Part shown: positions 1 to 32,000 of the stretch, piece by piece
Position numbering within the stretch: position 1 is the first letter of the stretch
Layout: the number at the start of each line of letters is the position of its first letter
Assembly (NCBI RefSeq): GCF_001458695.1
Contig: NZ_LN885086.1
Coordinates: 420,001-452,000, forward strand
Direction of reading: 5' to 3'
DNA length: 32,000 bases
DNA from: Candidatus Nitrospira inopinata
Lineage (GTDB): Bacteria > Nitrospirota > Nitrospiria > Nitrospirales > Nitrospiraceae
Made by a program: the position numbers and the translations under genes
The notes under the pieces: model-generated
The model's input: only the letters and a program-made list of their open reading frames with translations
The model's database searches: none
Told to the model about the DNA's origin: nothing

Positions 1-124
1 AGCATGGATCTGTCATTGCCCGCATCCATTCCATCCAGACGACATTGCAGCGATGTTTGTTCGGTTCTATCCCCATACCGCTCATAGGGGGTGGAATGGT
101 GCTTTTTCCCATGGAGGGACTCCT

Positions 125-2020
125 ATGACACCACGTGGACTTATGATTGGCCTTGTGGCCAGTGTTCTGGTACTGAGCAGCGTCGTGTTCTCTCAAGTTG
201 TGATTCAAGTTCCCCACCCGGATGATCCGCCGCCCCCTCCATCGCTCAAAACCATCCCGATCCCGGAACCGGCGAATCTGGGGGAGTTCGTGCGCGATCG
301 GGAAGCGGCGATTCGGCTGGGCAAGGCGCTGTTCTGGGACATGCAGGTCGGCAGTGATGGCGTGACCGCCTGTGGGAGTTGCCACTTTACATCCGGCATG
401 TCAGATAACAGAAGCCGGAACTCCCTGTCTCCTGGTCTCAAACGCATCACGCGGACTGGCCAGCCCAATCCGGATACCACGTTTTATAACAACCTGGGAC
501 CAGTCGGTGAAGTGACGTCCACGGACTATCCCTTTTTCCCCCGCAGCAATGACGTCCTGTCGTCTCAGGGTGTTCGTCGCTCCGTGTTCGTCGGTGTGGG
601 GCTGGGACCGGCCGACATCACCAGAGCGGAGCCAGACCCGAACGGCTTCCGAGTCGGGTCGGTCAACACACGCTGTGTTGAGCCCCGCAATACTCCAACC
701 GTCATCAATGCCGTGTTCAATCACCGACAATTTTGGGATGGTCGGGCGGATAACGTATTCAATGGGGTCAATAGCCTGGGAGATCGAGATCCGAACGCCC
801 GTGTCTATCGGGCCGATGACCCAAACAGACCGATCCCCGTTCAAGTCCGACTCGAAGACTCAAGCCTCGCTTCGCAAGCCGTAAGTCCGCCGGTCGATCC
901 CTGTGAAATGTCCGCCGTGGGCCGGACCATGCGGGACATCGGAAAAAAGTTTGCTCGCTGGGCTCCGCCAGGCCAGCCGGTCTTTAATCTCCGGCCGCTG
1001 GCCCTCCAACAGGTCCATCCGCAAGACAGTGTGCTCGGTCCCTTGAGCCGCTGGCCGCAGAAAGGGCTTGCCGTGCCCGATTACGCCACCTTGATCCGCC
1101 AAGCCTTTCACCGGCAGTGGTGGGACTCACCGAAAATTTTGCGTGTCGCGCCCGATGGGACTACCACAGTCGTCGATCCGCCGGCCAGCGGAGGTCTCCA
1201 TGCCAATGAGTTTTCGCTGATGCAATACAATTTTGCTCTCTTCTTCGGACTGGCCATCCAACTTTACGAAGCCACCCTCGTAGCGGACGACACGCCGTTT
1301 GACCGATTCATGGAGGGCGACTCCACGGCGTTAAGCCCCCAAGCCCAGTTTGGGCTTAACCTCTTCAAGAGCCAATTGCGGGGACAGTGCATCACCTGCC
1401 ATGAAGGGGCGGAATTGACCGGCGCGTCGGTGCGCCAAGTGAGGGCCAGCCCCATTCGGATTCGCGAAGGCCAAGCCATGGACCGTGGGTTCAATGCAAT
1501 TGGCGTCCTCCCCACACTCCAAGATTTAGGGTTGGGCGCGCGGGATGAATTGGGCAACTGGTTATCCATGGCCAAACGGCTGATCCCACCTCCGCCAGAA
1601 CCGATCGTCGTTGACGGGGCGTTCAAAGTCCCGGGGCTGCGCAACGTCGAGCTGACCGCTCCCTATTTCCACAACGGTGGACACCGGACCCTTCGCGATG
1701 TCGTCGATTTCTATAGTCGAGGTGGCGACTCCCACACCGGCATGGTCACGCTCGATGGAACGGAAATCGTCACCCTCGAAGTCTTCACGTTCACCGAGGA
1801 TGAAATGCAAGCCCTGGAAGCCTTTCTCCGCTCCCTCACCGATGAACGGGTCCGGTACAAACGGGCGCCGTTTGACCATCCGCAAATCTTCATTCCCAAC
1901 GGGGTCGGCCAACCGGTCGGCTTCATGCCCGGCGATCGGTTCGTGGAGATTCCGGCAGTCGGTCGCTATGGTGGAGCGCCGACCCGTCCATTTCTCGAAC
2001 CGGCAAACGGGGCGAGTTAA
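125..2020 (+). CDS. Secreted di-haem cytochrome c peroxidase / MauG-family protein
   Basis: The ORF runs 53..2020. I place the start at ATG 125 because GGAGG lies 7 nt upstream and it gives a signal peptide (MTPRGLMIGLVASVLVLSSVVFS). There are two CxxCH haem motifs (CGSCH, CITCH) and a CCP/MauG-type block, PGLRNVELTAPYFHNGG. Confidence 0.8.
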   Translation: MTPRGLMIGLVASVLVLSSVVFSQVVIQVPHPDDPPPPPSLKTIPIPEPANLGEFVRDREAAIRLGKALFWDMQVGSDGVTACGSCHFTSGMSDNRSRNSLSPGLKRITRTGQPNPDTTFYNNLGPVGEVTSTDYPFFPRSNDVLSSQGVRRSVFVGVGLGPADITRAEPDPNGFRVGSVNTRCVEPRNTPTVINAVFNHRQFWDGRADNVFNGVNSLGDRDPNARVYRADDPNRPIPVQVRLEDSSLASQAVSPPVDPCEMSAVGRTMRDIGKKFARWAPPGQPVFNLRPLALQQVHPQDSVLGPLSRWPQKGLAVPDYATLIRQAFHRQWWDSPKILRVAPDGTTTVVDPPASGGLHANEFSLMQYNFALFFGLAIQLYEATLVADDTPFDRFMEGDSTALSPQAQFGLNLFKSQLRGQCITCHEGAELTGASVRQVRASPIRIREGQAMDRGFNAIGVLPTLQDLGLGARDELGNWLSMAKRLIPPPPEPIVVDGAFKVPGLRNVELTAPYFHNGGHRTLRDVVDFYSRGGDSHTGMVTLDGTEIVTLEVFTFTEDEMQALEAFLRSLTDERVRYKRAPFDHPQIFIPNGVGQPVGFMPGDRFVEIPAVGRYGGAPTRPFLEPANGAS

Positions 2021-2054
2021 TCGAGCTCGCGAGTTCGTCGAGTTCAATTGTCAG

Positions 2055-2081
2055 GCCGCCGCCGGCCTGCCCGGCGGCGGC
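2055..2081 (+). terminator. GC-rich hairpin downstream of the peroxidase gene (putative terminator, no U-tract)
   Basis: Perfect 11-bp stem gccgccgccgg / ccggcggcggc (2055-2065 with 2071-2081) and loop cctgc, 35 nt after the stop at 2020. No T-run follows, so intrinsic termination is uncertain. Confidence 0.4.
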
Positions 2082-2244
2082 ATCCAAACCAGCCACTCAC
2101 CCCTCACAAATTCCGTCTCACCTGGTGCATCAGTCGGCACCCATCGCTAGCTCGGATCTTTTCCTCCCTGCTAAAAGGAGACGCTGAATAGGGCCAACAG
2201 GCCGAAGCATCATAGAGTCACTTATTCCTAGAGAGGGACCGATC

Positions 2245-3018
2245 ATGCGACAGCGTCTGGCGCAACTGACAATAGGTTTTTCCGTACTCCTGGGTCTCGG
2301 TGCGGGCAGCGTGTCGTCTCTCCATGCCGCCACGATCACGCTCGATGGAACGATTCATCGAACCACCGGTGGCACCACCTTCGATATCTGGCGGATCAAC
2401 ATGGTGTCCGCCGGATCCTTCATCGTGGACGTGCTCGCCTATGAAGCCTCGCAGAGCAATACCACGGCGGCCGGCTATGTTGCCACCGACCTTAACGGTG
2501 ACGGCGAACTCACCTGGCTGGATGCCGATACCTACTTTTACCGTGACACCGGCGGACCGATTCTCGCAGCCGATGCTCTGGTCCGGGCGGATGATATCAA
2601 CAACAACACACCGGTTTATTACAACGGACTCACTGCAGCGACCAGCCCGGTCACACTGGTGAGTCTCTCGCAAGCTGAAGGCGCGGCGGATGGATCGATT
2701 CACTTTCGGCGTGATCCCGCGTTCGTCGTGACGATGCAGCCGGGCCAGTATCTCTATCTGATCGCCGATTACAGACTGGACCCCACGGAGGCTCAAGCAG
2801 GCATCAACACTAACGATAACTTCTCCCCTCCAACCGGGTTCGTGAATCCCATCACCACCCATGCGGATTACCGCCTGACCCTGAGAAGCGACGACTTCCT
2901 CTTTCTAGTCAGCGGTGACACCATCACGATCACGCCGGTCCCCCTCCCCGCCGCCGCCTGGCTGTTCGGGAGCGGACTGGCGGCGATGATCGGCATGGCG
3001 CGAAGGAAGATCAGATAA
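2245..3018 (+). CDS. Secreted protein with C-terminal VPLPA-CTERM sorting tail
   Basis: N-terminal signal peptide (…LGLGAGSVSSLHA|ATI). The C-terminus is VPLPAAAWLFGSGLAAMIGMARRKIR: a VPLPA motif, a hydrophobic helix and a basic cluster, the PEP-CTERM-like architecture of the VPLPA-CTERM variant. The body has no family I recognise. Confidence 0.8.
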   Translation: MRQRLAQLTIGFSVLLGLGAGSVSSLHAATITLDGTIHRTTGGTTFDIWRINMVSAGSFIVDVLAYEASQSNTTAAGYVATDLNGDGELTWLDADTYFYRDTGGPILAADALVRADDINNNTPVYYNGLTAATSPVTLVSLSQAEGAADGSIHFRRDPAFVVTMQPGQYLYLIADYRLDPTEAQAGINTNDNFSPPTGFVNPITTHADYRLTLRSDDFLFLVSGDTITITPVPLPAAAWLFGSGLAAMIGMARRKIR

Positions 3019-3347
3019 CGCACCTCTAGGAGTCACCTGGGCTTTGGGATGAAGCTCCGGAATGAAGGTGAAAGAGGACTCCCCATGGCTCAACTACAGT
3101 GGCTTGTAACGCTGCAACGAGGCCCCCCATACCACTCCAGCTGGAACACCGTTGCAGGCATTGCTTATGCGCATCAATCAGCTCTGCCTGGGGGTAATTC
3201 ACCTGTGAAGAGAATGAGTCTCGAAGTTTTGTTGAAATCGGTGCGAGAAGGTTTGGCGAATGGTGTTTGACACATCCACCATGCACGTATGACACCGTCA
3301 CGCCATCATGAACCTAGGAATAATAAGAAGAAAAAGGAGCAACCACC

Positions 3348-4223
3348 ATGCGACAACTGATAACTATGGCTTTCGCCGGTGCCCTCGGGCTTTCGCTTGT
3401 GAGCGCGGGCCCGGCCTTGGCCAACACAGTCTACATCGGCGATCCGACGACCGGCGGGGTGCGCTATCACCTCTGGTACCAATTTGATAATCCCGGAACC
3501 CTGTCAGCCAGAACCGGGCAGGCCTTGCCTATCAATACCAATCCCGACAATCAACATGTCGACGCCGGAAGCAACGGCCTGGTGGATACCATCGCATCAA
3601 AATCGCATTACGATCAGATCCGCCTCGGCGGCGATGCCACCAATCCTATTGAACCAGGGATTTATGGTTGGACCCACACCTCCCGCTGGGCTCTGATCGA
3701 CCTCAACCCTTTGTATGCCAATGGCCACACCGTAGTTGATGTCAACATCGCCCTCGGCCGCTACGATGACGGCACGGCGGGCCGAGAAGACTTGATCCCT
3801 GGCCTGACCGTGTGGCTAGGGAAAGAAGACTTGGGCAACTGGTCTCACACCTATGTGAACGGCATTAACTCCACTAACTGGGGAGCCTGGAACGGCGATC
3901 CTCCCTGCGCCCCGGCCGGAACCTGTTCGTATTTCCCCACCTTGGCGCAGGCCGGACTTGCCGGCCATGTCTGGGCCGATGGCGATGACCACACCAGCCC
4001 GACTGGCACGGCGTCCGTCTTTATTAATGACCTGGTGCTGGGGCCCGGTGGCAACAATTATCTGACCGTTGTCTTGGGCGGCCGCGCCGACTTGGCCTCC
4101 ACTGGCGCCGCCAAGAACTTCATCGCGTCAGTCTCCGTGGTGCCGTTGCCCGCCGCCGCTTGGCTGTTCGGGGCCGGCTTGGTCGGCTTGGCCGGCATAG
4201 CTCGCCGCCGCATGGGCGCGTAA
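3348..4223 (+). CDS. Secreted protein with C-terminal VPLPA-CTERM sorting tail
   Basis: AAGGAG RBS upstream of ATG 3348. Signal peptide (…LVSAGPALA|NTV). The C-terminus is VPLPAAAWLFGAGLVGLAGIARRRMGA. The tail resembles that of the preceding gene; the mature domains are unrelated by eye. Confidence 0.8.
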   Translation: MRQLITMAFAGALGLSLVSAGPALANTVYIGDPTTGGVRYHLWYQFDNPGTLSARTGQALPINTNPDNQHVDAGSNGLVDTIASKSHYDQIRLGGDATNPIEPGIYGWTHTSRWALIDLNPLYANGHTVVDVNIALGRYDDGTAGREDLIPGLTVWLGKEDLGNWSHTYVNGINSTNWGAWNGDPPCAPAGTCSYFPTLAQAGLAGHVWADGDDHTSPTGTASVFINDLVLGPGGNNYLTVVLGGRADLASTGAAKNFIASVSVVPLPAAAWLFGAGLVGLAGIARRRMGA

Positions 4224-4262
4224 CCTTCACTGCCGTTGTGTTCAAAGTGATCGGGCCGGATC

Positions 4263-6155
4263 GTGACCGGTCCGGCCCGGTCGCTCGCCTCTTTCTTGCT
4301 CAGTCAACGCCCCTGTCATATTGCTCAGCTTTCCTTCACACCCGGACTCCTGTACAGTGCATGTGTGATTGGCCTTGCACTTCGATTCCTGCTGACCATT
4401 ACCCTCGGCTTCATGAGCGTCTGGGCACCCCTTGCTCATGCCACGCTTGAGCCACAGCATGTCGTCATTCTTGCCAATGCCGCCAGCGCCGACAGTCTGG
4501 CCGTGGCGCGGCACTATGCCGCGCGGCGTAACATTCCCGAGGACCATATCATTGCCCTTGCCCTTCCCCTTCGTGAATCCTTGAGCCGGCGCGACTACGA
4601 AGAACTGGTCGTCGCCCCGCTGCGTCGCTCTTTGGAAGAGCGCCGCCTGGCCTCGTCGATCCGGGTCATTGTCACGACCTACGGTATTCCCCTTCGTGTG
4701 AATGCCCCTGAGTTGTCCGACGAGGAACGCCGCTTGCTCGCTGACGCCCAGAGCCGCGTCAAGGCAAGCAAGGCACGGCTGGAGCAGCTCCACTCCGAAT
4801 TGGCAAAATTAGCCGCCTTGGACTCACCCCCTCCACCGCCTTCCACCGGGCAAGTCGTCCTTGAGGCAGCAAAAGCGGCCCTGCTCCTCTCGCAGATCGA
4901 CAACTCGTGGCGCACCGCTCTTGAGCGCGTCCGCCATCAAGGGGGGACCGAGGCCGGGCAAAAAGCGATTGCCGAGTTTCTGCAATTGACACAGCAATAT
5001 GGGGGATGGGCGATGTTGCTCCCACGGCGCCTCGGTCCTCAACAGCCTCCTCCTATCCCTGAGCCGCCTCAAGCATCGGCCTGGCGCACGCTCCTGGAAC
5101 GCACGATTCCTCTCTGGACCGGCCTCCCCCATCGCCCGCTTCCGGCTGATCGCCAGCTGATCTATCGCTGGGCCGAGCGGTTGTTCGGGGTGCGGGGAGT
5201 CCTTGAACTGGCAAGCGCCGAGGTGGACCTCCTCACCGCCGGCCATGCCGACGCCAGTTTCGACAGTGAATTGAGTCTCCTGTGGTGGGACCCGGGGCTC
5301 TACTCGGTTGCCTGGCGATGGAACAGTCCCCTCTTCGAGGATGCCGTTCCTCGGCCGGATGACCCGCCCATTCTCATGGTCAGCCGGCTGGACGCTCCTA
5401 CGGTCGAACTGACCAAAGGCCTCGTGGACAAAGCACTGGATGCGGAGCGTTTCGGACTGCGAGGCACCGTGTATTTCGACGCGCGTGGGTTGCAACCGGA
5501 CGGCCCGACGGATACCTATGGCGTGTATGACCACAGTTTGCGGGAAGCCGCCACATTGGTCAAAGACCTGTCCGCGTATCACGTGGTGCTAGACCAGGCT
5601 GAACCGACCATGGCGTCTATGCCAAATGTGGCGCTCTACATCGGCTGGTATCGGTTGCGATCGTACGAGGACGTCTTTTCGTTTAATCCGGGCGCGATCG
5701 GCTACCACATGGCGTCGGCCGAAGCAGTGACCATTCACGATCCCAATGAACGGGGCTGGTGCAAAAACGCCTTGGGGCGGGGGATTACCGCGACGTTGGG
5801 ATCGGTCGGAGAACCTTATTTGGATGCTTTTCCAGAACCGGCCCGTTTTACGAGGTTGCTCTTGTCCGGCAAGTACCCGCTGGTCGAGGTTTATTACCTG
5901 ACCAGTCGTTACGTGAGTTGGCGCATGGTGCTGTTCGGCGATCCGTTATACAAGCCGCCGGTGGATCAACCACGGCCATCTGCCGCTCGCTCGCTTCGTT
6001 TGCCGGTTGCTCCATCAGAGCGGCCAATGGGCCATCCTCCCACTCTCTTAGAACAAAGCCGCCGCGCTTACCTGCAACGGTTGGAAACCCTGGTCTCGAT
6101 TCTCCAGCGGATCGAGACGGAGCGACCTGAGACGGAGGGGCCAGGAAGTCCGTAA
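4263..6155 (+). CDS. TIGR03790-family protein (function unknown), probably exported
   Basis: Blocks I recall as typical of this family: HVVILANAASADSLAVARHYAARRNIPEDHII, ASFDSELSLLWW, MVSRLDAPT, YIGWYRLRSY, TLGSVGEPYL, LFGDPLYKPP. The start is uncertain. GTG 4263, GTG 4365 and ATG 4413 are all in frame. GTG 4365 would give a signal peptide ending AHA|T. Confidence 0.7.
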   Translation: MTGPARSLASFLLSQRPCHIAQLSFTPGLLYSACVIGLALRFLLTITLGFMSVWAPLAHATLEPQHVVILANAASADSLAVARHYAARRNIPEDHIIALALPLRESLSRRDYEELVVAPLRRSLEERRLASSIRVIVTTYGIPLRVNAPELSDEERRLLADAQSRVKASKARLEQLHSELAKLAALDSPPPPPSTGQVVLEAAKAALLLSQIDNSWRTALERVRHQGGTEAGQKAIAEFLQLTQQYGGWAMLLPRRLGPQQPPPIPEPPQASAWRTLLERTIPLWTGLPHRPLPADRQLIYRWAERLFGVRGVLELASAEVDLLTAGHADASFDSELSLLWWDPGLYSVAWRWNSPLFEDAVPRPDDPPILMVSRLDAPTVELTKGLVDKALDAERFGLRGTVYFDARGLQPDGPTDTYGVYDHSLREAATLVKDLSAYHVVLDQAEPTMASMPNVALYIGWYRLRSYEDVFSFNPGAIGYHMASAEAVTIHDPNERGWCKNALGRGITATLGSVGEPYLDAFPEPARFTRLLLSGKYPLVEVYYLTSRYVSWRMVLFGDPLYKPPVDQPRPSAARSLRLPVAPSERPMGHPPTLLEQSRRAYLQRLETLVSILQRIETERPETEGPGSP

Positions 6156-6159
6156 CACG

Positions 6160-7323
6160 TCAGCCCGATCCTACGCCAGATCGTCCAAGCAGACTTCCGA
6201 CCGCTTCTTTTACGTCATCGACCGATATTTCTCTCATGCAGAGATTGTCGTGGGGACAGACTTCCACAAAACAGGTATGACATTGAACCCGCCGTTCAAG
6301 AACGATATGCCGACCATCCGGATGCCAACTGCCATAGATATCCCGCGCCGCCATGAGCGTTACACATTTCGTTCCCACCATAGCAGCAATATGCTGAAGC
6401 CCCGAATCAACGCAGACAATTGCTCGACAACAGCGAAGGACGGCCCCGCCTGGGGAATTGTTGTTAGGCCAGCTAGATTCGTTACCTGGCTTCCAGTTTC
6501 TTGCGCGATCTCCCCACAGAGGGCAACTTCAGCTTTTCCACCAAGGAGAATGGGGTACATTCCTTGTTGATCAAGGTACCGTATTATTTCAACCCAACGG
6601 TCTCTGAACCAACGATTAGTAGGACGTAGTAGGACGTTTGGCTCCAGGCGCCACGGCGACGAGGGGCCGGCCGGTGGCACGAGCCCCCGCCAGCAGTCGT
6701 TCCGCTTCCTTGGTCTCCTCCGGCCCGCTCCAGATTGTGGGAGCGCAATCTCTCACAACAATCCCTTCATCACGAAGGATGCCCCGCAACCGCTGGACTT
6801 CGTTGGGGTGTCGGAGTTGCTCTGATTGCAACGGACGCCACAGCCGAACACGGCTCTGCCACTACTCTCTTCCGTACCCTGTCCCAGCACAACGTGCGAA
6901 CACCATATCGCGCAGATTTCTCCCCAGAGCGGCGTCGCCAATGGGAAGCTCCACCCATAGATCGATCTTTCTTGCCCGCAGGCCTTTAATCAGGCTCCAC
7001 AGAGGTCACGGTCGTTTCATATCGCTTGGCGCATACACGACGATGTCATCGATCCAGTCTTCTCCACCCAGCACTTCTCGCGCGCCAGGGAGCGTCAGGG
7101 TGCCCGGACTGGTGAGTACCATGAGCTTGGCCGACGGCCATGTTTGCCGGATGGCCCACAGAGCAGGGATCGCGCAGACTGTATCACCCACGTTGCCGAC
7201 GCGAGAGACGCAGATCTGCTCTGGGAGCTTGCACGGACGTCGCGGCCACGGCAGCAAACGTGCCCGCGCAACAAGTGGTTCGAGGTTTTGAGCACGAAGT
7301 TGATCACGACTCGTCGAAGGCAA
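6160..7323 (-). pseudogene. Glycosyltransferase family 9 (heptosyltransferase-like) pseudogene with four disabling lesions
   Basis: Reading 7323->6160 gives a collinear GT9-like protein: ICVSRVGNVGDTVCAIPALWAIRQTWP, LIKGLRARKIDLWV, HPNEVQRLRGILRDEGI, VAPGAKRPT/NRWFRDRWVEII, GGKAE…NLAGLTTIPQ, CVDSGLQHIAAMVGTKCVTL and a C-terminal CHTCF…CPHDNLCM block. It is interrupted by an in-frame TGA (7006-7008), an in-frame TAG (6862-6864), a 10-bp tandem duplication (6617-6637) and a 1-nt frame loss near 6441-6465. Confidence 0.8.
6617..6637. repeat. Perfect 10-bp tandem duplication (period-10 identity over 21 nt) that frameshifts the GT9 gene
   Basis: tagtaggacg tagtaggacg t. Removing one unit from the minus-strand reading turns …APGAKRPTTSY* into …APGAKRPTNRWFRDRWV…, which restores the GT9 frame. 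Confidence 0.9.
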
Positions 7324-8006
7324 TCCATTCTCTCACAACCCGGTGATTACGATAGTCCCCCCTCCTCGTGCCTCCTCATGATCCTGTGGAACGCTTACTC
7401 TGCGAGTTCCTTCGGCGTCTGTCTCTTCCCCTCCGTCGTTCACCCACTTAACCTTTGCTTTTCCATTTTTTCCTGAACAAACACAGGACAGCTTCTGAAA
7501 AAGGCGTCCTCTTGAGAAAGACGTCTTGAATATGGATTGAGCACTTGCTGGTTAGATCAGTGCGTGAGGGTCGCGATCGCTCTCCACTCCCTTGGCGCTC
7601 GTATGGTGGTTGTCACAGAGAGGGAGCACGGCCCTGTTAGCGGCGCCACGGTTCTTTTGAAGTGAGAGTTTCCCCCTTACCCTTTGGAGTGACCACTTGT
7701 GGCGAGAAGTACAACTTAGCCGAAGGAGCGACCTCTTCAGGCAAAGGAAGGAGCGTGAGAGACGGGGATTCTCTTCTGCTTATACCAATTTGACCCCTTC
7801 TTCGGTCTTGGCCCATCATCTTTTGCTAACACCGGCAGGAAGTTTTGATAGCTTCTCTTGAGAGCTCAGAATAGGAGAGCCCAAGAATACCCCCGTCATC
7901 TCCTCTCCCTGTTTATGTCCTTGCTCTCTCCTTGCTTTGAGCGGAGCGTTCCCCTTTGCAAGGAGAAGGCTGGCGACCCCTACGTTGCCCCGCATTCCTC
8001 CTGCGG

Positions 8007-8492
8007 CTACTTAATCAGCAGGAGCACGCCACCGGGATCGTTCGGATTTAAGTGGTCTCGATAGGTTAACGTGAGCCCTTGGGCCGCATAGGTCAGATCG
8101 CTGGTAGGAATTCCAATATACTTGGTTTCACCTGGCTTCAATACCAGTTGCATCTTCAATGCGGTTGGAGCATCGGAATGGGCACTTTCTTCCATTTGAA
8201 AGCCTCGCTCTGTATTCGAATTGTTTGAGACTTTAATCAAGACCGGTCTGCCCGGCCGTACCCGAAAGTCAATCACCGTGGCCGGTGGATACCAGGTTTT
8301 CACCGAACCGATCTCGACCGCGATCAATCGCACATCGACGACGAGTTCCTTGAACGGTTGGCCTACAACAGAGCCGGTCTCAAAATCGCCGACTTCAACG
8401 CCGCCCGCCTGGAGAGCAAACAACGGTTCCTCTGCAAAGATTCCTCCAGCAATGCACGCCAGAATCAAAAGCCCGACGACCGTCTGCCGCAT
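8007..8492 (-). CDS. Small secreted protein, unknown function
   Basis: The ORF runs 8007..8621. I start at ATG 8492 (MRQTVVGLLILACIAGGIFA…) because AGGAA lies about 10 nt upstream, it gives a signal peptide, and the upstream gene stops at 8524. The beta-rich body shows no motif I can name. Confidence 0.6.
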   Translation of the reverse strand: MRQTVVGLLILACIAGGIFAEEPLFALQAGGVEVGDFETGSVVGQPFKELVVDVRLIAVEIGSVKTWYPPATVIDFRVRPGRPVLIKVSNNSNTERGFQMEESAHSDAPTALKMQLVLKPGETKYIGIPTSDLTYAAQGLTLTYRDHLNPNDPGGVLLLIK

Positions 8493-8523
8493 GATTGTTT
8501 GTTTCCTTTCGATCCGCATGAGG

Positions 8524-8868
8524 TTATAAGTCCGTCGCGGGATGATGTTCCCCCGAGGATGAACAGGCGGGCAGACCTTCTTCTTCCAACACGTGCCCGC
8601 TGACGACCGTCTGTCCGTCAAGCTGGAACAAGGCCTTCAGTCGCCTTGTATGCTCGGAAAATTTTCCCTTGGCCTCGGCCGTCACCTCTCGCATACCATC
8701 GGCGTTGGCGACATCACGCTCAATGGTCACCTGATAAAAATCAAACCCTTCGAACACTTTATTGAACACCTGTGCGCGTAACAGCGCCTCCAGGGGCAGC
8801 TCCTCAGCACGAGCAGAGGCTGTCACAGCACAGAGCAACATCGCCATCAGCAGAGACGGTCTTCGCAT
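8524..8868 (-). CDS. Small secreted protein, unknown function
   Basis: GAGGAGG RBS just upstream of ATG 8868. Signal peptide MRRPSLLMAMLLCAVTASARA|EE. It lies 31 nt upstream of the next minus-strand gene, so they are probably co-transcribed. Confidence 0.6.
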   Translation of the reverse strand: MRRPSLLMAMLLCAVTASARAEELPLEALLRAQVFNKVFEGFDFYQVTIERDVANADGMREVTAEAKGKFSEHTRRLKALFQLDGQTVVSGHVLEEEGLPACSSSGEHHPATDL

Positions 8869-9048
8869 AGTTCCTCCTCATGAAGAATGGGGTTATGGAG
8901 AACTGACATCGCCCTCGGCCGTTTGTTGCCTCGCCGGTTTCCACGCTATGGTTCATGTGAGTCCCTGACTCATCTCAACCGAGCACGCCCCCCTCCTGCG
9001 CATCTCTCCGATAAGCAAGTCGCCTCCGTGCCAACCGTCCAGCGGGAC

Positions 9049-9603
9049 TTACCCTCGCTTGTCGAAGTACTCATCGTAACGATGGACGAAATCCTTCTCA
9101 GCCAGGGGCTTGTGGCACACACGGCAATTGTTGAAATCTTCTGCCAATGGCTTTCCATCCGCACTGAACGCACCAAAAACCCAATTGCCGGTTTTGAAGC
9201 CGTCGTGCACGTCCTGCCCCCACCCATCGCCTTTTGCCATCACGAAGATCTTCGCCAACCCGTCTTTGACCAAGCGACCGTCCGGCCCTGTGACCGGCGT
9301 CTCTCCCTCCATCTTGACCTTATGCAGCTCCATGACCATGATTGTGCCAGAAGGGAAGAACTGTCCCCTCGCTGTTCTGCTCCCCACCTGATTGATAAAC
9401 AACTCGCGCACCTGCTTCACATCAGGACGCTGAACCGATGAAAGAAATTTGGGCCAGTTTTGATAACCGGTCGGGAACGGAATCTCTCCGTCTTTGAGCA
9501 CGCGAGAACTTGACGGCTGAGGAGCGCCCGTCATGTCCGCACAGCCACCCGTTATTCCCGCGACGAGCACTCCCATCAAAACAAGACAGCGTTTCGTCAT
9601 CAT
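9049..9603 (-). CDS. Cytochrome P460-family (P460 / c'-beta type) haem lipoprotein
   Basis: AGGAGG RBS. Lipobox ITGGC. A single C-terminal haem motif, CRVCH, is followed by KDFVH. Blocks GEIPFPTGYQNW, FPSGTIMVMEL and GNWVFGAF are collinear with my recollection of Nitrosomonas cytochrome P460. Confidence 0.7.
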   Translation of the reverse strand: MMTKRCLVLMGVLVAGITGGCADMTGAPQPSSSRVLKDGEIPFPTGYQNWPKFLSSVQRPDVKQVRELFINQVGSRTARGQFFPSGTIMVMELHKVKMEGETPVTGPDGRLVKDGLAKIFVMAKGDGWGQDVHDGFKTGNWVFGAFSADGKPLAEDFNNCRVCHKPLAEKDFVHRYDEYFDKRG

Positions 9604-9940
9604 CGACCCCTCCTGCGCTTGCGATCACGGGTACTTAGCAGGTTTTCCAATCGCGGGCTACCGACGCCTGCCAATGGAGTCTCCGGATGCAACAGATTTT
9701 TTGCGGCCATTGATGAAGGCAGAGTTGAGAAACAGGGTGGATCTAAACGGATCTAATCGTCGCAAAGAGAAGCCCGGCCTGCACCGCGACCGAGCCAGAT
9801 CGGCTTCTTAAAAAAGACCGCGCGCACTTCATTGAAGTGGAAAGACAAACCGGCTGCCTACACATTGTTTCACCACTGAGAACGTGACCGTGATGCGGGG
9901 GAAGGCTTGATGTAGAGGGACTCAACTCATTTTCTTGCCG

Positions 9941-10324
9941 TCACCGTTTGGCATGGAGGGCCAGATACCGGAAAATGGCTTCGCGATCCTGATCGGTCAG
10001 CGGTGGGAGTCCTTTTTCGCGCATTAACCCTTCCATGCGCGCGACCTCTTTTTTCCACTCTTCGATCGTCCGGAATCTGGGATCCGGCACTCCGTGCGTG
10101 ACGCCGTGATCGCCGAACGGCTGGAGATGGCAGGCTGAACACCGTTGCGCGAAGATTCGCCCATCGGGGGTATCCAGGCCGGGGATACCGGTCCAGGCCC
10201 CACCGCAGCTAGCTAAGAACGGGAGGGCAAGCAGCCCGATCAGGCATCCGCCCCAGTGGCAGAAAGATTGCCACCGTTTCAGTTGAAACTTCATAAGACC
10301 GTCTCGAGCGCAACCACTGGCCAT
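9941..10324 (-). CDS. Small mono-haem c-type cytochrome, probable lipoprotein
   Basis: One CxxCH motif (CSACH) and a lipobox-like LASCGG after a hydrophobic segment. The start is either 10324 or the internal ATG at 10294 (MKFQLKRW…). Confidence 0.65.
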   Translation of the reverse strand: MASGCARDGLMKFQLKRWQSFCHWGGCLIGLLALPFLASCGGAWTGIPGLDTPDGRIFAQRCSACHLQPFGDHGVTHGVPDPRFRTIEEWKKEVARMEGLMREKGLPPLTDQDREAIFRYLALHAKR

Positions 10325-10351
10325 CGTCGGCCCACTCCACTATCCAGCGAA

Positions 10352-11488
10352 TCAATGGGCACGAATGGCCGCGGCTCTGCCTGCGATCAATCTGGCTTGC
10401 AGCGGCTGGCCGATGTCTCTCAACAACGACGCATACCGATCCAATGTCACGGCCAACATCGGATGCTCGCGACCCATGGTTTTCTGCTGGATGACCAGCG
10501 CCCGTTCGTACCGAAGCTTCGCCTCGTCAACGAATCCCCGCTCGTGAAGCAGCCAGGCCCAATTGGCCAAAATTCTTCCTGTGAGCGGGGCGTCTGAGCC
10601 CGACGTCGCCTCACTGACGGCCAATGCCTCACGATAGTATCGGTCCGCCAGTTCCGGCAGCCCTTGGGCATGGTGCAAATTGGCGGCGTTGTTGAGCGAA
10701 ATCGCAACGGCGGGATGGCGGTCGCCGAAACGGGCCCGCCGCAGGGCCACGGCTTCTTCATACAGCGGCTCGGCATAAGCGTAGAGACCCTTCTCTTTGT
10801 ATAGAGCCGCCAGGTTGTTTAGGAGCGGGGCCTGGTTCATGGCCGCGTCCTGCTCGGCTCCTTGGAGAATAGATATCCCCAGATGAAAGAGCGCTTCCGC
10901 TTCGATAAACCGCCCCTGTTTCCGATACAGGCCGGCCAGATTGTTGTATCCGATCGCCATATCGGGATGCCCGCGGCCGAGATTTCGCTCGCCGATCTCA
11001 AGGGACCGGAGATATGCCCGCTCGGCACGTTCGAAATCTCCTTCTTCCTGATAAATCTCCGCCAGATTGTGGAGAGTGGACGCCGCCTCCGGATGATCCA
11101 ATCCGTGCGTGCGCTCCCAGATTTCCAACGCCTGCTCATAGTACGGCTTCGCCCGGTCGTACCGTCCTTCTTCTTGTAAGACCAGACCCAACTGGTTCAG
11201 CGTCGCGGCCGTTCGCGCGTCGTTCGGTCCGGCCCGTTCCAACTCACGACCGGCCAATAACAAGAGCCTCTCCGCCTCTCGATACTGAGCCTGTTCTCGC
11301 GCGGCAATCGCCGTATTGAGCAGTGCCTCCCAGTTTTCCGCCTCGTCGGCAAGAACCGGCTCGGCAAGAACCGGCAAGCAAGCAATTGCCGCCAGGATGA
11401 CGATCGTAACGCCCGCGTTCCGCAGACACTCTGTCATCATCATCCAAGGCGAACCAGTTCCTCGACTCATGCCTCTTCCCCTTCCCAT
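10352..11488 (-). CDS. Exported tetratricopeptide-repeat protein (TPR_12 / kinesin-light-chain-like repeats)
   Basis: About seven repeats of the pattern A..LNNLA.LY..QGRY.EAE.LY.RAL. N-terminal hydrophobic signal (VTIVILAAIACLPVLA). The start is ambiguous, with several in-frame ATGs between 11488 and 11437. Confidence 0.8.
   Translation of the reverse strand: MGRGRGMSRGTGSPWMMMTECLRNAGVTIVILAAIACLPVLAEPVLADEAENWEALLNTAIAAREQAQYREAERLLLLAGRELERAGPNDARTAATLNQLGLVLQEEGRYDRAKPYYEQALEIWERTHGLDHPEAASTLHNLAEIYQEEGDFERAERAYLRSLEIGERNLGRGHPDMAIGYNNLAGLYRKQGRFIEAEALFHLGISILQGAEQDAAMNQAPLLNNLAALYKEKGLYAYAEPLYEEAVALRRARFGDRHPAVAISLNNAANLHHAQGLPELADRYYREALAVSEATSGSDAPLTGRILANWAWLLHERGFVDEAKLRYERALVIQQKTMGREHPMLAVTLDRYASLLRDIGQPLQARLIAGRAAAIRAH
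11346..11375. repeat. Perfect 15-bp tandem duplication, in frame, inside the TPR gene
   Basis: tcggcaagaaccggc occurs twice (11346-11360 and 11361-11375). On the coding strand it encodes PVLAE-PVLAD at the predicted signal-peptide/mature junction. Confidence 0.9.
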
Positions 11489-11682
11489 GTTCCCCGATCT
11501 TGTTCGGTGATCTTCGGGATCACTCCCTTCATGACTCCGCGCGCTACCGATGCAGGAAGCCGCCGGTTGCTTCTTTGTAGATGTTTCCCACGGGGACTGC
11601 TACCGATCCTTGCAACCGATGCCGACGCTTGCACGCGATTTTTTGAGTGATCAACGGCGCCGGCCTTCCCCGGAGAAAGGCC

Positions 11683-13200
11683 TTACCATCTGGGCGTCGC
11701 TTGGTTGTTGTTTCTCACAAGGCCGTAATAGTACACCGTGACCATTTTGGGATTTCTGCCAACTCGAAACGTGGACGTGATTCGGCCACTGTTCGGATCG
11801 ATCAGTGAAACCGTGCCATTCACCCCCGACGTGGCATTGGTGACGACGACGCCCCTGGCCGAGCCGGCCCCGGCCGGTCCCGTGATCCAGAGATCCATGG
11901 CATGACTGGTCGCTAGCGGCAACGAGACTTCCCGCGCCACGTTGAGGGGATTTCGGTTGAGGATAACCAGCAGGTCTTTCCGCTGATTGGCAGCCTGCGC
12001 GACGGTCAGACCCGCCGAGTCGTTGGACGCCAACAGGTAAAGCTGACGGCCATCCGGAGTAAACTGAAACTGCGCGACACGGACGTCTTGTAAAACCGGA
12101 GCCGGAATATCCGTAAGCGTAAGCCCCCCGGACACCGTTACGTCAACGGAAGCAAACCGCGTGACGACATGATCGGAATCGGACCGGTCTTCGATGATCA
12201 CCAGCAACTCGCGGCCGTCGGGGGCCATGCCGACGTGCGAGATCGACTGCGAACCGGAGATGTGGACCTGAACCGATTTAGAAACTGGAGGGTTTTCGGT
12301 CGGATTAATCTCGATAATCTCAGACGGAGCACGGCCAGAGAGATAGGCATAAGCCTTGTCTGTCGCCTGTGACCAGAACAATCCTGTCGGCGCCGCATTA
12401 CAGTTTACAGTCGACGGCATGGCAAACTGTCTATTGCACAGATCAATCACCATAGGCAGCTCACTCCATGCCGTTCCCCCTCCGGCGATCGGAAGTCCAA
12501 GCAATACGCTGACAATCCCCGTCGTCTTGCTTGCAACAAACACAGAGCGCTGGCTCGGCGGAAGGGCAAATACCACAAAAAACTCCCCTTTCCCCGAAAG
12601 ACACACCCTCGACGTGATGCGAGGCTGTTCCCCTCCTCCAACCCCCAGATGCGAATTGTGCAGGATCGACACCGAGCCTCCATTGGTGCAGCCGGCAAGC
12701 CTGTCGATGCCGTCAGGATCGCCTTCGTTCGTCGTCCATAGTACTTCTCTGTCCACTGGATCTCGATAGATCTTCGTCGGTCGTCGGCCGACGCGCAGAT
12801 GCCCGGTCGTATCGGCCGGATTTGTCGTGATGAAATTCTCAAGAATCGGGGGCGATCCTCCGATTGGATCGATCGCCGCCACCCGATCGCCGGCCGTGTG
12901 GGTCGCGAACACCCATTCGCCCAGAGAAAACGTGACACCACCAATGGCATCGGGTTGAACCGGACCGAGCGACAAGGTACCAATGACAGGAGAAAATTTG
13001 CCGTCCAAGCGCAGCGTGGTCAGCGTCGTATCGTCTTGATTGACGACGAAGGCCATCGGCGTCGTGAGCGGGCTGTTCGGCTCCGGATCGTCTCCTCCGG
13101 TTCCACAGCCGGCAAACAATAAAACTATCACGCACGCCGACTGCCAGCCACACAGACGGAAAGGGCCGCTTCGTGCGCCTACTTGTTTCCCGTGTTTCAT
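11683..13200 (-). CDS. Beta-propeller lipoprotein (YVTN/YncE-like repeats)
   Basis: The ORF runs 11683..13242. ATG 13200 is preferred because GAGGAG lies 9 nt upstream. Lipobox LFAGC. Recurrent strand motifs typical of YVTN-type blades: FVVNQDDTTLTTLRLD, VVTNATSGVNGTVSLIDPNSGRI, VGRNPKMV. Confidence 0.6.
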   Translation of the reverse strand: MKHGKQVGARSGPFRLCGWQSACVIVLLFAGCGTGGDDPEPNSPLTTPMAFVVNQDDTTLTTLRLDGKFSPVIGTLSLGPVQPDAIGGVTFSLGEWVFATHTAGDRVAAIDPIGGSPPILENFITTNPADTTGHLRVGRRPTKIYRDPVDREVLWTTNEGDPDGIDRLAGCTNGGSVSILHNSHLGVGGGEQPRITSRVCLSGKGEFFVVFALPPSQRSVFVASKTTGIVSVLLGLPIAGGGTAWSELPMVIDLCNRQFAMPSTVNCNAAPTGLFWSQATDKAYAYLSGRAPSEIIEINPTENPPVSKSVQVHISGSQSISHVGMAPDGRELLVIIEDRSDSDHVVTRFASVDVTVSGGLTLTDIPAPVLQDVRVAQFQFTPDGRQLYLLASNDSAGLTVAQAANQRKDLLVILNRNPLNVAREVSLPLATSHAMDLWITGPAGAGSARGVVVTNATSGVNGTVSLIDPNSGRITSTFRVGRNPKMVTVYYYGLVRNNNQATPRW

Positions 13201-13242
13201 GATGCATGCTCCTCGAGCAACGGCATTGCCCATGTCCGGCAC

Positions 13243-14346
13243 CTATTGAGAAAACAGCGGGGGCGTTGCGAACGATTTGGTCACTCCCCCAAGGAAACTC
13301 GTTTCTTGCTGTAGATTCCCATTGAAATCTCGATAGATCGGAATCTGCGCGATGAAATAAATCTGCCCGAAATCGAAAGCGTTTAGGACCACCCCGGTTG
13401 AAAACGCCACAAAGGTATGGTCGGTTGTTGGAACCGACCGGCCGATCACGTTGGCATCCAGCAATTCGAGGCGGTTGATCGGATCGGTAGGATTAAACCG
13501 ATACAGCGCCGCCTCGATGTTGTCCCGATCCTTGTAGCGGAAATTAATCTGGTTGGTCAGCACAAGCCAGGGAAATGTCACCAGATTGAGACCCGCGCTG
13601 ACGGTAAATTCCTGCCCGAATCGATACCCGTCCGAGTTCCGCATCGTGTACCGATAGTTGCCAGACAGGAATTGGTTCAGGCGGTGGGGCAAAATTTCGT
13701 AGGTTTGGTAGAAACCCGGCTGAAAGCCGAATGCTCCCCTCCCGACTTGAAGTGTCGATTCAGCGAGCTGCCCGGTCACAGCCTCGTGACCATAGTCTCC
13801 AATGGGAAACCAGATCCCCATTTCCAAGACGACCATGCTGCGCAGGGTCGGAAGCACGTTGTACTTGACCTTGCCCAGAATGTCTCCAAACCCACGGTCG
13901 AACGTATTGGAGACCGCGCCCGTGCCGATCTGTCCGACGGCATCGATCATTCGGTAGGGGATTTGCACCTGAAGGCCGATCCGTTCGGTCAGTCCATAAT
14001 TCAGATCCAATGCCCCTATTTGCACCAGCGTGCGAAGCTGACTGACTTGGCTGTTGGCCAAAATCAGTTGCTTAGTCTGTTGGTTGGCGAACGGAATGGT
14101 GCTCACACCCTCGGGCGGAATGCCGTTCGGGGTATGGGTGAAATTCACGTTTACCGTCAAAACACCGGCCGGCGAGACCGCCTGTTGCGAACTGATCACC
14201 ACGAAGCAACTCGCCGATCCGCAGGACGCTTCCGCCGCTTGTTCGGAAAGACTCGCACCTTGCGCCAACAGCAGCAATAGGCAAACTAGACGTCGGACCT
14301 TCACCAATCTGCGTCTCCCGTGACAATCGTGACGGCTCATTTTCAA
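13243..14346 (-). CDS. Putative outer-membrane beta-barrel protein
   Basis: Signal-like N-terminus (RRLVCLLLLLAQGAS). The body has alternating, aromatic-rich strands and many G/N/Y/F turns. The stop abuts the downstream propeller gene. Any resemblance to MetA/phenol-degradation-type barrels is only an impression. The start is uncertain: TTG 14346, ATG 14340, or further in. Confidence 0.45.
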   Translation of the reverse strand: MKMSRHDCHGRRRLVKVRRLVCLLLLLAQGASLSEQAAEASCGSASCFVVISSQQAVSPAGVLTVNVNFTHTPNGIPPEGVSTIPFANQQTKQLILANSQVSQLRTLVQIGALDLNYGLTERIGLQVQIPYRMIDAVGQIGTGAVSNTFDRGFGDILGKVKYNVLPTLRSMVVLEMGIWFPIGDYGHEAVTGQLAESTLQVGRGAFGFQPGFYQTYEILPHRLNQFLSGNYRYTMRNSDGYRFGQEFTVSAGLNLVTFPWLVLTNQINFRYKDRDNIEAALYRFNPTDPINRLELLDANVIGRSVPTTDHTFVAFSTGVVLNAFDFGQIYFIAQIPIYRDFNGNLQQETSFLGGVTKSFATPPLFSQ

Positions 14347-14371
14347 TACGTTTCGTCGTTTATTACGGATA

Positions 14372-14695
14372 TTACGAAGCCGTGGTCGCTCGCCGTCGCG
14401 AGCCGGCCGCCTCGGCGAGCATGCGCTTGCGCCCTCTGGCTCCTGAGATCGACACGACGGGAGCCTGCCCCCTCTGCGTAACCCCTGCTGGAATCGGCGC
14501 TCCGACGTAATGCCGGCTGATTAAGGCAGCTACCGTATCGCTAAAAATTCGCAGGGTGCCGGCCCCGATTCGCGTACCGCCGAGTTGCCCGGCCTCGACC
14601 CACCGATAGATCGTCCAACGACTCACACTCAACAGTCTGGCTGCTTCATCGACCCGCAACAACCGCTTACTCTGCAATGAGAGAAAGTCTTCCAT
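14372..14695 (-). CDS. Excisionase-family (MerR-like HTH_17) DNA-binding protein
   Basis: The ORF runs 14372..14851. I start at ATG 14695 because AAGGAGG lies 8 nt upstream. HTH block LLRVDEAARLLSVSRWTIYRWVEAGQLGGTRIG. It lies 25 nt upstream of the barrel gene on the same strand. Confidence 0.7.
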   Translation of the reverse strand: MEDFLSLQSKRLLRVDEAARLLSVSRWTIYRWVEAGQLGGTRIGAGTLRIFSDTVAALISRHYVGAPIPAGVTQRGQAPVVSISGARGRKRMLAEAAGSRRRATTAS

Positions 14696-14916
14696 GATAA
14701 ACGCACCTCCTTGCTTCTCACACGTGTTAGCGACCGTCTCCAAGGTAGCCTCGACCATTCCCCATCTCCATGACGAAGCCGTCACGGCCGTGGAAGTCAG
14801 GCCACCCCGCTTATTTTTTATTGACGCGAATCCCGATCGCCGCCGGTGCAACGAATCGGCATCTTGCTTTCAAGAGCAATACACGCCCCTGAGCACCGGG
14901 ATTGAATAGGGAGAAG

Positions 14917-15219
14917 TTAGAAAGAAAAGGGAGGGCCGCGAGAGAACAGCCTCAATCGCTTGAGGTCATCGATTTGGCTGTCAGACTCGACGCGCTGGAT
15001 GGCTATGAAAGAAAAAACTGGAGCGAAAACGGAATCACTTACCTCATACCCTTGCCCTACGCCACAAAACCATGCACACAACGGAGATGAATGGGTCGCC
15101 GCCTTATGATGACTATGCTGGACCTCATGGCCGACGGCCGACGGCGCCGCGAGAATGGGCACCAACAACAGGCACGCCACAAGGGGCAGGACGAGCATCT
15201 GTCGATTCAAACGAGTCAT
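14917..15219 (-). CDS. Small exported His/Cys-rich protein, paralog 1
   Basis: Signal peptide (LVLPLVACLLLVPILAAPSA). His cluster HEVQHSHHKAATH. Motif LCAWFCGVGQGYEVS. The C-terminal end is SRGPPFSF. It starts 6 nt after the TlpA stop. It is a clear paralog of 15934..16254. Confidence 0.65.
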   Translation of the reverse strand: MTRLNRQMLVLPLVACLLLVPILAAPSAVGHEVQHSHHKAATHSSPLCAWFCGVGQGYEVSDSVFAPVFSFIAIQRVESDSQIDDLKRLRLFSRGPPFSF

Positions 15220-15225
15220 GTCGCC

Positions 15226-15798
15226 TTACCGGGCCAACGCCGCTTGATCGGATTTCCCGCCTTGAATTCGATGAAACGTCTGCGCGATCTTCTCTTCCGT
15301 CAGCAGTCCGCCCTTGACGTATTCTTGCACCACGCCTTTTTCGTCGATAAAGACGCTGACCGGCAACCCGAACACGCCGAATTGATTGGCCACCTTATTG
15401 TCCCGATCCATCAAGACCGGAAATGTGTGTCCATACTGCTTGATGTGCTCGCGCACTTTGGCTTCGTCTTCTAACTCATTGACCGCGAGCACCACAAACC
15501 CTTTGTCCTTGAGCTTGTCGTAAGCCGTTTGCATCGCGGGCATTTCCGTCGTGCAGGGCTTGCACCAGGTGGCCCAGAAGTTCACAAGGACGACCTTGCC
15601 GCGATACTGACTGAGACTTTGCTGTTTTCCTTCAAGATCGATGAGTCGAAAATCCTCCGCCGGAGTCCCCACCGCCGGCACACGCGAACCCATCGCCCAC
15701 ACCAAGTGGGTTGAGAACATCAGCAGCAGAGAGAGGGCAAGCCATGCTCCCCGTTTTAGGTTGATCAATCGCAAGGGCGACCATTCTTCTCGATTCAT
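15226..15798 (-). CDS. TlpA/ResA-family periplasmic thiol:disulfide oxidoreductase
   Basis: N-terminal membrane anchor or signal, then a thioredoxin-fold block GKVVLVNFWATWCKPCTTEMP with the WCxPC active site, and a GLPVSVFID block. Confidence 0.85.
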   Translation of the reverse strand: MNREEWSPLRLINLKRGAWLALSLLLMFSTHLVWAMGSRVPAVGTPAEDFRLIDLEGKQQSLSQYRGKVVLVNFWATWCKPCTTEMPAMQTAYDKLKDKGFVVLAVNELEDEAKVREHIKQYGHTFPVLMDRDNKVANQFGVFGLPVSVFIDEKGVVQEYVKGGLLTEEKIAQTFHRIQGGKSDQAALAR

Positions 15799-15933
15799 CC
15801 TGAAACCTTATGGGTTACCCATCGCTTGAAAAGATTGATTCCGCTCTCGTCGCCATGCCTTGCGACTAAAGAACCTGGCCCCTAGAAAATTTCTTCGCAA
15901 AACCGTCTGGAAACAGACTGCCCGAAGCGAAAC

Positions 15934-16254
15934 TCAGGAAACGGGAGGGCCTCGCGCTACTATGACGTAGGAATGGATGATGGAAGCTTGCTCGCCTACC
16001 CGATGCTCAATCCATTCGGACGGGAATTCTTCCCAAAGTCGCGGAGCAACCGAGACTTCCCACCCCTGTCCGGCAACGCATGACCAAGCACAGAGTACAG
16101 TGTTGTGATGAGAGGACGGTTGATGATGGGAGCGATGATCAAAATCGTGCGACACCGACTGCCCGATTGCCAGCCCGCCGACCGACAACACGCAGCCAAC
16201 AACAAGGATCGAAAGAACTCTCACAACACCGCGATTCATCATGACGGCTCGCAC
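15934..16254 (-). CDS. Small exported His/Cys-rich protein, paralog 2
   Basis: Signal peptide (VRVLSILVVGCVLSVGGLAIG). His cluster HDFDHRSHHQPSSHH. Motif LCAWSCVAGQGWEVS. The C-terminal end is ARGPPVS. The start is GTG 16254 or ATG 16242/16239. Confidence 0.65.
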   Translation of the reverse strand: MRAVMMNRGVVRVLSILVVGCVLSVGGLAIGQSVSHDFDHRSHHQPSSHHNTVLCAWSCVAGQGWEVSVAPRLWEEFPSEWIEHRVGEQASIIHSYVIVARGPPVS

Positions 16255-16446
16255 GTGTTTTCTCGCGAGAGCGATGCTAATAGACTGATTGATGATTTGT
16301 CAAGACAGTCCAGAGCGACAATTATCTTATTATCTATCGCCTCCTAATCCATCCCTCAGGCTTACTTATAGGATTCGTCGGACGGATGCGGTATACTGCA
16401 CCGGTTTGTCGTTTTTATTTTTACGGACTATTGACGATTCGGCATC

Positions 16447-19170
16447 ATGGTCACTCAGCTACTCAATCTCATTTTCGGCAGCAAAAACGACAGGGAAATC
16501 AAGGCGCTCCTTCCGATCGTGGAACGGATCAACGGCCTGGAGTCCGGATTGACGCCGCTTTCCGACCAGGCCCTTGCGGACAAGACTCCGGACTTCAAGA
16601 AACGTCTGGAAGCCGGAGCGACACTCGACGACATCTTGCCGGAAGCCTTTGCCGTGTGCCGCGAAATGTCCCGCCGCGTGCTCAACATGCGGCATTTCGA
16701 TGTGCAACTCATCGGCGGCATGATCCTGCACAAGGGCCGCATCGCGGAGATGAAAACCGGCGAAGGGAAAACCCTGGTCGCCACCCTCCCCATTTTTTTG
16801 AACGCGCTCGAAGGGAAAGGCGTCCACCTGGTCACCGTCAACGATTATCTCGCCAAGCGAGACGCCCAATGGATGGGACGCCTCTACCATGCGTTGGGCC
16901 TGTCCACCGGCATCATTCAGCACGATGCCTCGTTTCTCTTTGATCCGACCTATGAATCGGCAGACAAGCGGCTCCAGCATCTTCGGCCTTGCACCAGAGC
17001 CGAAGCCTATCGCGCCGACATCACCTACGGCACGAACAACGAGTACGGGTTCGATTACCTGCGCGACAACCTCGTGGTGACCGACCTGAGTCAATGCGTC
17101 CAGCGCGAGCTGAACTTCGCCATCGTGGACGAGGTCGACAGCATTCTGATCGACGAGGCGCGGACGCCGCTGATCATTTCCGGGCCGACCGATCAATCCA
17201 CCGACCTCTACTATCGGATCAACGCGATCATCCCCCAATTGAAACCGGAGCGGGATTATACGATCGAAGAAAAAACCAAGACCGCCGCGTTGACGGAAGA
17301 CGGCAACGCCCGCGTGGAAAAACTGCTCGGCGTGGAGAACCTCTACGACCCCGCCCACATGGATCTGGTGCACCACGTGGTCAAGGCGCTGCAGGCCCAC
17401 GCGCTGTACAAACGCGACGTGGACTACGTCGTCAAGGACGGCGAAGTCATCATCGTGGACGAATTTACGGGCCGACTGATGCCCGGCCGCCGCTGGAGCG
17501 ACGGTCTGCACCAAGCCGTCGAGGCCAAGGAAGGCGTCAAAATCGCCAACGAAAATCAGACGCTGGCGTCCATCACCTTCCAAAATTATTTCCGCATGTA
17601 CAAGAAGCTCAGCGGCATGACCGGAACCGCGGATACCGAGGCCGCCGAATTCGCCAAAATCTACAACCTCGACGTCAACGTGGTGCCGACCAACCGCAAG
17701 ATGATCCGCATCGACTATCCCGACGTCGTCTATCGGACGGAGAAAGAAAAATTCACCGCCATCGTCGAGGAAATTAAAGATTGCCACCAGCGCGGGCAGC
17801 CGGTGCTGGTCGGCACCATCTCCATCGAAAAATCCGAAAAGCTCTCGGCGCTCCTGAACCGGAACGGCGTCAAGCACAACGTCCTGAACGCCAAGCACCA
17901 TGAGCGGGAAGCCGAGATCGTCGCGCAAGCCGGTCGAAAAGGCGCCGTCACCATCGCCACCAACATGGCGGGACGCGGCACCGACATTCTGTTGGGCGGC
18001 AACCCCGACTTCCTCTACAAGCAAGTGTTGTATCGGGAAGAGAACCTGCCCGACGCCCGCAAACTTGAACTCTACGAAGAGATCAGGGCGGACTGTGAAA
18101 AGAACAAGCAGGAGGTGATCGCCTGCGGCGGACTGCACATCCTGGGGACCGAGCGACACGAGAGCCGTCGAATCGACAATCAATTGCGCGGGCGGGCCGG
18201 TCGGCAGGGCGATCCCGGCACGTCCCGGTTCTATCTGTCGCTTGAAGACGATCTGATGCGCATTTTCGCCTCGGAACGGGTCTCGCAACTGATGCTCAAG
18301 CTCGGCATGGAAGAGGGCGTACCCATCGAGCACGGCATGGTGACGCGCGCGATCGCCAACGCGCAGAAGAAAGTCGAAGCCCACAACTTTGAGATCCGCA
18401 AACAGTTGCTTGAATATGACGACGTCATGAACAAGCAGCGCGAAGTGATTTATCGACACCGGCGGGCGGTCCTCAGCGGAGAAAACCTCGGAGAAAACCT
18501 CCGCGACATGATGGCCGGATTGGTGGACTCGGCTATGAACGTCTACTGCCCGCCCGACCAATACCCGGAAGAGTGGGATCTCAAGGGCCTGGTGGAAATG
18601 ATGCAGGGCCAATTCGGCGTCGACATCACCCAGGGCAAGCACGATAAAGGAGAGTCGCTCCGAGAGATCGGGCGGGACGCCCTGTTGGAAGACTTGCACG
18701 CCCAGGTTCGCGAGGCCTATTCGCGGAAAGAGCAGGAATTGGGACCGGAGCTGATGCGGTTTCTGGAGAAGACCTTCATGCTCCAGGTCATCGATCATCA
18801 TTGGAAAGACCATTTGCTCGCCATGGATCACCTGCGAGACGGCATCGGCCTTCGCGGCTACGGGCAAAAAGACCCGTTGATCGAATATAAACGCGAAGGT
18901 TTTGATCTCTTCGCCGGCATGATGGAACGGATCAAATCCGATACGATCAACCGGCTGCTGCACGTCCAAGCCGTTCGTCAAGACGCGGAACCGCCGTCAT
19001 CCGCGCCCCCTCCCGTCGTTTCCCGTCCGCAGGCCAAACTCACGTTGAACCGCGGCGAAGAACCCGCCGCGGCCCCAGCTCCCGCGCACCGCGCCGACGC
19101 CAAGGTCGGCCGCAATGATCCCTGCCCCTGCGGAAGCGGCAAGAAGTACAAAAAATGCCACGGCGCGTAA
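16447..19170 (+). CDS. secA: Preprotein translocase ATPase SecA
   Basis: N-terminus [21 protein letters not shown]. Walker [41 protein letters not shown]-terminal zinc finger [14 protein letters not shown]. Confidence 0.97.
18477..18501. repeat. Perfect 12-bp tandem duplication, in frame, inside secA
   Basis: ggagaaaacctc occurs twice, with period-12 identity over 25 nt. It encodes GENL-GENL in …[16 protein letters not shown]…. Confidence 0.9.
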
Positions 19171-19211
19171 CGGCGAGTTCTACCGGACCGGTTGCGCCGA
19201 CAGGTTTGATT

Positions 19212-19235
19212 CAAGCCGCTCGCGGCTTGGTTTTG
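19212..19235 (+). terminator. Putative intrinsic terminator of secA
   Basis: 7-bp stem caagccg / cggcttg with loop ctcg, followed by gttttg, about 40 nt after the secA stop. Confidence 0.55.
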
Positions 19236-19445
19236 CGATCGACTGGAACGTGCTTCTTCCTGAAGCGAGCGCCCAAAAATACCGATCGGTCTTGGTCACT
19301 GACTTCCGCTCTCCGCGGGGCTTCGCCGACACGATTCGCGTCTTCTCGTCGAGCACGCTTTCGACACGACCATCGATGCGACCATGACGGACCTTGCATT
19401 TTGCGACGAAAGCCTCTAGACTCTGCCGCCTGGGAGAACCAACGT

Positions 19446-19541
19446 ATGTCGAGCGTTTTGAAAAAACGACGAAAAAAGATGCGCAAGCACAAATACAAAA
19501 AGCTGCGCAGACGCCAAAAGTTTCTTCGCCGCAAAAGTTAA
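19446..19541 (+). CDS. 31-aa highly basic micro-protein, bS22-like (AURKAIP1/COX24-type small ribosomal protein)
   Basis: MSSVLKKRRKKMRKHKYKKLRRRQKFLRRKS. GGGAGA lies about 8-10 nt upstream of ATG 19446. It is near-collinear with the mycobacterial bS22 sequence as I recall it ([33 protein letters not shown]). Confidence 0.7.
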   Translation: MSSVLKKRRKKMRKHKYKKLRRRQKFLRRKS

Positions 19542-19580
19542 GCCGACAGTGAGGCATGGTTCACGTGACCGGAGGGTTTC

Positions 19581-19802
19581 TTGGCTGAAGGCAGGAAAGT
19601 TCGGATTCGCGTTCGAACGATCCACTGCACGTACGTAGGCGACTTTCTGATTCCTCCAACACGTAATCGCGTCTCCGACGCAATCAATGAAGACGGGCGT
19701 CCGTTCATCAGCCTGACGAACGTGGTCATCGATGACAAGGACCGGGCTGATTTTGTGGCACTCAATAAGACGCTTATTGAATCGGTCATTCATCCCGACT
19801 GA
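19581..19802 (+). CDS. Hypothetical 73-aa protein (TTG start)
   Basis: GGAGG lies 5 nt upstream of TTG 19581. The composition is protein-like (…VRIRVRTIHCTYVGDFLIPPTRNRVSDAINEDGRPFISLTNVVI…). The competing antisense ORF 19416..19871 looks less protein-like. I recognise no family. Confidence 0.45.
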   Translation: MAEGRKVRIRVRTIHCTYVGDFLIPPTRNRVSDAINEDGRPFISLTNVVIDDKDRADFVALNKTLIESVIHPD

Positions 19803-19888
19803 GCGTCGCGCGCTTTTTCCCACCTTGCCGTCCTTTCCCGCAGAGGCGGAATGACGAGCCAGGCTCCCCAAGCCGGTATTCGGACGCC

Positions 19889-19921
19889 TCTTTCTAGCCC
19901 GTCATCTTTCTAGCCCGTCAT
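19889..19921. repeat. Perfect 16-bp tandem duplication overlapping the ABC-exporter start codon
   Basis: ctttctagcccgtcat occurs twice, with period-16 identity over 33 nt. The second copy supplies the AT of ATG 19920. The first copy reads …gtcATC. Confidence 0.9.
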
Positions 19922-21650
19922 GTTGATCTTTAGACGCTTCCTACCGTTCATTCAGCCGTACGTGACGCGGATGCTGGCAAGCGGCCTCCTCGTCATGAGC
20001 GTGGCCGCCGTCAATCTGGCCTTGCTTCGATTGACAGGCGCGCTGTGGGACGTCATCACGGTCCGCCAAGATGCCGACCGAATGACGGAACTGATCGGCG
20101 TCTTGCTCGGGCTCGTGCTTCTCCAAGGCCTCTGCACGATGGGGCACAGCTATCTGACCGCATGGGTGTCTCAGCGAATCATGGCCGACTTCCGCCGGCA
20201 CGTCTTTGCGCATTTGCAGACGCTGGACGTCAAGTTCTTCGCCCGCCGACGAACCGGCGAGCTGCTGTCTCGATTAATGAACGACGTCGGAATCATCCAG
20301 TCGGTCGCGACGGAACTGCCGATCGACAGCGCAAAACAGCTTGTCACGTTCGTCGGCGGACTGGCCTTTCTGTTCACGATGAATTGGCGTCTCTCGCTCC
20401 TGATCTTGATTCTTCTCCCGTTGTTGGTGTTGGTCGCCAAAATGTTCGGACGCAGGCTCAAGGCGCTCTCCCTGTCACTTCAGGACCAGACCGCCGCCCT
20501 CAACACCTTGGCCGAGGAAGTGATTTCCGGCATCCGCATCGTCAAATCGTTCGTGCAGACAAAGCGCGAAGAAGAGCGATTTTCAGCGCAGATCGATCAA
20601 ACCCTCCGTGTCACCATGCGCCGAGCCGGCATCATGGCCCTGTTCATCCCGACCATCAGCCTGCTCACCTTTTCCATCGCGGCCGCCGTCATCTGGTACG
20701 GAGGCCGGCAAGTGGTCGAGGGCGCCATCACCCCCGGCGATCTGTTCGCCTTCATCTTGTTTGCGGGCATCCTGATCGGTCCCTTCAGCTCGGCCGCCCG
20801 TGTCTTCTCGCAGGTGAAAGAGGCCCAGGGCGCCATGCAGCGGGTGTTCGAAATACTGGACGTGGAACCGGCCGTTCAAGACCAACCGGGAGCGATCGTC
20901 CTCTCCACGGTGACCGGCCACGTGCGGTTCGAAGACGTCGGCTTCGCCTATGATCCACGCGCCCCCGTTCTCTCGCACGTATCGTTCGAGGCCAAGCCCG
21001 GCGAGGTCATCGCGATCGTCGGACCGACCGGCGCCGGAAAGACGACCGTCGTCAATCTGCTCCACCGATTCTACGACCCGACCGAAGGTCGAATCATGAT
21101 CGACGATTACGATCTGAAACAGGTGACCGTCGAGAGTTGGTATCGGCAACTGGCGCTGGTTCCGCAGGAAACCATTTTGTTCGGCGGCACCATTCTGGAC
21201 AACGTTCGCTACGGAAATCCCGCCGCCGATGAGCCGGAAATAGAGCGCGCCTGCAAGGCGGCGCATGCCCACGACTTTATTATGAGTTTGCCCGACAGGT
21301 ATCGAACCATCGTCGGAGAAAAGGGCATCAACCTCTCAGGAGGGCAGCGTCAACGCCTTGCGATCGCGCGGGCGATTCTAAAGAACCCGCGCGTCTTGCT
21401 GCTGGATGAAGCCACGTCCTCTCTCGACAGCGAGTCGGAACGTCTGGTCCAAGAAGCCCTCAATCGCCTGATGCACGGGAGGACGACGTTCATCGTCGCC
21501 CATCGGCTTTCCACCGTCCAACACGCCGACCGCATTCTTGTCCTGGACAAAGGCCGTCTCGTTGAAGAAGGCACCCACGCCCAGCTCATGGAGCGCAAGG
21601 GCCTCTATCACTATCTGTACACAATCCGCCTGAACGATCCGGTGGGATAG
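19920..21650 (+). CDS. ABC exporter, fused permease/ATPase (MsbA/ABCB-like)
   Basis: Six-TM N-terminal half. Walker A GPTGAGKTT, signature LSGGQRQR, Walker B LLLDEATSSLD, and an H-loop region VAHRLST. An in-frame TAG lies 9 nt upstream of ATG 19920, so the start cannot be further upstream. Confidence 0.9.
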   Translation: MLIFRRFLPFIQPYVTRMLASGLLVMSVAAVNLALLRLTGALWDVITVRQDADRMTELIGVLLGLVLLQGLCTMGHSYLTAWVSQRIMADFRRHVFAHLQTLDVKFFARRRTGELLSRLMNDVGIIQSVATELPIDSAKQLVTFVGGLAFLFTMNWRLSLLILILLPLLVLVAKMFGRRLKALSLSLQDQTAALNTLAEEVISGIRIVKSFVQTKREEERFSAQIDQTLRVTMRRAGIMALFIPTISLLTFSIAAAVIWYGGRQVVEGAITPGDLFAFILFAGILIGPFSSAARVFSQVKEAQGAMQRVFEILDVEPAVQDQPGAIVLSTVTGHVRFEDVGFAYDPRAPVLSHVSFEAKPGEVIAIVGPTGAGKTTVVNLLHRFYDPTEGRIMIDDYDLKQVTVESWYRQLALVPQETILFGGTILDNVRYGNPAADEPEIERACKAAHAHDFIMSLPDRYRTIVGEKGINLSGGQRQRLAIARAILKNPRVLLLDEATSSLDSESERLVQEALNRLMHGRTTFIVAHRLSTVQHADRILVLDKGRLVEEGTHAQLMERKGLYHYLYTIRLNDPVG

Positions 21651-21659
21651 GATCGAGCG

Positions 21660-21686
21660 CCGACGGCGACGACGTCGGTCTTTTGG
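21660..21686 (+). terminator. Putative intrinsic terminator of the ABC-exporter gene
   Basis: Stem ccgacg / cgtcgg (21660-21665 with 21673-21678) with a 7-nt loop, followed by tcttttggg, 10 nt after the stop. Confidence 0.5.
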
Positions 21687-21724
21687 GTGTCGATCTTTCG
21701 ACCTCGAGGGAAAATCTTCTTTTC

Positions 21725-22381
21725 TTATTTAACTTTGGAAAAATCGGCGGGAATTCGCACTTCCTGACCGTCTTGCAAGTTCACGACGAAGACCGACTTC
21801 GCATTCGGATCGAATTGCTCATAGGCGAAGAGCGCGGTAAACCGAGAGCGAAACGCTGGGCCATTGCCTTCTTCGTTCTTGCGTCCGCGTTCGGCCCGCC
21901 CGATATCGACGGGCTTGATCCGTTTGGCGCCTTGGTGCAATTCAACGAGGGCCCCTTCGGCAAAGTACTCGTCATCGCCGCACAGTTGGACTTCGACTTC
22001 CATGTTGGGCATGTCCAACACTTTTTTCACGAATTCCTCCGGCATCCGCACTTCGACCTTGCGTTTCTTGGACTCCACCGCCTCTTGACGACCAAAGGCC
22101 TCAAGCCGATACCGCTTGGTCCGTAAGATCGCGCTGGCGCCGCATGGATCTTTCTCCGGATCGGCTCCCACGCGGCTGGACAACGACGCCTGTTGCAACA
22201 CTTTCTTAATGTCTTCGGGCAGTTCGGCTTTCTCCATTGGAAGCCTTCCGCTTTCCAATGTTTTACGGGCCTCCTCAAGGGACAAATTTACGTCGATGGC
22301 ATGAGAAACTCCGTAGGTGACGGCAGATGCCCCAACCAGGGCGGCCGCCAGCCACGCTTTTCCGACTCGATGCGACGTCAT
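21725..22381 (-). CDS. Secreted hypothetical protein
   Basis: AGGGAG lies upstream of ATG 22381. Signal peptide (KAWLAAALVGASAVTYGVSHA). The mature part is charged and lysine-rich. I recognise no family. Confidence 0.55.
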   Translation of the reverse strand: MTSHRVGKAWLAAALVGASAVTYGVSHAIDVNLSLEEARKTLESGRLPMEKAELPEDIKKVLQQASLSSRVGADPEKDPCGASAILRTKRYRLEAFGRQEAVESKKRKVEVRMPEEFVKKVLDMPNMEVEVQLCGDDEYFAEGALVELHQGAKRIKPVDIGRAERGRKNEEGNGPAFRSRFTALFAYEQFDPNAKSVFVVNLQDGQEVRIPADFSKVK

Positions 22382-22475
22382 ACTCTTTCTCGACTCCCTT
22401 TCATTCGTTCAACGCCGGCTCTCATGCGTTGTGACAACACCGAGGCATTGTAGGGAAACCATCTCCGGTATGCAA

Positions 22476-23108
22476 TCAGCTCGCAAACCGAGACCAGTTC
22501 GGATAAGGCGTTCGTCGATACAAGGCTGCCACTTCCTCTTGCGCGACCGGATAACCGGCAAGCCGCAACAGACCCGCAACGACGCTCAAGGGAAACCCGA
22601 CGACCGTTGTGTAATCACCCTCGATCTTTTCGATCAAATCCGCCCCGCTCCCTTGAATGGAGTAGCTTCCGGCCTTGCCCAAGAACTCTCCGGTCTCAAG
22701 ATACCGTTCAATCCCGCCGCCGTCGGGTTTCATGTGGACGACGGCCGTCGCAACATCCACCCGTTCGATGGATCGCGCTTGATGACAGAGGGCCACGGCG
22801 GTATGGACCTGATGAGGTCGTCCTGCGAGGCTCGTCAGCATGCGGCGGGCATCTTCCCTGTCGCGAGGCTTCCCCAGAAAGCGGCCATCGGACTCGATCA
22901 CGGTATCACCGCCCAACACAATGTCGCCGGGTCGCGCCCCCGCAACGGATCGCGCCTTCTCCAAGGCAAAGTGCGCCACCTGCTCGCGAGGGACGAGGCC
23001 GGACGTCGGTTGTTCGACAAAACTCGGCTCGCAGACGTCGAAAGGCACTCCCAAAAGACCGAGCAGCTCCCGGCGACGCGGCGACGTCGATGCCAAGACT
23101 ATCCGCAT
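22476..23108 (-). CDS. maf: Maf-family nucleoside-triphosphate pyrophosphatase
   Basis: MRIVLASTSPRRRELLGLLGVPFDV…, GKAGSYSIQG. The start overlaps the dus stop by 10 nt. Confidence 0.85.
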   Translation of the reverse strand: MRIVLASTSPRRRELLGLLGVPFDVCEPSFVEQPTSGLVPREQVAHFALEKARSVAGARPGDIVLGGDTVIESDGRFLGKPRDREDARRMLTSLAGRPHQVHTAVALCHQARSIERVDVATAVVHMKPDGGGIERYLETGEFLGKAGSYSIQGSGADLIEKIEGDYTTVVGFPLSVVAGLLRLAGYPVAQEEVAALYRRTPYPNWSRFAS

Positions 23109-24265
23109 CGCGAGACCGGTTCCAGTTCATCATCGACTCCCTCCGTCAGAGCCGGGAGAAGTCGGTCGTTCAGATAATCGTCCAAAATGGATTCAAGTTC
23201 GCCGATGGAAGACACGCGCACCATCCGCGCGCGAAGCGCGGCCGCACGGGGAAATCCTTTGCAATACCAGGCCAGGTGCTTGCGCATGCGATAGAACCGA
23301 TTGGGTCCGCAGAACGCTTCAAATTGACGGGCGTGATCCAGCAAGACGGCGAATCGCCGGCTCAGCGGGACCTCTTGCTCATCCCACCCGACATCCGCTT
23401 CGTTCGTCCGCTGTACAACCGTGCGGGCCCGTTCCTTCTCCCTAAAAAACCACGGCGCGCCGAGAACGGATCGCCCGACCAACACGCCGTCCACTCCCGT
23501 CTCACGAACGCGCGTCGCCGCTTCATGAAGGCTCTGGATATCGCCGTTTCCCAACAACAGGATACCCGTCCCTCCGACCATTCTCGCCGCGCGAGCAATG
23601 GCCGACCAATCCGCCGAGCCGCGATACATCTGCTTAAGCGTCCGCCCGTGAAGGGAGATCGCCGCCGGACGTTCCGCCACCAACTGCTCGAGCCATGGCT
23701 CCACCGTCACGGCGTCATAGCCGATCCTCGTTTTAACGGAAAGCGGAATGGAGCGACGCTCGACCCGTGCTTGACCTCCACGGCGCTCATTGAGCCGGCG
23801 AAACACCGCCGCCTTCTCGGGCTGGAATCCGGCTTGCTCCAGCGTCCTGCCACTCGCCCAGTCGTCGATTCCACGCTTCGCCTCTCGGATGATGGCCCGC
23901 GCCAATTCCGGAGTCCTGATCAACCCCGCGCCGGACCCGGACGAGGCCACGCTCTTGGATGGGCAACCCATGTTGATGTCCAACCCGTCAAACCCCAGTT
24001 CGCACACGGCGTAGGCGGCCCGATAAAACAGACCGGGATTGTTCCCGTAGAGCTGCGCCACGATCGGGCGCTCGATCTCGCTGTAGATAAGGGTGTCCAG
24101 CAGATGCTCGGGACCGAGACAGACGTCGTGCACATGCGTGAATTCCGTGAAGATGACGTCCGGTTTTCCCTGCTGCGCAACGACGGAGCGAAAGCCCGCG
24201 TCCGTAACGCCGTCCATGGGAGCAAGGCCGATGACAGGGCGAGGCAACGTCTCCCAAAAGTTCAC
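23099..24265 (-). CDS. tRNA-dihydrouridine synthase (Dus family) with C-terminal extension
   Basis: GLAPMDGVTDAGFR, FDGLDINMGCP, LHGRT, GNGDI. GTG start at 24265, one nt after the TGA of the upstream gene. Confidence 0.85.
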   Translation of the reverse strand: MNFWETLPRPVIGLAPMDGVTDAGFRSVVAQQGKPDVIFTEFTHVHDVCLGPEHLLDTLIYSEIERPIVAQLYGNNPGLFYRAAYAVCELGFDGLDINMGCPSKSVASSGSGAGLIRTPELARAIIREAKRGIDDWASGRTLEQAGFQPEKAAVFRRLNERRGGQARVERRSIPLSVKTRIGYDAVTVEPWLEQLVAERPAAISLHGRTLKQMYRGSADWSAIARAARMVGGTGILLLGNGDIQSLHEAATRVRETGVDGVLVGRSVLGAPWFFREKERARTVVQRTNEADVGWDEQEVPLSRRFAVLLDHARQFEAFCGPNRFYRMRKHLAWYCKGFPRAAALRARMVRVSSIGELESILDDYLNDRLLPALTEGVDDELEPVSRCG

Positions 24266-24266
24266 G

Positions 24267-25820
24267 TCACACCCACCCTACCGCCTGCGGAGACGGCTCG
24301 TTGGCAAGGTCATAGGCCCGTCTGAGTTCGTCGGCCTCCCGTTCGGCGACATCGATCAATTCCGGAACCGCTTGGCGGACGAATTCCACGAACATCGATA
24401 TCTTGACCAGAAAGAAATCGTACGAACCTTCCATCGTCCTGGGACGTTCAAACCAAAAGGACACGAACGTGGAGAGCGGCACCCTCTTCTCGTCGAGCCG
24501 TCCGCAGGATTCCGGAAACATCGCGCGCACGTCGCCTCCCCAGAACAGGACCTCGTAAGGAAGATAGACGGATCGATACAGGTCCAGCTCATCGATGCAG
24601 GCTGTCGGCTGGGTCCACTCCGGTCCGCCCGGCTCAGCTTGTCCGGAAACGACGCGGGCATATCGTTCGTAGGCCGATTCGAGCGCCGATCTGACGGCGG
24701 CCGACGTGCATTGTTTTTGAGTCGTTTGCGTCTCCTCATCCCAACAGAGCGTCTTCTTGGGTCGCCGCCCCTGCGAGAAAACTCGCGCATAACGTTCCTG
24801 AAACTCCGAGAATTCTTTCACGATCAGCGGAACCGCCTTCGTGTCCACCTCCAGCGCAAGCCCTCGCAGATTGGTCAAGCGTGGATTCCCGAGAATCCGA
24901 TCCAGCATCTCGAACAGAAGCGGCGGGATGGGAGCGCCATGGGCGTCTATCCAAGAGGGGGGGCGATCCGTCTGTTCCCGACGCGGACAGACTCCTGGAA
25001 CGCTCTCGTCGGCGGCATGGAGGTCGAGACCGGCGACGTGGATTTGGACGACGCGATGCAAGGGAAACTCTTCAAGAAATCCATCGACGAATTGCTCAAG
25101 GGAAGCCGTTCGCCAAGCCCCTGAGTAACGAAACACGGTCCACAGATGCCCGACATCGAGCACGAGCCCGCAGGGGGCGGCCTGGGTAATAAGACGGAAA
25201 AACGTCGGGATCGGCAGGGTGCCCGCCACAAAATAGGTCAATGGAGGCAGCTCGAGAAGCAGCAACGGGGAGCGGCCGTTCACGAAGCCATCATGCCGAT
25301 CAAGCATGGTTTGCGCGACCATTGCATTTTCGGCCACCACGGCCGCACCGGCTTCGGTATAAAGCGGCGGCAAATAGGTTCCATACGAATAACCGGCGAT
25401 AGATTTGGCGGCGCATTCGTGTGTCAGCCATGCGCTGTCGAGCACCGACAGGTGGCGCGCGATCTCATCTACCTCCTTAAGAAACACCGGATCTTCATGA
25501 ACGCCTGGCTGCGTTAGCCACAATCCTTCTCCATGGTACGGAGTCAAACCTTCTCCCATCCGGTTCCTGACGGCGGCCAACGCCGCGGGAACCGCGCGAA
25601 AGATCTCCATATAGTCGGGAAACACTTGACGTTGGCACAGCGTTCCAAGCAAGGTAAAGATATCGGGGGAGTAGACGTCGAGGGAAAGGCCCAGCCCATG
25701 AAGCGGGACCTGCTCAAGACGACGGAGGAACGATCGCTCGACGAGATCCGAAGTCTCCATACCATTCATTTGTGACGCGCCAAAGCGCCTAGAGTGTACG
25801 CCTTGAAACCATTGAATCAC
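24267..25820 (-). CDS. DUF692/MNIO-family (MbnB/TglH/BufB-like TIM-barrel) enzyme fused to a DUF2063-like C-terminal domain
   Basis: The N-terminal ~300 aa are collinear with the UPF0276/DUF692 consensus as I recall it: HGLGLSL, DYMEIF, YHGEGLWL, AWLTHECA, YLPPLYTE, PLLLLELPPLTYF, CGLVLDVGHLW, RVVQIHVAGLD. The C-terminal ~170 aa (LDLYRSVYLPYEVLFWGGDVRAMFPESCGRL…FVSFW…FFLVKISMFVEFV) resemble the N-terminal helical part of DUF2063 partner proteins. The start is uncertain: GTG 25820, ATG 25769 or ATG 25760. Confidence 0.7.
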   Translation of the reverse strand: MIQWFQGVHSRRFGASQMNGMETSDLVERSFLRRLEQVPLHGLGLSLDVYSPDIFTLLGTLCQRQVFPDYMEIFRAVPAALAAVRNRMGEGLTPYHGEGLWLTQPGVHEDPVFLKEVDEIARHLSVLDSAWLTHECAAKSIAGYSYGTYLPPLYTEAGAAVVAENAMVAQTMLDRHDGFVNGRSPLLLLELPPLTYFVAGTLPIPTFFRLITQAAPCGLVLDVGHLWTVFRYSGAWRTASLEQFVDGFLEEFPLHRVVQIHVAGLDLHAADESVPGVCPRREQTDRPPSWIDAHGAPIPPLLFEMLDRILGNPRLTNLRGLALEVDTKAVPLIVKEFSEFQERYARVFSQGRRPKKTLCWDEETQTTQKQCTSAAVRSALESAYERYARVVSGQAEPGGPEWTQPTACIDELDLYRSVYLPYEVLFWGGDVRAMFPESCGRLDEKRVPLSTFVSFWFERPRTMEGSYDFFLVKISMFVEFVRQAVPELIDVAEREADELRRAYDLANEPSPQAVGWV

Positions 25821-25869
25821 AAGCGTTTCACGGTATCACGGCGAACAAGGACCGTCTGCTATACTTGGC

Positions 25870-26694
25870 ATGCCACAGGCTCCGGAAACCGGATGGTCCG
25901 GAGTGGAAGAACCCGGCCGATCGATGCCAAATAAGGGAAACGACCCGCCGATGGCCGCCAACCACGGGGATACAGTGGTCGCCCATATGATGACACCAGG
26001 CGTCGTTCAAATTCCCGGCGACGTTTCCGTCACAGAAGCGGCCTCGCTTATGGAACGGGAACGGATGCCCTGTCTGCTTGTCAAGGACACAGAGGCGTCT
26101 TACGGGCTCATGACGCCCACGGATATCGTCAGGAAAGTGGTGGCCCAGGGCCTGGAACCGGATGATATCGAAGTAAGAACGATCATGACCCAACCGGTGC
26201 AATTCATCGAGTATGATCGTCTAGTCGATGAGGCCTCCACACTCATGATGTCCAGCGGCTCGCCTATCCTGATCGTGACAAAAGAGCAACTGCCGGTCGG
26301 CGTCCTCACCGTCAGAGACTTGATTCTCTCCCCTCAACGGCGGGCGGTGCAAATTCCGGCCGTCATTCAAGTGCTGGAGGAAAGCGATCCGCCGCGCGAG
26401 TGCCAGGCCGTCATCGTGCAACTCAGTCACGTTGGCGCGCTGGTCCAGTCTCTCCTCTCCTTGCTACCCGACACTCCCGTCCTCCTGAGTTTTTCTCTTC
26501 CCGATTTTGTCACACCCTTGACCATCCGAGGAACGGTCGTGGCCCACCCTGGACGGATCGGAAGCACCGGCGATACCCTTCGGTCTTCGCAAGCGACTAC
26601 CGAAATTCAATTTTCCGACCTTTCCCCGTCGGACCAGTCGAAAATCAAGGCTTGGATGCTCCAGCACGCGACAACCGATCGCGACCTCCCGTAG
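25870..26694 (+). CDS. CBS-pair protein with C-terminal PilZ-like domain
   Basis: Two CBS-like units (VAHMMTPGVVQIP…LLV and IMTQPVQFIE…ILIV…VGVLTVRDLI). These are followed by QRRAVQIP…VQLSHVGALV, which resembles the PilZ RxxxR…(D/N)xSxxG motifs with Q at the second Arg and at the D/N position. The start is uncertain: 25870, 25924 or 25951. Confidence 0.6.
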   Translation: MPQAPETGWSGVEEPGRSMPNKGNDPPMAANHGDTVVAHMMTPGVVQIPGDVSVTEAASLMERERMPCLLVKDTEASYGLMTPTDIVRKVVAQGLEPDDIEVRTIMTQPVQFIEYDRLVDEASTLMMSSGSPILIVTKEQLPVGVLTVRDLILSPQRRAVQIPAVIQVLEESDPPRECQAVIVQLSHVGALVQSLLSLLPDTPVLLSFSLPDFVTPLTIRGTVVAHPGRIGSTGDTLRSSQATTEIQFSDLSPSDQSKIKAWMLQHATTDRDLP

Positions 26695-26788
26695 TCGATG
26701 CTCCTCTTGGACTTCTTGACGGATCTTTGACCGCCGGACGATCCGTTGATACAATTTCCGTGAACTTTTTACGACCAGAGACTACCCC

Positions 26789-27844
26789 ATGAATATATCC
26801 ACGCGATCTCAGCAGATTCGTGAGCGCCTCTCCCCGTCCAAAGAGGAAATCCTCCAACAGGTCGGCGCCTTGCTCGACAGGCCGGAGGACGATCTGCGCC
26901 TCACGCTCATGAAAGAACTGTTGTGCAACCTCTTTAAGCTCCATGATGCGAATCTCGATCTGCTCGATCTCAAAATCGTCAACCGAGCGGTCAAGGAGCT
27001 TCGCCACGCGTTTTGCGTGTTTCGAAGTTATCGCGACCGGAAAAAGATCAGCATCTTCGGCTCGGCCAGAACGCCGTCGGATGATCCCAACTACCAATTG
27101 GCCTCCCGCTTCGCGCGAGCCGTTGTCCGAGCGGGGTTCATGGTCATCACCGGAGGAGCGGACGGGATTATGCGCGCCGCCCAGGAAGGGGCCGGACGCG
27201 AGAATAGTTTCGGCGTCAATATCATGCTCCCCTTTGAGCAAGGCCCCAACAACATCATCGCCGACGACCCGAAACTGATCACGTTCAAGTATTTTTTTAC
27301 CAGAAAATTGATGTTTCAAAAGGAAGCGGATGCCATCGCGCTGTTTCCCGGCGGATTCGGCACCCATGACGAAGGCTTCGAGATCCTGACGTTGGCTCAA
27401 ACCGGAAAAAGCGATCCGCAACCGATCGTCTGCCTTCAGACGCCGGACTGTGATTACTGGAACGATTGGGAGGGGTTCATCAGAAAGCAACTCTTGGAAC
27501 GCCGGCTGATCAACGAAGACGACCTGAGCCTGTTTGCGATCATGGATTCCGCCGATGCGGCCGTCGATCACATTCTCCGCTTCTATCGTCGGTACCACTC
27601 CATCCGGTTCGTCGGACGGCAGTTGTCCATGCGGCTGAACTCGCCCATTTCCCCCGAACAGCTCGAATTCGTTCGGGAACGGTTCGGCGATCTCTTGGCC
27701 GAGGGCCGATTCGAATTGCGCGGCCCCTTGGAGGAAGAGCTCGACGAACCGGCGTTGCAGCACCTGCCTCGGCTGGTGTTTACGTTCAACCGTCGGAGCG
27801 CGGGACGACTCCGTCAGTTGATCGATCATCTCAACTCGCTCTGA
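26789..27844 (+). CDS. LOG / TIGR00730-family Rossmann-fold nucleotide-binding protein (PpnN/YgdH-like)
   Basis: ISIFGSAR, VITGGADGIMRAAQEGA, and PGGFGTHDEGFE (the PGGxGTxxE LOG motif). It carries additional N- and C-terminal segments relative to minimal LOG proteins. Confidence 0.8.
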   Translation: MNISTRSQQIRERLSPSKEEILQQVGALLDRPEDDLRLTLMKELLCNLFKLHDANLDLLDLKIVNRAVKELRHAFCVFRSYRDRKKISIFGSARTPSDDPNYQLASRFARAVVRAGFMVITGGADGIMRAAQEGAGRENSFGVNIMLPFEQGPNNIIADDPKLITFKYFFTRKLMFQKEADAIALFPGGFGTHDEGFEILTLAQTGKSDPQPIVCLQTPDCDYWNDWEGFIRKQLLERRLINEDDLSLFAIMDSADAAVDHILRFYRRYHSIRFVGRQLSMRLNSPISPEQLEFVRERFGDLLAEGRFELRGPLEEELDEPALQHLPRLVFTFNRRSAGRLRQLIDHLNSL

Positions 27845-27971
27845 CCGCTCATCAAATGGCTTGGCGAGCCTTCTCGCGACACGACCGACGTCTCCGTTCA
27901 GACTCCTATCAGCCTCCCGGCGGATCTTTTCGTTTGCCAACGCCCCATGTTATCCTCTGTAGCGATTCCTC

Positions 27972-28844
27972 ATGACTGATTCGCCCCATATACAAAAGTT
28001 CCGAAACCCGCCGGACGTTGTGCTGTATCATGCCGATTGCTCGGATGGGTTCGGAGCGGCCTGGGCCATATGGAAGAAATATCCCGGCGCCCGCTTTCTC
28101 GCGGTCAAGCACGGCGTTCCTCCGCCGCCCGATCTCAGAGATCACCGGGTCGTCATCGTCGATTTCAGTTATGCGCCCTCGGTGCTTGACACGATGGCGA
28201 GGGAAACGAAGGAATTGCTCATTCTGGATCACCATATTACGGCGGAGAAGGCCTTGGAGGGGCGCCCGTACGCGTATTTTGATCAGACGAAGTCCGGCGC
28301 CGTGTTGGCCTGGGAATGGGCCCATGGCACGTCTCCGCCATGGCTGCTTCGGTACATCGAAGACAAGGATTTATGGCGATGGGCCTTACCGGCAAGCCGG
28401 GAAATCAACGCGGCGATTGCGTCCTACCCGTTCGATTTTCAGGCGTGGGACCGATTTTCTCAGTCGACCCTCGAACAAGAAGGCCGGGCGATTCTTCGCT
28501 ACGAGCAGGAATTGGTCGGCAAATTGACGTCCCATGTCGTGATGGTGGAGTTTCAAGGAGACATTGTGCCGTCGGTTCACAGCGCGATTTTGACGAGTCA
28601 AATCGGCGAACGGCTTTCTTCTCATCACCCGTTTTGTCTCATCTGGCACGACCGTGATGGACGGCGCTATTTCAGCCTGCGATCCCGTGCCGGGGGCAGA
28701 GACGTCGGGGCGATCGCCGCCTCGTTCGGAGGAGGCGGGCATACCCATGCCGCAGGATTTTCCGTCCCGCTTGAATCCGATGGAACCCTCCCCCCCGATC
28801 CGCTGCTGCCGCGCCTTGCCGCGACTCAGTCCCGTTCTCGCTGA
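27972..28844 (+). CDS. DHH/DHHA1-family phosphoesterase
   Basis: VLYHADCSDGFGAAWA (motif I-like), VVIVDFS, LILDHHITAEK (DHH), SGAVLAWEW, and GGGGHTHAAGFSV (the DHHA1 GGGH motif). Confidence 0.75.
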   Translation: MTDSPHIQKFRNPPDVVLYHADCSDGFGAAWAIWKKYPGARFLAVKHGVPPPPDLRDHRVVIVDFSYAPSVLDTMARETKELLILDHHITAEKALEGRPYAYFDQTKSGAVLAWEWAHGTSPPWLLRYIEDKDLWRWALPASREINAAIASYPFDFQAWDRFSQSTLEQEGRAILRYEQELVGKLTSHVVMVEFQGDIVPSVHSAILTSQIGERLSSHHPFCLIWHDRDGRRYFSLRSRAGGRDVGAIAASFGGGGHTHAAGFSVPLESDGTLPPDPLLPRLAATQSRSR

Positions 28845-28856
28845 GGAGGGGGCGCC

Positions 28857-29567
28857 GTGATCCCTCTTCATGACGACAATCCCACCGAGCGCACTCCTTT
28901 CATCACCGTGTTACTGATCATCACGTGCGTTGCGATTTTTCTTTATCAGGAATCGCTGCCGGGCCGAGCGGGGGAACTTTTTGTGTTTCAATACGGCGCG
29001 ATCCCCGCCGTAATCTTCGGGAATGCCACGTTCCCTGACGACTTTTCCGTGGCCGTGCCGGCGAGTCTGACGTTGGTCACCAGCATGTTTCTCCATGGCG
29101 GGTGGATGCATCTGTTGGGCAACATGCTGTATCTCTGGATCTTCGGGAACAACATCGAGGATGCCATGGGGCACGTGAAGTACCTCGTCTTTTACGTGTT
29201 GTCCGGCATTCTCGCGGCGTTGAGCCATGCCCTCATCGATCCTTCCTCCACAATTCCCATGGTGGGGGCAAGCGGAGCCATTTCTGCCGTGTTGGGAGCC
29301 TATCTGCTGTTGTATCCCCGTGCCCACGTGCTGGTCTGGCTGATGGGCCTAGGCATCGCTCGAGTCCCGGCCGGTATTGTATTAGGCATGTGGTTCGTCA
29401 CCCAATTGGTGAGCGGCGGCATGAGCGTCGGGGCTTCCGGCGGCGGTGTCGCCTTTTTTGCCCACATCGGCGGATTCGTCGCGGGTATGGCGCTGATCGG
29501 CTTGTTTAAACGGCCCGACGTTCCCTTCTTTTCGCCAAGTCGTCCCTACGACAGATGGGATCGATGA
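28857..29567 (+). CDS. Rhomboid-family intramembrane serine protease
   Basis: GAGGAGG lies upstream of GTG 28857. HGGWMHLLGNMLYLWIFG, the catalytic-Ser block GASGAISAVLGAYL, the catalytic-His block AHIGGFVAG, and multiple TM segments. Confidence 0.85.
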   Translation: MIPLHDDNPTERTPFITVLLIITCVAIFLYQESLPGRAGELFVFQYGAIPAVIFGNATFPDDFSVAVPASLTLVTSMFLHGGWMHLLGNMLYLWIFGNNIEDAMGHVKYLVFYVLSGILAALSHALIDPSSTIPMVGASGAISAVLGAYLLLYPRAHVLVWLMGLGIARVPAGIVLGMWFVTQLVSGGMSVGASGGGVAFFAHIGGFVAGMALIGLFKRPDVPFFSPSRPYDRWDR

Positions 29568-30739
29568 AGCAACCGTTCTTCCGACTGCTCCAGTAAGCGC
29601 ATGAGCCGAGCGGCTCGCTCGACGGTTTCTTCGGCGCGTTCGGCAAGAAAAGTGACGTGTCCCATCTTTCTTCCAGGGCGCGCAACCCGTTTCCCGTACA
29701 GGTGCAGCACCGCCCCCGGAATGGAGGTCAGCTCACGGTATTGGCGCCCGGTTGTCACGGTTTGCGCCTCGGCGCCAAGCAGGTTGACCATTGCGGCGGG
29801 ACTGAGCAAGCGTATTTCTCCCAACGGCAGGCCGCAGAGAACACGAACCTGCTGTTCAAACTGCGAGACGGTGCAGGCATCCATGGTGTAGTGGCCTGAG
29901 TTATGGGGGCGCGGAGCGATTTCATTAATAAGAAACCCGTCAGCCGTTTGAAAAAATTCGACGCAAAAGACGCCGATTCCGTTCAACTTCTCGACCGCTT
30001 GCCGAGCAAGGAACGTGACGGTCCGTTCGGTGTCGGGCTGGAGGGAGGAGGGGACGCACGTCAGACGCAGGACTCCGCCTTCGTGCAGGTTGTGCGCTGC
30101 AGGGTATGTGCGACATTCGCCGTCATGCCCCCGAACAACGAGGACCGACACCTCGCGCTCAAATGTCACCAATTGTTCGAGAATCCACTTGGAGCACGAG
30201 GGTTTCGTTTGTTGTAATTCATGGGCAACCCTTTCGATTTCGGCCGGCTGGCGGATGATCCATTGCCCTTTTCCATCATAGCCGGACCTCACGGTTTTGC
30301 ACACGGCCGGCAGACCGATCTGTTTCACGGCTTCGGCCAGTTGCGTCGGTGAATCCAGGGCGACAAAATCCGGAACCGGCAGAGAGACGGCCGAGAGGAA
30401 CTGTTTTTGTGAGATTCGATCTTGAATGATGCGGAGGACTGCCGACGACGGCCTGACCGGATGGCTCTGCTCGAACCGCTCACACAGGTCGGCGGGGACA
30501 TTTTCCCATTCGAACGTGATCGCGTGGACAAAACGGGAAAAGGCCTCGAAACTCTGAGAATCGGAGAAAGAGGAAACGAACGATCGGTCCGCGACGGCAT
30601 GAGCCGGTGCGTCGGGATCGGGATCCCACACGGCAACGCGATAACCCATTCGCCGCGCCGCGCCGGCGAACATCGCCCCCAACTGCCCGCCGCCTAATAC
30701 GCCGAGAACCGAGCCTGGTTCGAGAATCGCCTGCGCCAT
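29546..30739 (-). CDS. purK: N5-carboxyaminoimidazole ribonucleotide synthase PurK
   Basis: The ORF extends to 31015, but that part overlaps purE. I start at ATG 30739 (MAQAILEPGSVLGVLGGGQLGAMFA…), 10 nt after the purE stop. The body is ATP-grasp-like, with NEIAPRPHNSGH. Confidence 0.9.
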   Translation of the reverse strand: MAQAILEPGSVLGVLGGGQLGAMFAGAARRMGYRVAVWDPDPDAPAHAVADRSFVSSFSDSQSFEAFSRFVHAITFEWENVPADLCERFEQSHPVRPSSAVLRIIQDRISQKQFLSAVSLPVPDFVALDSPTQLAEAVKQIGLPAVCKTVRSGYDGKGQWIIRQPAEIERVAHELQQTKPSCSKWILEQLVTFEREVSVLVVRGHDGECRTYPAAHNLHEGGVLRLTCVPSSLQPDTERTVTFLARQAVEKLNGIGVFCVEFFQTADGFLINEIAPRPHNSGHYTMDACTVSQFEQQVRVLCGLPLGEIRLLSPAAMVNLLGAEAQTVTTGRQYRELTSIPGAVLHLYGKRVARPGRKMGHVTFLAERAEETVERAARLMRLLEQSEERLLHRSHLS

Positions 30740-30749
30740 GCCTGAATAA

Positions 30750-31316
30750 TCATTCACGGTGAGTTGAGGAAGAGAATGTCTTGGCTCCACCGGCCTCCGG
30801 AGAATTGAGCACAGTCTCGGTCTGCCGATGCCTATACTGTTTGACTCGCTCGGCAATGTCCGGATATCGTCCGGCAAGAATTTGCGCCGCAAGCAATCCC
30901 GCGTTTTCGCCTCCCCCAATCGCCACCGTCGCCACCGGAATTCCTCTCGGCATTTGAACAATGGACAACAAGGAATCAAGACCGCGCAGGTGCTCGGTTG
31001 GGATAGGGACACCAATGACGGGAAGATGAGTTTTGGCAGCGAGCATCCCCGGAAGATGAGCCGCCCCTCCGGCGCCGGCGATGATCACCTCAATGCCACG
31101 ATCAGCGGCCGAGGCAGCATATTCGAATAATCGATCCGGAGTGCGATGTGCCGAGACGACCAGCAATTCATAGGGGACATTCAGTTCAGTTAAGATCGCA
31201 CCGGCTTTTTCAAGGATTGGGAAGTCGGACTTGCTTCCTCCCAAGACTCCCACCAGAGGCTCCCGATCATCCGACAGAGAGCCGTCTTGAGAACGTCGTC
31301 TTGACTGCTGCTTCAT
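30750..31316 (-). CDS. purE: N5-CAIR mutase PurE (class I)
   Basis: [47 protein letters not shown]. It lies immediately upstream of purK. Confidence 0.9.
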
Positions 31317-31618
31317 AGCACTACTTTGTTCCAGAGATAGGTTTTTGGTCTATTGGACATGACTCTTGGGCATTGGAAAAGTGATTCTTTCATACGGAGT
31401 TCTCACCTTAACGACTCATTCATGAAGGGTCAAGCTCTGAAAACCATGCCGGGCAAACGAACAATGTGCTGCTGGTCAGCGAATGTGAAGATGGATAAAA
31501 AAGCAGGCGGCAACTCGGGAGAGAGAATAGAACAGTCTCAGAGCTATCAATACCGGAGTTTTGTAGTAGGTTTTTTTGCGCCCCTATCACCCTAGCAGGG
31601 CAAACGTTATTCAAACTG

Positions 31619-31648
31619 GGGAGGGGAGCGCGCAAACGCTCCCCTCCC
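31619..31648. terminator. Strong GC hairpin after the partial minus-strand gene (putative terminator)
   Basis: Perfect 12-bp stem gggaggggagcg / cgctcccctccc with loop cgcaaa, 10 nt downstream of the stop at 31658. On the minus strand it is followed by ccagtttg, which is only a weak U-tract. Confidence 0.55.
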
Positions 31649-31657
31649 TCTGCGAGA

Positions 31658-32000
31658 TTATTTAATACCTTGTCCCGTTGTTCTGGGCATGAACATTTCG
31701 AAGATGCTAGGTTCTCGCTCAGTATAATCAGGCGGGAAGAAGTTGAATCGCCGCCACAATTCATACCACAGCGGAACACGATTCAGAATGACCCAGCCCA
31801 AGACCTTCGTCCCTTGCCGAACCCGTGACTGGTCCGGCCATGGTTGAGAATCTTCCGGGTCCGGCACCACCCAAAATCTAAAATTGCCTTTGCCGTCGTC
31901 AATCTGATCGACGACTCGAATGATGCCGGTCCGAGTGCCCGCCATCAATTCAGGCCATGCCGGCAATGGAATCGCCGGAACCCCGAAGAAGAGAATTTTC
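31658..32000 (-). CDS. C-terminal part of a larger protein (gene continues beyond the window); possibly a membrane-fusion/HlyD-like barrel domain
   Basis: The frame is open from the window edge: …KILFFGVPAIPLPAWPELMAGTRTGIIRVVDQ…GWVILNRVPLWYELWRRFNFFPP…. The TTG 'start' at 31966 in the ORF track is therefore internal. The family call is only an impression. Confidence 0.5.
   Translation of the reverse strand, partial: KILFFGVPAIPLPAWPELMAGTRTGIIRVVDQIDDGKGNFRFWVVPDPEDSQPWPDQSRVRQGTKVLGWVILNRVPLWYELWRRFNFFPPDYTEREPSIFEMFMPRTTGQGIK

Follow-up and report, generated by a model that had tools for sequence, protein, structure and literature searches.

Two small paralogous proteins, P1 and P2, encoded on either side of a TlpA/ResA-like thiol:disulfide oxidoreductase gene in Candidatus Nitrospira inopinata, are probably arrest peptides of the RAPP/RGPP class that regulate in cis. 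As such they would correspond in function to CruR (Bordetella pertussis Bp2923; DUF2946/PF11162) and CutF, two copper-sensing nascent-chain regulators (PMC9426467, PMC9973294) to which they are probably also remotely related. We infer arrest, its ligand, the resulting regulation and the direction of that regulation from the anatomy of the two proteins, their conservation, a fixed spacing that resembles a ruler, codon bias, gene order and covariation in a leader RNA. The features concerned are listed in Table 1, where positions are those of the window, i.e. the whole stretch of 32,000 nucleotides that was analysed.

Table 1. Features of the P2-TlpA-P1 region, in the order of transcription.
Feature	Position	Strand	Basis
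Promoter candidate 5' of P2, sigma-70-like (TTGACA, 18 nt spacer, TAGCAT)	16274..16303	-	consensus match only
P2, small exported ORF, putative sensor/arrest peptide, first gene of the cluster	15934..16254	-	ORF list, family profile search, dN/dS
P2 sensor block (H36, H40, H43, H44, H50, C55-A-W-S-C59)	16078..16149	-	invariant or nearly invariant alignment columns
P2 candidate arrest motif R101-G-P-P104 (CGA GGC CCT CCC), 2 residues before stop	15943..15954	-	sequence; RGPP class (PMC12992588)
P2-to-TlpA leader, 135 nt; second hairpin holds the TlpA Shine-Dalgarno and AUG	15799..15933	-	folding; regulatory role inferred only
TlpA/ResA-like periplasmic thiol:disulfide oxidoreductase, 190 aa, WCKPC, N-terminal signal or anchor	15226..15798	-	Pfam AhpC-TSA 2e-32, Redoxin 6e-29; hydrophobic N-terminus
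P1, second putative sensor/arrest-peptide ORF, 100 aa	14917..15219	-	ORF list, BLASTP; orthologs in 10 other loci
P1 sensor block (H31, H35, H37, H38, H43, C48-A-W-F-C52)	15064..15129	-	P1/P2 alignment, dN/dS 0.03
P1 candidate arrest motif R94-G-P-P97 (CGC GGC CCT CCC), 3 residues before stop	14929..14940	-	sequence
CCTCC, candidate anti-Shine-Dalgarno in the P1 arrest codons	14930-14934	-	CCT codon bias, predicted pairing with GGAGG
P1-to-HTH leader, 221 nt, three internal hairpins with covariation	14696..14916	-	RNAalifold on 11 loci
GGAGG Shine-Dalgarno of the HTH_17 gene	14706-14710	-	predicted partner of the P1 Pro-Pro codons
HTH_17 (excisionase/MerR-like) DNA-binding protein, ATG 14695, first gene 3' of P1	14372..14695	-	Pfam HTH_17 6e-9; TIGR01764 4e-11
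Outer-membrane beta-barrel, probable cargo gene	13243..14346	-	syntenic orthologs match PF13557 (Phenol_MetA_deg); window protein without Pfam match
Lipoprotein, ~505-519 aa, last conserved gene of the putative operon	11683..13242	-	synteny; homologs all Nitrospira/Nitrospirae where the source is named

P1 and P2 are paralogous genes on either side of a redoxin

All three open reading frames of the initial annotation were found where it had placed them, on the minus strand, and the gap of 6 nt between the TlpA stop codon and the P1 start was confirmed. P2 has 106 aa when counted from its GTG and 102 aa when counted from an ATG at position 16242; the latter is probably the real start, because the homologs are 102 aa long and begin with MMNRG. 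Judged by BLASTP, P1 and P2 are paralogs, as had been proposed from their common His cluster and LCAWxCxxGQG[YW]EVS block: the alignment (35% identity, E = 4e-14) covers the His clusters as well as this block.

Purifying selection and recurrence of the P-TlpA-P triad had both been suggested as checks, and both were borne out. The dN/dS values were far below 1 in the His/Cys block (0.03-0.17) and in the RxPP motif (0.02-0.06), and the P-TlpA-P order recurred in nearly every related locus that we fetched; P1 and P2 are therefore real genes. The segment that separates the His/Cys block from RxPP, referred to here as the linker, gave values of 0.29-0.41. This indicates some protein-level constraint besides length, a point against the arrest-peptide reading.

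A conserved His/Cys block is held at a fixed distance from a C-terminal RxPP

P1 and P2 belong to an unannotated family with 213 representatives at 50% clustering, all of whose named members are from Nitrospirota; scans of the two proteins against Pfam and NCBIfam assigned no family. The layout of the family consists of a signal peptide, an H-x3-H-x2-HH-x5-H-x4-C-x-W-x-C block, a hypervariable linker free of indels, and R[G/A]PP. The export signals that had been ascribed to both proteins were recovered in P1, P2 and 221 of 235 relatives, as judged by a K/R-flanked hydrophobic 15-mer (KD 2.6-3.0 in P1 and P2) together with a helix predicted by AF2 at residues 5-37. The LVAC of P1 was considered as a lipobox and rejected, since its Cys is only 49% conserved and the hydrophobic stretch runs on past it. 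An ATCUN-like X-X-His N-terminus after signal cleavage is plausible in many members; it is not family-wide, and several members have Pro at position 2.

The C-x-W-x-C motif (that is, CxxxC) is invariant in the family and the other columns of the His/Cys block are invariant or nearly so, in agreement with the conserved block, resembling a metal or redox site, that had been recognised in P1 and P2. The RGPP noticed near both C-termini is present as well (Table 1), and 144 of 155 family proteins have an R[G/A/S]PP motif at a distance of 1-9 residues from their C-terminus. Within the window, six of the 471 open frames with 40 aa or more contain R[AG]PP, and its location is C-terminal only in P1 and P2.

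Experiments have established R-G/A-P-P, when placed a few residues before the stop codon, as a ribosome-arrest motif (PMC12992588, PMC10951233). The arrest caused by RAPP or RGPP is robust and unrelieved by EF-P, and the motifs are depleted in proteomes; small secretory proteins encoded 5' of metal-homeostasis, DsbA and thioredoxin-domain genes are enriched for them at the C-terminus, and arrest by CruR has been demonstrated by toeprinting (PMC12992588). P1 and P2 share the traits of this class: the C-terminal core, small size with an N-terminal signal, and a same-strand gene downstream.

In 143 of 144 members, P1 and P2 included, exactly 41 residues lie between the second Cys and the Arg of the motif, which corresponds to 45 residues from the first Cys. 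Thus, of the variable segment of about 45 aa that the initial annotation had described, the variability held, whereas the length after the second Cys had to be corrected to 41. The linker comprises 36 columns with an entropy of 3-3.9 bits and zero gaps, and such a combination of hypervariability with fixed length points to a ribosome-to-translocon ruler rather than to a folded domain. AF2 predicted the signal helix at residues 5-37, a second helix at 50-60 and coil at 61-103 (pTM 0.39), with no globular fold past residue 60.

These results bear on an earlier proposal, according to which P1 and P2 would be stable, secreted periplasmic metal-binding or chaperone proteins of a Cu type that act in trans, with their CxxxC kept reduced by TlpA. 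The combination of signal peptide, His cluster and Cys pair would suit such a role, as would the purifying selection on the His/Cys block and the adjoining TlpA-like reductase, which shows weak SCO1/SenC similarity. A folded domain, however, would not need 36 hypervariable columns of strictly fixed length, and the AF2 model has coil where such a domain would be sought. The invariant R-G/A-P-P is otherwise avoided by proteomes (PMC12992588). The systematic layout, in which tight coupling to the upstream gene is followed by a long leader, the several paralogs per locus with a different gene behind each, and the CruR/CutF-like anatomy also speak against this proposal, and we consider it improbable.

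The same annotation had offered, as an alternative, precursors processed at the RGPP end. In this form P1 and P2 would be secreted or RiPP-type precursors, their Cys possibly modified by an MbnB/TglH/ChrH-like enzyme encoded in the window. The two proteins are indeed small, exported and Cys-containing, and an MbnB_TglH_ChrH-family gene lies at 24267-25820, with another in the syntenic locus L001. This gene, however, is about 8 kb off, beyond secA, in a separate run with Dus and Maf, and neither a partner nor a precursor gene adjoins it; in the loci compared, the P ORFs had no consistent link to a protease, cyclase or exporter gene; and the segment before RGPP is hypervariable, unlike a conserved core peptide. 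We therefore regard processing at RGPP as very improbable, and retain ribosome arrest as the probable function of the motif.

Gene order couples each P copy to the preceding gene and sets a leader before the next

Besides the window, about 25 Nitrospira loci have the order P-redoxin-P, and some of them carry 3-4 P paralogs, four being the maximum per locus; the related loci were gathered with a narrower family alignment and comprise Nitrospira loci only. Each P copy overlaps the gene before it or begins 0-6 nt past its end, and a leader of 80-220 nt separates the copy from the next gene, which encodes a redoxin, an HTH_17 protein, an outer-membrane barrel, a beta-propeller, TonB or a TonB-dependent receptor. 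P2 heads the gene run, next to the divergent secA, and P1 and the further paralogs are internal to it. In the window, the TlpA gene follows P2 after 135 nt and the HTH_17 gene follows P1 after 221 nt; homologs of the latter are called at 104-115 aa. Homologs of the lipoprotein at the end of the run carry the JGI label 'YVTN beta-propeller'. Homology of the 519-aa lipoprotein of the window to the BNR_2 propellers of sister loci was looked for and not found, nor was a relative of solved structure found for it.

The middle gene has a Pfam match to Thioredoxin_8 in addition to those given in Table 1, and its NCBIfam scores lie under the cutoffs for both ResA (148.4 versus 170 bits) and TlpA (82.5 versus 230). 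It resembles the TlpA/ResA/CcmG reductases in its thioredoxin fold, WCxxC active site and N-terminal anchor, and its best NCBIfam matches are ResA and TlpA; it differs from them in the sub-cutoff scores and in being without adjacent Sco, PCuAC, CoxB or Ccm genes. Its client may be the P1/P2 sensors themselves, and it is possible that their Cys pair, as a substrate of the TlpA-like protein, is part of the sensing mechanism.

SecM and MifM, the classic arrest peptides, monitor the activity of the protein encoded downstream. By analogy, the arrest mechanism proposed here could have thiol redox as its signal: the CxWxC would be a 'monitoring substrate', oxidised by Dsb or reduced by TlpA, and P2 would feedback-regulate TlpA according to the periplasmic reducing capacity. 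Several observations are in line with such a signal, namely that a redoxin gene accompanies the P ORFs without exception across the loci, that RAPP/RGPP uORFs with a conserved Cys pair precede thioredoxin-domain and DsbA genes (PMC12992588), and that in the current CutF model disulfide formation supplies the force that relieves the stall (bioRxiv 10.1101/2025.02.05.636593). However, the four to six nearly invariant His beside the Cys pair would then have no obvious role, and other P copies precede genes for TonB, TonB-dependent receptors and outer-membrane channels, i.e. for uptake, which fits nutrient-metal control better. We regard thiol redox as a possible signal, though not a likely one. 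The metal and redox readings are compatible, as TlpA may keep the sensor thiols reduced for metal binding.

No canonical copper genes were found in the cluster of the window. The TonB-dependent receptors of sister loci were considered as an argument for copper specificity and rejected as such: they are not OprC-like, and their best match is a weak one of the PqqU-like/siderophore type.

The candidate arrest codons of P1 are predicted to pair with the next Shine-Dalgarno sequence

The P1 leader showed signs of conserved RNA structure: in pair counts, 86% were paired, versus 44-53% in slid controls, and 12 pairs had compensatory changes. In the RNAalifold consensus, 9-11 of 11 loci form a helix between the CCUCC of the arrest codons and the GGAGG Shine-Dalgarno of the HTH gene, and this helix closes the three covarying hairpins. 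The CCUCC:GGAGG helix itself is invariant, hence it shows no covariation, and each of its sides is conserved for other reasons. The first Pro codon was CCT in 38 of 53 distinct ORFs, compared with a background of 13-20%, and it is this codon choice that creates CCUCC.

When single sequences were folded, the arrest codons paired with the downstream Shine-Dalgarno in the window and in three other loci (L009, L017 and L002). In the remaining loci they paired with other G-rich stretches, often within coding sequence; we therefore dropped pairing with the downstream Shine-Dalgarno as a general rule and propose it for P1 only.

In the P2-to-TlpA leader, the small hairpin reported between the two genes was present at about 15918-15898 (GUCUG-UUUC-CAGAC, followed by GGUUUUG). 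Folding of this region was no better than that of shuffled sequences (z = 0.28), and no consensus structure was obtained for the leader across 14 divergent loci; seven close loci gave a plausible fold with almost zero covariation. Intrinsic-terminator-like sites near the ORF ends were weak and their frequency was not above that in shuffles, and Rfam gave no match in the region.

Proposed mechanism

We propose that the N-terminal signal would target each peptide co-translationally to the Sec translocon. Once the ribosome arrives at R-G-P-P, peptide-bond formation would stall while the P site holds the first Pro and the A site the second. At this moment 41-45 residues would separate the CxWxC from the peptidyl-transferase centre, and the His cluster would be about 10 residues further away, a spacing at which both would just have emerged through, or at, the translocon. 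A periplasmic event on the His/Cys block would then set the pulling force on the nascent chain, and thus the duration of the stall. The event that we favour is the binding of a soft metal, most likely copper; alternatively, it could be oxidation or reduction of the Cys pair, which would be open to the action of the TlpA-like reductase encoded between the two sensors.

A stalled ribosome would prevent the 3' end of the small ORF from pairing, which would alter the expression of the next gene. For P1, with its CCUCC predicted to pair with GGAGG across the 221-nt leader, a stall would expose the HTH_17 Shine-Dalgarno and switch on the genes for HTH_17, the outer-membrane barrel and the lipoprotein. 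The target of P2 would be the TlpA gene, together with P1 through coupling.

A wider scheme may tentatively be drawn from these elements, although we think it rather doubtful as a whole. In it, the secA-adjacent envelope/uptake locus of Nitrospira would be run by a series of paralogous nascent-chain sensors, one for each gene or block (redoxin, HTH regulator, barrel or TonB-dependent receptor, beta-propeller); the TlpA-like reductase would set the redox state of their Cys residues and thereby combine metal and redox logic, and CCUCC would be an anti-Shine-Dalgarno uncovered by the stall.

Implications

The CruR/CutF type of regulator is already known; it was previously undescribed in Nitrospira or in a multi-copy layout. 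If the arrest-peptide interpretation is correct, metal-sensing nascent-chain regulators of this type reach into Nitrospirota, the main nitrite oxidisers and comammox bacteria, whose metal economy (Cu, Fe) matters to nitrification, and an unannotated family of several hundred clusters gains a name and a testable function. Two properties would then be new for the class: several sensor ORFs would punctuate one locus, each coupled to the preceding gene and gating the following one, and the arrest codons may double as a Shine-Dalgarno mask. The exact 41-residue ruler would be a clean natural measure of the ribosome-to-translocon distance and could be exploited experimentally. For annotation, the results are a warning that small His/Cys-rich 'periplasmic proteins' with RAPP or RGPP ends are probably regulators and not chaperones.

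Comparison with CruR, CutF and other arrest peptides

A loose resemblance to DUF2946-type proteins had been pointed out, and it found some substance among the relatives. P1 and P2 themselves did not match the DUF2946 (PF11162) Pfam model, even at E = 10; weak, sub-threshold and colinear matches were obtained for 12 of 105 relatives, the best with E = 0.001. In one example the score was 13.5 bits against a gathering score of 23.7, and one match was colinear through the end of the HMM.

Like the P proteins, CruR is small and exported, has a Cys-pair metal motif whose distance from a C-terminal arrest motif is fixed, and is followed by a long leader; its arrest motif is R-A-P-P, about 3 residues ahead of the stop codon, and it tolerates a change in the CXXC-RAPP spacing of only 1-2 residues (PMC9426467). 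The neighbourhoods of CruR and of CutF-like proteins, with genes for TonB-dependent receptors and AhpC_TSA/redoxin proteins, also parallel the P loci. The differences are several. CruR has CXXC, whereas P1 and P2 have CxWxC (CxxxC) and an added cluster of 5-6 His; the spacing is 45 +/- 2 residues in CruR and 41 after the second Cys in the P family, where 45 is reached only from the first Cys; and CruR ends in RAPP, while in the P family RGPP is commoner than RAPP. CruR heads its operon as a single copy, in contrast to the two to four P copies per locus, internal positions included. Nitrospirota, the one phylum represented among the named P-family members, is missing from the more than 2000 CruR homologues that have been published.

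Both P1 and P2 fall fully within the CutF-like definition of Ozturk et al. 2023: each is shorter than 150 aa, carries a signal peptide, has PP among its last 15 residues and is followed within 1000 nt by a gene on the same strand. They also resemble CutF of Rhodobacter capsulatus in the Sec/SRP signal, the CxxxC and the C-terminal proline motif. CutF acts in cis only, and when it stalls, an mRNA structure that hides the Shine-Dalgarno of the following gene is melted (PMC9973294; bioRxiv 10.1101/2025.02.05.636593). However, the arrest motif of CutF is an EF-P-dependent PPP, and that of P1 and P2 is RGPP, reported to be EF-P-refractory. The mask in CutF is a separate downstream stem-loop, whereas for P1 the arrest codons CCUCC would themselves form it. 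CutF controls a multicopper oxidase; the putative targets of P1 and P2 are a TlpA-like redoxin, an HTH regulator and outer-membrane/uptake genes.

Finally, P1 and P2 have the arrest core, and the form of small secretory or membrane proteins encoded 5' of a regulated gene, in common with ApdA, ApdP, ApcA, the Streptomyces lividans set and SecM (RAGP) (PMC12992588, PMC10951233, PMC7897499). The characterised peptides of the ApdA/ApdP/ApcA/SecM type monitor Sec or YidC activity. The N-terminal sensor block of P1 and P2 is unrelated to theirs; nor do P1 and P2 lie 5' of secA, which is adjacent and divergent. The RAPP/RGPP class also contains uORFs with a conserved Cys pair 5' of genes for thioredoxin-domain proteins, e.g. 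SLIV_27375 (PMC12992588).

P1, P2 and the TlpA-like gene between them

The initial annotation described P1 and P2 as paralogous small exported His/Cys-rich proteins bracketing a TlpA-like gene, and this observation is real and conserved. The spacing is as described, with 6 nt from the TlpA stop to the P1 start; 135 nt lie between the P2 stop and the TlpA start. P1 and P2 share 35% identity (E = 4e-14), and the aligned part takes in the LCAWxCxxGQG[YW]E block as well as the His clusters and the RGPP at the C-terminal end. The true start of P2 is likely the ATG at 16242 and not the GTG, because P2 homologs are 102 aa long and begin with MMNRG. The middle gene matched Pfam AhpC-TSA (2e-32) and Redoxin, and its top NCBIfam matches were ResA and TlpA, each under its cutoff. 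No Pfam or NCBIfam model matched P1 or P2 at values up to E = 10.

Table. Features of the window and of related Nitrospira loci (L001-L026); positions without a locus handle are those of the window
Feature	Position	Strand	Remark
P2	15934-16254	minus	ORF, 106 aa counted from GTG
TlpA-like thioredoxin-fold protein with WCKPC	15226-15798	minus	ORF, 190 aa
P1	14917-15219	minus	ORF, 100 aa
CCUCC at arrest codons	14929-14934; 15943-15948		
Cytochrome P460	9049-9603	minus	downstream of the cluster
Small c-type cytochrome	9941-10324	minus	downstream of the cluster
TPR protein	10352-11488	minus	downstream of the cluster
secA	16447-19170	plus	divergent neighbour of the first P-family ORF, in the window and all related loci
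ORF overlapping secA end	19155-19541	plus	128 aa; Pfam COX24_C, E = 7e-11
MbnB/TglH/ChrH match (RiPP Cys-modifying enzyme family)	24267-25820	minus	517 aa; E = 3e-11
Protein matching di-haem cytochrome c peroxidase/MauG in two stretches	53-2020	plus	655 aa; E = 2e-22
Third/fourth, more divergent P paralogs with CxWxC-41-R[G/A]PP	L003:7146-7514; L012:5207-5725; L018:9430-9846, 11859-12245; L021:11184-11522; L023:10469-10822; L025:8545-8907; L026:8413-8769		
DsbA-like gene and YHS/HMBD heavy-metal P-type ATPase	L026:13001-14306		~6 kb downstream of the P-family ORFs

Anatomy of the P family

A word-indexed search with P2 returned only 7 relatives of the P family (homologs of P1 and P2), and a profile built from them recovered 213 proteins at E <= 1e-3 among 1.84 billion representatives, nearly all of ~100 aa and aligned end to end. 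In a second profile search 344 clusters were found, and all named ones belonged to Nitrospira, Nitrospiraceae or Nitrospirota, as did all 14 related genome loci.

The N-terminus is hydrophobic and K/R-flanked in 221/235 members. It is followed by a putative sensor block, H-x3-H-x2-HH-x5-H-x4-C-x-W-x-C-A-A-G-Q, in which H47, C52 and C56 are invariant and H33, H37, H41 and W54 at least 94% conserved. A linker of 36 columns with an entropy of 3.0-3.9 bits and zero gaps leads to the C-terminal S-R-[G/A/S]-P-P, whose R and PP are invariant and which lies 1-9 residues from the stop. In 143 of the 144 members bearing both motifs, including P1 (C52 to R94) and P2 (C59 to R101), exactly 41 residues lie between the second Cys and the Arg. 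Among orthologs, the sensor block had a dN/dS of 0.03-0.17, the linker one of 0.29-0.41 and RxPP one of 0.02-0.06; these values indicate translated genes under selection and a linker constrained mainly in length. AlphaFold2 (105-sequence alignment) predicted two helices only, one at the N-terminus (5-37) and a short one spanning the Cys motif (50-60), with residues 61-103 as coil (pTM 0.39).

In many members a plausible A-x-A/S signal-peptidase site is followed by X-X-His (P2 residues 28-36, P1 26-31, family alignment). Cleavage there would give the mature protein an N-terminal Cu(II)/Ni(II) site of ATCUN-like type; this is not universal, as position 2 is Pro in several members.

Gene order and placement of the P-family ORFs

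The P-redoxin-P triad recurs in nearly all related loci whose flanks are long enough, divergent from secA in every case. The order in the window and most loci is P2 - TlpA - P1 - HTH_17 (a DNA-binding protein gene) - outer-membrane barrel (OMP; Phenol_MetA_deg type) - lipoprotein of ~520 aa. Homologs of the latter carry the JGI name "YVTN beta-propeller", and all source-named ones come from Nitrospira or Nitrospirae. Other orders were P - Trx - P - OMP - P - YVTN - P (L018), P - OMP - Trx - P - OMP - P - YVTN (L025), P - TonB - Trx - BNR_2 - P - TonB-dependent receptor (L021) and P - OMP - Trx - P - TonB - BNR_2 - Trx - P - TonB-dependent receptor - HTH_17 - ExbB (L023). A motif scan found 3-4 paralogous CxWxC-41-R[G/A]PP ORFs in many loci and two in the window; examples of the additional ones are the HCxWHCDGI type, placed between the outer-membrane barrel gene and a ~530-aa propeller gene, and the CAWAC type, placed directly upstream of a TonB-dependent receptor. 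P-family ORFs start 0-6 nt past the preceding gene or overlap it, and an 80-220 nt leader separates them from the next gene. Such a layout resembles successive gates more than a structural protein set.

This placement bears on the function proposed in the initial annotation. A role as stable periplasmic metallochaperones is disfavoured by the lack of a predicted fold, the hypervariable linker of fixed length, the arrest motif and the gate-like placement of the ORFs. A reading as RiPP or otherwise processed precursors is unlikely: the sole candidate modifying enzyme, the MbnB/TglH/ChrH-like protein, is encoded 8 kb away, as the first of a separate gene run with Dus and Maf homologs (an arrangement also found in L001), and no obvious precursor or partner gene adjoins it. 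We consider it quite probable that P1 and P2 are regulatory arrest-peptide sensors and not chaperones.

The cytochrome P460, c-type cytochrome and TPR genes downstream of the cluster retain their synteny in L001, L002, L018 and L019. The sec genes are classic cis targets of RAPP-type arrest peptides; secA here lies on the strand opposite to the P-family ORFs, unlike in the classic cis arrangement, and the link may be mere synteny or a shared ~190-nt divergent promoter region. COX24_C, matched by the ORF overlapping the secA end, is the C-terminal domain of a mitochondrial mRNA-processing protein, an odd annotation in a bacterium.

Putative arrest codons and leader RNA

The first Pro of the arrest motif was encoded by CCT in 38/53 distinct ORFs of L001-L026 (72%) and by CCG in 5, whereas in long ORFs of the same loci 48% of Pro codons were CCG and 13% CCT, and the first Pro of Pro-Pro pairs was CCT in 20%. 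The nominal binomial P is tiny and is not a true probability, as the sequences are related. The neighbouring Gly codon varies freely. The bias, which creates the pentamer CCUCC at the arrest codons, could reflect anti-Shine-Dalgarno pairing or a tRNA-specific stalling effect.

In the RNAalifold consensus of 11 P1-to-HTH leaders, CCUCC pairs with the HTH_17 Shine-Dalgarno GGAGG in 9-11/11, and this predicted helix closes three hairpins. In the hairpins 86% of cells were paired, against 44-53% with slid partners; compensatory changes occurred in 12 pairs, with a covariation score reached by 0/500 shuffles. The closing helix itself is invariant, so covariation neither supports nor contradicts it; single-sequence folds agree with it in the window (pair probability ~0.8), L009, L017 and L002, but not everywhere. 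The P2 leader had no conserved structure across divergent loci. The predicted fold of 7 close loci joins the 3' end of P2 to a G-rich stretch ~100 nt further on and places the TlpA Shine-Dalgarno and AUG in a second hairpin; compensatory changes are almost absent from this fold. The hairpin with T-run reported between P2 and TlpA is present but unremarkable, and Rfam gave no match in the region.

Proposed mechanism

It is established that ribosomes stall at R-A/G-P-P while Pro-tRNA occupies the A site, that arrests of this type are released by pulling force on the nascent chain, and that a stalled ribosome remodels downstream mRNA. Anatomy, Cys-Arg spacing, conservation, codon bias, gene order and leader covariation were observed directly. 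We propose that P1 and P2 are exported co-translationally. At the stall, the Cys pair would lie 41-45 and the His cluster 54-66 residues back, both at or beyond the translocon, and metal binding or disulfide status of the His/Cys block would tune the arrest duration. Among metals we favour copper, given a ligand set rich in Cys2/His and the precedents of CruR and CutF. Sister-locus TonB-dependent receptors, inspected for a copper pointer, were not OprC-like, and the P-type ATPase of L026, the sole copper-type gene seen near any P-family member, is with its DsbA-like neighbour only a hint. Encoded between the two putative sensors, the TlpA-like reductase is well positioned to determine whether their thiols stay reduced, and a thiol-redox variant, with the block as a "monitoring substrate" of the same arrest mechanism, is a serious alternative compatible with metal sensing. 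Arrest on P1 would expose the HTH_17 Shine-Dalgarno and turn on the downstream envelope genes, and arrest on P2 would control TlpA. The response could run either way, with metal releasing the stall (the CruR case) or strengthening it (the CutF case); the CruR logic, with genes off at metal sufficiency, would fit the uptake-type cargo (outer-membrane channel, TonB, receptor).

Comparison with known arrest peptides

The Bordetella protein CruR belongs to DUF2946 and carries an export signal, a CXXC motif and RAPP 3 residues ahead of the C-terminus; the CXXC-RAPP spacing of 45 residues is kept within 1-2, and 5 additional residues abolish regulation (Roy et al. 2022, PMC9426467). Expression of its downstream TonB-dependent receptor needs RAPP, and copper relieves the arrest (PMC9426467), in which Pro-3 occupies the P site and Pro-4 the A site (PMC12992588). 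CutF combines a signal peptide with a CxxxC motif and a proline motif at the C-terminus, and senses periplasmic copper during co-translational export; its stalling melts a stem-loop masking the cutO Shine-Dalgarno, and the pulling force depends on whether a disulfide forms or copper binds (Ozturk et al. 2023, 2025; PMC9973294; bioRxiv 10.1101/2025.02.05.636593). The most robust arrest cores, RAPP and RGPP, are EF-P-refractory; depleted from proteomes, they concentrate at C-termini of small secretory proteins encoded upstream of sec, TonB-dependent receptor, YcnI, PCuAC, PepSY, DsbA and thioredoxin-domain genes (Fujiwara et al. 2025, PMC12992588).

The resemblance to DUF2946 suggested in the initial annotation survives as sub-threshold matches in 12/105 P-family members, one of them colinear from the His block to the final HMM position (13.5 bits versus a gathering score of 23.7), but P1 and P2 themselves fall outside the family, and the P family would be a remote relative at most. 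Nine of the 105 members weakly matched PF19650 (DUF6153; best E = 0.027), small proteins of unknown function that may be a further arrest-peptide family. The published list of > 2000 CruR homologues includes none from Nitrospirota, and no paper in the literature searched connects Nitrospira with arrest peptides.

The kind of regulator is already known; the P family itself is unannotated and outside DUF2946. P1 and P2 have the defining anatomy of the RAPP/RGPP class and every element of the operational "CutF-like" definition, and the TonB, TonB-dependent receptor and redoxin neighbourhoods of the P family parallel CruR contexts. What distinguishes the P family from CruR, CutF and the RAPP/RGPP class is a sensor block combining a His cluster with CxWxC, the 41-residue spacing, the multi-copy, intra-locus placement and, possibly, the use of the arrest codons as a Shine-Dalgarno mask.

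Follow-up and report, generated by a model that had tools for sequence, protein, structure and literature searches.

Candidatus Nitrospira inopinata encodes a multinuclear non-haem iron oxidase (MNIO, DUF692) among housekeeping genes, and the question this locus raises is what such an enzyme could modify there. To our knowledge, the characterised MNIOs all belong to RiPP clusters in which the precursor gene lies next to them. The initial annotation of the window (the whole 32,000-nt stretch analysed here, NZ_LN885086.1:420001-452000) described an MNIO fused to its partner, coupled to dus and maf and with no precursor in sight, and offered two explanations: a peptide encoded elsewhere or a non-canonical substrate, possibly not a peptide. 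The locus does not have the make-up of a classical RiPP cluster. Judging from the sequence, structural models and analogy, we see about an even chance that the gene encodes an active MNIO that carries a fused partner-like domain and works on a polypeptide outside of any such cluster.

A divergent MNIO with a fused helical domain

The three minus-strand ORFs are where the initial annotation placed them (24267..25820, 23099..24265 and 22476..23108). The first of these is maximal from a GTG at 25820 and gives the 517 aa originally proposed, but the homologues are, with few exceptions, about 497 aa long, with alignments beginning at residue 1-9, so the start is probably the ATG at 25760 (24267..25760, minus strand, 497 aa plus stop). 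It encodes a true, though very divergent, member of the MNIO family. The Pfam profile PF05114 (MbnB_TglH_ChrH, cutoff 25) matches the 517-aa ORF at 43.4 bits (E=3.2e-11) and the N-terminal 328 aa alone at 45.1 bits (E=1e-11). The alignment spans part of the profile (positions 64-245 of 263), and the NCBIfam MNIO equivalogs all score far under their cutoffs (ApyH 28.8 against 400 bits, BufB (NF050167) 26.9 against 310 and HvfB 20.6 against 360).

The fold agrees with this assignment. In the AF2 model (pLDDT 86.7, pTM 0.89), residues 1-330 (24771..25760, minus strand) form a TIM barrel of eight beta strands, and the top six PDB fold matches found with Foldseek are all MbnB chains (E 2e-9 to 9e-8, TM 0.77-0.81 to target), the best being 7fc0_B and 7dz9_A (E=2e-9, TM 0.78-0.81 normalised to MbnB). 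In MbnB and TglH, a set of His, Asp and Glu residues binds two or three irons. Alignment and spacing indicate that all nine ligand positions of TglH (H71, H107, E151, D184, N187, H216, D229, H231 and E258; PMC10880893) are filled here, seven by identical residues and two by other ligating residues. Seven of the candidate ligands (H76, E170, D202, H241, D272, H274 and E304) are invariant both in the clade and in canonical MNIOs. At the other two positions, Asn187 of TglH is replaced by His205, and His107 aligns with Glu115, with His114 beside it. The residues at the ligand positions do not vary in 35 homologues. The six blocks first listed (HGLGL, YHGEG, THECA, LLELP, LDVGH and IHVAG) all occur and vary little or not at all among homologues, and D-A-H and L-E-V-D can be added to them as ligand blocks.

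Beyond the barrel, a variable linker (aa 331-350; 24711..24770, minus strand), modelled with low confidence (pLDDT <50 at residues 332-346) and lacking a consensus in the homologue alignment, leads into a family-specific C-terminal domain (aa 351-497; 24270..24710, minus strand). Modelled alone, this domain consists of helices only (AF2, pLDDT 82.8), and it is kept in distant fused relatives (hmmsearch E 1e-38 to 5e-11). The domain had been read as DUF2063-like, a resemblance that is not supported, every sequence and profile test having been negative. For example, PF09836 finds no match at E<=10 in the MNIO or in 26 homologous C-terminal segments, and hhalign of the domain alignment against 24 PF09836 proteins gives a probability of 0.56% over 9 aligned columns, both alignments being of low diversity. 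The fusion itself holds as a conserved extra domain, with a weak resemblance to a partner: the closest PDB fold match is TglI (8hi7_A, chain A of 8HI7; PMC12353581), which is non-significant in Foldseek (E=1.1, probability 0.75, TMq 0.49). MbnC (7dz9_C) also appears in the list at E=7.7, 3dee does not, and nothing reaches E<=1e-3. Profile comparisons were negative as well when the domain was set against the gene that follows an unfused MNIO of a sister clade or against the C-terminal parts of other long MNIOs. Since the TglI match is non-significant and these comparisons and those with DUF2063 were negative, the proposal that the domain may serve as an in-built partner or as a module for binding the substrate is one of analogy.

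An operon conserved throughout the Nitrospiraceae

The TGA of the MNIO gene is followed by one nucleotide and the GTG start of dus, and dus overlaps maf by 10 nt (ATGCGGATAG), just as first described. The second gene (23099..24265, minus strand) encodes a DusB-like tRNA-dihydrouridine synthase of 388 aa (Pfam Dus E=6e-55). It scores 213 bits with the DusB equivalog TIGR00737, under the cutoff of 293, its PDB sequence matches are 1vhn and DusB 6ei9, and it has the catalytic Cys of the G-C-P motif (DINMGCPSKSV, aligned with DLNAGCPVRKV of 1vhn). The third (22476..23108, minus strand) encodes a Maf-family nucleotide pyrophosphatase of 210 aa (PF02545 E=2e-51, 175 bits; TIGR00172 151.2 bits, above the cutoff of 117.15). 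Both family assignments of the initial annotation are thus sound.

Downstream of maf by 94 nt lies a gene for a hypothetical secreted protein of 218 aa, here called P218 (21725..22381, minus strand), with a signal peptide and two Cys (in PCG and LCG), which falls in neither a Pfam nor an NCBIfam family. The operon probably ends with this gene. On the other side, a divergent gene encodes the expected CBS-pair/PilZ-like protein (25870..26694, plus strand; Pfam CBS E=1e-11, PilZ 20.3 bits, just under cutoff), and it adjoins the MNIO gene in every Nitrospiraceae locus with enough flank. The rest of the window holds housekeeping genes, including secA, purK, an ABC exporter and a rhomboid gene.

The arrangement is not an accident of one genome. 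The whole block, from the CBS/PilZ-like gene through MNIO, dus and maf to P218, is kept in about 75 distinct Nitrospiraceae loci, and the linkage of the MNIO to dus and maf holds throughout the family, down to 44-47% MNIO identity. The gap between MNIO and dus is -4 nt in 32 and +1 nt in 35 of 75 distinct related loci, and the 10-nt overlap of dus and maf recurs in 71 of the 75. Since this spacing is kept while the next gene downstream, the ABC exporter, comes and goes, selection for co-expression is suggested, at least in stoichiometry. The MNIO is probably co-translated with dus and maf and co-transcribed with the P218 gene.

No small precursor gene is present at the locus, where the intergenic gaps of 109, 94 and 74 nt leave no room for one, and none is adjacent in the related loci examined. 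To this extent the earlier reading of the locus was correct, but it overlooked P218 and a Cys-bearing tail on Dus. Also confirmed is the absence of a separate partner gene (MbnC, TglI, DUF2063/BufC or ChrI), both in the window and in the related loci examined; this would be explained if the fused helical domain does the partner's job.

The MNIO clade of these nitrite-oxidising bacteria is small, very divergent and part of the Nitrospiraceae core genome. A search of 1.84 billion proteins returned 197 representatives at E<=1e-3. Among GTDB species representatives, 301 encode a relative, and the best 80 of the 301 are essentially all Nitrospira or other Nitrospiraceae. The full-length relatives found are all fused (466-508 aa, down to 31-34% identity), and none has an obvious adjacent small precursor. 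The distant ones examined (31-45% identity) from other Nitrospirota and the Leptospirales lack adjacent dus and maf, as do unassigned metagenome contigs, so the dus/maf linkage is lineage-specific. Outside the Nitrospiraceae, the MNIO gene follows gltBD, stands alone beside a convergent LPG synthase gene, comes after rml sugar genes or sits between TPR, lipoprotein and CheZ genes. Of the three distinct contexts examined in the Leptospirales-type branch, two have the MNIO gene overlapping a lipoprotein gene with conserved Cys. With neighbors that vary by lineage, context gives no consistent clue to the substrate.

Comparison with known MNIO systems

One close parallel to a barrel with a helical partner is TglH-TglI of Pseudomonas syringae (3-thiaglutamate; PDB 8HI7). 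There the MNIO, a TIM barrel that shares all nine ligand positions with the Nitrospira protein, depends on a helical module clamped to it. The target of TglHI is a C-terminal Cys. TglI, the top fold match of the C-terminal domain here, is a separate protein with an RRE domain for binding the TglA leader, whereas the Nitrospira module is fused, has no sequence similarity to it and lacks the beta-strand/RRE part. No RRE-type (winged-helix/beta-strand) domain appears in the MNIO models, the C-terminal part having no strands, and no TglA- or TglB-like gene is present at the locus. In the methanobactin system MbnB-MbnC (PDB 7DZ9, 7FC0 and 7TCR), MbnB is the closest barrel structure and shares the multinuclear iron ligand set. 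However, the Nitrospira barrel is about 60 residues longer, with insertions, has 12-15% sequence identity to MbnB with no phmmer or profile match to MbnB sequences, and is encoded at a locus without an MbnA-like precursor, an MbnC gene or transport genes.

The bufferin systems (DUF692, DUF2063 and DoxX, with a Sec-signal Cys precursor) likewise pair an MNIO, BufB, with a helical partner, BufC, and they act on Cys proteins exported through Sec, a description that P218 would fit. They differ in that the BufB model gives 27 bits here against its cutoff of 310, the C-terminal domain does not match DUF2063, and the DUF2282 and DoxX genes of the canonical operons used for comparison (L095 and L096) are missing. 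Also comparable are the “PME-type 2” MNIO partners, which are helix-rich, have no Pfam DUF2063 signature, often lack a full RRE and were found only via HHpred to TglI/3dee and AlphaFold models (Microb Genom 2025, PMC12452194). The domain described here is also helical and without that signature, but 3dee is not among its fold matches, and PME-type 2 partners are described as separate genes after the MNIO gene; the main text of that paper mentions neither an MNIO-partner fusion nor the Nitrospira clade (PMC12452194). Other long MNIOs, namely P0268 (497 aa), P0258 (445 aa), P0260 (471 aa) and P0248 (646 aa), also carry 150-350 extra residues without a Pfam signature. Their barrels are canonical, however (PF05114 at 115-138 bits for the first three and 67 bits for P0248), and their extensions have no detectable relation to the domain here.

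What the enzyme may act on

Taken by analogy with these systems, the TIM barrel with its full His/Asp/Glu set would bind iron and presumably uses O2 to oxidise a residue of a polypeptide, most likely a Cys. The helical domain of about 150 aa most likely replaces the separate partner (TglI, MbnC or BufC) and would cap the active site and keep the substrate in place. Rather than an adjacent small precursor peptide, the substrate would be one of the operon's proteins or the product of a gene elsewhere. Beside the two options first proposed there is now a third, that the substrate may be a full-size protein of the same operon, either P218 or Dus through its tail.

It is also possible, though we lean against it, that the MNIO is functionally unrelated to dus, maf and P218, that its target is encoded elsewhere and that the gene order is an inherited housekeeping arrangement. 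The ordinary genes of the window and the unrelated contexts of the fused relatives outside the Nitrospiraceae fit such hitch-hiking, and sizeable proportions of bufferin precursors are genetically unlinked to MNIO genes (PMC12452194). Against it stands the start/stop coupling of -4 or +1 nt, which persists across the related loci despite the divergence of the MNIO, while the ABC exporter varies.

If an operon protein is the substrate, one candidate is the C-terminal tail of Dus (aa 364-388; 23102..23176, minus strand), which is acidic, ends in S-R-C-G and lies past the canonical fold, since similarity to solved Dus structures stops near residue 363 and leaves about 25 extra residues. The MNIO, its stop coupled to the dus start, would modify the near-C-terminal Cys on this flexible tail much as TglHI modifies the C-terminal Cys of TglA-Cys. 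Variable as the tail is, 70 of 74 distinct loci share the ending SRC[S/G], with synonymous changes in the Ser codon (TCA, TCG and TCC), and in two lineages without the dus/maf overlap (ASVCPS and SQSCVP) a Cys persists at a distance of two or three residues from the C-terminus. However, the conservation of the Cys is partly forced because the TG of its codon doubles as the TG of the maf ATG in most loci. Also, fused MNIOs outside the Nitrospiraceae have no dus beside them, and we know of no MNIO that acts on a folded enzyme. Modification of the Dus tail is, on this evidence, unlikely.

The first reading's hint at a substrate related to tRNA or nucleotides is weakened too. That the clade has abandoned peptide chemistry and takes tRNA, a modified nucleotide or some other small molecule as its substrate, in a pathway with Dus and Maf, also seems improbable. 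It has in its favor the tight linkage, throughout the Nitrospiraceae, with genes for two enzymes that belong to pyrimidine-nucleotide and tRNA metabolism, the absence of both a precursor gene and any RRE-type domain, together with a fold common to endonuclease IV, which acts on nucleic acid with a trinuclear metal site (Foldseek E ~2e-6). But the linkage is missing in the rest of the family members examined, the top structural match is MbnB and not endonuclease IV, and every characterised MNIO acts on a polypeptide (PMC13174530; PMC11002830).

Least likely of all is P218 as the substrate, modified at one or both Cys-Gly sites before Sec export as bufferins and oxazolins are. In its favor, Sec-exported Cys proteins are among the known MNIO substrates (PMC12452194), and almost every Nitrospiraceae locus has the gene about 65-108 nt after maf, no terminator-like site being seen between the two. 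P218 also has a signal peptide and two Cys, the latter without variation in 67 of 67 sequences, and a Cys-bearing lipoprotein gene overlaps the MNIO gene in two of the contexts from the Leptospirales-type branch. But two housekeeping genes separate enzyme from putative substrate, and P218 is far more conserved than the MNIO (66-99% identity where the MNIO has 44-90%), as expected of a folded, functional protein whose Cys pair may simply be a disulphide. Its sequence is unrelated to those lipoproteins, and no relatives outside Nitrospira are among its best 120 matches.

With an active, fused MNIO acting on a polypeptide as the preferred reading, what the Nitrospiraceae carry in their core genome is an undescribed clade of these oxidases, one that is probably self-partnered and that most likely modifies a protein.

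The MNIO gene, its product and its clade

The initial annotation had described an orphan MNIO, an enzyme of the PF05114/DUF692 family, fused to a DUF2063-like partner and coupled to dus and maf, and the observation was largely right, although the DUF2063 label proved unsupported. The three packed minus-strand ORFs that it had called are all present. They encode the MNIO (24267..25820, 517 aa from a GTG), Dus (23099..24265, 388 aa; Pfam Dus, E=6e-55) and Maf (22476..23108, 210 aa; Pfam Maf, E=2e-51), and the junctions have the proposed 1-nt spacing and 10-nt overlap: one C separates the TGA of the MNIO gene from the GTG of dus, and dus ends in ...CGA TGC GGA TAG, whose internal ATG is the maf start. 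The length of 517 aa stands for the maximal ORF, but the true start is probably the ATG at 25760 (METSDL...) and not the GTG at 25820, since almost all homologues are about 497 aa, and the probable protein is of that length (497 aa). Dus looks canonical, with the catalytic Cys of G-C-P present and homology to 1vhn and DusB extending to residue about 363. Compared to solved Dus structures, it has a ~40-aa insertion between the conserved barrel halves (residues about 134-174), which is why Pfam and phmmer split its match into two stretches. Maf is above its TIGR00172 cutoff. Upstream of the MNIO lies a divergent CBS/PilZ gene (25870..26694, plus strand) with a Pfam CBS pair and a PilZ match just below threshold.

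The assignment of the enzyme half to DUF692 held up in a profile check, in which the protein matched Pfam PF05114 (MbnB_TglH_ChrH) with E=3.2e-11 and 43.4 bits (cutoff 25), a match that is real, though weak and partial. The NCBIfam equivalogs for the MNIOs ApyH, BufB and HvfB reach 21-29 bits, below their cutoffs of 310-400. Searched against PDB sequences, the protein and its profile gave a sole match, the uncharacterised DUF692 protein 3BWW (E=7e-3 and 5e-6), and did not reach MbnB or TglH. The AlphaFold2 model, for which 35 homologues were used, is confident (pLDDT 86.7, pTM 0.89) and has a complete eight-stranded barrel. Its top six PDB fold matches are MbnB chains, with E down to 2e-9 and TM of 0.77-0.81 to the target, and endonuclease IV and sugar epimerases of the same superfold rank below them.

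The iron ligands of TglH are H71, H107, E151, D184, N187, H216, D229, H231 and E258 (PMC10880893). When the window protein is aligned with members of its clade of divergent fused MNIOs, with the unfused MNIOs of a sister clade and with canonical long MNIOs, H76, E170, D202, H241, D272, H274 and E304 are invariant; among the 35 close homologues E115, H205 and E78 are invariant as well, and H114 nearly so. By spacing and strand order, the position of TglH H107 is taken here by E115, with H114 beside it, and that of N187 by H205. The invariant columns and these replacements indicate that all nine ligand positions are filled by predicted metal-binding residues, and the metal site on which the initial annotation depended appears in the alignment as kept rather than lost.

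Homologues mark the source of the window as a Nitrospira. Searched without a filter, 1.84 billion representative proteins gave only 197 matches at E<=1e-3, many of them fragments. Full-length clade members are 466-508 aa, with identity ranging from 64% down to about 34%, and those that are named come from Nitrospira, Nitrospiraceae, other Nitrospirota and Leptospirales MAGs. A relative is encoded by 301 stretches of the GTDB species-representative genomes, and the best 80 of these stretches are essentially all from Nitrospira or Nitrospiraceae. This spread is that of a core gene and lacks the patchiness of a natural-product cluster. The nearest relatives without the fusion (about 300 aa, 25-30% identity) score higher against PF05114 and group apart from the clade; one of them directly precedes a separate 245-aa gene. 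Two such sister-clade MNIOs of ~300 aa (L099:274-1936 and L098:4492-5915, in fetched related loci) have the motifs YHHEG, PENPP and LDLGH in common. In one sister-clade case the 245-aa gene starts 1 nt after the MNIO, and in another an overlapping upstream gene encodes a 169-aa secreted Lys-rich protein. A published genome table gives Leptospirillum ferrooxidans one DUF692, zero DUF2063 and zero bufferin precursor, and the anaerobe Thermodesulfovibrio zero of all three (PMC12452194). A search of a paper library found no description of the clade, of Nitrospira with DUF692 or of a fusion between an MNIO and its partner. The window MNIO belongs to an undescribed, divergent clade.

The fused C-terminal domain

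The barrel is followed by a variable linker, modelled at low confidence by AlphaFold2, and then by a domain of residues about 351-497, which when modelled alone has eight helices and zero strands (pLDDT 82.8). The DUF2063 identity first proposed for this C-terminus could not be sustained. Neither the window sequence nor 26 homologous segments matched PF09836 at E<=10, and hhalign against 24 PF09836 proteins, a DUF2063/BufC reference set from classical plasmid bufferin operons (DUF2282-DUF692-DUF2063-DoxX), gave a probability of 0.6%, so the family assignment was dropped. A profile of the domain recovers the C-termini of distant fused relatives with E from 1e-38 to 5e-11, which marks it as clearly conserved within the clade. 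The profile gives no signal of kinship with the extensions of other long MNIOs or with BufC, and a profile comparison gave none with the 245-aa gene that follows the sister-clade MNIO of L099.

Among 350,000 PDB chains, no fold was significantly similar to the domain. The top match, itself non-significant, is TglI (8hi7_A; E=1.1, probability 0.75, TMq 0.49), and MbnC is also among the non-significant matches listed. In 8hi7, chain A is TglI, which partners the MNIO TglH (PMC12353581). Also, the MNIO partners called “PME-type 2” are helix-rich, lack the DUF2063 signature and often an RRE, and are recognised through HHpred matches to TglI and 3dee (PMC12452194). Given the top fold match and this precedent, it is a reasonable working analogy, though not a demonstrated homology, that the domain is a built-in partner-like module. 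Four other long MNIO proteins of 445-646 aa (P0268, P0258, P0260 and P0248) have canonical barrels and C-terminal extensions without a Pfam signature, unrelated to the domain described here. With long MNIOs carrying unrelated extensions, fusions to unrecognised modules apparently arose at least twice.

The operon and its surroundings

To assess linkage, the window proteins were compared by tblastn with all the loci fetched. Wherever a Nitrospiraceae locus has sufficient flank, the CBS/PilZ gene stands divergent from a block of MNIO, dus, maf and the gene for P218, a protein of 218 aa with a signal peptide and no known family that is encoded after maf (21725..22381, minus strand). The block is kept even in two lineages with an MNIO only 44% and 47% identical; the ABC exporter beyond it is often missing from the flank. 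Over 75 distinct loci, the gap from MNIO to dus is -4 nt in 32 and +1 nt in 35, dus and maf overlap by 10 nt in 71, and the P218 gene starts about 65-108 nt after maf. In Nitrospiraceae, the MNIO is predicted to be translationally coupled to dus and maf. An Rfam search of 21000-27000 found no riboswitch or other RNA family at E<=1, and a promoter and terminator scan gave nothing above shuffled expectation, with no convincing terminator inside the block.

The adjacency is thus conserved throughout these Nitrospiraceae loci and is not accidental to one genome, but it is gone in other lineages. A fused relative in a Nitrospirota MAG has the context gltB-gltD-MNIO, another is an isolated gene beside a convergent LPG synthase gene, another stands between rml sugar genes and a membrane protein, and a Leptospirales-type branch has the order TPR-MNIO-lipoprotein-CheZ/MCP. 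No neighbour shared across the whole clade was found, and in the loci examined dus and maf accompany the enzyme only in Nitrospiraceae. Strong conservation of the operon is confined to one bacterial family and does not extend to the enzyme clade as a whole. Genes for c-di-GMP signalling or chemotaxis adjoin clade members in both lineages, which could be coincidence: CBS-PilZ (25870-26694, plus strand) on the Nitrospiraceae side, and CHASE3-GGDEF, GAF-PAS-GGDEF-EAL, CheZ and MCP-CZB genes near the MNIO in the Leptospirales-type loci L084, L091 and L093.

The intergenic gaps around the operon are only 74, 94 and 109 nt, too short to fit a precursor gene, in agreement with the small precursor that the initial annotation had failed to see there. 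The window has only two credible small Cys-rich ORFs, minus-strand paralogues with 35% identity (14917-15219 and 15934-16254) that flank a gene for a ResA/TlpA-like thiol-disulphide oxidoreductase (15226-15798, minus strand). In both, a signal peptide is combined with a His-rich stretch and the motif LCAW(F/S)C..GQG(Y/W)EVS, and neither has a family assignment. In five metagenome loci their relatives adjoin homologues of a 367-aa ORF (13243-14346) and never this MNIO; they were rejected as its substrates for this reason and are treated as a separate system, which may handle metal. Large ORFs of 257, 291, 630, 519 and 367 aa, at 2245-6155 (plus strand) and 11683-14346 (minus strand), have no Pfam match at E<=1e-3, and their neighbours include a di-haem cytochrome c peroxidase-like gene (53-2020) and the gene of a TPR protein (10352-11488).

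What marks the clade is a metal site kept intact in the alignment, a clade-specific helical domain fused to the barrel, the lack of a partner or precursor gene, and the standing of a core gene in Nitrospiraceae. The reading we favour, with confidence evenly balanced, is that the fused helical domain would hold a polypeptide substrate at the enzyme, which would oxidise one of its residues, probably a Cys, in an iron- and O2-dependent reaction, the substrate being encoded other than as a classical adjacent precursor. The likelihoods given here to its rivals overlap partly with it. The strongest of these, possible but doubtful, is that the MNIO simply hitch-hikes in the operon and that its substrate is encoded remotely. 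A non-peptide substrate is improbable; one in the form of tRNA or nucleotides, to which the dus/maf linkage might point, is made less likely because that linkage disappears outside Nitrospiraceae.

Candidate substrates and significance

Under the favoured reading of a polypeptide held by the helical domain, one candidate is the C-terminal tail of Dus (23102-23176, minus strand), an acidic, sequence-variable stretch of about 25 aa past the canonical fold. In 70 of 74 distinct loci its last residues are S-R-C-S or S-R-C-G, placing a Cys near the C-terminus of a flexible tail, the type of site that TglHI modifies. The MNIO could capture this tail through its helical domain and oxidatively modify the conserved Cys (SRC[S/G]-COOH), a proposal that we consider improbable. 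The neighbouring enzyme, translated directly after the MNIO, would in that case stand in for the missing precursor. The overlap of dus and maf alone favours a Cys here, because the TG of its codon doubles as the TG of the maf start codon. On the other side, the tail Ser codon varies synonymously (TCA 33, TCG 26, TCC 4), and two lineages without the overlap end in ...ASVCPS and ...SQSCVP, keeping a Cys two or three residues from the end. If the Dus tail is modified in this way, this would be the first MNIO to tailor a housekeeping tRNA-modifying enzyme and not a natural-product peptide.

A second candidate, likewise improbable, is P218, the most conserved gene product of the block (66-99% identical where the MNIO is 44-90%). 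Its two Cys, one in PCG and one in LCG, occur without exception in all 67 sequences compared. Of its 1422 relatives, the best 120 all belong to Nitrospira. In the Leptospirales-type branch, the MNIO gene overlaps a gene for a lipoprotein of 143 or 254 aa in two of three distinct contexts examined (L084:9466-10230 and L093:8419-8850). These two proteins are homologous to each other (E=2e-16), each with a lipobox, one or two beta-sandwich-like repeats and conserved ...FCP... and ...HC(P/A)P... motifs; in that branch they may serve the MNIO as protein substrates. A comparison found no homology between them and P218. Taken together, the Dus tail, P218 and these lipoproteins suggest that the targets of the clade may be Cys residues in full-size proteins, not in small precursor peptides.

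MNIOs are a fast-growing enzyme family and, to our knowledge, all members characterised so far build peptide natural products, work with a separately encoded partner and have the precursor gene next to their own. The present clade departs on all three counts: its module is fused and specific to it, a precursor gene is missing, and its neighbours are core-genome housekeeping genes. The locus supplies two concrete candidates that can be tested by MS, the C-terminal Cys tail of Dus and the 218-aa secreted protein. In soils, waters and wastewater plants nitrite is oxidised mainly by Nitrospira, essentially all of which have this MNIO. The identity of its substrate would reveal either a use of MNIOs in ordinary protein maturation or non-peptide chemistry, or a hidden RiPP of Nitrospira.
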